Positions 1 to 64,000 of a stretch of DNA of 64,000 bases are shown here, piece after piece. The stretch spans positions 778,321 to 842,320 of the forward strand of contig NMRA01000049.1 of the NCBI GenBank assembly GCA_002633005.1, in the 5' to 3' direction. Below the pieces are notes generated by a model. The model was not told where the DNA came from, did no database searches, and saw nothing but the letters and a program-made list of their open reading frames with translations. The translations under genes were made by a program, and so were the position numbers. Each line of letters starts with the position of its first letter. Positions within the stretch are counted from its first letter, which is position 1. Origin of the DNA: Phoronis australis (lineage: Eukaryota > Animalia > Phoronida).

Positions 1-235
1 CAAAAGAACGTTAAAAATTCCATCGTAAATCCATCAGAGCCTGGACTTTTCTCGTTTTTTGTGTTTTAAAGCCTCAAATAATTGATCAATATCAATTTCC
101 TTTTCTAGTTGGATTGTCTCCAACTCCAAAAGTACCGGAAACTGACAATGTCTGATTACACTATTCAACAGAACAGAAATAATGCATAGATTCATCAAGT
201 TGGCTGTTTATGCTGCATTTCCAACTAAAACTTAC

Positions 236-791
236 CTAAGTCTCGATTTTACAGTGCCCACTGACACCCCCAGGCAATTCGCTATGGCGTCATCTTTGCT
301 TTAGTTAAAGACATGGGTTGTTCTTTGGATATGTTTTTCTTTGGACCTCCTATTTTCCCATTACACATCCAAGGTGCTGTGTATCCATATAGAGCTACAA
401 TTGACCAGAGTACAGATATTTAATTTTCCATAGATCAAAACTATAAGATGCGTTACACTTTAAAACAAGTTTATTTCTCAAAATTTCTCCAAGATATATA
501 TTTTTTCTCAGAAAACAATTGCAAATGTACAGAATAGCCTGTGCTTAAATATTGAAGAATAGGTTATTGTACGAATACATTATTTTTGGATGTAGGCACA
601 TGGGTCTTATTTGCACAGAAGGTTTTAAGTACCTAACTGCTATGTTGCACAAGGTACCTGTGTTATTACTTTCCAGTAATGTTTTTGCCTCATGACGTAG
701 TTGTGACAGGAGACCAGTAATACGCTCCGACTCGCTCTCTGTGCATAGACTGCCACTGGCTCTCAGCACATTAGTCATCAATTGTTCACAC
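236..791 (-). pseudogene. Two spliced exons (791-658, 394-236) of a transposase-like gene N-terminus with an HTH motif, frameshifted; continues off the left edge or is truncated
   Basis: GT-AG boundaries with compatible phase (tttcag|G at 791, G|gtacc at 658, ttgtag|CT at 394, AG|gtaag at 236). Translation ...YGYTAPWMCNGKIGGPKKNISKEQPMSL../DDAIANCLGVSVGTVKSRL matches the GRP..ISxEQL...IAxxLGVSxxTVxRRL HTH of integrase-core/IS3EU-type animal transposases. One frameshift. Confidence 0.5.
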
Positions 792-1348
792 CTGAAATAA
801 CATGTAATGTAGACTCAGTCAACAGATAGACAGCGACAGTTTAATTTGAATTTCGTTCATGCTCCTTTCCCAAATTAGGCTGCCTGTCGACCTAGTACAA
901 CTGTGAGCTATGATGTGAAGCACATGTCGTTAATCGATACATATGCATGATTCTAAAGTGATCATAGCATCTTCGCCAAGTCAAAATAGAGTTCCCCGTT
1001 ACGCGTTGACAACAACAAGAGTAGTATTTATACAGCAAATTTATCGTAGAGTTCGTTTAGTTAAGTCGACAGTGTACCCACAGTCGGCCCCTAAATAAAA
1101 ATTGATCGATCTTAACCATTTCAGTCTCGGGCACAAACAGTAAATCAAATGAAGGGTATAGCTGTGCTTACGTTAGCATTCAGCAAAATGCAGACGCCGG
1201 ATACATGTGTACGCCGACTCTGGTAAGATGACTTACAGTCAGGGAGACAAATTTACGGAATTTTCGTAATCAATGGAACATTGAGTCTGAGACAACTTTT
1301 TTAAGTACAGTCACTGAATTTGTTGGTATGTTAATTTTCCACCAGCAT

Positions 1349-1468
1349 CAGTGGCGGATTTAGAGGGGCGCATTTGGCAGTTCGGAGGTGAGAATGCCTG
1401 ACTGGCAAAATCCTGGCTTATGCTTTGCCCTGACCCCCCTCTTACTAAAAATCCTGGATCCGCCCCTG
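1349..1468. mobile_element. Small MITE
   Basis: Imperfect TIRs CAGTGGCGGATTTAG / CCTGGATCCGCCCCTG, flanked on both sides by AGCAT (5-bp duplication). A related end occurs at ~44030-44076. Confidence 0.6.
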
Positions 1469-1689
1469 AGCATACCTCACTCTGGTGAAAGAAACTAACC
1501 TTAGTGTCACTGAATTGAGGACACCTGTTTCCACGGGAGGCGTAGAAATTCGTCGACACATGTCATTTACAATTCGCTGCACATTCAACAGCAAGTCATC
1601 TCCATGTCCATTCGTAGCCATATTGGTTTTTCGAGTACATGTATGTTAGGTTACCATTGATTGGTTTAAATTTGGAACGTTCTTGAGGA

Positions 1690-1884
1690 ATTTTACGAGC
1701 GTAATTTACGGCGACATTTCCTTATTTAATTTACGCTCGTTATTACGAGCGTAATTTTACGCCGAAAATTTTCACCATTTAATTTACGAGCGTAATTTTA
1801 CGGCGACACTCCTGCAATTCAAATTACGAGCGTAATTATGAGCGTAATTTTACGGCGACACTTTCCCCTCAACGGCCCACCATA
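1690..1884 (-). mobile_element. Terminus of a DNA transposon (IS3EU-like) with clustered subterminal repeats
   Basis: About 6 copies of the quasi-palindrome TTACGAGCGTAA(TTTTACGGCGACA) in both orientations. The end reads ...GGCCCACCATA (TATGG on -), matching the TAYGG termini reported for IS3EU. It lies upstream of the HTH exons on the same strand. Confidence 0.5.
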
Positions 1885-2654
1885 GTGTCGAAGGTTACAC
1901 GTTTCCACTTTGATGAGCTCATGTCGTGCTGCGTACCTTAATTTTCTCCAATAAATCTTATCTAGTTTTTATAGCATCGAGATAAATATCTTGGAATGAG
2001 CTTTGGAGTTTGTTTATGTTTTCTTCATGCTGTTTCTAAATATAACGTAAAAAGTATGCATTATCAAATTAAATATCCATTACTTCAAATAAAAAATGCA
2101 AACGAGGCAAAAAGAAGCAGGAGAGGACATGCAGTCGGCGTTTATTGAAAAGCAATGAATTGATTGGAAAAGCTCCAGAAAACAAGGACCTCACGTGGTC
2201 CTACAGTTACGAAACCCAGGATTTTGAAAATAAATAATGTGTAATTTGTTTATACCGATTTTGTCATTTCTGCAACAGAAAAATATTCATGTTATGCTCT
2301 TTGTTTCTACTTAACAAGGGCTTTATGCTTTCAAGAATGTGAAACTTTCATGTTCTTACATGAAACATTCCGTTGGCCTTTTCTGCTCTAGGACATTCAG
2401 CGTCGTCAGTTCCACGTACCTTCCTAAATTTATTTTTTACGCCCCTGTGTATGGAATGAGATTTTTGCACATACATATAAGTATGTGGTACCTCACTGTA
2501 TAATGAATTCGACCAGTTCGAAAATAAGTTTAATCGATCAGATGTCGTACACGAAATTGCTAAGATGTGCTCTGTCTGATCTCTGTGTACCACAAATCGA
2601 AGTATTGTGCGTAAAAAAATCATTTCACAGCGACAATGTGATTTTGGAACATTT
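1885..2654 (+). repeat. Dispersed repeat, copy A (copy B at 42562-43345)
   Basis: Colinear similarity from gtgtcgaaggttacacgtttccactttgatgagctcatg to aaaaaaatcatttcacagcgac(a/c)atgtgatt. No conserved ORF between the copies. Confidence 0.85.
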
Positions 2655-5600
2655 AGATATTTCTCAAATGTACAACAGAATTATTTTTTGCCAAGTGGAT
2701 GAAAAGAACTTCGCTTAAATAAAAATAAGGTGTTATTCGAAATAGTATCAAAACTTATTTTTAATATTAAATTTCTGTGTAAGTCGATAAACCTGTATAC
2801 AAGTAACATAACTTAGTATAATGTATAAAAGGATTTATTGACATTTGTTATCATATGTCATTGTAGTCTTAACATCAGTTTGTTATGCATATATGTATAA
2901 TAATTGTGTATAAACTTCTTTGTATTTATTCAACCCAGATACAATGCCTCTTGGCGCTTTCTGGGAATGTATATTGTACCGAATACTTCATAATAAATGT
3001 TAAAAAGCGTGAATTGAGCTGCACTTCAATCCCGCATATGTTATTTTCTAAAAAGACATCTGCCAGGGTCAAAATTAGTTCAGCTGCGAAAATGCCTGTT
3101 ATCCGCTGGAACACAAATACGGGAATGTGTAGCAAAATTATGCATAGAAACAAGTGTTTGAGACTCCGCCACCGAATCTTACTGAACGTTCTGCACAAGA
3201 TCAGATTTGATTGGTGCTCGGTAAGTACTTGTTTTATATTTCCGATTGGACAAGGTAGCGGGTGGTTGACAATTTTGTTTAAGTCAGATAAATGGAAAAG
3301 TTTATCGAAAAACCGTCGATTTTTTAAAAAAATCGGCGTATTACTGCGTCATGTAAAAATAAACCAGGAAAGAAAACGAAGTGTCACATTCAATCCCGCA
3401 GAAATTCTACACATACACACGCCCCCACAGTCCTCTGAATTACAAATCTCAAGCAATGACAGATTGATTTGAAAGACGTTATGATCACTGACAGAAAAAT
3501 TTGCTGGACTTTTTATTGACTCAGTAATAGGAGATATTTATCAAAATGGAGTGCACATCTGATTCAGGAATTTAATGTCGCGAGGTGGTGACTGTTGTTA
3601 AAACAACTACGGGAGCACCCAAGATGGGACCACCCGCAACTGAAAACGTCCTATATAACATTTTATTTTTTGTGGCCGGACAAATGTCCTACGTTGCCCC
3701 CTCTAATTCCGCCTATCAGGTGAAATAATTACGACCCGCAATAGTGGCACTTTTTCATTTCTGTCAAGAGATAAAAATGTTGAACTGATCGGGAATTGAC
3801 TTTTCACTTTCAAACTTCGACATGTCTCTCTTGCTGGAACACGGTTTCGTTTTGAATATAAAGGCGTCGAGAGATATCGCCATGCATTTCAAACAAAGAA
3901 CGAAATCATTCCTTTCATTATTTTCTTGCATGGCGGAACGTGACCCAAAACATTAAGGAAACTATGGGTGGGCCGGGCTTACTAGTCGTCAATTCATTCA
4001 AAAGTTCATTGATAATTTGTAACAATTATATCAACGACATTTACGGAATGCATTTTAAGCAATGAAACTGTGAGCCATGTTGTGCCTACAAGACGTCAGA
4101 GGTGTCACTAGAACTCGCCTAATCATTCGTTCGTGCGCTTTTTGGTAGAAGCGTCATGTGCGCCAGTTTATTGTTTACGGTATCACATACTACACGTATC
4201 AGTATCACTAATTTTTACTTTCTGAAGAATTGAATTTCTTTCTATGACTTCAATGTCAAGTTTTACACTATATCAATGTAACTCCTTAACGATCTAGGTG
4301 TGTTACTCCCTTTTATTTTACTGTTTAAAGTAGTAATCATCCCTGGTTTCTGCGTTGTATGCGAATGCACCGATTCAACGATCCGCATTGCCCTTGTTTA
4401 TAAATGCAGGTCCATTGGAATGCAAAAATTATTGGGGGACACAAACCAATTCGACGTCGGCAAACTCCCCCCCTCTTCCTATCGCCATCACTTCCGCTTC
4501 CCAACCCCAAGCACTCCCCATTATCCGGATGCCGCCATATTTGTACGGAACCCTCCGCGGCCGTTATAGGCGGGGAGGCAATCCCGGGGGTGCAGTCATC
4601 AGGATTTGAGTAACCTGTGAACCAACAAAGTTTCACGGAAAATAAGAATGGGCCTAGGGCTACCGCACTGACGGGTAGTTGAGAGCCTCCGCAAGTAATT
4701 GTAGCTGATATCTAAAGGTGTGGAAATATGAAATTCGATGAACTGAAGCTCAGCTATGATTTGCTTGAGAAAGGCAGCTTAGCTCGAACCTGTCCGTCTG
4801 CGCTATTTCATTCTGATCCAGTTTCGAGAAAAGTTTTATTATGGTCATTCTCTGAATGAATTTTTTGAAGTAAAGATGAAGTCCCGAGGCGACTAGTATA
4901 GTGCCTTTGGGGTGTTTCAAAATCCCTTGTTGAAACGCGATCTCTAGTCCAATTTCTGGTGGCTGGTGAAAATGATACAGAATGTGTCCAAAAATGTTCA
5001 CTTTAACGCTTGGAGTTCAAATTCAGTTGCCGTGGATCACCGATTCTGCGCGGGCCTACTACAAGGTAACACCTTATTTTTAAGGTTGGTACGTCAGTCA
5101 TGACGCGCTCCGTCTGTGCAGTTTAGAAGAAAAAAACATTGCACAATACTACTGGAAACTAAAAACATCAAGGAAGTGCAAAACAACCTTTCCACGTAAT
5201 AAGCAAGGTTATTTATTTAAGGATTTAAACTTCTTCTTCAATCGACGGTTTGTGAAGTTAAACCACCAATCTAGCTTCTAAGTCAATAAACAATTTGTTG
5301 CCATTTGAATTGTGAGAACATTTTGGTACACTATTTAGAGTTGTTCGACATTCGTCATTATCCTTGAGACTTATTTCAGATAGACAAAAATCGTTTAGTG
5401 CACTTTACTATTTGGGGATCTGATGATAGATCGAAATTTCCCAATGTCAGCTTGCCATTAAGTTCAGTGAAGCATTGCCATTTCTTACGAGATTAGCTCC
5501 TAATTGTCAAAAAATTGTCTATCAATCAGTCGATTTTCATAGAAACATAAACATGTAAATCAGAAGCCGACATTCGATAACTCAATAACATTTTGATCTC

Positions 5601-8600
5601 TGTTTGTGAGTTCAAACAACAAATTTAAATAAAAAAGCAATGCACTTACATGTACAATCACTTGAATTCTGAGTATAATTTTGGAACAGTCCGAATTTCA
5701 CCAGTGTCTGAGAGTTATTTGAGATATAAGGAATAATCATCTTGCTGTACTTTAATATTTGGAGATCGGATTATAGAGTTTCCAACTTCAGGCTGCAACT
5801 AAATTCACTGAAACATCACCAATTCTTACAATATTAGCTTTTAATTGCCAAAAATAATCTACGAATCTGTATATTTTCCTACGTACTTAAACGTGTGGAT
5901 CAGAAACCAACGATTTTTTATCAAAACGGAATGTTATAAGCATGCTTGCATATTTTTGACGGGGGTAATAGTGGGAACATGGGAAATGAGGCATTCGTAT
6001 TAAGATGTATGTTTGCTCGTTTCAGAGGTACTTATAACGGTTCAAGAGTTAAACTTTAACTCCAAAAATGTTTATGATTGCGAGTACTTTGAGTACCCCC
6101 GTTCGACATGTACACGGTCATCAGAAATCGTAGCCCCGACAGTCTATTCGACATTTGCTAATTCCGTACAGATAACCCCTAGTACCTAACTGTCTTCATA
6201 AGAAATAATATTCTTTTGATACTATGGGAAAAAAATTCCATTATTTTATAAATAACCATCGGAAATAGTCATTTTTTGTGTAATTCACATATTGTGGTCT
6301 TCACGTTCTTCAAAATTCCACCTTTTCAATCAAGGTCAATCGTATTGTATTTTTCACACTTTTGGATGTTTGAGTGGAATGTCTTGATGCTGCTATGCTA
6401 TGCTGTGCACGAATGGTTTGTGCTTTTAATGAATTTGGTACCTCAACTTCCCCTCGCAAATACTTGGCAGTGTAGGATTTACATGTATAGAGCGACAAAG
6501 GGACAATACCCCCAAACTGCCTCACTTGGAGAGGGTCCCGTCTGAAATGGGACACTTTAAAATGAAAGGCTAAACATCACTAAGCTTGGAAAAGAGTGAC
6601 AGTTCATTCCATCGTCGTGTGACCCTGCAAGTAAGGACCTTCATCAACATGAAAGCCAGTTGTACAATTTACAAATAACAGGAAAATAGAGGTTATCGAT
6701 TCCAACATTGGGCCTTCTCTCCGTGAGCGGTCCCTGAAGATTTTGTCAACAAAATCACGAAAAGGGTGGCCACTTGAATGACATCAATGGTCCTCTTCAA
6801 GGGATGGGCCACTGAATATGAAAAGAAATATATTTTAAAGATCAGAAAATGCACAGCAGTTGGTGTTATACATGTATGTGGGGTCATCAATTTTTCTCAA
6901 GTGATAAACAATTTCGAGAAAAACAACCAAAAAGTAGAGCGACAGATGTCTCGGTTATGCCTTGCCAGAGAGGAGCCTGTGGAAAAATATAGTTTTGCAT
7001 TCGCAAAATTGTCTTATTGAATTTGAAATTTTCTCGATTTTTCAAATTACTAATGTGAATTACTAAGTGCACGTTTTCAAGTGAGTTTAGACGACGTATG
7101 CTGCACAAACGGAGACCCTAACAACAACGTCTTGGTTAGGGCCCTCAAAGGCTAAACCATGCACTCATACTGAGTTGTGAAACGCTCTCTTGAATTTTCT
7201 CCATTATCCGTGTTCGTAATCTCTGTTTTCTCGAATGTCCGCGGACCCACGCCTATGTCTATTGGCACGGTTCAACTGTGACGTCTGCAATTTTTTGGGG
7301 GCACGTGCCCCCCAGCTGCCCGCTTTCTACTACCCTGAAATGCCACTGCAACCTGAATTTTCACTGATGATTGTATTTCAATAAAACAGCACAAAAGGGC
7401 CAATTAATATATAAAGATGTATAATTTTGGATGAATGCCTGACTAAATTCATGACAGCAACTAAGAGGGATCCATTTTCTAAAATATTTCCCTATCTTAA
7501 ACAAATCTTTTGAGTCATTGAAACTATTCTCCTGGTGGTTAATTAATCATTTATACAACGGTCTTGTTCAGTTCCTTTTCATGACTACTGCACCCTAAAC
7601 AATTGACATTACATTTGAATAGTCGACTAATTAGATAATTAGCCAGTTGTATAGTACATAAATGGTTTCATTATAAACAGTATTTTTCGTTACATTTTGG
7701 TAATCATCAGGAGCTGATGACGAGCTTTCAAATGATACGAGATTTATGCAATTCGGTTGAAAAACGACGGAGTGGCGAAAAGATTTCGTGATAGTAAAGA
7801 AGGTTACATTTTCCCATTGGCCTAGTATTTGAATATATATTTGTTAATATTTATCCTAGGTACATTATTTTGGTATTATGTTAGAGCTCAGGTGGTGACA
7901 GACCAGGTGGACATATTTCAAGAAAAATGTAATTTACGAAATTGTTGTAGTACGTCTAGATAATTTTACTAAACCCTTACCAGCTAGGAAGCGATAGTAC
8001 CCACTGCCGGCTTCCGGAATCGCGTAATCGCAAGCACATGTTTCTACGTTTGACATTGTTGGAGGTCATTACGCAGCAAAATATTCCAAAATTACAGATG
8101 GACTTTGTTCGGAAGAAGTTTTTGAACAGTTCTAAACCTAGTTCTTTTGTTTTAAACAAACATTTCAATGTAAGCCCCATATTCTATAACAAGAACCAAC
8201 CCAAGAATGAACGAATGCACATGAGTCCCACGCATGCGCAGTGTAACCTCAGCCACCCGAGATCAAAGTTGGCATTCCATGTCTTAAGTTCTATGCTTCC
8301 ATGAAGCTTAGTTACATGGTATCTAGAACGCGATCGACCAAGTTGCTAACTGGTCAATCGGCGCGTTTGAAAATTAGTGGGTAAGTCACCAAATGTCGCG
8401 CTTGGCATTGTGAGAATAACTGAATAGTACAAAAAGCGTAAAACATACTCCAGACCGCCTTTGGGCCTGGCTGCTTCCTCTTGAACAGTTACGAAAACTA
8501 CCATTTGATATTCCGTTTCCGTGTTTCGTTTTTTAATACATTTATTGACGAAACAGTAAATATGGAGAGACTAGTCTGAGATTGGGAGCCTAAGATTCAG

Positions 8601-8819
8601 CCTTTACAAAACAGTAAAACAGTATTCAGTATAAAAGGATCAATAAATAGAATTTAGCAGGGAAGAGGGGACGGGGGAAGGACATACATGCACCTTTCAT
8701 ACACAAATTCACGCCGTACTTATATGATAAACGAGTTTAAAATTAATAGGCTTACATGTACATACAATGAAAACATAAACACAGGTATATCCTCAAACAC
8801 ATATAAAAATAAATTGGAA

Positions 8820-8875
8820 AACGGACAATCACGGCACAATCAAAAAGTTCATATTGTTTCAACGTTTCGTCTATT
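8820..8875. repeat. Truncated copy of the inverted arm of the Penelope-like pLTR at 50871-51234
   Basis: aaacggacaatcacggcacaatcaaaaagttcatattgtttcaacgtttcgtct resembles aaaccggacgatcgccgcacaaataaaaaagttcatgttcaattcaacgtttcgtct. Confidence 0.55.
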
Positions 8876-9532
8876 CGTTAGTCTCGATTTGTTTCTTTTT
8901 CGTTTCACGTCTGGTCAGAATGAATTCTGGTTATAATTTTGTTTCATCATGTGTTGCCAAATTGGCCATGTTGTGCTGCGCGGTAACATGTTTTAGTCGA
9001 AGAAAAACGTTGATTCGAAGCCCTTACAAGGACATTTTCAAATCTGGAGATGGGAATAACGCTGTTAACAGACTTGGTCAAGATACGTTATGGTGTCGTT
9101 AGTTCCATCACAGCTACATCGTTAGCTGTGTTCTCACCCCATCATTGTTGGTAGAAATGTCACAATTAGAGATGAATTGGCGTAGTGTAAAACTCACTGG
9201 TTGAAAAGATAAGTTAAGTTGGTGACAGATTTTAAACGAGAATGCCGCCCGGTTTAATTAGTCTTTTTACCGTCTTAAATGAGCATGCCACCCAAAATCA
9301 ACCTAATTTGTATCAATTTAGATCGAGTAGTTCTACTCCATAGCGACACGTACGGTTACGTTACCTGACACCTGACGGCAGACAGGGGTGTTGAAATTAT
9401 CCAATGACGTCATCGGTTTCACTCGGGTTACTGGTGTCAGCTTATCGCATGAAGTCATCGTTTAACACCAATAAATCATCAAACTTCGATGTAAAACCCT
9501 TAAAAATACACCGAGTTATTATTAAAACGTGT

Positions 9533-12147
9533 TGTTTTATTTCGGTCTTATGGATTTAAAGGTATTTGGACACACCGTAGCCTACAAAGTTCGGCAGGCC
9601 AATGAGGTCCATAGCAGGAGTTTGGAGTGTGTTCGGAGATAATTTCGAAATATTTTCTGTGAGATACAGACAGGAGAACCTATATCTGTGTTGTTCAGAC
9701 TTGTGATTTTTTTAGTTCTAAACACAAAACGCTTGTGATCCTGGCCAGTGGCTCGGAGCCCGATCAGGCCCGTTCCGGCCGGCTGCACTGACTGGTCATC
9801 CCGGCCAGTGGCTCGGAAAATGATCAAACATCACGAACATAAACCAGCCAAAGCTCAGTGGAAACTAAACTTCCAGTCAAGAAAAAACTATAATAGTGAG
9901 CCAAAGTAATGTGCACCTGATTATGTTGGTGAATTAGCCACGAAACTGCAAATCTGCTTACTCGTCGGGGGCCGCGAATTCGGGTTCCGCTTTGGCCACA
10001 GGGCAGAAGTTGTACAGTGACAATCATTATTTGAGTAATGTAAATGTAAATAAAGATTCCCCTAACACCTGGCCGTGGGATGGAAATCGAGTTGTTTCAC
10101 AACAGTTTCTGCCAGCAAACACTAAATTAGCATGAGCTCACACGGCCTCGGTGACCCGTCAATTAGTTTTATTGCATCTAAAGTCGGTAACGCAGTGATT
10201 TATTCATTGCTGGCTTCTCAAATCATTTCAGTGCTCTCACGAAAACTCCAAAGGCATTACAAAGTGCATCTAATGAGACAGGCTTTGTTTCAGTTTTATA
10301 TAAGTATTGCTTAGGGTAAGAATAATTCATTTTGAAACAGAGCGCTCAGTGTTAAACGCCAACATGGCAACTCGCAATCCCGACTTAAGACGAGCTAGAG
10401 CTCATCAGTCCCGACTTCGCAGGTGCATCGTTAAGTTCTACAAGCTATCAATTCGAACAGGAATACAGCGACGAAGAAATACTAGAGAGGCGCCGTGAAC
10501 AAGCACAGACAACGGAACGTATGGAGTTATTTGGTAAGCCGGCATTCGTTTCACGGCCTCATACTTGCTATTTACATTCTTCACTACCATGAGCCACTTC
10601 CTAAGCATTACGGACTCTCGAGGAAGTAAAAAAATATACCCGCTTTCCTCGAAGCTGCTTACTTCGGACAAGCGGGAACGATGCACCGCAACATTGCTGC
10701 ATTCACTCTGCATATGAACCACTGACGTCGCTAGCGTCGTTTCTCACCTTCCTCACAGGTTAACGCAACACCTCTTGGCGAGGTAAGGTCGACCGTATGA
10801 GAGGCGATGTGGATATAGACCGATTAAGACTGCAAAAAGACTAATTAAATCGGTAGGCATTATCCTTTAATCGGCCTATGTTCACATTGCCTCTGATAGG
10901 GTCGACCTCACCTTGCCGAGAGGTGTCGCGTTAATCTGCGAGGAAGGTGAGAAACGACGCAGCGACGTCAGAGTGAATGCCACCATATTGCGGTCCATCG
11001 TTTCCGCTTGTCCGAAAAATGAAGCAGCGAAGAAAGCGGGTATATCGTTTTTTCGATTTCCAAGGGCCCGAAATGCTTAGGAGGTGGCTTGCAGTAGTGA
11101 AGAATGAAAGGTACGCTGTTAATAGCAAGTATGAGAACGTGAAACGTCTCCGTGTCTGTGGCTGGCATTTCGTCGACAGTGATTTCTCTGACGAATTCCG
11201 GCTTACCAAAGAACTATTCATACGATCTGTCGACTGTGCATGTTCACGGCGCCTCTGTAGTATTTCTTGGTCAGTGTATTCCTGTTCGAACTGATAGTCT
11301 GTGAAACCTAAAGATCCGAACCGTGAAGTATTCGTCTGATGAGCTCTTGACTAAGTCGGGACTGGCGCTGGGCGAGTTGCCATGTAGACGGTTATTATTC
11401 TGCGTTCTGTTTCAAAATAAATGGTTCTCATCCAAACCAATGCTTACATAACACTGAAACAAAGTCTGTCTCATTAGATGCAATTTGTAATGCCTTTGCA
11501 GTATTCGTGAGTGCAAATTTTGAGAAGACGGCAATGAGTAAATCACTGTGTTACCGGCTTTTGATGCCGGCAATAAAGGTGACCGGGCACCCGAGGCCGT
11601 GTGAGCGCATGCTAATTCAGTGTTTGCTGACAGAAAGCTGTTGTGAAACAATTACTCAATTTCATATGCTATGGTCACAGGGGAATGTTTATTTAGAAAT
11701 ACAAATACAACATGTACATTATTCAAATCATTGTTCTGTACAACCTTTGCCCTGGCGATCTGTGGAAGGGTAACCCGCCGGACTTCGCGACCACCGTCAA
11801 GTAAGTAGATTTTCATTTTCGTGGCTAATTCACATAAATAATTACGTGCACATTATTTATTTAGCTCACTATTATAGGTTTTTTAGTGACTGGAGGTTTA
11901 TATTCCAACTCAAGCTGGTTTGTGTTCGTGCCAGTCCCGGCGGCCGCGACGGGCCTGTTCGGGCTCCGAGCTAACACAGGTCTACGTTCTCTTGTCTGTT
12001 TTTCACGGATGAATACTACGAATTTACATGTATCTTTGAACAGACCCCAAACTCCGTCTACGGACCTTGGTAAATTGGCCTGCCAAACTTTGTAGGCTAC
12101 GGTGTGTCCAAATACCAATAAATCCGTAACAGCGAAATAAGACAAAA
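9533..12147. mobile_element. 2.6-kb imperfect palindrome (two ~1.3-kb inverted arms), each arm with a THAP-domain relic; foldback-type transposon remnant
   Basis: Left arm ggtatttggacacaccgtagcctacaaagtt.. matches the reverse complement of ..aactttgtaggctacggtgtgtccaaatacc. Homology also seen at 10080-10300 vs 11440-11660 and 10720-10826 vs 10866-10975. Spacer is ~40 bp. Confidence 0.85.
10977..11294 (+). pseudogene. THAP zinc-finger domain relic (right arm); mirror relic at 10722-10438 on -
   Basis: FFDFQGPEMLRRWLAVV...RLRVCGWHFVDSDF matches the THAP F-P..R..W...VCxxHF pattern. The N-terminal cysteines are degenerate. The minus copy reads FLLPRESVMLRKWLMVVKNVNSKYE. Confidence 0.65.
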
Positions 12148-13599
12148 GTCAAATTCTTCATATAAGGGGAATGTTTTACGTTTATGTCTTGCTGTACCAA
12201 ATAAGGATGTGCGTAGCTTTGTCGTGCTGGAAATGCTGACAAATTGACGAGTAGTTGACATTGAAATTTGAAACTAAAGGAAAAATGCTTTGACATTCAC
12301 AAAAATCGAACTCATTACGAACAAATAGCAAAAACACCGCTGGCGAACAGTTTTTTTTCAGTGATGGAGAAACACTTTGACCAATGCAATTTTGTCTGTT
12401 TTTCACATTCCATTCCGCTTTAAACAGAGAGTAAATTTCAAATCCATGTCCATTTAAATGTGATGAAAGTCTTTACATACTGTGCTTTGTGCACTGTTCT
12501 CCAAACCGCTTTTAGAAATTGTTTTTCAAATGTTCCATTTTTCCATGAGATGCTATCAGAAATGGGACTTTATGATTTTTACAAAAAATCGAAAAGTTTA
12601 TACAAAGGAAATGATTTAGAAAACTGTAACTGCGTTCTTGAGATTTCCTCGTGAACATTTATATCTTTAATACAATTTGACATCGTTGTTTTGCTATCAA
12701 TGTACCTTTTCAGAACACGCACTAATGGATTTGTCACCTTTACTTTACTCTGAAGAAAGTCTCGAGTTATTTCACATCAAAAGCCTTACGTATGATTACA
12801 GAAACTTTAGTCTTTCTTTTATCTTAAGTACTTTCACGCTTAGTGAAATGCAAAGCAGGATAAAAAGGGTAAAACATAAAATTGAAACTTTTCACCCTAC
12901 TAGTTGTGATGCAGCGTCTTGTGTCGTACACAGCTGAAGCAGTGCCTAGCTTTGCTTAGTGCCCATGTTCACCTGCTACCGCTGTCAGACCTTGACCGTT
13001 AGCACACATCTTCAAAACTCCTGCAGTACCTCCACGCAGCAACACAAGCGCTGGTCATTGAGGAGACCATGCTGATCAATACAGGAGCGTATTGGTCCCT
13101 TGGAAGAGCGGAGGTGGTATGACGCAGCGGCGGAAGCATTTTCACTCGAACACTTGGCGTGTTAACACTTGTGTGGGATATTGCCTATTTCCAAAAAAAT
13201 GTTGTAAGAGAAAAAACATTTATGCCTTGGGTAATCGCTATACTTTTCGAGAAAAAGATATCGAAGAAAGTTTATGGAAAATCTGAACGCTGTATGCTGT
13301 GGGTCTAGACACTTACCGTCCCAATATTAATTTGATCCAACGATTTCCTAACACCGCTTTGAGCTGGTGATGTAGTAACATTGGTCAGTGGATAACTGTT
13401 TATTTTGTCTTGTGAAATTGAACAAAAAGTATTAAAATTGCTACCCGTAAATCGATAACATTATATGCAGGCAGGTTAACTCTTCTAATAACAGGAAATA
13501 CACGTATGGAAAGGTTGATTAGTGACAGATATCAAAATTACAGGAGGCAATTTCTATGGTATAACAACATAATACGATCTAGTTAGAAAAACACAGACA

Positions 13600-15070
13600 A
13601 CCCACATAAAAACACAGAAAGCCTATTAAGTCATTAAACTTTGAGTTTGCTAGTGTGAACCAATGTGGATACTAAATTTATTAAAAAAATATTCAGATCT
13701 AAGTTAAGTGAATACGAATCATAAAGCAAAAATGAAGCACGTTGATTATTAGGTAAGCTGAAAGAAAAAAAAATATTAACACTATTCAAGGAGCCACGTT
13801 TGCAAACATTTGATACGTTTAGAAAATAGTGTTGAAACTTTTGCGAATTAAGGGGTCGTAATTGATTAAAAACTGTTTCTTTGTTTCTGGTAATAGTTGT
13901 TTTACCAGTAGATGGCGTGGATGTATGACGTTCAGATTATAGGTATCTTTTTGACAGCAAGTTTAAGCGATTGAAAACTTCCATTCATGGACTAAATCAA
14001 GATCAGTTTGCAGACGGACAGATTGTCCAGTCTTGTCTTTGGGGTATGAATAAAAGATGCAAGCATCGCCCTCAAACAAATAACATTTACAGAGAAGTAA
14101 GTCAGATGTATCATTAATGAAATTGAGAAATACAAGTGGGCCCAGAACACTACATTGAGTCATCACGGCGTTTATAAAACCTTGAGGGTTTTACTTGACA
14201 ACACACCGTCTACTCTGACCCTAAATTAGGGACAGAAAAGATGAGATCTGATCAATCTGAGCAAAGAGCCGCTAATTCCAAACATAGTTTAATTCAATTA
14301 ATATTAAGTTAATATGGGGTACAACGTCAAATGATGAAACTAAAAGACGGACCTGACATTGTTGCTTTTCAGAAACTCAGAGTGAATATTGTGGATAATT
14401 TTAATTAATTAAGAAACACTGTTTTTCCCAGACAGAAAACACAACTGCAAAGTATGCAATAGTTTGTTTTCCTGCATGTGATTGTATACAGATGAGAAAA
14501 CAATTTTAGTACAACGATTAACCTAACCCTCTCAAAAAGACGTAGATAGCGCATGATGGTCTGAGTAAGCAATAGGGTAAGGGACTTGCATAGAAGCTAT
14601 GAGTGTTGCATAGTTAGCAATTCACAGATCAATCCACGATTTGGACAGACCAGAAATGATTGATTAGCTGCAGATACTGATTAGGCAAGAGGACATCAAA
14701 CAATTCAAGACCGGCTTGATTGTCAATATCATCAACTTATTAGACTTTCTTGCGTGCATTAAAATCACCATGGATTAAATCTGGGATATCAGATCCTTCA
14801 GAGAAGAGACATATTTCCTTCTTCCAACGGGGGTTTGAGGAGACCGGTAAAAAACTCCATAACACAATTTGTTATTTCTGACAAAGATCTCCATCCTGCA
14901 GTTTGAGAGTAGTGGATGAATGGTGTTCGTGAACGATGTCATTCTTAGCAACGGTATGAACATATACATTGAGACCCCTTCCCAGGTTAATGTGATAGGC
15001 AATCGTTTGCCCTGAAATTCAGACATCATATTTTTCAGATCGTCGGGCGTCAAATTGCCGGACTTACATA
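13600..15070 (-). mobile_element. Degenerate non-LTR retrotransposon (CR1/L2-like) ORF2 relic
   Basis: QCSVLGPLVFLNFIND..CYLFEGD resembles the RT motif PQGSVLGPLLFLIYIND..LFADD (14166-13963). GVFYRSP is an AP-endonuclease motif (~14850). Boundaries approximate. Confidence 0.75.
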
Positions 15071-16610
15071 TAGTCCCAATTCAATAAATGCCGTTGACTA
15101 CAGTTTGTTTTAAAATTTCAAACCTGGAAAAGTTGTTTACTCTGGTGCTGTTGATATTTGAGAGTCAGCTGTGTTTTGCTGGGTTTGGATTACACTCAGT
15201 GTCACCACAGCATGAGAGATTTGAAGTATAATACATATTAGAGGCCCTAAAACAGTTGATGGCCTGCCAGAATAGATAATGAAGGTCATATTAACTGATG
15301 ACAACTCTTCTAAAGCTCTGTTATTCCCAGTCACCGTGACACATACGCGGCGATGCAGTACGCCATACATGTATCACCTATGGCAATTCTCAAAGAGCCA
15401 GATAATAATTACAAAAAAATGCTGCGATGAAATCGATAACCCATCTAAACATAAACATTTCAGGCAACAATAAAGCGTTGGCAAGGAATATTATGAGATC
15501 AAGTTTTGAGAGTAGAAGGTTCAATTCGAAATTCGTTTTTATCCAGGTACACAAGCGAACTGCAGGTTTAAAGAGATTCCGTGAAATACCCTAATGTCCA
15601 CTAACCAAGGAGTCACCGGAAATATAATGTAGTGGTGCTTGTAACGTTTCCTTACTATAACGTGAATTTACAATGGAAATATGGCGTACGGCATACCAAA
15701 AATCACAGCATCAAAGATCAGATACCTCTTACGTACGAAAAACAGGGTTCGAAACGGCAAAAATTCAAACTCAATTTTTGTATTCTGGCTAATTGTACAT
15801 TCTGTGGCTATTCCAAAACAATGGAATATCAATTTAGACAAGAAAATTACAAGCACCTGTTTTTGATAAAAGAACCAGCACTACTACGCGAGTTCATGGC
15901 TTCTAGTCGGACTTACGCACTCGAGGTAAAGAACTCGAGGAAACAACATTACATCGCTGGCTCTACGGGAACTTGACAATGAAGTGCACAGTGAATGGCG
16001 AAAACAATGCTTCTTAATAAGTTATCCAATCACTATGGGAATATTGCGAGGTTTTTTGAACTCAACCTTTATTCCTCTGAACTCGGCTACGCTGGGCAGT
16101 GGATGCTGGGGTGATGTTTTATAGTAATGATTAATTGTGATTTAAATGCTGTTAAGGTTTCAATTGAAATAATTTAAATACTTGATTATATTCTGTATTG
16201 TGGGCTAACTGATAATATCAGTGTGATCCTGATGTGGTCTTTGGGAAAGCGTAATCTATCTTGCAAGTTGTAGGATTTTTTTTTTTGGCAATTTGCAATG
16301 TTATCCAACAGAGCTCTGCTCAGACTTAACTATAGGTCACGAGATGTAATCAACATACGGCGTGGAGGAAAACGCATTAAATTCGGACTTAAAATATATG
16401 TTTGAGGTAATAATTTGTCACAGGAGCAACTGAAACACGATGAGAATGACATAAGTGACAAACACAATGTCTGGCATAATGCGTGAAAAGATCGTTAAAA
16501 CAGTGTAATGCATGCAGATTGTCCACTTTATCGTGAAATCTTCTGTACTCCTTAGGATGTCATGTGTTGAATCTATGAGCTGTATCGTTAAATACGTATT
16601 TATTGCAGGT

Positions 16611-19600
16611 ATGGCTAGCGATGATGCTAAGGTGTCTGGTCACGAGAACACTTACCATGGTGAAGTATTCGAAATCAGCCGAGAAGATTGTTCTGTGATA
16701 GCCGACATTGTGTCACTTTTTGGCTACAGCACAGTAGAAGCATTGGTATGTATTGCATATGCAGTACTCGTCCGCTACGAAGGTGCAGACAAACCTCCTT
16801 CTATTTCATTGGCATTTGGCTCTCCTGGACAAGATAAGCATGAAACTGACAAATCTTCTAGGTGGGATAAAGAGGCAACAATCGATGAGGAATATTCAAC
16901 AGCTCTTTTTCCATGTGATGTCAATGGCTCTATTTCAGACATGCTTTTGTCCCAGCGTCTCACGTTTGACAAATGGCCTGAAGCGCAGTCGAAGTTCAAC
17001 CGCAGCAGCCCCAGCGCATACATGGCTTTTGACTTTCCACGCGACTTCAACCGACGCAGTCAATCCAACCAGTATGACGTTAAGCTCAATTTGACCCACC
17101 AGTTCACCGGAGGCTACTCCTGTTCTATGCGACAAAGCACAAAATGCTGCGGTGATCAGGTAGCGAGATTTCGAAACCATTTTCTGACACTGCTTTCGCA
17201 AGTCCACTGTTCTGAAAATATTAACCTACTCAGCACACCAATTCAAACTCTAGAAGAGAAGCGATTGATGGCTAAGTATAACGCAACTGACAAGTTTTAC
17301 GAAAATAGTACATCACCTATGCACGAGCTTTTCGAAGAACAAGCTAGGCATCGTCCTGACGACGTCGCTATTTTTTGCGCTGAACAAAGTCTGACTTACA
17401 AACAACTGGATGAACAATCGACCAGGCTTAGTCATAAAATACTATGCGCCATGGGTAATGCGTTTTCAAGTCGTTTAGTTGGTATAAGCGTTGATGCATC
17501 AATAAATATGGTGATAGGTTTGTACGCCATCATGAAAGCTGGTTTTGCCTACGTACCGCTTGATCCAAGCTACCCCGAGAAACGACTAAGTTACATGATT
17601 GAAAACTCCGAAGTCAGTCTTGTACTTGCCAACCGATCAATGGTTGATTTACTCAGGAATTGTTGCCAGACGGTGCTTTGTCTTGAGGACGTTTTGGTAG
17701 AATCTGCCGAGGAAAGGGTATTCGAAAAACAAATTGTCAACCCCGATTACTTGGCTTACGTAATATACACGTCTGGATCCACTGGGAAGCCAAAAGGTGT
17801 GATGGTGAGTCACCGAAATGCAGTCAACACTCTTCTTGACATCAACGACAGGTACTCGGTGACAGAAAGGGACAAAATACTTTTGGTTGCGTCACTCAGC
17901 TTTGATCTATCAGTTTATGACATATTTGGCATCCTTGCTGCAGGGGGCACACTAGTCATTCCTGTTCCGGAAGTTCGCGGGGTCCCAGACCCCAAATGCT
18001 GGTTTGAAACCATGAGGAAGCACAATGTAACAATCTGGAACTCCGCACCGGCTGTTCTAAGTGTCTTAGTGGAATTTATTCTTTCTGAAGACGATTCGCT
18101 GCCTTTTTCCTTGCGGCTATGCATTCTAAGCGGCGACAGAATACCGCTGAAGCTCCCCACCCAGTTGCAGGATATGGTTCCGGGAATTCAAGTCGTGAGC
18201 CAGGGAGGTGCAACCGAGGGATCAATATGGTCTATTCATTATCCGATACAAACCGTCGACGATGACTGGACGACCATACCGTATGGCATGCCACTTTCCA
18301 ATCAAAAATATTACGTTTTAGACGAATCTCTAAATCCAGTACCTACTTTAGTTAAAGGGGAATTGTTCATAGGTGGAAGAGGTGTAACCATGGGATACAT
18401 AAACAATCCTAAAATTACAGAAGACCAATACTTACCCAGTCCTTTTGTTAAAGGAGAGCGAATCTATAAAACTGGTGATCTAGGCAGATTGCATTCTACA
18501 GGTTACATTGAATTCTGCGGAAGAATTGACAACCAAGTTAAAATACGTGGTTTTCGTGTTGAGCTGTCGGAAATAGAATGGACTTTGATTAACCAAGAAG
18601 GTGTTGCTGACGTATTAGTCCTGAAAGTCCAGGAAAGGCTCGTTGCTTACATCATCTGTGACCAAAATGTTCGTCTTGTCGAAGCCGATCTGCGACAGAA
18701 AATTGCTCTTTATCTTCCGCCATACATGGTCCCTGCGTTTTTTGTATTTATGCATTCTTTTCCTGTAACTGCCAATGGGAAAGTGGATCGGCAGGCGTTG
18801 TCTGAGATAAACTTTAGGCAAAGGAAAGACGAGGACACGGACCCTTCTTTGCCTGAAAAACACAAATTAGTAACCACACCATCCTTTACAGAGAAGGAAT
18901 ACCTTATAGTTCAAGCATGGAGCGAGGCGTTTAATGTAGCTTTAGATGAACTTTCGCCTTCATCATCTTTCTTTGAGGTTGGAGGGGATTCCATCTCTGC
19001 TATGACTGTTGTCTCTGCAGTGCGAAAAAAAGGTTTTCGGATATCTGTGCAGCAGGTTTTGGGTCACCCTAGGCTTTGTCATCTTGCCATGATAGCAAAA
19101 CCAATTGGGAGTGTTCAAAAGAGCAGGGTCGAGGCGGATGAACATTTAACACCTGTTGTTCAACTTACTCCAGCACAAACTTGGTTTTTTAGACAAGAGT
19201 TCAAAAACCCACATTTCTGGAATCAGTCGTTCCTTGTTCAACCAAAGAAAGAAATTAAAGCTTGTCAGCTGAAGGCAGCCTTAAATCGTCTGACTGCTCA
19301 GCACGAGATGTTAAGATGTAGTTACTCTCAAACATCAGATGGTGGCTGGGTACAAAAAATTAACCATATAAAAACTCCGTTTTTTAAAACCAAAACACTA
19401 GAGAACTTCGATGTGCTGAAAGACGAGTTGGATAACTTAAAATCTTCTTTAAACATACACAAAGGCCCACTATTGGCAGTTGGACTGTTTAGTGTTGGCA
19501 ACGTGCAGAAAATTTATGTAACCGTTCACCATCTAGTTGTTGACCTTGTTTCATGGCGTATTATCTTCGAAGATCTTGAAAGAATGTATGAAGGACAAGA

Positions 19601-22600
19601 GACTGAAATGCCGAGCATGTCATTTCAAAAATGGTCATCCCGATTACGGCAAATAACCTTGCCCTTAACGCGTGATGACTGGCCAAAAGACACTGAAGCC
19701 TCACCACTGCCTGTAGATGTGGGAAGTAATCTAATCCCTACGTCTAGCTCTAGAAAGTCAATTGTTACAGAGCTTGATCGCAAAGTAACCGCTGCTTTGG
19801 TGTCATCTGCAAATACTTCTTTCAAAACTAACACCAATGACTTTTTGATCGCATCTCTAATTCTAGCATACAACGAGTCATTTGGGTTGGAGAGTCTTCA
19901 AATTGACGTTGAGGCACATGGTCGAGAGCCATGGGATGACTCCGATGACATTTCAAGGACTGTTGGCTGGTTCATGACAATGTTTCCACTGACGCTGGAA
20001 ATATGTCAGGGGCCATCATATGAGAAAACTATGGAAAATACGCTAAAATTAGTAAAAGAAAAGATTAGAAATATTCCGAAGCGCGGGACGCCATTTTGGC
20101 TTTTGAAATTTTTGAATAATTCAGACGAAACGGAAGTTCAAAAGTCAGACGTACTATTTAATTACTATGGTCGATTCAATCAAATTGAAACTAAAAGTAC
20201 CCTATGGAAATTAGACGATGATTATCCGTGTGGTGATGACGAGTTTAGCTCAGATGAAAAACTGACACACAAGGTTGTCGTTGAATGCAGCCTCAAAGAT
20301 GAAAAACTCCACATGAAGATGTTTTACTGCACTGATATCCATAAACAAAAGACCATTGAGTCGTGGATGGAGAAGTGGAAAGAAAACTTAACCAATCTGG
20401 TATCATACTGTGCAATGGATGACGTCTTTGGCTACACACCATCAGACTTTCCGTTGCTAAAGTTTTCACAGTACCATTTAGATGAGCTGTTGTCTACACG
20501 ACTTCCACAATTAGACATTGCAACCGAACAATTATCCGACATGTATCCGTGTACCGCTGCGCAAGAAGGTTTTCTGTTTAGACTTTTGCAAGATTCATCC
20601 GACTACGTAGTGCACAGGTCATGTATTATCAACGGCTCAGTTGATCAGGGCAAACTGCAAACCTGCGTTTGTAAAATAATTTTAAGACACGACATCCTAC
20701 GAACGCGGTTTATTGCTGACAGATTAAATGGCTGCATGCAGATAGTACTGAAAACATTTGAGCCCCAGTGGACGATTGAAGACTGGTCTGACCTTAAAAA
20801 AAGCGAATGTTCTCAAAGAGAGATTGAATATCTACGGAATGATCGACACTCGGGGTTCAATTTCACAGAGCCAATGCTAAGGTTTGCACTTTTCAGAACA
20901 TGCAAAGAGACATCCCGTTTCATTATAACTTCCCATCACAGTATAGTGGACGCACACACGTGTTCACTGGTTCTTCAGGAAATAATTATGGCGTATAATG
21001 GCGCAGTGCTTCCGGACGCACCGGTATTTAAGGAATACGTCAAAGAATTGATAGACTATAAAACGAGCAGTTACAAAGCAAAGGGCTTTTGGAGAGAAGA
21101 ACTCAACCAGCTACCTGATCGTGGAAACCTTCGTTTCTTGCCCCCAGAGGTTCCCCAAATCGGTTACGATGTTATTCACCACTCAGCTTTGAACGGAAAG
21201 GTGGGTGAAATTCAGAAGTATGCAGAGCGACATGGGATTTTAGTTGCTGCCATGATCTGTGCATCTTGGGCTTACGTAATCAACAAATATTCGTGCGACC
21301 CAAATGACGTCATTTTTGGTTTTGTTGTGTCTGGTCGTGGGACCTCGCATATTGAAAACGTTAACAGGTTAGTTGGAGTAACTACAAATACTTTGCCCTT
21401 CAGAGTAAAGATTCATGACCATCCCGTGGTGGAGTGGCTAGAGTACATACAGAAACAGATGATGGCTATTATTGAACATGAAAAATCATCACTAACAGAC
21501 ATTCAACAGTGGTGTGCATTGAATGCAGATGACGCACTGTTTGATACACTTGTCTCGTATAATGTGATGAACAGGGATACGGAGGTTTCTCTAAAATCTC
21601 ATGGCATTGAGGTCTGCAATATCTATGACCATGAATTTACAGAGTATCCTCTGACATTAGAAATTCTTCACACAACTAATGCTATCGAAATTAAAGCTAT
21701 TTATAACAAAAATATTATCGACGTGGCAGCAGTTGTCCAAACCCTTAATCAGCTAGAAAGAGTCATGTGGTGGATAGCAACTACGTCAGAGGAAACACTG
21801 ATAAGCGAATTTGACATTGTGAGCCCTGAGGAGCATCTCGTGTTAGAAAATTTGAATCCGATAGATAACTATAAAGCCCAACTCGGGCATTTCACAGGCG
21901 TGCAACACCTGTTTGAAATAATGGTCGAACTTAATCCAAAAGAGAAAAAGGCATTAATAATGGACGATGAGTCATTAACCTATAGAGAACTCAACTCAGC
22001 AGCTAATGCTATAGCTATTCGTCTCCGATCTCTTGGCCTTTCACGTGGTGAGAAGGTTGGACTTCTCATTGATCGAGGGATACCCATGGTTGTCGGAATG
22101 CTGAGTATCTGGAAGGCTGGAGGCGCCTTTGTTCCTATAGATGCTGCACAGCCATTGGATCGTGTGTTGTTTATATTAGAGGACTGTGGATGTCGATTTG
22201 TCTTTAACTCCAGTTCCATTGACGCAAAATCGCTACCGCAAAAGCACACTTACATTTGTTTAGATAATCACTGTCTTGCTTCGTTCAAAAACGAAAATGT
22301 GAGTAATCTTGAATGTGTACATGACGCACGAGACCTTGCGTACATGATTTACACCTCGGATACAACTGGGCGACCAAAAGGTGCCATGGTTGAACATGGT
22401 GGGCTAATCAATTCATTAATGTATAAGCCTGGAGGGGTTCTCGAAGTGACTCCTCAAACAAATGTGATGCAGTACTTTGCCGTCGGATACGATGGTGCTG
22501 TCTTGGAGGTGTGGACAACGCTTTGCCATGGTGGATGTCTTTTCATTCCTTCCGGTGATTTCACAAAAACGATGAAGACAGTCGACGCTGTTGGAAGTAC

Positions 22601-24383
22601 ACCGTCTACTTTGGCTATTCTGAACCCTGACGAGTATTTTAACTTAAAACTTGTTTTTGCTGGCGGTGAGCCATGTTCTTCCGCAATGGTAAACTTATGG
22701 GGTAAAAATCGGGTTCTGTTAAACGGCTACGGACCAACGGAATGTAGTGTTATGTCCCACAGTGGTCGTCTGCAGCCGTATAAACGAATTACAGTAGGCA
22801 AGCCTCTACCAAATACCCAAAGTTACATTCTTGACAGTAATCAGCGACCTGTTCCTCCGAACATGACTGGTGAGCTTTTCATTGGAGGAGTCAATGTTGG
22901 AAGAGGTTACCACAATAGACCAGATTTGACAGAGGCTGCTTTCCTTGAAAATCCCTTCGATGCTGGACGAATTTACAAAACAGGTGATTTGGCAAGATGG
23001 TTGGAAAACGGAGAAATTGAAATCATAGGACGAATTGACCATCAAGTCAAATTACGAGGCAAACGTATCAAACTCGAAGAAATCAGGAGTGCTATGGAAC
23101 GTCTCCTGGGTGTCACACAAGCACATGTCCTTGTTCAAGATAAACAACACATCGTAGCATATGCTCTTACTTCCACTGGAGTCAGCCAAGCCGACATCCT
23201 CCTCTCCTTAAAAAAGAAACTTCCCAACTTCATGGTACCAACAGCAATATTTTGCATGAGTAATTTTCCTTTGACAGCAAATAACAAGATTGATCAACAC
23301 TCACTGCCGAGATTTGAGCCCCGAACCACTCATTACAAAGGAGCAAAACCATCTAATAATCTTGATAACTTGATTCTTAATTGTTACAGAGAGGTTGTTG
23401 ACCCAGGTTTTAAAATGGCGGACGATTTCTTTGAGCTTGGTGGGCACTCCCTTTCAGCAATGAGATTAAAATTCATGCTTGAAGACAATACAGGCTTAGA
23501 CATTTCCATGGCCGATGTAATGAACCTCACCACACCGGCTGACCTTGCAGCAGAGCTAAGCAACAGAATGTTGTTTCCACGAAAGAAAGTAAAGTCAATA
23601 TCCATAATACAAAAAACGTGTCCAGTCGAGGGAGACAAGATCATCACAGCCAAAACGTCCTGTCGACAAGAACAAATGTGTTTATTGTACGAACAAATAC
23701 CGAATAGTCCAGTGTATAATGTTACCATAGTTCTTGAATTTCATGGACTCTTGAACGTTGGATTTTTAGAACAATCCATTAAAAACATAACGACAGTGCA
23801 TAGTTCGTACCGAACATCTTTTAAGAGGTCAGGTGACAATTCATTTACTCAAACGGTCACCCCAGTCAAAGACTATAAACTGAATTTTAGGTATTACGAC
23901 TATTCTGGAGAAAGAAGTAGTTTCCAGCAGAAGGCGCGTGAGCTTCTATACAGAGAAGCTGCAACCCCGTTCGATCTTTATTCCGTACCGTTGGCTAGAT
24001 TTGTGCTAGTGAAACTTTCTAACGAAGTTCATCATTTGGGCATATTTATGCACCACGCAATCACCGACGGCGCCTCGCTTAAGATAACCATTGATCACTT
24101 AGCAGAATTCTATTCTTCCTTAGTGAATAATTGCAAGCCAAACATTCCGCAACAGAGATTAAATTATATTGATTACAGCAACTGGGAGAAGAAATTGTTC
24201 GAAAGTGGTGAAATTGAAAGACAAATACAGTTTTGGAAAGAGAAGTTGGAAAACGTTGCCAATAAATTAGACTTACCTATAGATAGAGCACGTCCTGCCA
24301 TTCCAACTTATCAAGGCGAGACTTTGTTCTTTGACATTCCGGACTTTGTCTCCGAAGAGGTGTTGAAGTGCTCTCTAGAATGA
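16611..24383 (+). CDS. Nonribosomal peptide synthetase, open 5' part (2590 aa from ATG 16611): halfC-A1-T1-E1-C-A2-T2-C(truncated by TGA)
   Basis: A1: YTSGSTGKPKG (17766), YKTGDLGR, NGKVDR. T1: FFEVGGDSISA (Ser 18990). E1: HHLVVDLVSW (19527), EAHGRE, SRTVGWF, FNYYG, TPSDFP. C: HHSIVDA (20934). A2: YTSDTTGRPKG (22350), NGYGPTE. T2: GGHSL (Ser 23448). C: HHAITDG (24051). The ORF track starts at 16512, but ATG 16611 follows a splice-acceptor-like tttattgcag. Confidence 0.93.
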   Translation: MASDDAKVSGHENTYHGEVFEISREDCSVIADIVSLFGYSTVEALVCIAYAVLVRYEGADKPPSISLAFGSPGQDKHETDKSSRWDKEATIDEEYSTALFPCDVNGSISDMLLSQRLTFDKWPEAQSKFNRSSPSAYMAFDFPRDFNRRSQSNQYDVKLNLTHQFTGGYSCSMRQSTKCCGDQVARFRNHFLTLLSQVHCSENINLLSTPIQTLEEKRLMAKYNATDKFYENSTSPMHELFEEQARHRPDDVAIFCAEQSLTYKQLDEQSTRLSHKILCAMGNAFSSRLVGISVDASINMVIGLYAIMKAGFAYVPLDPSYPEKRLSYMIENSEVSLVLANRSMVDLLRNCCQTVLCLEDVLVESAEERVFEKQIVNPDYLAYVIYTSGSTGKPKGVMVSHRNAVNTLLDINDRYSVTERDKILLVASLSFDLSVYDIFGILAAGGTLVIPVPEVRGVPDPKCWFETMRKHNVTIWNSAPAVLSVLVEFILSEDDSLPFSLRLCILSGDRIPLKLPTQLQDMVPGIQVVSQGGATEGSIWSIHYPIQTVDDDWTTIPYGMPLSNQKYYVLDESLNPVPTLVKGELFIGGRGVTMGYINNPKITEDQYLPSPFVKGERIYKTGDLGRLHSTGYIEFCGRIDNQVKIRGFRVELSEIEWTLINQEGVADVLVLKVQERLVAYIICDQNVRLVEADLRQKIALYLPPYMVPAFFVFMHSFPVTANGKVDRQALSEINFRQRKDEDTDPSLPEKHKLVTTPSFTEKEYLIVQAWSEAFNVALDELSPSSSFFEVGGDSISAMTVVSAVRKKGFRISVQQVLGHPRLCHLAMIAKPIGSVQKSRVEADEHLTPVVQLTPAQTWFFRQEFKNPHFWNQSFLVQPKKEIKACQLKAALNRLTAQHEMLRCSYSQTSDGGWVQKINHIKTPFFKTKTLENFDVLKDELDNLKSSLNIHKGPLLAVGLFSVGNVQKIYVTVHHLVVDLVSWRIIFEDLERMYEGQETEMPSMSFQKWSSRLRQITLPLTRDDWPKDTEASPLPVDVGSNLIPTSSSRKSIVTELDRKVTAALVSSANTSFKTNTNDFLIASLILAYNESFGLESLQIDVEAHGREPWDDSDDISRTVGWFMTMFPLTLEICQGPSYEKTMENTLKLVKEKIRNIPKRGTPFWLLKFLNNSDETEVQKSDVLFNYYGRFNQIETKSTLWKLDDDYPCGDDEFSSDEKLTHKVVVECSLKDEKLHMKMFYCTDIHKQKTIESWMEKWKENLTNLVSYCAMDDVFGYTPSDFPLLKFSQYHLDELLSTRLPQLDIATEQLSDMYPCTAAQEGFLFRLLQDSSDYVVHRSCIINGSVDQGKLQTCVCKIILRHDILRTRFIADRLNGCMQIVLKTFEPQWTIEDWSDLKKSECSQREIEYLRNDRHSGFNFTEPMLRFALFRTCKETSRFIITSHHSIVDAHTCSLVLQEIIMAYNGAVLPDAPVFKEYVKELIDYKTSSYKAKGFWREELNQLPDRGNLRFLPPEVPQIGYDVIHHSALNGKVGEIQKYAERHGILVAAMICASWAYVINKYSCDPNDVIFGFVVSGRGTSHIENVNRLVGVTTNTLPFRVKIHDHPVVEWLEYIQKQMMAIIEHEKSSLTDIQQWCALNADDALFDTLVSYNVMNRDTEVSLKSHGIEVCNIYDHEFTEYPLTLEILHTTNAIEIKAIYNKNIIDVAAVVQTLNQLERVMWWIATTSEETLISEFDIVSPEEHLVLENLNPIDNYKAQLGHFTGVQHLFEIMVELNPKEKKALIMDDESLTYRELNSAANAIAIRLRSLGLSRGEKVGLLIDRGIPMVVGMLSIWKAGGAFVPIDAAQPLDRVLFILEDCGCRFVFNSSSIDAKSLPQKHTYICLDNHCLASFKNENVSNLECVHDARDLAYMIYTSDTTGRPKGAMVEHGGLINSLMYKPGGVLEVTPQTNVMQYFAVGYDGAVLEVWTTLCHGGCLFIPSGDFTKTMKTVDAVGSTPSTLAILNPDEYFNLKLVFAGGEPCSSAMVNLWGKNRVLLNGYGPTECSVMSHSGRLQPYKRITVGKPLPNTQSYILDSNQRPVPPNMTGELFIGGVNVGRGYHNRPDLTEAAFLENPFDAGRIYKTGDLARWLENGEIEIIGRIDHQVKLRGKRIKLEEIRSAMERLLGVTQAHVLVQDKQHIVAYALTSTGVSQADILLSLKKKLPNFMVPTAIFCMSNFPLTANNKIDQHSLPRFEPRTTHYKGAKPSNNLDNLILNCYREVVDPGFKMADDFFELGGHSLSAMRLKFMLEDNTGLDISMADVMNLTTPADLAAELSNRMLFPRKKVKSISIIQKTCPVEGDKIITAKTSCRQEQMCLLYEQIPNSPVYNVTIVLEFHGLLNVGFLEQSIKNITTVHSSYRTSFKRSGDNSFTQTVTPVKDYKLNFRYYDYSGERSSFQQKARELLYREAATPFDLYSVPLARFVLVKLSNEVHHLGIFMHHAITDGASLKITIDHLAEFYSSLVNNCKPNIPQQRLNYIDYSNWEKKLFESGEIERQIQFWKEKLENVANKLDLPIDRARPAIPTYQGETLFFDIPDFVSEEVLKCSLE

Positions 24384-27300
24384 GGAGGTACACTTTTCAC
24401 ATCTCTTACAACAGTATACGCATTATTGATTCGTATCTACTGCCAATCAGATGACGTGGTTGTAGGAGCACTTTTCTCAGGAAGACACAATCCTTGTGTC
24501 GAAAATATAGTTGGCTATTTTGTGAATACGCTTCCTCTTCGAATTCAGTTTAATCAGAAGGCAACTTTCAGGTCCTGTTTGACGGATGTAAAGAACTTAA
24601 TGCTCGAGGTTCTTGATAATCAGGACGTGCCGTTTCAGAAAATTCTCGAGTCCTTGAACGTGCCACGTGACACGTCAAATCACCCTATTATTCAAGTTGC
24701 TACTGTGTTTCAAGAAAGTATCACAAGCAGAGCCTTGGCCGACGGACTTTCAGTGAAAGCACAAGCTTTTGAGCAGTTCACAGCAAAATTTGACTTGAAT
24801 TTAGAATTTGTAAGACATCAAAACGGGAAACTAAGTGGAGAATTTATCTTTAACACCGACATTTTCAACCGTTGTACTATACAACGAATGAGTCAACATT
24901 TGTTGTATTTGCTTAACATGTTGACAAAAAACCGAGACTCTCCATTGGCTAGCCTTGACATGCTTCCGCCGAGTCAAACTGATCTCATCAGGTCATTCAA
25001 TACATCTGGGGAATGCTGTAGACTCCACATACATCAACAGTTTGAGAAGCAAGTAGAATTGGTACCAGACAACATTGCGGTAGAGCAAATAGATCGACAC
25101 ATAACGTACAGAAGACTTAACGCCGCTTGCAACAACTTGGCGCGGAAGCTGCGCGCTGCTGGTGTTGTGCCTGATACCGTTGTTGGTCTGATAGGAGAGA
25201 GAAATTTGGAGTGCGTCGCTTCCGAGATGGCAATTTTGAAGGCTGGTGGAGCAATACTATTAATTGAAGCATCAGCTCCTCGAAATCGCATCGAATTGAT
25301 GTTGGGTGAAACCGATTGTAAAGTGGTTGTAACCACAAAAGGAATAAAACTAACTGGACTTCTTGATACATTCCGAGGAGAAATAATCTTGGTTGACGTA
25401 GAAAAGTATACTACACGTTGTAACGTTGACACCATCGAAGAAAATGACCATCAAAATTTGGAAAACGTTGTAAATTCGAGTCACCTGGCGTACATAGTCT
25501 TCACTTCAGGAACGACTGGTAAACCAAAAGGAGTCATGATTAACCATTGGGGATGCCAATGTTTAATCCCTCGGCTATGTGAAGCCTATTCCATTACACA
25601 TGGCACAAGAATGACGCATTTCTTTAACATAATGTTTGACGGTGCGTATCAGGAAGTATTCATGGCTTTGACAAGTGGGGCAACCCTGGTGCAACGAGAA
25701 GAAAATTTCTTAAATACTTTAAAACATGTTGATGTTTCGTTGACGTCCCCCTCAATTCTTTCGTCTTTGGACCCTGAAGACTTTCCCAATCTGAAGAAGG
25801 TAATAGTGGGTGCTGAAATTCTTCCACAGTCTACGGTGGCTAAATGGAAAGACCACGTGGAGCTTTATAACGAATATGGCCCATCGGAAGTAACTATTAT
25901 GTGTACCCTTGGGTTAACAAATTTTAACGAAAAGGTGACAATTGGCAAACCAATTACTAATTGTACAGTGCATATTTTAGATGGCAATCTAAAGCGTGTT
26001 CCCATTGGAGTCAAAGGGACATTGTACATTGGGGGAAACGGAATTGCAAGGGGTTATCTCAAACGACCAGACCTAACTAACAAGAAATTCGTCGACAACC
26101 CTTTCTGCATAGGAAAACTTTACAATTCGGATGACGTAGGGTATTGGACTGCAGATGGCCAGATCGTCCTTACAGGTCGAAGAGATAGACAAATCAAATT
26201 ACGAGGCTTTCGAATAGAGCTTGATGAGGTTGATCATGCTATGCGAAGTGAGAAGGGAATTTCAAATTCTGCTTGTGTCGTAAAAAATGACATGCTTGTG
26301 GGGTACGTGACACCGGACATTGGCAGTTTGGGAGTACGTGAACTACAGAAGAATCTTCAAGACAAGCTTCCCCACTACATGGTACCGTCAGTGATTGTTG
26401 CTCTATCGAAATTCCCCATGTCAGTTTCAGAGAAAATCGACTACCAACGCTTGCCTGAACCTTCTATCATCGAGTCTGAAATACTCACGGCGAAAGAAGA
26501 AATTCTCCGTAGAATATGGAGCGACGTTCTGCAAATTGAGTTATCTAGGATCAAGACTTTTGACTCATTCTTTTACTTAGGCGGCGATTCCATCTCGGCA
26601 ATGAGGCTACTCTTCCTTGGAAGAAAGTGTGGTTTACGCTTTACAGTTCAACAAATCTTTCAATCCAGAAGTCTTTCTGACCTAGCACACGTTGCAAAAT
26701 ATGCTCACAAAATGAAAGCCGGTAAGAAATGTGAACATGAGGAGGTTTCGTGACATTTTCCATTGACCCGCATCCAAGAATGGTCTTTCGACTTAAACCT
26801 TCGCAATTGCAACTGTTTTAATCAATCACTGCTTATGAAGTTATTGTTGACCTTCAAAATGCTACCAATGCACTCGCGTCATGATATCTTGCGTGCTGTA
26901 TTCTCGTTTAAACCGGGTGAACGTGCGGCGCAAGAAATAATGTCTGTAAATGATGCGCCAATGCCGAAACTGATTCGCAAGATAGAATTACTGAAGACAA
27001 ACTGGAAGCAGAGATGATCGAACAAATATAGCTAGACAAAGAAACAACCAGCAAATTACGCAGTCTCAGAAGGACACGTGGACACGACGTTACTTCGATT
27101 AATGATATTCTTCTGACATCACTCATGATAGCGTATAATGAATGTACGGGAGAATCAGTAATAACCATTGAGCAGGAATGGCATGGGAGAGAGTCTTGGA
27201 CTGACAGGCTTGATGTGTCTCGTACTGTCGGCTGGTTCACCGCCATGTATCGCGTAACGTTGTCCTCACACAATCACACAAACGGAGTACTGGATCACCT

Positions 27301-27485
27301 TGAAGAAACAAAGCGACGTCTTCGAAATATTCCTGATCACGGTAGGCTATATGCAGTAATGAAATATCTAAAGAAAGACAATTATCCAAGGTTTCACCAA
27401 AAAATTGACATTACATTCAACTACCACGGAAGTTCAACGATGAATAGACATAATAGTCTGTGGGTAGTATGCGATATCAAAAAAC
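24384..27485 (+). pseudogene. NRPS 3' continuation: rest of C3, A3, T3 and a broken second epimerase domain
   Basis: Same frame continues past TGA 24381 (CSLE*GGTLFTSLTTVYALLIRIY). A3: FTSGTTGKPKG, NEYGPSE. T3: FFYLGGDSISA (Ser 26589). Second in-frame TGA at 26751 (EEVS*HFPLTRIQEW). E2 lacks the HHxxxD segment, is frameshifted near 27000 and has TAG at 27029, but keeps EWHGRE, SRTVGWF and FNYHG. Confidence 0.9.
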
Positions 27486-27489
27486 GGAT

Positions 27490-27872
27490 TTGTTACAGTC
27501 GGAGAATTACAGTAGGATTAAATGTTCTTGGTATTATTGTAACTAATATTATTATCTCCATGATAGCAAGTAGCAGCATATATTAATAAAAACAACCACG
27601 GTTTTAAATCGACTTGACACGTTTCCGTGTCATTTATTCAAACACCATCATCAGAAGAGACAATATAGTGGCCACCTAGCTTGGCCCAGCAACAAGCAAT
27701 GAAGCACAGATACAGTCAGTTACAGGGAGTGACAATAGACCAACAATGACAACCTGTGGTGTGCCAGTTGCCTATTGAGATTGGGCTTGCACCAACTGAT
27801 GTTTAGAGCCTCACGAATTTTACGCTTCTTTGTTGTTTCTGCCTGTTCTATTATTGCAACGTCATTGAAAGA
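27490..27872 (-). mobile_element. Penelope-like retroelement 3' fragment (GIY-YIG endonuclease tail plus pLTR) inserted in the NRPS
   Basis: Minus-strand frame 27869-27720 reads FNDVAIIEQAETTKKRKIREALNISWCKPNLNRQL..., the typical PLE endonuclease C-terminus (EAxxIxxxKPxLNR). A hammerhead core follows. Left boundary approximate. Confidence 0.75.
27613..27657 (-). ncRNA. Minimal type-I hammerhead ribozyme motif (PLE-type)
   Basis: CTT-CTGATGA-TG-GTGTT-loop-GACAC-G-GAAA-CGTG-TC-AAG: conserved cores, stem II GTGTT/GACAC, stem I CTT/AAG, cleavage triplet GUC. One mismatch at the base of stem II. Confidence 0.65.
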
Positions 27873-28124
27873 GTACTGCTGCTAACGATGCCACCTTCAA
27901 CGATTTATCATGGACATGTCACATTCGCACGAGCCACCGACTTACTAAAAGATGGCCCATTGGCGGAAACGCTTGTTGAGATACAAGAGCAAGGGCGCGA
28001 CTATGGTACTCCACAATTGTGTTCTAAAACCGTGCGAGTTGTTCACGTTGACGACGACCATTACACAATGACCAGAGATGAAAGACAGATTATAGCGAAG
28101 GCTATTGCTGGAGCATCAAAGTAA
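27873..28124 (+). pseudogene. C-terminal remnant of the NRPS thioesterase domain
   Basis: PSTIYHGHVTFARA...DYG..LCSKTVRVVHVDDDHYTM..IIAKAI resembles the TE C-terminus (YxGxxTLFRA...GW...VxxVPGDHYTM, catalytic His). The GxSxG half is missing. Confidence 0.75.
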
Positions 28125-28175
28125 ATATATGCATATATACTGTATGTTTTGCATTTGCGGTAGTGAGTCAAAGAC

Positions 28176-28181
28176 AATAAA
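28176..28181 (+). promoter_or_regulatory. Candidate polyadenylation signal of the NRPS gene
   Basis: AATAAA about 50 nt after the TE stop codon (28124). Confidence 0.4.
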
Positions 28182-28344
28182 CTATAATATTGTAGTTAAT
28201 AGGTAATAGTCATGCGGTCGTCACTTTCAAACAATAGTGACAGTAGTTGTTTTCAGTAACTAAATGTATTGGAAATATAATGTACAAAGACGAAAACAGG
28301 ATGTCTGAAAAATACTTAACTGGGAGACAAAACGTAAAGGTAGT

Positions 28345-28875
28345 GATACATAAGCGGTGGCGAGTCATAATAGGTGGTGATTAGCCATGTGCTTAGTTTT
28401 ATAGAAGTGGTGATAATCCATGTATTTTGCTACATAAAAGTGGTGATGAGCAGTATTTAACTATATAAAAGGTGAGGCATATGACCGAGCCATATATTTA
28501 CCTATTCGTAAGTAGCGATGGGCCACATATTTAGCTATACAACAGTAGCGATGAGCCATATATTTAGTTATATATCAGTAGCGAGGCACATATTTGGCTA
28601 CATATAAGTGGTGATGAGGCATATATTTGGCTATACGTATAAGTGGTGATGAGCCATATATTTAGTTATATATCAGTAGCGAGCCACATATTTGGCTACA
28701 TATAAGTGGTGATGAGGCATATATTTGGTTATACGTATACGTGGTGGTGAGCCATATATTTAATTACATATCAGTAGCAAGTCACATATTTGGCAACATA
28801 TAAGTGGTGATGAGGCATATATTTGACTATACGTATACGTGGTGATGGGCAATAGTTACATACATAAGTGGTTAG
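28345..28875. repeat. Minisatellite of ~31-35-bp monomers with a 98-bp higher-order repeat
   Basis: Monomer ~gagcatatatttggctacatataagtggtgat. A three-monomer unit recurs at 28552, 28650 and 28748. Degenerate monomers resume at ~29150-29370. Confidence 0.9.
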
Positions 28876-29195
28876 GTTCTTAGGTGAACAAAGAAGTTGC
28901 AACACCTGAAGAAGACCGGAGATTGAAATGACCACCGGATCGTAATGCCAATATACAGGTTGGAGTAGGCCTATGTAGACCAAGACATTTTAGGAATGGT
29001 GTTACTGTATCACAACCTCAAAACGTTTTCAGGAAGTCAAAATTAGTTTGTGCCAACTAGTATTGTTACTGTTCACTTATTGACAGAGATATTTGAAATC
29101 AAACGTAGGAGGTTTTGGGGATTAACTGGTGAAGAGTCATATACATGAATAAGTACGGATATGGTGGCGATAATATAATAGTGGTAAGGAGTCCC

Positions 29196-29287
29196 AGACA
29201 GACAAACAGATAGACAGACAGACTGACAGATAGACAGACAAACAGACAGCGAGACAGACAGACAGACAGACAGACAAACACACACAC
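29196..29287. repeat. (GACA)n microsatellite
   Basis: agacagacaaacagatagacagac... run. Confidence 0.9.
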
Positions 29288-31044
29288 CCAAAGACATATA
29301 AGTGGTCATGGGTTGCACAGATGCAATAGTGAGTCATATTTGGTGATGAGTCGCATATAAGTTGTGGGGATTATTTAGTTACGAGTCTCAGCGATGAAGT
29401 CTTTAGCAAAGGAGGTTCGTTTTGGCAAATGGCAAAGCTAATCGACTGAGGTACGTGCGGCATACCTTTTAGTTAGTCATTGGTTGTGGAGGAAATAAAT
29501 ATATTTGTAAGGGTGGATCAACGCGTTTTATTACAGCCTTTAATTTGAAAAATCGCTATAGCTTTTAATGTTTAGGAGCACTGAGTACAAAGTAAAAATA
29601 CCAGATGAACCTACCACCTTGGCAAGTCCGTCAAAATACAGAAAATGAGAGCTAAATGCAACGATTGAGTTGTATAATTATACATATGGTTACAAAAACC
29701 AATAGCGAAAAACTGCATCTGCCCTGAAACGATTCATGTAATTTGAGACACCACTTCATCCCATACCCGTTGAATAAGTTGAGTGCAATACGGCCACTCC
29801 CGGGAATACTTTAAAAATTCCCCGTGACATGGAAAATTCAAAAGGTAGGTCAGCGTCGATTCGACATAGTTAGCCAGTTCAATCGTCAAACTTCCCCAAA
29901 ATAGTATAAAGCAATGAATTTGCAGCAGTATAAATAACACTCAGCATGCAGTCAAGTTTTATTTGCTCGGCACCGATTCCTCGATAACTACAATTTTTTA
30001 AAAATGTTGTTATTTAATTATTTTCAGGAAATGTCACAAGTTCAATGCACAATAACCGTTGTTTTCATCTTTGTTATCTCTTTTCAAGTAATAAATGGTG
30101 GCATTTAAAACTGTTTCTTTTACAGAAACTAGAGAACTTGTAACGTAACATGCAGGTATATACATATCGGCTACTGAACAGTCTGGCTGAAGTATTTAAA
30201 ATCTGCCGAAAAATGATAGAAAACTAAGAATTCGAAGCGCATGGGATAAGTACAAAACGAACTTCGACTCGGTCGATACACGGAATAATGTCTCGCGGGA
30301 TATTACTTCATGTAAGCCACTCTCGTTACGTTTTGTGTATGCATTCGCATCCGTATCAGAAGTACTTTCTTGTTTTTGATACGGTCCCCTATTTAGTATT
30401 TACATATTCAAGCAGGATAAGCAAAGCACATCGCGAGTAGACACGCAACAAGTCTGTAAATATGTATTAACATGTAAAGACAATTCGAATCACACAGCCA
30501 AGTCTTGGGATAGAACGAACTCATAAATACGTCACAAATGAGCTATAGTATACGTAAATTTAGGCCTATGCTCCTATATCCGAAATAATGCGTTTTTCCA
30601 AAGAAAACATCCTACTTGCGTGCTTCACATATAAGCGCGTGCGCCTAAGTTTGACTTGCAAGCGCAGACTGCTCACGCAGCTGGGAGTCGTACGTCTATT
30701 CACTATCCATTGTAAAACACTGTCCATTCTAAAACCTTTTATTTACTATAATCGTTAGGTCTAATACGTCAGCGTCTACCATTTGGTAACGTACAAGTCG
30801 CGTTTGACTGCTTAATTTTCTAAAACACTTCACCTTGGTTTAGCTCTAGTGCTTAACATATAGGCGCGTGCGCCCCATTGCGAGTACAGACGCAGCCTCA
30901 CGTATAGACGTACGGACCTAGATAAGGTAAAATACATTTTAAAACATTTCCAAGTTCAAAAAAGCGTGCACCAGGGAGAACACAACCCAAGGACCTACCA
31001 TAAGATCATCAGATACCCCTCGTCGTTCTTCTAAGAATACTGTA

Positions 31045-31088
31045 ACATCTGAAGATGGCCGGAGAAGTTACCGACCGAAACGTTGTGC
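31045..31088 (+). ncRNA. Hammerhead-like motif of a Penelope-type pLTR relic
   Basis: CAT-CTGAAGA-TGGCCGG-agaagtta-CCGACC-GAAA-CGTT-GTG, with one mismatch in stem II. A more decayed relative lies at ~28905-28945. Confidence 0.5.
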
Positions 31089-31450
31089 CAATGTAAATAG
31101 GGCAGAAGATGGCGGTGTAAAGCACCAAAGAGTTTAGAAATGATAAGCTTACAGGTGAAACGCTCGGGTGAAATCAAGACATTTCTAAACTAATATTTAA
31201 ATTGAGAAAAAATTGAGTTATCCATTACAAAATAGTAGACATTGACGTGTATTCAATTAACAGTAGCTATTAAATGAAAAGTAGACAAAAAGCATAACGG
31301 GCAATGAATACTAGACCTACACACATAAACACAATGCTATTGACAGCCCAACGTCTATCAGTAAAGCTAAATGAAACAAACGCAAATTCGGTAACCAGAA
31401 CGTCCTTCCTAGAATATAAATGCGTGTAGTCAAATTCCAAGTGCCAGAAA

Positions 31451-31767
31451 TCAAACCGGCATGCTGTGATGTTCTGTATTATCAGAAACAGAGTCGGTGC
31501 TGAGAAAAACATGATTGGATTTTACTCCAAAGTGACCGGATCGTTGGCCAGTCCACAGAACAAACTCATACGTTGTGTTCGGCTTCAGGCCAAACACACG
31601 ATGTTCTGGGCGACAGAAGAGGACCTTCATTCGCCATGTTTTCCTGCCTGATGCTTCCCTGAACAACAGGTGGTGAGTCACGTGATCGTTTGGCTCGGCT
31701 GTGGACGTGCTGTATATGTGTATGGCTGTGGTAAATGTCCGACAATGGTCTTCACTTATTTCCGGTT
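31451..31767 (-). CDS. TRIM exon 7 (second FN3, terminal exon)
   Basis: ttttcag|PEISEDHCR...HRVFGLKPNTTYEFVLW...SNHVFLSTD...stop at 31451. Confidence 0.8.
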
Positions 31768-34700
31768 CTGAAAAGAGGTAGGAACCATTAAAGCAAAACT
31801 CATTACGCTTCGCTTTAAACCCTCATTCAAAGAAGCTAACTTTTAATTCACTTGAATTAAATTTTGACCTTGAGAGAAATGAGCCCATGGATCGCTTTTC
31901 ACGGGGTGTAATTTTAACGTGGACCCGTGAAAAACGCCCGGGCTGCTGATGAAAGCTTGTCAGCAGTTGAAAATCTGTCAAAGGGGCATTTTTGACGGTC
32001 GTATAACTACAAAAGCAAAGTATTGGCATGCAATTTGACGTCAAAGGGAAGGTGCTCCCAGCGTCACGTCTTCGGAGGTGCGAGAAATAAAATTGTGAGA
32101 GGTGAAAACTGATCGCCACCGGAGGGTGAGGGGACAATTAGCGGGCAGTTGACGAGATCTGGAGACAACCACGCGAGAGGTGGAGCCCAAAAGTGAGCGT
32201 TTGCACCCTGGCTGCTTGCCCACGGCCGGTGATTAGATGTATGGTCAGGCAATTGGCCGGGCTCCACAACTGACGTCAGTCAGCTGTATATCAGACACCT
32301 GTATAATGGTAAAATGATCAATGTGCAGAGGCGGCAACTCCCCGATCACCTAATAAAAAATCTTGAATTCTTTATCACAAATATTTTTGAAATACAACTA
32401 GAAACCTCTCAGAAATGCTTAAAATGCATCACAGAGCATCTGAATTACAGTAGCTTCGAGCCAACTGTAAGTCACTCGCATTCGTGTCTTCGGTCCATAA
32501 CTTACATGTACTCATACTTAGGGATCTAGGAGGGAGAACCTCTCTCTTTCACATGTTTAAATGCGGAGTCTCTAGATGCGGTATTTCCGCCATCTGCCCA
32601 TCGACTTAGAATGAGTGTTGTGTTATCTTTCGTAAATTACAATCTCCGTGATTGAAATGAACTGCAGGGAGTGTTTGTTTTTAAAACTGTAAAGTAATAG
32701 TGGTGTTGAGTTTGAATTAGGATTCTCGCCGTCCATACATGGCTGTTGAAACATAGGGAATGCTGCAGGCGATTAGTACAACACGGTCTGAAAATGATTT
32801 TACAAATTCCGAAACTTCACAGATTGCGCCCATGGTGGCTAGAATGGTATCACCCTTTCTCCAAGCGAATTTAAGTGTGCTACTTTTTGCGCCAGGGAGC
32901 TAGCAAACTGGCCAATGTCCTTTAATAACAGGAGTGATGAGTGAAGTAAAAAGTGGTCGTTGTCAACGCCATACACCAGTGATATGTTGGATCTGGGACG
33001 CACTTCGCAAATCAGGCCTATACTGAGGAGGGGGGGGGGCAACAACGCAAGTACACTATCTTTCCGAAACTTGACCTGACCTGACCTGACCTCGTCAACG
33101 TCGCTACATAGAAACTTTCAACGATACATACATGATCGGATTATCATGGAATATTAGATTTTGATTCACTTAGTGGATATTTATGCTTGAATAGCTCCAG
33201 TGACAGCTGATGCTACAGTAAAGAATAGTTTATGTTGCTTGTGAATAACTGATTGTGCAGGAGTGTCAGCACAAATATTTTGACACACAATGCAATAAAG
33301 TCCCATTGTGATCGTCGAAACATTGCCATTTGAACTGCACAACTTTATTTGGATCTTCACCTCATTGAAATTAGAAGTGACTATCGAACTTCAGAGGAAG
33401 GAAGACTGAACGTAATTAAGTCGTAAGTGACATTCTTAGGACTGCGCAAAATCACCATCTATTACTTTACACGAAACTTCAACTGAATAAAAATCCTCTT
33501 CCACAGCCTAAAATATAGGGGGCTCGAATTTTTCAGTATGTGGACCTTTTACTGACAAAAACGGGGGCTAAAAACGAAAAAAAAAACGGAGTACTAAGTT
33601 CAAATTGGAACCTATTTCCTATAGACTTTTGTCTCGCTTTCTCGGACTTTTGGTTTCTCTGCGGGGGACCTGTTTGCCCACTTCGCAAAATGGGTGACTC
33701 ATTCGAGCCCCCTCAAATAGGCCCCCTTGGGTGCGCGCATGCACAGTGTCTGCTGTACAGTACTGCTGGTAGCAACGGGAAAAGTCCACTGAATGAAGAT
33801 ACTGTCAATGGCAATATGGCAGGAATTACCCTAGTTCCGTGACCAAACACTAGGGAGAGTTACTAGTTGATACATTGAGATTCAAAGACAGCAAAAACCA
33901 TGTTTCACTACTGAAGACTCACGGCTTATGTTCAGAGCTCCAGGCGTCATAGTACGTATCTCAATCATAGAGGACTGTTCCCCTACCCCGGCTGCATTCC
34001 AAGCACTTAACAAACAGTGACCAATGCTGTCTAAGCGGAGATTGTCCAGCATTATGACACATCCCGCGTCATCTGGGCTCCTTGCGTCTCTCCTGAACTG
34101 ACTAGAAGGTGTCGTCACAATTATCTCCTGAAAACAGATACACAATAAATACACTGTACACCGCATGGCCAATGATAGCCAATCTTTCCTTTACATAATT
34201 CTAAGTACTTGCTTGCTATAATGTGTCGGAAGTACTGCAGGAAGGCAAAAGTAACATCCAACAGGGCTCCCGAGGGCTCGACTGTCGGAAAAAGTGTTGG
34301 GCTCTTTCGGAACAGTCGCAGCCCACAGATCGGTCACGGATCACTTTATCAACAAAAGGAGAAGTCGTACAACACCTTCCTTGACAATCGGTTAACTTAC
34401 AACGATACCAAACCGTCTTTGGCCTATTAACAGACATCAAAAACGACTTTCCCATTCAGGTCTCTGAAACAAAGTAACACCCTACCTCGGCAACTCTCAA
34501 ATGTTTGAAACAGTCTGCTAAACGGACAAGTGTGACCTATGCTTTTAGCGAGTTACAGGACTGTTAGGGAAAGATCACTCACCAAAAACGTACTAGTTAA
34601 CCTTTGATATAGACAGTACATGTATGTGTGTTTGGTTGAATCCTTGTTTCATCACTGAAGTGAGACGACAATCGAGCATAAGCAGGTGACTGAACGAGGA

Positions 34701-37700
34701 TTGGATAAAAATCACCAAAACAGGGTTTAGTATCTTTTGAAATATTGTAACGGGCGAAAATTGAGAAATGGACATCTTTACTACATTTTTATATACATGC
34801 ATCCAGAAAGAGCCCCCTCGAGCCAGAGCTTTTTGAACATTTTCAGATAAAACCGCCTATTAGTCTTTATAGGTGTTTTGCGGAAATCCCTAGCACTGCT
34901 GAAAGCATACGGAACACCGCGGGATTTTTAATAATCTCAAATAGCCCCTCCATAAATGTTTCTCATGTGAACATATGCGAACTTGGATCGGAACAGCAAA
35001 TGGACGGGGTATAAAAATCATGACTACCATTCCAGCAAGCTTGTATGTTTCAAACTTCAATATCCATAGTCATAAACTTGTCATTGATTGGACATAACGA
35101 ATAAGTAAATCTACGGGTAGATAAAACAAAAGAGTGCGCGTTGAATAAGTGCCCAACGATGATCGTTTAAGAACTAGAGGTGTACGTTGAATAAGCAAAA
35201 CTACGCGGTGATTAAGCATATTTCAACGCTCAGAATGTTACACCTTTCATAAGAACGTAACACGTGCATGCACGTGCCAGATATTCAAATCAACAGGGGC
35301 AGTTTTTTGGATTGTATCCAGTGTTGTTTTCTTATTGTTACAAAATAATGTTAGTTATTGACTCACCAGAGATTCTTCGGCGGCCTCTCCTTGCGGCACT
35401 ATGTATTGCACCTTGTAGCCATCTATGACGTCATCTGACGCAGCCAGAGGTATCAAAACGAACGTGAAACTTGCCAAGCATTTAGTTTGCAGGCACGGTG
35501 CAGCCGGCGCTGTGGCAAAAGAATAATTTCATATACATGATGGGATAATAATAGACATCGCTAACTTTCTCTTCTTTTAGCTTCAGATCGAAATCCTAAG
35601 CATCAAGAACAGAAGAATGTGTCTTACTGGGCTACACTCTTTTATCGCTTCAAGGAGAATTTTACGGTTTGAGAGGAAGCACTTTCTGCCCTCAACACGA
35701 AAGTGAGATGGTAAGACATGGTCTTGGGAATCACACGTCCTTCTGGGTAGAAGGTTTAAATTCACTTAAATGTGAGTTGATTCAACAAGCCAAAGGACTG
35801 GTGGTTGTGGATACTACCTTTGAACAGTAACTTGAACCAATTACCAAGCATGAAGTTGTTACTACTGGCGTTTTTTCTGGACTTTTATCCTCTCTCGTCG
35901 GAGGGAATGTTGCACATGCTCTAGAGAATCACTGGACCTGTAGCACACATATGTGATAGTGGGAGACTTGCTCTAAGAAGTCACTGATCATTCCGGGTAA
36001 AATGTTAAGTGATATGACCAGTGAAGGCAGTGATACCTGTGGAAACTATCTGTAAATGTTTACGTGGATCAAAAGCCAAGCACCAAAAGCAGAGGAATGT
36101 GCCCAACATGGCAGCTGACTTCAGAGACTTCTCTCTGGAAGAACCTGATGCCTACATATGTATACACAAACATTGGTTTCATATCGAGTCTTTTGTGGTA
36201 TGAGTCAGAGCTACGTGGCTTGCCCACGTCCCATGCAATTTTGGCATGGGTCACTTGTAGAGTATTTTTAGAGTCACTACCAATAACAAAACCATGGATC
36301 AAGTAAAGCTTCTTGATTGTTTCAACCTGGAGATTCACCGCCGCTAAGTCCAAACACTAGCACGATTGGTTAAGGTTTGTGTTTTCAAAATGCAGTGATG
36401 TTGGTTTTTAGTCCATATTTTCAAAGAGAAGAATTTCCATGTCAGATGAAATGGGTCGATGGGCTCCATTTTCCCCAGCGCCAATTGATATCAGCAGAAA
36501 TGGGTAAGGGATCCTTCCTCTTTTGGCTAAGCCACACCTGGCCCCATATTTGAGGCGCAGATCAGAGCATATTAAGTTAATGTTTGCACAAACTTGAGAT
36601 ATTCAAATCTAAATTTTGCGATTTCGACATGGCCTAACTAGTCCGTAGGTCTTCATACGAAGTTAACTCACGAACTAAATACTTCATCTGTGACAAAGCA
36701 GATTTCTCCTTCCTCAAGTCAACAACTTTAGAATTCAGCTCGACCATCCAGTCAGTTGGTGGAGTTGCACATTCAATCTGAGCTGGGCTTCGCCTTAAGA
36801 TTCTGAAAAGAGTATTAAGCAAATAGTTATGACCGCCATGCTTTACATGAACATTGTTCAGTTATTGAGGCACAGCAACTTACATTTAGTAATCTTCCAG
36901 TTCTAACGTGTGTCTTTCTTCCCATCACCCTGCAATGCAGTTAGTTTTCTATAGTCAGTTGATTGAGTCGCACGGCAATGTAAATGACCCAGAGACTGTG
37001 AACTAACATGTCTGTGAGGAAACAACGGGGGAGTGAAAATTTGTTTCGTGACCTGTCGTGAACAACGGATGCGATTACATAAAACATGAGTCTTTCACGT
37101 CCATGAAACGGTATTCGAAGATTAACCTGAATGTGATTCTGTCTTGAAGTGCGAAATTATTCTGAACTCGTGATCGTGAACGAAAATTGGTTCATGTACT
37201 AGGGCGACCGGGAGATTAATGGTGCCAAAGAAGGAGAATTTAATGGAGACGGGTACAGGAACAGAAAAATCTCCGGTGATCAGCGTTCGACATACAAGCT
37301 GGCCCAGTGGCCCGGGTCCAGTGGATTTGTGGACGCACCAGTTAACTTTCACATATAGGCCCTAGGTGGATGTGGTCTCATATTCAAGTAACTGGCCCGA
37401 CGGCCAGCACCTTTATTTGCTGAAGCTCGAACACTGCCCGTGGACCGTAAATCTGATACAAATGCGATTGTAAATTAAACACATTACGTGCTTGGATCGT
37501 TACAACGGCTACGTATCCTCGAGATCCATTCAATTGATGTTAATGTCAGCTACCATATCCGCTAAAACCAAAATGTATAATTCAATATAGAAAAATCCAG
37601 CCAAAAACGGGTGCTCTCATTGAAAATACACTGCCATAACTCACCATATCTCACGAGGTCTCGTTTTCTAACGAGGTACTAGCTTTATTGAACCCGTATT

Positions 37701-40700
37701 TACAGCTTCTTAAGGTAATCGTTTTCTGGGAATTGCACATCGTCACGACCAGTAGTGTAAGACAGCAGAGCAAATCTGCCTTACCTGTGATTTATTCCTG
37801 AAGCAAGTTGAAGGAAGGAAACGCAATCGCTTTCTGCCAACACTTCCTTTGCGTAAATAGACAAACTTTGGCAATCTGCCAGACTCTTATTCATGCGATC
37901 AATTTCGACTCGAACGCTGTTGGTAAGCTCCTGCTCTTTCTGTCCCAAGTCAGAAAGAAAAAATTGGCGCTTGTTCTCAATTTCCGTGATAAGACCATTG
38001 CACTGCTCGTTAACACCAGAGGCTCTTCTCGCAAGCTCATCCTAAGATACAGAAATTTACTTAAAATCCTGCCTATGACGTACAGTCCGGCGGTAAAACA
38101 ACGTTCAAAGGCTTTTTCAAGAAGTACGCAATATCAAAATGACAAAGAAAAATTGAAACAACTTTTAAGCAAAATGAATAAATGAACCATTAAGACTAGA
38201 TCGTGTAAATTAACGTAATATGAAAATTCAAACTATGACTAAAACGCACATGTAGGCTATGAATAGTAAAAATATCCCTAAACGCTACAATCCGCATACA
38301 GACCTTCATCTGTGCAGTACAATGTGTATATTTAGGCCTTGATATCCGAACAACACGTTTTCGCTCAAGTGTCTCGAATGTAGGCTCATCACGTATAACC
38401 TAGGTACCATTTATAAGCGCAGGAAGCTATCCCTTGCATATGTTCACGTCTTCCATCCGGAATACTTTCGTAGCGGCTCAAATTTTCCCTTAGGAGTGTT
38501 TCACAATTGCGCAACCATGGAAGCAAAGGGATTTGTTAAAGAGATTGGCTAAAACCATGGCTTCAGTCTAGCAGGTCTCAAAATATTACGTGAAGGTCAT
38601 TCTGAATGTTTAGTCTGCCTCCTGGTGTACGGTTAATTCTTATACCATAGTCATATATGACTAACTGCAATGATAGAAATTCGCAGATGCGAACATATGA
38701 AACACCTCCGAGGAGTAATTTCGAAGCACATCACGCCATTTCGGTAGCCTTCAATTCTTCATGGAGTTGAATGTTATCTGCGCACGTTCGAGCTTCAGGC
38801 GTACAGCAAGTCATCTGACTTTTAAACCAAAGAACAATAGGTTGTATAAGAGACTTTCGCACATGAGCAGATAACATTTACTTTCAAGGGGTTTCAAGAC
38901 TACCAAAATGTCCATTCGAGTTTTTCTGGATACCTGCTACGAACATGCCCGAAGTGTTCCGGATGATACCAGAGGAGTTCAGACTTGGCGAGATCGCGTT
39001 TTGGTTATACCTAAGATTTCAAGTACAACTTTGATGAACCTAACAAGCACGTTTTGTCATTTCAAACAAGCAAGGAGGTCACTGAATTTGATTGGTCTGC
39101 TAAGCGATAAATTGTAGTAAGATTGTCAAGCTTTACGGCAGAACGTGGAAAGCACACAGCTGTGAAACGCTGAACAATCACATATTGTCTATTGTAGAAG
39201 CAGCCAAACTTAGCAACAGCTATAGATAGGGTACATTCAGGATACTAAGCCCTGTTGTGACCTGTCCACTAAATCGCAGAGATCTCAAACACAAAATAAT
39301 TCTCCTTAACACTTTTCAATTCTTAAACATTTGACGAGATACAGAAACTCCTTTCCAAGTTTGCTAAATCGGTAAGCTTGTCTAACGCTATTGGTTTGGA
39401 GGAGTTAAAGCGGTACACTAAACCTATGTTTTCAGTCAACAAGAGTAACGTGAAATGCGCCCACGAATACACCGCAAACGGTGTTCTTCTAGGGTTGTTT
39501 ATTTGTATCATAAGAATGGTCACTAGATGACGCAAAAGTGTCCAATCCATCCGAAAACGGGAATTAGCCATTGCTTCTTGAATAGAAAGCTATTTACCAA
39601 ATTTCATAAAAATCTGTCACGGAATTTCAAAGAAACAAAGGAAAACGTAAAAAAAAAAGAAATTGCCGATAGGGGCACAACGTTCGTTGGATCCGCCTGA
39701 AAGTCGTCGTCGTAGTCTGTTGATAGCTTCATATAAATTCACTTACTAAATTTAATAATAAAGATCCTTACCGTGGGTTTAAGATATGGACGCAAAACAA
39801 AACAAAACTACCACTAGGTGGCGCGACAGTAGTCGAAGTTGTTATCGTTAGCCGTCCTCTTCCCAATGAGACATATACATCTACGGCAATTTTGGTTGAT
39901 AGAGAGGTGGACGCCAAAAACAGATACGAAAGCAGCAAAAATGGCCACTAGGTGGCGCAAAATACCTCGATACCATCCGAAAAAGGGATGATCGCCTCAC
40001 TTCACCAATAGATTCCTATATTCCAAATTTTACTGATGAAAATCTGTTGAGGTAAAAGTAAAAACTAAAATTGTCACTAGGGGGCACACCGGTAGTCAGA
40101 TCCATCAAAAGTCGTGGTCGTCCGTTGTCAACATCATATAAATACTCTTGCCAAATTTATTAAAGATCCTGCATGCGGTTTAGGAGATATAGCTATGGGC
40201 GCAAAAAACTGTCACTTTATAGGAGGCGCCACGGTCGTTGAAGTCGTCGAAAAATCGTCGCCACCCGTCTTCTACATAGTAAGAACATACATGACAATTT
40301 TCACAATCATCCTTAGAAAGGTTTGATTGATAAAGGGGCGGACGCCAAAAAAAAAAAACAGTAAAAATGGCCACTACGTGGCGCAAGGTAAATTGAATCC
40401 GTCTGAATACGGGAGTATATGCGGCTAAATCACAATCAATGTCCATATTCGAGAGTTGACTGTGTTACGGTCTAAAATAACTTTTTGGTCACTTACCAAA
40501 TGTCAACTGAATCTCATTATGCAAAAAGTTATTTAGTTGTTCAAATTAAAAGGAATCATCAAAATCGGACAATGTTTGAGAAATTTATGGATGTTTTTGT
40601 CCATGAATTTCATGCATTATTAGCGTTACGAGTGGCCATTTTAAAAATAGCAATTTTCAACTGTCAAGAGTAGAAAAGAAATTTATTTTATCAAACAAGC

Positions 40701-43700
40701 AATTGTTTAGATATGACTGGGAATAGCTTGAGTAGCTTTCAGATTCAATTAGATGAAGTTGTGCTTAATCATTGAGAAATAGTAGATTTTAATTATTTTT
40801 TATAAACCTGAAAAGTCATTGAAATGTAGTTTACGTACCCCCGTGCAGTGTACGTACCTTCAACCTCTGTGCTGTGAAGTATTGCCCACGAGAATTTTTG
40901 CATACTGCTGTTCTCATGAACAATACTGATATTTCCAAAATGAATACAGTCTGACAAAAAAACAATGGACATCATCAAATTTGTGGACAATAAAATGCCA
41001 CAAGGACTTGGCTAGTACTAAAAATCCAAGAAAGCACGTAATGTGACAACTGATGTTGCAGAGGCAGGTTCTCTATCTCTCAAGACAACTTCAACTTGCA
41101 ACAAACCATCAAGTAGAGGCAGCACAAAACTCGAGACTATCCCATACATTTGAAACTTAGTCAAAATTTGACGTTGATTGACTGTGTGTAGTGTAAGTAC
41201 CCCCCAACCAGTACAATTTTTTATTGTTTTCAAGTGGAACACTGGGCCTAGCATTGCTTTTAGTATTTTGACCAACTGGTGAATGTATTGAAAACTAGGC
41301 AAATAGCACCAATAAAGTTTTTGAAAAAGTAGTTGCTTGTCATTTTCTTTTTGTAAGAATCATGTTGCAAGAGAAGGAAGTTCTCATTATACTGTGTTAA
41401 GATATGCAATGTATCATCATCTAGAACAACTTGATCGGCACGGTAATAACTTTTCTTATTTTACGTGATACTTCTTCAATTTTAAATTAATCAAAACTTA
41501 TTAAATTAACAGCCACCTTATGGATTTTTGCATGGTAGTGAGTGGGTTGTGACCACAAGTTGTAGTGTACGTACTCTTTTATACAAGTGCGATGCATTAG
41601 GCCATAAAATTTTATTCGGTGGTTCCTGTGCAAAATTATTTTAGATTACAAACCTGGAATGATGGTACTTTAAAATAACCCAGCTTTTACAGTTATATGA
41701 CAACCTTCATTTTTCACTGAAAGTGGCCACCAAATATGGACCTTGACTGCGATTTGGCCGATGGCATCACCTCACTAATAGATGTTTAATAGCCAAATTT
41801 TATGAAAATCTGTTGAGGACCTCCGAAGATACAGAGGTAAGTGTAAAAATTAAAATTGCCCCTAGGGAGCGCGCCGGTAGTCGGAGATGTCCGAAATTGG
41901 TCGTCATCCGTCGCCAGCTTCATTGGAACACATCTGCCAAATCTCATCAAGATCCTGTCAGGGGTTTAGGAGATACAGCTGCGGACGCTGGACGCCCAGA
42001 CAGAGATGACGGCAATATTGGACCACATATAGATATGTGGGCGCATAAAAACAAGTCTTGATTGAAACCACTTATGCTGGTCTCAAATTGTTCCTTTGTC
42101 AAAAATGGTGTGATTATGCGCTAAAAAAGATGCATTGACAATTCCTCATTTCCTTAGCCAAGCCGATGTGAGGTTGGTAAGAAGAAATAAGGAATAAAGG
42201 TTTTAGCTAACTGGTGCTTATGACGAAGCTCACTTAACCAGCTTTGAACAGGGTTTGAGTATCTTTTTAACCCTTGCCAGTATCACTGTGTCTGCTGTAA
42301 CTAGCCTAGTTAAGAAGCATATCAAGTTCCCTTTAGCTGCAACACTGATAGATCAACAACAAAAGGCGCAGTGTGACAAAACCTAAACTATAAAACAGCT
42401 GTGAAATTGTGAACTGCAAACAAGAATACGTGCAAGTAATTTTGGCACAAAAATATTCATGATTCATGTAAAATATAAATGATACGCCCATGGTCGATCG
42501 GTTTTATATTGGTCTATAAGTGGTTGTAGCGAAAATACGACAGCGAGAATCGACCGACTATGTGTCGAAGGTTACACGTTTCCACTTTGATGAGCTCATG
42601 TTGTCCTACGTACCTTAATTTCCTCCAATAAATCTTCTCTAGTTTTTATAGCATCGACATAAATATCTTGGAATGAGCTTTGGAGTTTGTTTATGTTTTC
42701 TTCATGCTGTTTCTAAATATAACGTAAAAAGTAGGTAATATCAATTCAAATAACCATTACTTCAAATAACAAATGCAAACGAGGCAAAAAGAAGCAGGAG
42801 AGGACATGCGGTCGGCGTTTACTGAAAAGCAATGAATATATTGGAAATGTTCCAGAAAACGACGACTTCTCATTGTCCTACAGCTAAGAAACCCAGGATT
42901 TTGAAAATAAACAATGCGCAATTTGTTTATACCGGTTTTGTAATTTCTTTCAACAGAAAAATATTCAAATTGTGTCCTTTGTTTCAACTTGGCAATGGTG
43001 TTACGCTTTCGGAGTGTCAATTTCAGGTTCTTACATGCACGTTACGTTGGCCTTTTGTGCTCTAGGACATTGAGCGTCGTCGGTTCCTCGTAACCTTCCT
43101 CCGTTTAGTTTTTACGCCCCTGTGTATGCAATGTGATTTTCGTATATTCTTATGTAACTATGTGGTACCTCATCGTATTATGAGAATCGTTGGCGCCTTA
43201 TACGACCAGCTCGAATATAAGTTTAGATCAGACGTCGTACACGAACTTGCTAAGACGTGTTCTGACTCATGTACGTGTGCCACCAATCGAAGTATCGTGC
43301 GTAAAAAAATCATTTCACAGCGACCATGTGATTCGGGAACATTTATAAAAAAATTTAAGAAACGTATACATGTGTTTTCATATGTTTTTAGAGTCGTTGG
43401 GCACGTTAGGTTTGTCGTATGCAAGAATAACGAGAGATTCGAGATACGAAAACCACATCGTGTTCACAATATTGTACACTAATTGCGTCAAATTACAGCA
43501 TAAACTGCTAAAAGCCAGGCGCATTACGGGCTCAGAGCTGTCTTGTTCATGCTTATGTACCTTTCCCAAGGTGAAGAAATCGTTGTGAAGTTTCACACTT
43601 TCAGCAAACACTTCCTGTGACAGTTTGAGATCGTGTATCCCGGTCTCAAGACTTTGCTATAAATGATCAAGAAAAGCCTGCATGCATGTCTGAATTGGTG

Positions 43701-45611
43701 TCCCACGAGACAAGTGCCCAAATAAAAATTTACCGCAATCCCTTTTCAAGTTTCCTCCGTCGCATGCCAGCAGAATGAATAATTATGGGAAATACGTTGG
43801 CCAAGATTGTGAGTTGTGTACACAGCCCAGAAGAATTATAAGGGCAACAGGTGGCGTCTTCTGTCATAAACCACAAGTTTTTGTGTACTAATATCTTTTT
43901 CAGTGAGGCGTGGAATATGTTGCAAGTAGTTTATCCCGTTCAATCCGCCATCTTTTTGATCACATAACGTGACTTAATGAATATAAGACATTCGCACACA
44001 CAAACTGCCTATTGGAATATCGGAGAATTTTAGGGGGGCATGGCCCCCTTGGCCCCTCCCCCTAAATCTGCCACTGGGAATCCCTAACGATGAAGTAATA
44101 TAGTCTGCCCTTAAAGATACTCCTTCCGCTCTATTACTGTTAAAAATTTCATAAAACGGATTTTAAAGGAAGTTAGTTCAGTCGAAATTTAAGCCCAATT
44201 GGTGCTCGTTCAACACAACTCCAAATATGTTCAAAAATGAAGTTAATGTGAACTTTTTAGCTTAATTGTTCGACTGGCTATGCAGCACCACCTAAAATGG
44301 ATGTCGTCGTGAATGACAGCTGACTCATGCAATGTGAGTACTCACGCAGTTGCCGCCATAGTAAAACACAAACAGAGCTGAAAGTTACAAAAGGTTAATT
44401 TATATTTTGGAGATATCTGTCGACTGACGAAATTTATCCTGGTTTTAAATTGGAAACAGTATCTTTTAAAGTTATGTAGGACCTTAGAGGCATGTGAATT
44501 AAGAAAAAAATCTACAAAACCATAGTACCCCAGTAAAAGTATATGAAAGAGAAAAAAAGTAGCATTTTTTTACGTTTGGCTTTTTAACAATCTGTCATCA
44601 ATTGGGGCACACGACTTTGTCTTTTTGTTATGATTTAGTAAAAAAGAAAGGTACTTTGCTAGAAAAAAATGAATCAATAACACGACCGAATTTATTTGAT
44701 ATAAATAGACAAGATGAAATCTCAAAAACGCTGTTGCGGTTTTCTAAATCCACGCGCGCACCTAGCCTAAAACATAGGGGGCTCAAATTGTTTAATATGC
44801 GACCTTTTACTGAAAGAAATCAACGAGGACTAAAAAAAACTCCACAAATATTCCTTCTCATTTTCCCTTATCTCAAGTTATAGCCGCTACCTACGTAATG
44901 GGGACCTGCAGTTGCATTTTGTTTCGTCGTGTAACAGAGAGTGAATGTGCACGCAATGTAACAAAATAATAAAATGACAACCTTCATTTTTCTGTACGCG
45001 ACATCAATGGCGTCCGAAGTGTGTCCCGTATGCCCGTCAACCAGCAGACACTGCATGCACACCAGATCGCGACACGTCTCGCAGTACATGGAACACGTTT
45101 CACCGTGTTGAGAACATTTCACTTCCTTTGGCCTGGGATGGCGCTTTGGAGCAATCAAACTGTGGGTGGAAAACGGTTCCCTGTGGGGATGAGACAGTTC
45201 CAAGCACATGCTACAATAAGACGCATTGCAGTCCACACAGGACTTAACTGCCCTGCGCGGGTTGCCCCGGCAGAGTTGACAGGCAATTTCACGACTCCTC
45301 AATTGTGTGTCGTCACGAGCAGGGTCCACTAAGGTATCTTGTGCGTCATCTTTATATCTCTGAATTATATTCTCCAGTGTCAAAACTCGAGGAAGATTTT
45401 CCACGCCACCTGCAACATAGCAATTATCGCGGCATATCGGACAGCGAACAAAATTGTGTTGGAATAGTCTATCTGCACACGGAAAACGACAAAGGATATG
45501 CGAACACGGCAGGATGGTTGGTTGCTTGTACAATTCCAGACAGACAGAACACTGCAGCTCGCTGGCTAGATCTTCCATCGACATCTGGCGCTTAAGGCTT
45601 GACTGCGCCAT
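31451..45611 (-). CDS. TRIM E3 ligase (RING-Bbox1-Bbox2-coiled coil-COS-FN3-FN3), 7 coding exons, ~592 aa
   Basis: Exons 45611-44982, 43656-43561, 38041-37785, 36802-36672, 35509-35367, 34127-33923, 31767-31451 all have GT-AG boundaries and consistent phases (0,0,2,1,0,1), totalling 1779 nt with no internal stop. MID1/TRIM9/TRIM36-like N-terminus. Confidence 0.85.
33502..33742. mobile_element. Short intronic MITE-like repeat; partial second copy at 44750-44830
   Basis: Shared agcctaaaa(t/c)atagggggctc(g/a)aatt..gaccttttactga; internal inverted gggggctcgaa/ttcgagccccc; end gggtgcgcgcatg mirrors cacgcgcgcacc at 44750. Confidence 0.55.
33923..34127 (-). CDS. TRIM exon 6 (first FN3, C-terminal half)
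   Basis: ttttcag|EIIVTT...MLDNLRLDS..CLLSAWNAAGVGEQS..IEIRT|gtgagt. Confidence 0.82.
35367..35509 (-). CDS. TRIM exon 5 (first FN3, N-terminal half)
   Basis: ccacag|PAAPCLQTKC...DDVIDGYKVQY...EESL|gtgagt. Confidence 0.8.
36672..36802 (-). CDS. TRIM exon 4 (COS box end)
   Basis: ttttcag|ILRRSPAQ...VVDLRKEKSALSQMKYLV|gtgagt. Confidence 0.8.
37785..38041 (-). CDS. TRIM exon 3 (coiled coil, start of COS)
   Basis: tcttag|DELARRASGVNEQCNGLITEIENKRQFFL...YAKEVLAESDCVSFLQLASGINHR|gtaag. Confidence 0.88.
39590..40450. repeat. Dispersed repeat built of degenerate subunits; related blocks at ~41730-42050, ~45890-46960, ~59040-59520
   Basis: Recurring motifs aaaatggccactaggtggcgc and ccaaattt(c/t)atnaaaatc. 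No ORF. Confidence 0.6.
42562..43345 (+). repeat. Dispersed repeat, copy B (in TRIM intron 2)
   Basis: Colinear with 1885-2654. Confidence 0.85.
43561..43656 (-). CDS. TRIM exon 2 (96-nt coiled-coil exon)
   Basis: tttatag|QSLETGIHDLKLSQEVFAESVKLHNDFFTLGK|gtacat; phase 0-0; a 96-nt exon is typical at this position in TRIM genes. Confidence 0.8.
44982..45611 (-). CDS. TRIM exon 1: RING, B-box1, B-box2
   Basis: ELQCSVCLELYKQPTILPCSHILC..CPICR; CQLC..AVKSCVDCNASYCSMC..HP; CSQH..MYCETCRDLVCMQC..GHTGH; donor AAG|gttgtc. Confidence 0.95.
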
Positions 45612-48600
45612 CAGTGCATTAGGTTTGATATGGTAGTTTTAGATCTCGAACTAACAAACAAAGTTGTGCTCCAAGTGTACGATCAACGAGACTCTGTTTG
45701 TGTAGACTGTCAGCTAAAATAGACAGATTAAATCCATTACCAGCTGTGGCAAAACAGTGTCATAATAATACTAAGACGTTTCTTTATAAATAGCCAAATA
45801 GTACACAATTTCGTTTTCCTGACACTCCACATTCTCAATGCTACAATAACCAACATGATGAAAGGGTCAAGCCAACAAGTTAAAGGTCATGCAGGATTTT
45901 TCTAGATATCGTCCGGAAACGCTATTCTAAAAAAACTGAAAGCCTTCGTCTCCCATCCCTGTGATGCCCTACACTCTAGTGCCAAATTTTATCAAAAGAC
46001 GACCCAGTTTTTTCAGATATTAGGAAGAAAACAGAACAACTTGACAAAATGACCATAAGGGGGTGCTGCAGTGGTCATATCCGACAAAATAGTGTAGGCG
46101 CCATGCAGGTACACGTTCAGTTTCAAGTATCATTGGAATCCATCAATCAGTACTCTAGGTATAGTTAGGAAAGCTCTTCCCCAGAAACAGTGAAAAGCTT
46201 CCTGCCAAAATGTAAACGGCTACCGGATGCCCGTCACATATTTCTGTATCAAGTTTCGGCGATATCCGTCTCCAGTTCTCTAGATACCGTCCAGAAATAC
46301 TCGTCCATACAAAAATACTGCCTCGTAGAGTCTGAAATGTTCATTAGAGGGTGCTACAGTAATCGAATCCATCTGAAAATCGACTGGTACCGCTACAGTG
46401 TTGACACGTAGCCTACGTCTATGTCAATTTTCATTGAAATTCGCCCATTGGTTCTCTTTATATCAACCGGAAACGATCTTCCCCAAAAACGTCGGAAAGC
46501 CCCACACCCTGGCTCAGGTGACACGGCAAAAAGAAAACTGGCATAAGTGCAACACTCTAGCGATTCCCTAGGCCTTGTGTCAAATTTTATCAAAATACAA
46601 CCATGGACTTTAAGAATATGGATCAGTTAACAGAATAACGGTACACAATGGCCGTGAGGTGGTACTGCAGTTGTCGAATTTGTCCAAAACATGCCTGGTG
46701 CCGATGCATAGCCGTAACAAATTTCATTGAAATCCGCCTATCAGCTCTCAAGAGATCCGGAAACTTGCTTGTATACCCGGCCCCCAATTAAAGTATTCGA
46801 AGCCTATTACTGCGAACAAAATGGCCACTAGATTGCGTTGCAGAAGCTAAATTCGTTCGAAAACAACCGGCTGTTGCCTACGCAATACCATTAAATACGA
46901 CTGTGTCGAGTTTCTTTGAAATCCGTCAAACGGTTGTCTACCGAAAAATACATAGGCCGTGGGCCGGCCACAGGCAACTTATGAAACCTGACATTCGTGA
47001 GGTAATTTATTTCGTTTTGATGTTTTTGAGATTACAAACCATTGCAAATAGTTTCCAGGTTTAAACTTGAACATTTCCATGAACTTGGATTTTTAAATTT
47101 GGCTAATTCTACAAATTAGATATGGGCTAGAACATACTAAAACAATGAAATAAGCTGTCTATGATATGCGATACTGAAAATATCATTTCCTTAGGTTACT
47201 TGAATTCGATAAAAGCGCCTACACCGTAGAGTTTCTTATTTTTTTCACATCAAAATGCGACTGCTATCATCTTAGGTTTGCACATGAAAACTGACTTAAA
47301 GAGGCTGAGAACCTGCATTAAATCTAAAAAGCGAATACTTGATGACACTTAACGCTGTAAAATTGGTCTCAACTTATTTCGTACTCAGGGATCTCTGGGT
47401 TTACCAACAACTGACAATTTTTTATTCGTTGAGACCACACTGCGGGCATTATATTCATCAGTTCAGCATAATACCATATGGCCGAATATGTCTGATAGCA
47501 TCATTGGCTTATCCGTGTTAAGATAAGTCTTAGACAAAGGATTTTGTATGTCCAAAACATCACGTGACCCTGGAGCCATGCCAACTGCACCTCATCACCG
47601 CTGACCGCATTCGCCAAAGTTCATAATACCTACACTGCAACATGGCTTCATCTCTGACGTGAACACCTGGAACCCTTTTATACGCAATTTTCTGGTTCAC
47701 AACATAACTTCAAGCAACCCAACCAGACATGTTGGCAATACATTTGTCTGGGAATCGATCAACCTAAACTCTGTAAAATTTGACGCAATAACTTACTTAT
47801 TTCGCCAAACGTTATCGAAAATTTGCGGACATTTTGACTGCACAGCCTTGAGACTTGGCTTTCTGAATGGACATGCACCTACGTGTATTTGGAAAGCTAC
47901 ACTCACATACATGTACATGCAGCTGAGGTTAGTTTAGAGGAACACTGGCATCATTGAATGTACATAACAACCGAAGCTGTGGCATCCGTAACATATACTC
48001 ACATTGTTAAATCCAAACTTTGCTCCAGTAGACACGAGCACGTATTGAGATTCAGTATACAACGTGTCTTGCGCTGGACACTGGAATATGAGGTGCGATA
48101 TAAACACTGGTCGCATGCCAGACGTTTTCGCTTCGTATGCCAACAGACTGTCTCATTCGATAATTCAACGGAACCATGCCAACAGCGCTGGCCAATTACC
48201 ATTGCCAGCTGAAAACGGCGCCAGCAGTGTTTTCGAAGTCATCACAGAAGCTACTGGCCGTGTCCATTCTGTGGATTTTTTAAAAGTTCGTTCCCAGTTA
48301 ACAAACGTTCATGGAATTCAACTATTTTTATCAGTTCTTGCCACATATTGAACACTTGGGCAGCGGGAAAACAGGGTCGACACGAGACAGTACCAAAACC
48401 AGCCGACGAAAGACACTAAACAACTGAAGTGCCCTCTTAATTGCTTCTCCTGTTGCCAGCTAAACATTGCAATTTGCCCTGAGGCTCATTTGAGGTGAGA
48501 TCATTCCCATTTGTCAGAGCATTTTGACCTAATATCGACCAGAATACTCTGTGACGTACATGTATACAACATTGGTCCCAAACTTTGCCAGTGCCTCACT

Positions 48601-50870
48601 CACTTCAGTGGTGCAAGAGAAGAGAAAGTCGCAAGGATGAGGGGAGAAACCACAAGTTTTGAAGGAAAATGTTGACACTGCCTCTAAAAAAGGATGCCAG
48701 CAGGTATATTTTGGTGTTTTTGGTCGTCTGTATGCACTCTTGCTAGCTACAGGGGACTAAGCCCGCACCCTCCTAGCTGCCCCTTCACTGCATATCTGCG
48801 ATCCATTATAGATCTGGGTAGCGCTGCTTTTTCAATTAAGTATAGTAGACATATATTCACCACGACTTTCATGATAAGATTTTCTGAGCCCCGAGCCAGT
48901 GCCCGGACCCCGCTTTATTGAACCAGTTGACGTCAAAGTCTTTCTCATGTCAATTAAAGTTGTGATTTCAGGTACGGTCTAACAGTGTTAAGTTTTCTTG
49001 CAGAAATGAAAACACCATGCCGGCAATTTTCTTGAAATTCTAGCTTTTAAGTTTTTGTAAGTTACACGTGGGTTATTTTTCACTGTTTGTGATCAGAAAA
49101 AAATCAAGCTTCACTATCTTCAACGGATTTGAAATCCGTTGAGAGATAGACGGAAGCCTAAAGGTTTTGATATGTTGGGATCTTCCTTTTTTATTGGCTC
49201 CGGGGTAAAATACACGGACTTCTATATAAAAAACAACGTTTATTCTGTGCGTGTGTGAACTATCATTGGCATAAATTCTGGGGGTTGTCCAGGATGTGAC
49301 CCTTGCTCTCAATACTTGACGAGTTAATTGGTCAACGAGAGGAAAATCTGCTCGAGGAAAGAAAAGGTTGAACAAGAGTGCTAGTACAAATATTCAAAAT
49401 TTTCAGAGTTTGAAAACTATATGGGGTCGCGTGGACTTTTTATCCATCTTTGTGATAAATTCATCCTATACTTAACTGCTGCTATTCCTGCGGAAATATG
49501 TTTATGTGGTGTTTTGCGTAAAATTAAAGAGGCATACTGTTTCACTCGACGGTCGACAAAAAGTTCTTAGTAACGTTTCGGTCTCGTGCATGTACGTTCA
49601 AATCTCAACTCGTTTCAAAAAATTTACGCCGTGAATTTTCTCGCGGGAGAGTTGTTGTAGTTTTGTACTCCATGGCGCGGCAACTCATGTCAGAGGGACC
49701 TCACCAGTCAAAAAGGCGTTGACATTCGATTTTAAGATTGCCGTAATGGTCATGTGTGTTGTCTTGAAGAAAATAAAACTTTTTGCCACAGAGCAACATA
49801 CGTACGCATATCGCCGTCACCATGCAATAAGTAAACGACCCGTTTCACCACCCACATTAGATAAATGCTAGCGTCCAGTTTGCTAATTAAAATTTTATAC
49901 TCAGGTAGAACAGTTAGCAAACAGAAGGGCAGAAAGTTTGACCTAAGTTTTGATTTTGCATGAAACGTGTCGCCAGTCGATGGTTGAGGTCCTCGATCAA
50001 ATAGTCTCATTTGCTGACACTTGGTTCACCTATGGACTATGAATGACTAAATTACTTTGTTTTATCGTGGGAAAGTAAACCGTTTGACTGATGCAATAGC
50101 ATAATTTCTGAAACCATCAACAGCGATTTTGAGCAGAAAAACAATTGAAATTGAAAAATCTCGAGGCAATCACATTGGTACAATGCCAGCAACAAAATTA
50201 TTGGTAACTAGGACTAGAAATTATTGGTAACTAGAACCAGAAATTAGTTTTTTGATTTGTAAAGTTAATGTTCAACGTAGTTGTTGTGTTGTTGAAACGA
50301 CAATGGTCTTTCTTTCAAAATGTTTTAGTTACTTTACCAATCATTAGTTTAGTTTTAGGTAAACTATACACACGGTGCCTTCTGGCATATACGAAAGAAT
50401 ACCAAAACGTGATTGGCCTACATGTACGCTGTTGAGTTGTGATAGGAGGACACGTTCCATGAATTTGTCCGTCAGAAAATGAATTGTCGTTTTTCATTTA
50501 ACGGACTTTAGATGAAAAAACACGCACACAATGTGTATTTTTCCGTGCTGGCTGACGAGTTGAGCATAGTGCATTGAGACATACAGCTGTACAAGCCATA
50601 GAAACGCCTTGGTCGATTGAGCGATGCGGTTCTTGGATTGGCTGTGACAGATACAGGCCGGGCGCTACGTACACTCAGATTTTGGCTCTCGGTGAGCTTT
50701 CGTGGTTATGTCCAAATCAATAAAAAGTTTTTCCTCCTCTATTGAAGAATAGTAAGCATTAGTTTATATGACAGATGGGCTAGTCTTCTCAAACGCTGAC
50801 AGATAAAGTGGCATTTGGCATCATTCGGGTATAGTTGTGCGAATGTTAATTTTTTTACAAAAGCATTTTA

Positions 50871-51234
50871 ATTAAAAACCGGACGATCGCCGCACAAATA
50901 AAAAAGTTCATGTTCAATTCAACGTTTCGTCTCTCCATTAGACATCATCAGGATCATATTTACAACAATTTAGGACAACAAGTGCCAACATACGGCTCAG
51001 GTAACATACATAGAGTGAAGTGAGAGATACACAGAATACAGTGTATAGTCAGAAAATTTCATTAGACATCATCAGGATCATATTTACAACAATTTAGGAC
51101 AACAAGTGCCAACATACAGCTCAGGTAACATCCATAGAGTGAAGTGAGAGATACACAGAATATAGTCAGAAAAGACGAAACGTTGAATTCAACATGAACT
51201 TTTTTATTTGTGCGGCGATCGTCCGGTTTTTAAT
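50871..51234. mobile_element. Penelope-like pLTR unit: ~61-bp near-perfect inverted arms enclosing a 124-bp tandem duplication, with a hammerhead core on -
   Basis: Arms 50871-50931 and 51173-51234; direct repeats start at 50936 and 51060; minus strand CTGATGA-T-GTCT-aatggag-AGAC-GAAA-CGTT at ~50951-50921. Confidence 0.75.
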
Positions 51235-53445
51235 CTTATTGTGGCCGAAAACTGATTTAAGTACTTTAATTGTAATTGAAGCATTTCCAGGCCTCATCCG
51301 TTGCCGCACAGTAACTCAAGCCATACGGGGTGCCATACGCAATGAGTACATGCGCCTGCAGTTGGTTGGCAACCCCAAATAAACGTTTTCTCGAATTCGT
51401 TGTTGACCGATTGGCTGACTGACTTATGGGAGACAGAATCCAATTACGCCGGCAAATGATACCTTAAAATACAAACTGAGACGAATTCAAGGTTCTTATG
51501 ATACATGTAAAAAGCCTAATTTGAGTTTTTTTTTTTTTCTTGCGTGCGCCTCGCTCGACCATTTTCTCTTGTCAAGTCCGGGAGCGCTTTTGGGTTTCAT
51601 TCCACCGCTCAACAATTACAGAAATACCATGTCTCCTAAACTACAATTTAAGACTTTTTTCAAGTGATTTTGACCACAGCCATATTTTGCTGTGCAAACC
51701 TGTACACATTACTTCCTGGCACGACTTTGTCGGGGCATAGAACTCTCAGTAGCATGCCAACTTCGAACTCGCGTTGCTGAGATTGTGCCGTGCATTTGTT
51801 TGCATTCGTTTGCTCTGGTGTTGGTTATTTCTAAGTTTGCTGTCGCTAAAACTTTTCGTAACTCCGAATTTTTTTAAACCGAATTGCGTCAGACTCATAT
51901 CATTAGAATGCCTTTCATCAATTAGGTCTTGATGGTGTATCGATTAAAGTACAAGCAAAAGTAATTTAATTTCACTCATCGGATAAAAAGCGGGGTTCAA
52001 TCTGTGTAAAAACGCAAGAGTGACATGTTGGTCGCAACACTCAAAAACGTCCCGACTAAGTTTTTATCCAACGAAAGACGTTACACAGAAAGGTGCCCGA
52101 CGGCGTTTTTTTTTTGTTTTGTTTTATTTTTTTAGTCGAGTGGGCAATTGCGGGTGCTTCAAAAATCCACGAAATATACCGTTTATTCTTTTTAGTTGAA
52201 CGGGAAAATAGTGCTATGTCGTGTGGGAAATTACAGTAATATATGATATGACAGTGTCGCCGTGTGTCAAAAAGCGAGACATTTCAATCATGATGGTGTG
52301 GCGGTATGGAGGGAAAAAATTCAAGAAGTGGGATAGTCCGCCAAGACTAGACTAGGCACTGAAGCCAGAACAATGTACCGGCTGTCTGCAACACAAAGGT
52401 AACCTTTCACTTTTAAAAACTTTATTCCACAGGTATAGTTAGGTCTAAATGCTACAGTTAACATCCACAGCTAAGAACTCCAATTAACAATAAAATGTCT
52501 CTGCAACTGGCGAACACTGATTGCACAAATTGGCAGTGAGTAATAGCTACGCAAATACGGGTAGTTCGAAAGTCATGGAAACACACCTGCTTAAGTAGTT
52601 GGGGGTAAACTTATCATTTATATTTGAAAAACAAGCACCCATAAACCAAATTTTCACTTCCCTTGTCCGTAAAATACAGTACCAGTTATTAAAATGATTT
52701 TAACACTGACCGTGCACTTGATGAAAAACCGCACCGGGCAATCATACAGTACATCAGACTAGAGAAAGTTTTATGTAATTGTCCACTAGTTTTGCCGCGA
52801 GGTAGGTGGTAGTCAAGAAACGTAGCTAGATCAAGAGTCTTGCTTGGTGGAAAAATGTCACAATGGAAATGAATCAATGAAATTATTCTTCATGATTTGA
52901 TAACGCCAAAACTTCGTCAAAACTCAGGCGAGCAGACAGCCAGGCAGTGCGAAACTCTCGCGGCTAGTTTCGTGGTAGCAAGCTCTAACAATACATTGGT
53001 CACGTGCAGGAGTTGGCACTCTGGCACAGCGCTAGTTCCATGGCCTTGGAGTTGGTAGCTGTAGGGTTTCAGTCGATATATTCTTCCCACCGATCACCGA
53101 AACTTCGGTTACTAAAATTGAGCTAACTCTATTTTCAATATGGCTGCGCCCTTATATAGCTGTGACTAGTACACTGTACGTACGAAGAGGTCATACTGTG
53201 TGTGTGTATGTGGTCTACGGGAACGAGACTTTACATTCCTGCAAGCAATTAGGCAATTAGGCTAAATCGTCCTGAATACCACTGGCATACAGGGGTCATT
53301 CACATAAACTGAAGTCCGGACTGAGGCGGCTGGCAGCCTTACCTACCAACAACACAAACCGGAACTAAAACGCATAAATAGATGGGTTGACGGAGATTTG
53401 AAGTAAAGGCCAGGTGCACTGTAATAGTTCTGTGTTGTTGTGAGC

Positions 53446-56400
53446 ATGGAAGAATTTATTTTAGCTGGTATTGCCGGATGTTGCGCCGGGTCCTTTACCA
53501 ACCCTTTGGAGGTGGTTAAAACGCGCATGCAGTTACAGGGTGAACTGAAAGCAAGAGGCCAATACTCTGTGCACTACAGGAATGTCTTCCATGCCTTTTA
53601 CACCATTGCAAGATGTGATGGTGTTCTGGCTTTGCAAAAAGGACTTGTTCCAGCGTTGTGGTACCAGTTTATCATGAACGGAATGAGGCTTGGTTCGTAT
53701 CAGACATTTGTTAATGCTGGATTGACGAAGAACAGTGATGGTTCTGTCAGTGTTCCACGGAGCTTTGCAGCTGGTGCTACCTCAGGTGTTATAGGAGCCT
53801 TCTTCGCCAGCCCTACATATCTCGTGCGTCTTTCATAATCTTAACTGAGAAAAAAAATGTTTAAGCCTATTTTAAGCTTTCCTTATAAGTACATATGTAG
53901 GCCCGTGTTCTCATATATTTAATGTTAATGTGTTTCATGCTGTAAACTTTAATTCCTCTGTAAATGAGATAAGGATCGAGTTGGAGAAATCTTTTGAATT
54001 TCTTCAATGTCTCATGGTGAGCCTATATAAGTTCATCCACATTCCATTCTCATCAGTGGCAGTGGTCATAAAAAGGAGTGACTACATTCACAGGGTTAAT
54101 CATGAGGGTTATTACTGTTTCTTATCAGATCATATCTAAGTAGAAGGATGAAATGCATCCGGACTGTACTTATTCTTTTTTCTTTTTGGGACATGAAAAC
54201 CAATGGAAAAAGAAAAGTACAGTCTGGATGCTGTGCTGTGGACACGTCCCCACATTGTGAGGAGATCGCGTGGCTCAGTGGTTTGAGCTCCGGAGCTCCC
54301 TGTTTGGGAGACCCGAGCTCGAATCTTTACTTAACTAATCAACAATTGAGGATCGCATGGAAAGGTGTTTCGTACTCCTCTGGGTTTGGTTTTACTGGTG
54401 AATTTATGCAAGGGCCGGAGTGAGTGAGAACCAGGATATATTAAAACGATTTCTTCTAGTGCTAATTAAAAAGAGATGCTCACATTGTGATTGATGCAAG
54501 TGAATATTTTGACTGTAAAACATTTTATTCAATTTGGTTTGACCATATCCTTGATTAAGTGTATTTCCTAGTTTATAAGTGAGATTTAATGCATAATCTG
54601 TTAAGTTCACTTGTGAAGTTTTATGTGGCCATGCAGTAGGAACAGGTATAACAATCTAATTCAGTGACAAACTATTGGCAAAAATTATTTTCGTAATGAA
54701 GAATACTGATTGAATATTAGTTAGTCCAGACCTTGTAAAAAGCGTATAATGTTCGGATTAGGATATTAAAGAAATGTTTGACTGATTTAAACCATTTAAT
54801 AAACCTATAGTAAAACCAGTGAAAATGCCAACAGTTATCAGCATTTTATGTAAACTAATACTATTTGCAATCCACTATATTTTACATGCTGAATAGCTGA
54901 GGATACTTAAAAAAAAAAAGAAATGCGGTGTGCTAAATCTGAAGCAATACTTCCAAGTATGGTTTTACTCAATTTTTTCACGCATGACTTGAGCGATATC
55001 TGTTGGTTGTCAGTAGGACCCTCTGGGAGCATGTATCTACGGCTTACCCACTGTGAGACAGAATGCAAAATTATTTCACGGGAGAGTTTGCATACTTATT
55101 TTAATTTACAGATAAAGACTCACTTGCAAGCAAAATCAAGCGACTCAATTGCTGTGGGTCATCAACACAGTCACTCAGGGTTTGTGGACGGACTACGAAG
55201 TGTCTTGGCCAATGAAGGCTTCCTGGGCTTGTGGCGTGGGGCGTCAGCGGCCATGGTTAGAGTTACTATGGGATCATCCACACAACTGGCGACATTCTCA
55301 AAGACAAAAGCTTATGTTGAAAAACTCAATGTATGTAGATCAGCAAATATAAAGGGGCACTTGTTTTCCACATGTACCGAATCCATTTGAATTTACAACG
55401 TGGGTGTGGAATTTCAGAAAACTCGCACAAGATCAAGGTAGAATTGAATTCTATCCAACCAATTATTGTCACTTGAAAACAAACTTCGTCAAGAGGAGAT
55501 TTTGGAGATTTAACCAACCTGCTTTGGGAAGGAAATTTTTTCATCTTTTCTCATTTTTTGCTAAGTTCTGAGGCATACCTAGTGCCGTTGATTATGTAAA
55601 ATAATTGAATATGTAAAGAATTTTGTAAAAAGTATGGTGAATGTGCCTCTTTCAGGGATGAGAGTTTTACGCTTTTCGTCAGATTTCCTCTTTTTCTGAG
55701 TAAAAATTAAGGTCTTTATGCAATCATAGAATCTGTTGATCATTCTTATCATTAATTTTTTTATGTGGGTAGGGCATGCTCGTCATTCCTACGGCGATCG
55801 TTCGTGTTTACATTTTCACCATCTTTATTGTTGCTAAGTCATGTGGTAGTAAGAATACATGTTATCTAAATTGTAATTGGCCGAAACATCAGTTCTGAGA
55901 ACATATCCAATCACTTGTAACATTTCTTACAAATTAAAGTACCCACAACATAATGTACATATGTTAATTGGCTGCTCGTCATAAGTGTCTCTTTTGTATT
56001 GGCTTTCTACTAAAAATGATGACTACAATTGACAAGTGAGACGAAGTGAAGGAGTGTGAAATTGAGGATGATATTAAAAACAAATTTTGGTGAGATTGGT
56101 TGGATTGTAAAATTATAACTTTAGTGGATGGGAAGCATTGGACGTCGCGGTAAAAGCACTGTACTGTTTGTGATGATGTTTTTAACTACCAATCAAGAGG
56201 ACGGACACACATTTCCATGTAAATATAGAAAAATGACACCAGGTTGTCTTATAAATTACTAGAGCTCAAACTGTGGGAAAAGTGGTTTGTAATGCCTTAC
56301 GATTCAACATTTTTCCTCCAGACCTCCCCCCTTCAGCACCTTCAAAGTATTTGACAAACATCTGTGCTTATTTCATGAACACCTACTCCTATCCCAGCTT

Positions 56401-57836
56401 TTTAATGTTAACTTAAATGTCTGATCACATGAAACAAACTTTCAATATTTCAGGCTCAGGTTACGTCAAACCTGACTTGTACGTGGCAGATGCCTTGTTA
56501 ATGATCTATATTCAGAATAAATTGGATTTTTGAATATAGAAGCACAGTTTTATCCAGAAACTGCTTTGTGGCTGGTTCATTGTGAATGTTTAATTGGGAT
56601 AGTACCATTTTCTGCATACCTCAGGCAAGTTGTCAAAACATACTAAATAATTCGAATATGTAGAGAATGGTTGTGCTCAGATATAGGATGCGGATCTATG
56701 GCAACCTGGTTGTTGTCTTCATTGCTGACATGCATCACCGCGTGATGCCAAGATTACATTCTTGTATAAGTCACTATTAGCCCATGATTGTCAACAGCGG
56801 ATGGCTGAAAGGACCGCTGTGGAACCATTCTTGAGCAGGTCCCCGTATTGCTGGCCAAATTGCAACTTCGTTTTCCATTCCTCTTACTGCCAAAGAGAGA
56901 CCTGAAAGGTGACTAACTGTGCAGCTGGGCTGTCCCTTGCCATTCCTTAGAAGTCTGGGTGATGCCCTATTGATGTGCATTTAGGTTAAAATGTCACCAG
57001 TTTATAACGCAGTGGAGCATGCACGTGAAATTCTCTTTTTTCATGTTTTCCATCATAGTTAATCAGCAACAAGTTGATGCTTTATCATTTTCGTGTTCTA
57101 TACCATGATGTGCTACCACAAGACAATGTTTTGAGAAATTGCGACTGTTGACAGCAAGCCGGCTTTGGAAAAGGTCAATTTTGTCGATTATTTTTGTCCG
57201 ACTTTGGTGAGAATGGCACTATATCTTTATTGATTTCTCTTAACCTTACTTTCCTAAACTTCAAAGTGCATTTACATTAATTTTAATTTAAGCAAAGGCG
57301 TGATGACGTGCTTTTGAGGTGACGGTGTGGCCGAGTGGTTTGAGCTCCGAACTCCCGTTTGCGACACCTGGGTTGGAATCCTGGCTTTACTCAAGACAAT
57401 CGAGCATTACACTCCTCTGAGCTTGGTCATAACTTGTAAATGTATACAGGGAATGAATGAGAACCTGGATATAATGCGAAAGCAATTTCTGGGACTGCTC
57501 ATTTAAACCCTGCTTTTATTGTTGCAGGTATTTAAACCGGACAGTGTGTTGATAGCCCTTTCAGCGAGCATGCTCAGTGGTGTTTTTGTCGTCGGAGCGA
57601 TGACCCCATTCGATGTCGTCTCCACACGGTTGTACAACCAAAGCGTCGATGCCCAGGGCCATGGGAAATTTTACAATGGATTCATAGATTGCTTCCAAAA
57701 GATTGCCAAAGAAGAAGGCCTTTGGGGATTCTACAAGGGAATAGGTGCCTCGTTTTTCCGACTGGGACCTCACACAGTTCTGAGTCTGGTCTTCTGGAAT
57801 GAACTGAGGAAATTGTACAAACAAAAGGAAATGTAG
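53446..57836 (+). CDS. SLC25A35: Mitochondrial carrier, solute carrier family 25 member 35-like; 3 exons (53446-53823, 55112-55330, 57528-57836), 301 aa
   Basis: [48 protein letters not shown]; IKTHLQA..IAVGHQH; [38 protein letters not shown]. Three carrier repeats, GT-AG phase-0 introns, 906 nt. Confidence 0.92.
54262..54442 (+). mobile_element. tRNA-derived SINE, copy 1 (SLC25A35 intron 1)
   Basis: A box TGGCTCAGTGG, degenerate B box GAGCTCGAATC, shared tail ..actcctctg..tgagaaccaggatata. Confidence 0.7.
57318..57475 (+). mobile_element. tRNA-derived SINE, copy 2 (SLC25A35 intron 2)
   Basis: A box TGGCCGAGTGG, B box GGTTGGAATCC, tail ..actcctctg..tgagaacctggatata. Confidence 0.7.
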
Positions 57837-59873
57837 GAAAAGGTTTGTTGCAATAGAAGATAAGAGTCATCCATTGGACTCTGCAAGTTAAGCTGTAGTA
57901 GCTAGTCCAGGAAGTCATACCAATGTGGTCATGTTCAAGTGTAATATCACATTAACAGTAAAGACTAAAGGTTTGATTTGTGCAAGTTAAATGTTCTCCA
58001 CAATCTGTTTTGACTAGTCAAGGAGCCAGTTTCAATTTCACTGTGAATGGTTATAAATGTGAATTCTATTCTGATGTCTTCTGTTCTCAAGGCCTTGTCA
58101 ATGATTAATATTGCACAAGAAATTTGTGCAGTTGGCTGGCTCACTATTGTTAGGAAGCCTTTTTGTCATGAGCAACATTGGGCAACTGGGGAAGGAAGTG
58201 GTCCCTCTCTGAGTAGACTGACCCTCATGGCTACATAAGTTAAGGTTACTTGCGTTGAGTTTGGAAATCTATGCAATCATGATGATTTTGTAAGTATTAG
58301 GAGGTCAGCCATTTCTTGACGTTTTATAGTCTTTTGGTACCAGTTCAATACAAGTATTCCTCTGCTTAACACAAACTCCCCACAGCCTGGACATGGAGTT
58401 TTGAAAATGCACATGAATTTAGTAATCTCAGTTCAGTTGGAATTTTCTGTTGTGGAGAACATTTTGTATACTGATGTGGCAACAAACATTCTTATAGACG
58501 AAACTGTTTAAATGCATGGCAGTGCTGTCTGTTTATTTTTAAAATAACAGACTATCAAATTCACGAATGAGAGGGTGTAAAAATTTTTATCTATCAGAAA
58601 ATAAACGCACAAAGTACAAAAATAAAGTAAGGGCTGTTCCAGTAAGAAATGTATGGGAGGGGTGAAGGCACTGTCATTTTTACCCAACGCTCTTATTTTT
58701 CTTTAATTTATTTCTCTAACCCACCACCCATAATTTTAATTAGGTTCAGATATAAAATGCAACCACCCACAATATTTTTAAATTATGCTTGAATTATACA
58801 TGGTAATGTACATGTTAGCTTTTATTCTCTTTAGATATTTTCGGTATTCATTGTTTTGTGAGCCGACAACGGTCCAGTAGACACAACGTCAGCTCCATCC
58901 CAGGCAAGGAATAAAAATTCACACAAAGTCATGCTTTCCAGTGAATAGCGATTAATGAACAAGGATGTTGGTATGCGCCCTTCGTGTGCATTGCAAATGG
59001 CAGGTGCTACTATTTCAAAATTCTTATAAGTGGGAGCAACGCCTGTAAACAAATTGCCTCTAGGTGGCACATCATGATCTGAGATAATCAACCTGTCTTG
59101 TCAAAAAGTAATGGCCAACAGGGGTGGTATGATAGGCAAATCTGTCCAAAAATCGACTTGTGCTGGTGCATCCATGCCATCTTATCTCTGTCATCATGTT
59201 AAGCGGTTTCAACATAAGAGACGTACAAGGAATGACTTGTTAGTGAGCAGTCGAAAACTAACAGGGGTGCTACAATAGTTGAATCCGTCCAAAACACGAC
59301 TGGTGCTGATGCATTCTCGCCATATACCTCTGTATCCAATTTCACTCTCGATCCGTCAAGCAGTTTTCGAGATAATCGACGCACAAAGAATGGCTTGTCG
59401 AAAACTAAAGAAGCCAACTTGGGTTACCACAGTAGCCAAATCCGTCCAACATTCAACTGGTGCAGGTGCATCCCCACCACTGAAGTACCTAATATACTAA
59501 ATTTCATCATGATCTGCCTAGCAGGACCACCAAAAATTTTAAGTTTCCTTCAGAAGATAGCCATTTATTTTTATTTCAACTACTGCACCCTCCTTCCATA
59601 CAGATTTTGCTAGAGCAGCCCTAAGAAAATATAATGCAAAATGTGAGTCAACATTATTATTGCATGAAAAAAGATAATAAAGGGCCAGTAACATTACGTG
59701 AGTAAAGAGCAAAACAGTTGTATTGTGCATTCAGTGACAGTAAAGTTGCATCAAACCCACTTAATGTTTGATTCTCACTTGGACAAAGTTCCGTGTTTCT
59801 AAATCATGTACTTGAATCGTAAGATAAGTAGGTTATGCCATACTCGAAAAAACAATTGCTTCAATGATACCTG

Positions 59874-60120
59874 GGGCCCATTCCAACAAAACTGACTTAG
59901 CTAAGACAAATCTTAAATTTTAGTAAATTTTAAGATAAAACTTAAATTTGTCTCTAGACCATTTCATAAAAGAGATCTTAAAATTGAATTAAGTTTTTGA
60001 TAAAAGTTTTGTCTTAATTTCACCTATCTTACCAGATGGGGAAGTTTCAAAGTATGGAAGCTAAGATAAATCTTAGACTTAAGTCAAAATGAACTTTAGT
60101 CAGTTTCTTGGAATGGGCCC
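59874..60120. mobile_element. PIF/Harbinger-type MITE
   Basis: TIR GGGCCCATTCCAACAAAACTGACT / AGTCAGTTTCTTGGAATGGGCCC, 3-bp CTG duplication, internal TAAGATAAA/TCTTA repeats. Confidence 0.8.
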
Positions 60121-62150
60121 CTGTGTTATACTGTCATTATTTGCTTCTGTTGATAAAATCTTTTGTTTCTTATCTACTAGTTTTAAAGAAGTACTGTGGT
60201 TGTTACATGTACATGATTGTGTTACATTTAATTTTTTTGTTCTCAGCACGTCATGCTATTTTGTGTTATGCCGGAAGTTATTATTTGGCCTAATAATAGA
60301 TGGAACATTAGCTCATCAAATTCGGATGATTTTCTTCATACCTAATTTGGAGACTTTATTTTAATAATTATTTAGATAGCGATAACTTCAGTTTAGGCAA
60401 GGTACTGGATTGATGTTGTAATGGTTGATTTTGTAATTGAAATGTCATTTTCGGGTGTCTTGTATTTGAGGAAAATATTTTCAAATCATAGGTATTATAT
60501 ATAATTGTATTATGCTGTCTTGATCTTTGTTTTCATGCAAGTTCATTGCAGTGGGAAGATTCTCAATGGATACATTGAAATGCCACATACCGTACTATTG
60601 CCCGTAAACGCCAAGTATGTTTGAATGAAGCACTCACTGTCTCTAAAAAAAGCGGGGCGGCCTGCATTTCAAAGCCGTATATTTCAAAAGACGGGTTTGG
60701 GCATTATTCAAACTACTGATTGAGGCTAAAGGCCTGGCAGGTATGTCGATTACAGTCACTTCACTTGAGTCAAGTGAAAACTCAGATGATTATGCAATAT
60801 CTACAGTTTGTTAGTGATGGATAAGCTAATAGTTCTTATTTTACAAGCACTTCAGTTTGGCATTCTGAGATTTGAATGGCTTTACATGAGACAACTCCCA
60901 CACAAAAATTTGGGATTTTCTAAGTACCCCACCACCTAAGCAAGTCTAAGCCAGATTGTGACTGAACCGTCCTAATCAATTCGCAAATTAATGCTCGTGA
61001 CGCTAATCTCTCTAATAATGCATTTATTTTAAAATTTCGAAGATGGCTACTATTTACTTCTCAATTTTAAAAATTGCCATGTTGGTCATTTGCCTTACTT
61101 GGTGTTTGTTTTTTTAGTTTGAGACTTGTATGCTCAACAGGCAAGTTTTTTTACTACCGTAGCAATCTCATCCAACGCGTTCAGTCAAACTCATGAATAC
61201 CGACTACCTCACTTCAATCTGTGATGGCACACTATCAAGCCTTTGATGTGCTGAGGAAATCGCTCATTTGGGGTAAACAGTATACGCTTTCTGGTCCACT
61301 TGCGTGCATATCCTGCTAGATTAAGATTACCTAATGAAAGTCCTATCTGAATGTTTGAATTTTGGGAGTACAGTAGAACACAAGTATTCCAAGTTAAATT
61401 TTTCTATATCGATACTAGGTTTTTGGTTGTTTCAGAGATATTTTATGAGCATTCCCATAAAGATTTTCATCGACACACTGCGATTGTTTAACTCGGGCCA
61501 ACTGATGCATCATACCTCATTCTTTCTTGCCACAGGCTTGTGATATGCTTTGAATATAGATTCTGACACAGAATAGCTATTTAGAGACTTGTTGGGTTTT
61601 TTCACAATGTCTGACCATACAACAAAAAATGCTTGTGTCAAAATTTGCTGTAAGTCAAACTGTTTACAGTACTGCTGGCTTTGGACTTGTGGAATGTAAT
61701 GTACTTACAAAGAAGTGAAGATTATTGACAGGTCTGTTATGTGGTTTGACTGTTTCTGAAGACTGGGTTTTATGGTATGCTGAATGTATACAATGTGTTT
61801 CAGTGATGTTTAAGATATTGTGGAAGGAATGCTCATTTAGCCAGAAATGTGACACTTTTCAATACTCAGTTTGAAGCGTCTTAATTCTTGTGTATTATAG
61901 GTGTGAAACACGTTTCAACAATATTTCACTGCTGACAATTGTCTAGTAAAGGTCGCATAAGTTGGATCGTACCTGACCGACAAATTTCACGTGAGTTGAG
62001 CAAAATGCACTTGTCTGAATGGCCGCATGCACCATATTTGACTGGAATAAATCCCCCCGGCCAATTACGCTCCACTAAAATGACGTCTCCAGCAAATCAC
62101 ATGCATCTCTGGAGGTGTATCACCTAAATGTATATAATAATTATTCTTAT

Positions 62151-62157
<7 letters not shown>

Positions 62158-62185
<28 letters not shown>

Positions 62186-62186
62186 T

Positions 62187-62225
<39 letters not shown>

Positions 62226-62245
62226 CTGTGTCTGTGTATGTATAT
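62158..62245. repeat. (TG)n microsatellite
   Basis: Long gtgtgt run. Confidence 0.95.
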
Positions 62246-63679
62246 GCAAAATGTACTTATTTTCATGACGTGCATGATAATGCAGAAGTCAGAGGTTCAG
62301 CACATTGGGGGAAACGTGCGAGGCATTGTAAATTTTTGTTAAGACTTCACGTGCAGCTGTTGCATGTTCAGGGCATCTTTCAAGAAATTAGAATGGGATG
62401 AATTTCTACATATGCATGATAAAAATGAGCAGGGGATTTATGTTAAATGATCTGTGCATTTTCTCAGAGTTGTGCAAAAATTCAACTCAATCTCCCCAAC
62501 TTACATGTAAAGAAAAAGAATCGGTGTGTCTAAGAACAGTCGTACTGCGGAACTTTGTCTGAAATGAGTGAAAACCGACTTCTGTACGTCCGGCTTATGC
62601 GAGCTTTACCGTACCTGTAACTGAAAGCAATCAAAACTGTATTATCTCTCTTTGCTGTTTACATTGTTTTTATCAACTAGTGCCAGTATTCTCCATACTT
62701 GTGTTCAAGGTGTCGCAAGCACCATGTTATAAGTTCTGTGCTGTGTTTGAAAAGCTTGAGCCAATGGTTAAAAACCTCACAGTCATGTTTAAAATCTTGA
62801 ATCATTTTTGAAAAGCCAAATTTCTCTCCTTTACATCACAAATAGTGGTACTTGCTTCTATTCTCTGGTAAAATGATAGGGACATACTTTGCAAATGAAA
62901 ATGATGTGTAGCTATTCATATAGTTTCAAAACAAAAAGGACAATGTAAAAGTTTGACAAAGTTTCAACAAAGTCACACAAAACCACGACAAAATGTCCAT
63001 TTGTTATTGACTAGAACACATTTCTGTTCTGGCAATTCTCAGCAAAAAATTCACAGGTGTGACTCCAGGCACTTTGTCGAAATCACCATGTCTTGCCTTG
63101 CAAATCCTTGATGCACAATTAGCAGCTAGTCTCAATGTCATGTCAAAGCTTGACAAAAAATCACATTTTATTGCCACAAATGTGTGACTAAATTGCCGAA
63201 TAATTCTCACGAGAAGTTTGTCCATGGGCAGAGTCTGACAGAGTTCTGATGAAGTCTGTCCAGTTTATTTGGAAAACTACTATGCTCAGTTATTTCTGCA
63301 GGATTTAGACCAAAACACGTGAGGAGCAGTTGGCACTATGTTTGAATTTTTGTTCTGATGGGGAGAGCCCTGAGTGCAGATGCAATACTGCTTCTATAGT
63401 AGATTAGTGGTGAGAAACCATTCAGTGCTTTTAGAATTGTTGAGGGAATTGGAAACTACTTTTGACTGCAGGTGAGTCAGTACAAAGTGGACATGTATTC
63501 ACTTGATTGTGCAGTTTGTAGAATTTGTGAAAGCAATTTGTGAGGTTGAAAATTTCAGTTATCAGCTCACAGGCATTGCCTTTTGGTGATACTGGTTCTC
63601 CATAATAATAACCAGTTAGTTAAAGGTGAAGGCAACTTTTTAGAGTCACTTTTGGTCGATTTTAAATTTTCTTGAATTT

Positions 63680-63711
63680 TCCGGAGCTCTAATTTTAATT
63701 AGAGCTCCGGA
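63680..63711. repeat. Perfect 15-bp-arm hairpin
   Basis: tccggagctctaatt-tt-aattagagctccgga. Confidence 0.9.
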
Positions 63712-64000
63712 TGTGTTTGCGACACGATTCATGGTGGACAATTCTAAATTGTAACCTAGATTTTCTGCAATTATTTGCCTCCGAGGAGTATTCTGACGTT
63801 CTTGGATTGAGCTAGAGTTCAGTGGGATTTAGCCCTCATTTGATCTGCAGTGGATAGGACATAGCTGGAGTCGATGTATACAAAGATGGGTGAAAAATTT
63901 GGGCTTTGAAACACATAATTAAGGAATTAGCTTGAAAATTTACCTAAGGTAACCAGAAAATCGTCATTTAAACCAAAAATGACTTAAGTACAGCTGCCTT

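Follow-up and report, generated by a model that had tools for sequence, protein, structure and literature searches.

The window (the whole 64,000-nucleotide stretch of Phoronis australis DNA analyzed here) carries a broken copy of a gene for a nonribosomal peptide synthetase (NRPS) with three modules and two epimerases, and this copy is weakly transcribed. It is one of several close copies in the genome, and comparisons of domains and trees suggest that an old transfer from an early-diverging fungus probably gave rise to the family; we infer that the transfer ran from fungus to animal. The features of the window are as follows.

9832-11930, strand not given: high-copy inverted-repeat element bearing a THAP domain (domain search, contig depth)
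16509-24383, + strand: NRPS ORF1, 2590 codons from the first used ATG at 16611; half-C, A1, T1, E1, C2, A2, T2, and the beginning of C3
16586-16609, + strand: acceptor-like splice site two bases 5' of the ATG, resembling the acceptor of host SLC25A35
16611-17255, + strand: N-terminal stub of ~215 aa, probably the decayed C-terminal lobe of a condensation (C) domain
17298-18815, + strand: A1, adenylation domain of the cysteine type; core motifs intact, pocket DLYNISQIWK
18888-20435, + strand: T1 and epimerase E1; T1 GGDS serine present, E1 motifs HHLVVDL, EAHGRE, and RTVGWF intact
20523-23555, + strand: module 2, with C2 (D-acceptor type), A2, and T2 (motif parse, tree)
23643-26690, + strand: module 3, with C3 (L-acceptor type), A3, and T3; C3 is split by the stop at 24381
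24384-26753, + strand: NRPS ORF2, in the frame of ORF1, terminating at TGA 26751-26753
26754-27586, + strand: E2 remnants in two frames; contig 26564-27062 has 0 differences in DNA runs X1 and X2
27500-27800 (bounds approximate), no strand: high-copy host repeat that separates E2 from the thioesterase remnant (contig depth, loose ends)
27885-28124, + strand: C-terminal remnant of a thioesterase (TE); His present, Ser motif absent; found with a custom TE profile
31451-45611, - strand: spliced TRIM gene (RING, B-boxes, coiled coil), convergent with the NRPS; last, FN3-like exon unconfirmed
53446-57836, + strand: SLC25A35, intact, three exons (53446-53823, 55112-55330, 57528-57836), GT-AG

AMP-binding, Condensation, and PP-binding domains were found on both NRPS ORFs by domain search (E values down to 1e-152). 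Motif and tree-based parsing gave the order A1-T1-E1-C2-A2-T2-C3-A3-T3-E2, and the full locus reads degenerate half-C, A-T-E, C-A-T, C-A-T-E, TE. A preliminary description of this DNA had proposed a multimodular NRPS with two epimerase modules, and the domain, motif, and tree parse agrees with it. The A-T-E-C-A-T-C-A-T-E core of the order it gave also stands, but the two ends are weak: the half-C matches a custom C/E profile at an E value of 0.008, the TE remnant covers ~65 of 274 profile positions (27885-28106, E = 3e-4), and neither has a match in a Pfam search. A single-sequence fold of the N-terminal stub was uninformative (pLDDT 33).

The GG[DH]S serine is retained in T1, T2, and T3 (motif scan). 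The three best PDB matches of E1 are gramicidin S synthetase 1, bacitracin synthetase 3, and PvdL, and its alignment covers the C-terminal region of the GrsA construct, which we take to be the E domain. In the C/E tree, E1 groups among 48 E domains, C2 with C domains that mostly lie downstream of an E domain (35 of 50), and C3 with C domains of which 0 of 45 do so. These C subtypes, together with the two E domains, would fit the D-L-D pattern previously suggested, for an intact ancestor only. The locus was also called intronless; the coding frame from 16611 to 26750 is indeed uninterrupted by introns, but the acceptor-like site at 16586-16609 is possibly the end of a 5'-UTR intron. Sixteen acceptor-like sites with a nearby ATG occur in the window, which limits the weight of this one, and no splice joint was seen at 16586-16609.

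The NRPS is real and is seated in animal DNA: a zero-mismatch contig links it to the left flank, its depth is nuclear, and sense RNA is found in two of three RNA runs. The contig (13952-16765, 0 differences, depth of 50.6) runs from the left flank to 154 bases into the ORF, as expected for an NRPS embedded in an animal chromosome, and depth is alike in the unique flank and the gene (50 to 59). DNA runs X1 and X2 come from the same sample, possibly the one that was assembled. Contig 27982-28579 crosses the right end of the locus, and no single contig joins the gene to the TRIM exons. The flanking genes are animal: every named top match of SLC25A35 is from an animal, and TRIM has a RING/B-box exon and a coiled-coil exon with splice edges. 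TRIM is convergent with the NRPS, as first described, but the 3.3 kb given between them depends on the FN3-looking exon at 31451-31822, which has no Pfam match; the nearest confirmed TRIM exon lies 9.7 kb from the NRPS. The THAP element at 9832-11930 likewise marks the flank as animal, and the locus is interrupted by the repeat at about 27500-27800, where summed contig depth is 11,000 to 26,000 versus 50 to 190 in the gene and loose ends occur at 27555 and 27736. GC content is 42% in the gene versus 39 to 40% in the host.

It is very improbable that the locus is a chimera of the assembly or comes from a fungus living in or on the animal as a parasite or symbiont. The zero-mismatch contig over the left junction at nuclear depth, the contig over the right end, the high-copy host repeat within the gene, and RNA from two other samples all speak against this, whereas the fungal nearest relatives, the fact that no contig spans the whole stretch, and the half depth (18 to 25) of contigs matching the 3' half would agree with it. 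Half depth is, however, also compatible with one haplotype.

The window copy is weakly transcribed in two of three RNA runs. Sense RNA was found in 16/16 gene bins in run X5 and in 15/16 in X6, and read depth on the gene was found in 0/16 bins in X7. Reads at least 99% identical to the window copy made up 17 of 29 and 32 of 54 in two RNA runs, with expression of about 0.4 to 0.8 reads per kb per million.

As read from its lesions, the window copy is a pseudogene that cannot encode a full assembly line, because it has two stops, a dead E2, and a remnant of the TE. The premature TGA at 24381-24383 lies within C3, and a second in-frame TGA follows at 26751-26753. In A2, Asp replaces Gly in the P-loop (the ATP-binding loop; position 22359), and motifs A4 and A8 of A2 and A7 of A3 are altered. 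A deletion has removed ~150 residues of E2, the HHxxxD active site among them, and a further stop (27015-27017) lies in the E2 region. A frameshift and the high-copy repeat also precede the TE remnant, whose catalytic serine is absent, so that no intact release domain is left at the locus. The functional assembly line first proposed here is thus contradicted; the pseudogene state had only been hinted at. Continued activity of this copy, as a shortened enzyme (A1-T1-E1 producing a D residue or transferring it) or through trans complementation of a paralogue, is improbable. The intact motifs of module 1, the 2590 codons of ORF1, and the near-identical reads in two RNA runs are in its favor, but the A2 P-loop is broken, ORF1 lacks a release domain, A2 is under relaxed selection, and expression is below 1 read per kb per million.

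Contigs from sister copies are ~89% identical to the window copy (54 differences in 508 and 55 in 486), and further ones are 94 to 98.5% identical. Silent changes account for 32 of 49 listed differences (40 of 164 plus 9 in-gene rows) versus 22 to 28% expected (P < 1e-7; dN/dS about 0.15 to 0.2). They make up 18 of 21 differences in C3/A3 and 8 of 19 in A2 (Fisher P = 0.007), and A2 of the window copy shows a sequence pattern of relaxed selection. At two A2 motif sites, the conserved residue is present in another copy. Because the differences among copies are mostly silent, we infer that a working paralogue exists or did so until recently, and the conserved sister copies likely still make a small D-amino-acid peptide. 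The silent bias between copies could be old rather than current, and no paralogue intact from end to end was seen among the contigs.

By domain BLAST and trees of 270 fetched NRPSs, the window gene is closest, within the sequence set searched, to NRPSs of Basidiobolus, Dimargaritales, and a chytrid rather than to bacterial ones. This supports the likely nonanimal origin suggested earlier; the early-diverging fungal relatives, the cysteine-type clade of A1, and the conserved paralogues had been missed. Two large searches, ranked by summed score, covered the best 120 of 1433 and the best 150 of 221,949 matches (13 of the 150 named); a nearer relative could escape such a ranking if it has few modules. 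ORX93211.1 from Basidiobolus meristosporus (P0355) is the best BLAST match among the 270 NRPSs for 6/6 large domains and for 0/3 T domains, and it is colinear with the window gene (34% over 3331 aa). A1 is sister to the first A domain of ORX93211.1 in FastTree trees of 169, 236, and 383 rows (0.987, 0.999, and 0.997) and in an IQ-TREE mixture tree (92), and the pair is nested within a bacterial cysteine-type clade. E1 is sister to the first E of this protein (0.979), C3 to its only L-type C (0.975), and C2 falls within an all-fungal group (0.953). A2 and A3 belong to a clade of only Basidiobolus, Dispira, Dimargaris, and the chytrid Irineochytrium (0.99, 0.993, and 0.995; SH-aLRT of 99).

Three further characters point to the same fungi. 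The A4-to-A5 spacing is 80 in A2 and A3 and 80 to 81 in 13/14 fungal domains, with 0/741, 0/47, and 0/111 nonfungal A domains (0/899 in total) having 80 to 81; the short spacing is a deletion that A2 and A3 have in common with the fungal domains. The E active-site variant D-L-V-S-W is found in E1, in 6/6 matched fungal E domains, and in 4/240 others. Of 35 cysteine-type A domains in the fetched proteins, 1 is followed by E; it is A1 of the Basidiobolus protein, whose pocket is 8/10 identical to that of A1 in the window. A clade of the 15 fungal domains that leaves out those of the window is rejected in an AU test (P = 0.0096), for a group named after the tree was seen. The partner of A3 is unstable (chytrid in two trees, Basidiobolus in two others), nesting within fungi has a support of 0.35 in one tree, and in another tree (0.957) the zoopagomycete group includes the animal but not the chytrid. 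Identity to the fungal relatives is low (30 to 47%), and branches of the eukaryotic domains are long. These trees contain no animal, Dikarya, oomycete, or protist NRPSs, so they leave the donor short of proof.

Parallel transfers, in which one unsampled bacterial lineage (e.g., a symbiont) gave the gene separately to early-diverging fungi and the animal, are unlikely. The bacterial clade around A1 and its Basidiobolus sister could be read in this way, as could the finite bacterial sampling and the bacterial best hits of most Basidiobolus NRPSs in Tabima et al. 2020 (PMC7466969). However, the short spacing is confined to fungi in the comparison above, the best plasmid match of A2 is at 38.8% versus 43.4% for Basidiobolus, and one tree places the animal inside, and the chytrid outside, the zoopagomycete group. 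Vertical inheritance from the common ancestor of animals and fungi, with loss in most lineages, is quite unlikely: the 10-kb coding frame is intronless beside spliced neighbors, no named animal occurs among the best 120 of 1433 matches, the AU test rejects fungal monophyly, and the domains pair one for one with a single Basidiobolus gene. The low identity (34%) and a base composition matching the host would allow it, and Suring et al. 2023 (PMC10531068) raise ancient origin and loss, with a scattered animal spread and an echinoderm-mollusc clade.

Acquisition from a fungus thus remains the preferred reading. Its fuller form is possible but tentative: a complete epimerase-bearing NRPS would have been taken from a zoopagomycete-like fungus, expanded into a gene family, and would still be under selection, making D-cysteine-led D/L tripeptides. 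In the literature searched, no description was found of an assembly line for D-peptides that passed from a fungus to an animal.

The early-diverging fungal family of E-bearing NRPSs of the ORX93211.1 type is defined in the present analysis and is not curated; short A domains, the grouping of A, C, and E, and a cysteine-type first A followed by T-E were all found in the window gene. ORX93211.1 also has a ~200-aa N-terminal stub in the same place, short A domains in later modules, the same E motif variant, and one L-type C. It differs in having five A and three E domains in D-D-L-D-L order (our own parse) and no TE in its record; the window gene, at 34% identity, is broken and has three modules and a TE remnant. 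A cyclopentapeptide synthetase of this kind, which needs five modules, was rejected for the window. As relayed in Tabima et al. 2020, Luo et al. 2020 proposed ORX93211.1 for the cyclopentapeptide basidiosins, not genetically confirmed. This link is doubtful because model 387529, which was equated with ORX93211.1, is described there with four modules, N-methyltransferases, and a TE, which misfits the protein. Epimerase-bearing NRPSs of Dispira parvispora, Dimargaris xerosporica, and the chytrid Irineochytrium annulatum (P0002, P0103, P0020, and P0370) share the A/C/E clades and the short spacing but are uncharacterized, with other module orders and no cysteine-type starter in their records.

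Animal cases had been thought few, but the study of Suring et al. 2023 reports 199 likely animal NRPS clusters, including those of echinoderms, molluscs, lancelets, and a phoronid, with a tree of animal sequences only. It gives seven Phoronis australis regions of 27 to 97 kb ("contamination unlikely"), with NRPS genes in animal scaffolds and several per genome, as here, and the window locus may be one of them. Its phoronid rows, as available, differ in giving no domain order, donor, integrity, or product, and it regards as unclear where the scattered NRPSs of animals came from and what they do, and as a riddle those of phoronids. ACV synthetase (springtails, Plectus; L-L-D) also has three modules, a cysteine-type A, and a terminal E-TE, but its cysteine-type A is second, whereas in the window this A domain opens the line and is paired with an E (D-L-D). 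It was rejected, as Aad-Cys-Val order and a single terminal E are needed and the window has E in modules 1 and 3; no ORF of isopenicillin N synthase size was found in the window. A1 matches the Cy-A(Cys)-T modules of BmdB (bacillamide) and PchE (pyochelin), but no heterocyclization domain precedes it and an E follows; the thiazoline-forming type was rejected because the full heterocyclization domain is absent, a 215-aa stub taking its place. The Ebony/schistosome type (single A-T, no regular C) was likewise rejected, given three modules with C and E. Compared by description only, the bdelloid rotifer NRPS/PKS genes, which overwhelmingly match bacteria in Nowell et al. 2024 (PMC11258130), and the mollusc FmtATR, one module with a reductase in Venugopalan and Schmidt 2024, are likewise NRPS genes of foreign origin that animals have domesticated.

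Domain order and established NRPS chemistry allow a product to be predicted for an intact copy. A host phosphopantetheinyl transferase would prime the three T domains; A1 would load cysteine or another small residue like it, which E1 would convert to the D form. C2 would then couple this D residue to the L residue from A2, C3 would add the residue from A3, E2 would epimerize the latter, and the TE would free the predicted D-Cys(-like)-L-Xaa-D-Yaa, with residues 2 and 3 left as Xaa and Yaa. The assignment of A1 is suggested by its clade and by 8/10 pocket residues that agree with the bacterial cysteine code (2/10 differ). Its best single-domain PDB match is BmdB (388 bits), with pocket motifs aligned, but the best match over the pocket region is 6lta, presumably a methylserine-activating enzyme. 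A defensive role would be our guess, by comparison with the cyclic D/L peptides of Basidiobolus and with rotifer NRPSs.

The window copy itself is dead, so the value of the locus lies in the family, whose copies show signs that genes have arisen and died under selection. For this one family of animal NRPSs, the locus gives a testable answer on origin, a donor lineage among early-diverging fungi, and the A-domain deletion is a diagnostic mark with which all animal genomes could be screened. It also ties an animal gene to an uncharacterized family of fungal NRPSs to which the D/L cyclic peptides of Basidiobolus have been tentatively assigned. Animals are known to place D residues in peptides mainly via posttranslational isomerases; if our reading is true, an epimerizing assembly line other than ACV synthetase would add another animal route to such residues, and a marine natural product from an animal NRPS would still be there to be discovered.

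The NRPS locus at 16611-28124 is carried by two long open reading frames that lie head to tail and by the pieces of an epimerase that follow them:

16509-24383, + strand: long open reading frame
24384-26753, + strand: long open reading frame, continuing the frame of 16509-24383
26754-27586, + strand: pieces of the second epimerase domain (E2), after T3

A domain search places adenylation (A), condensation (C), and carrier (T) domains in both long frames, and a motif parse gives the order A1-T1-E1-C2-A2-T2-C3-A3-T3. E1 has a complete epimerase motif set, with gramicidin S synthetase 1 as its top PDB match. The putative half-C (E = 0.008) and thioesterase (TE; E = 3e-4) were detected with self-built profiles and had no Pfam match, and these two assignments are weakly supported. 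A single-sequence fold of the N terminus (pLDDT 33) was set aside, and an acceptor-like site upstream of the ATG was discounted as a splice signal because such sites are too common to count. A tree built from 147 C and E domains groups C2 with C domains that are mostly downstream of an epimerase (35/50) and C3 with C domains that never are (0/45), and thus a D-L-D pattern fits an intact ancestor.

The window copy itself is broken and is a pseudogene. A TGA lies within C3 at 24381 and a further one 3′ of T3 at 26751; the latter is within a contig that has no differences in either of two DNA read runs from one sample (X1 and X2). In A2, Asp replaces Gly in the ATP-binding loop and motifs A4 and A8 are changed, while motif A7 of A3 is altered. 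E2 lacks about 150 residues, the HHxxxD motif among them, and has in addition a stop and a frameshift. A high-copy repeat lies between E2 and the TE remnant. In RNA of another sample, the bin at the E2 junction has a depth of 4 and 3 of 54 reads align only partly, with no joint or indel listed there in the alignments. The decay of this copy runs from module 2 downstream. A tandem array of ∼33/98-base units (28374-28854) lies directly 3′ of the TE remnant. Thus, the preliminary description of the NRPS stands for the A-T-E-C-A-T-C-A-T order, which the motifs support, but its half-C and TE are weak and the copy is not intact.

The NRPS sits in animal DNA, as had been claimed from the sequence. 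A 2,814-base contig runs without a mismatch from 13952 into the open reading frame at a depth of 50.6, similar to the 58.9 of contigs internal to the gene. Contamination as the source of the NRPS was rejected. The right end of the locus is also crossed by a contig, the whole stretch by no single one, and the DNA reads may be from the same source as the assembly. The GC content of the gene (42%) is similar to that of the flanks (39 to 40%). The neighbors include a spliced TRIM gene and an intact spliced SLC25A35 gene (53446-57836), for which every named match is animal. In a 51-row tree from a quick search, SLC25A35 forms a long branch outside all sampled groups. The closest of 50 proteins compared with it is at most 67% identical; the host lineage is poorly represented in annotated proteomes. 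A search with the TRIM exon yielded a single match, which was uninformative about the host.

Several repeats were also observed in the window. A high-copy element at 9832-11930 has long imperfect inverted repeats and abundant RNA from both strands, and Pfam recognizes part of a THAP domain in it (10977-11291; E = 5e-5). Short minus-strand frames at 13963-15373 look, by eye, like a decayed LINE reverse transcriptase, with no Pfam match. A dispersed repeat of 790 bases has two copies that are 85% identical (1885-2655 and 42562-43345).

Among the searched sequences, the closest relatives of the NRPS are fungal. The best 120 of 1,433 matches to a T1-E1-C2 query have 25 to 32% identity and include no named animal; three named fungal proteins are among the matches listed. 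A scan of 1.84 billion protein representatives with the N terminus through T1, from which the best 150 of 221,949 matches were listed, was dominated by long bacterial NRPSs and was informative only once rescored by domain. ORX93211.1, an NRPS of Basidiobolus meristosporus, is the best per-domain match among the matches listed for A1, E1, C2, A2, C3, and A3 and for none of the three T domains, and it is colinear with the window NRPS (34% identity over 3,331 residues). In trees, the rows of which hold no animal, Dikarya, or protist NRPS, A1 pairs with the first A domain of ORX93211.1, E1 with its first E domain, and C3 with the one L-type C domain that it has, whereas A2 and A3 fall in a clade with Basidiobolus, Dispira, Dimargaris, and the chytrid Irineochytrium. 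These groupings were unchanged after the addition of 67 domains from prokaryote loci and 147 from metagenome loci. The exact position within the fungi varies between trees. An AU test rejects a fungal-only clade that excludes the animal domains (P = 0.0096), for a group chosen post hoc from the tree.

Two characters apart from the trees agree with them. The spacing between motifs A4 and A5, where a deletion defines short A domains, is 80 in A2 and A3 of the window NRPS, and spacings of 80 to 81 occur in 13/14 fungal domains and in 0/741, 0/47, and 0/111 other domains (one value among the 741 is 56). Leu in the epimerase active-site motif, present in E1, is found in 6/6 fungal domains versus 4/240 others. 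Bacterial searches gave 33 loci in prokaryote genomes for A1 (best full-length identity, 44%) and generic bacterial A-domain clusters for A2 in an atlas search. An E1 scan of metagenomes was negative (0/53 stretches), and an A1-E1 alignment scan of 16/64 metagenome parts gave 76 loci, none within the fungal-animal clade. Overall, the window copy is read as a member of a conserved, multicopy family of probable early-fungal origin. A large chytrid NRPS from Irineochytrium annulatum (P0370; 7,565 amino acids), with three epimerase domains, is in the same clade, indicating that the family reaches beyond Zoopagomycota. By our own parse, ORX93211.1 has five A and three E domains and neither a TE nor a methyltransferase-sized gap, and this order conflicts with what Tabima et al. 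(2020; PMC7466969) describe for gene model 387529, the model that they equate with ORX93211.1.

With respect to substrates, BmdB is the best single-domain PDB match to A1, and the A1 pocket (DLYNISQIWK) resembles those of its bacterial neighbors (DLYNLSLIWK) and of Basidiobolus (DLYNFSLIWK). By its sequence, A1 belongs to the cysteine-type clade; the comparison assumes a pocket numbering and substrates for BmdB, PchE, and 6lta. Bacterial cysteine-type A domains are known to come after a cyclization domain, whereas an epimerase follows the cysteine-type A domain in the window and, among the 35 such domains fetched, only in that of Basidiobolus. A thiazoline-forming module was rejected for A1, which has no full heterocyclization domain before it and is followed by an epimerase. 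The pocket codes are DGLGFGGVMK for A2 and DGQLIGEIMK for A3. An ACV synthetase and an Ebony-type enzyme were also rejected as identities for the window NRPS.

Sense-biased RNA was found in 16/16 and 15/16 gene bins in two runs and in 0/16 in a third, with about one-fifth of each run read, and the level is below 1 read per kb per million. In the 3′ half, 17/29 and 32/54 RNA reads are at least 99% identical to the window. Sister contigs at nuclear depth are ∼89% identical over parts of E1 and 94 to 98.5% identical from A2 to E2; these paralogues are inferred from reads alone, and no complete intact copy was seen end to end among the read contigs. Among the 49 in-gene differences listed from two tables, one of them giving 40 of its 164 rows and neither distinguishing alleles from paralogues, 32 are silent, versus 22 to 28% expected (P < 1e-7; dN/dS, ∼0.15 to 0.2). 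The silent share is 18/21 in C3/A3 versus 8/19 in A2, and at two A2 motif sites the other copy keeps the conserved Phe and Glu. This pattern fits selection on a working family with one decaying member. Window-identical contigs over 22523-28579 have a depth of 18 to 25 in X1, half of the 50 to 59 of the 5′ flank, suggesting that the broken 3′ half is limited to one haplotype and that the other differs or lacks it.

The available text of Suring et al. (2023; PMC10531068) reports 199 likely animal NRPS clusters, with an echinoderm-mollusc clade, and lists seven regions of Phoronis australis for which neither architecture nor donor is given. The data for the window would be compatible with a phoronid host. 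Rotifer genes are described as mostly bacterial-like (Nowell et al., 2024) and a mollusc enzyme as a single module (Venugopalan and Schmidt, bioRxiv 2024.11.12.622736). The Basidiobolus NRPS expansion is reported to be partly bacterial in origin, and an unconfirmed link of ORX93211.1 to cyclopentapeptides is cited (PMC7466969); these peptides are described as holding D and L residues (PMC10964425, PMC10478498, and PMC11376311). In searches of mostly open-access literature, we found no link between animal NRPSs and the ORX93211.1-type family.

An ORX93211.1-type fungal gene most likely entered an ancestor of the animal, a direction of transfer that we infer, as we do a working copy and its product. 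The anatomy, lesions, chromosomal position, RNA, sister copies, and kinship among the searched sequences are demonstrated directly. The gene of the animal lineage would have lost, or never had, two modules relative to that type, may have come to end in a TE, and would have taken on the host base composition and multiplied. The original interpretation survives in part: the gene is seated in animal DNA, a D-L-D ancestor fits, and a foreign origin is probable, but the window copy is a pseudogene. An intact copy would make D-Cys(-like)-L-Xaa-D-Yaa, presumably primed by a host PPTase of the kind suggested for the springtail in the available text of PMC10531068. The boldest reading, in which a fungal gene passed to the animal and a D-peptide is still being made from it, is a serious possibility that we place somewhat below an even chance.
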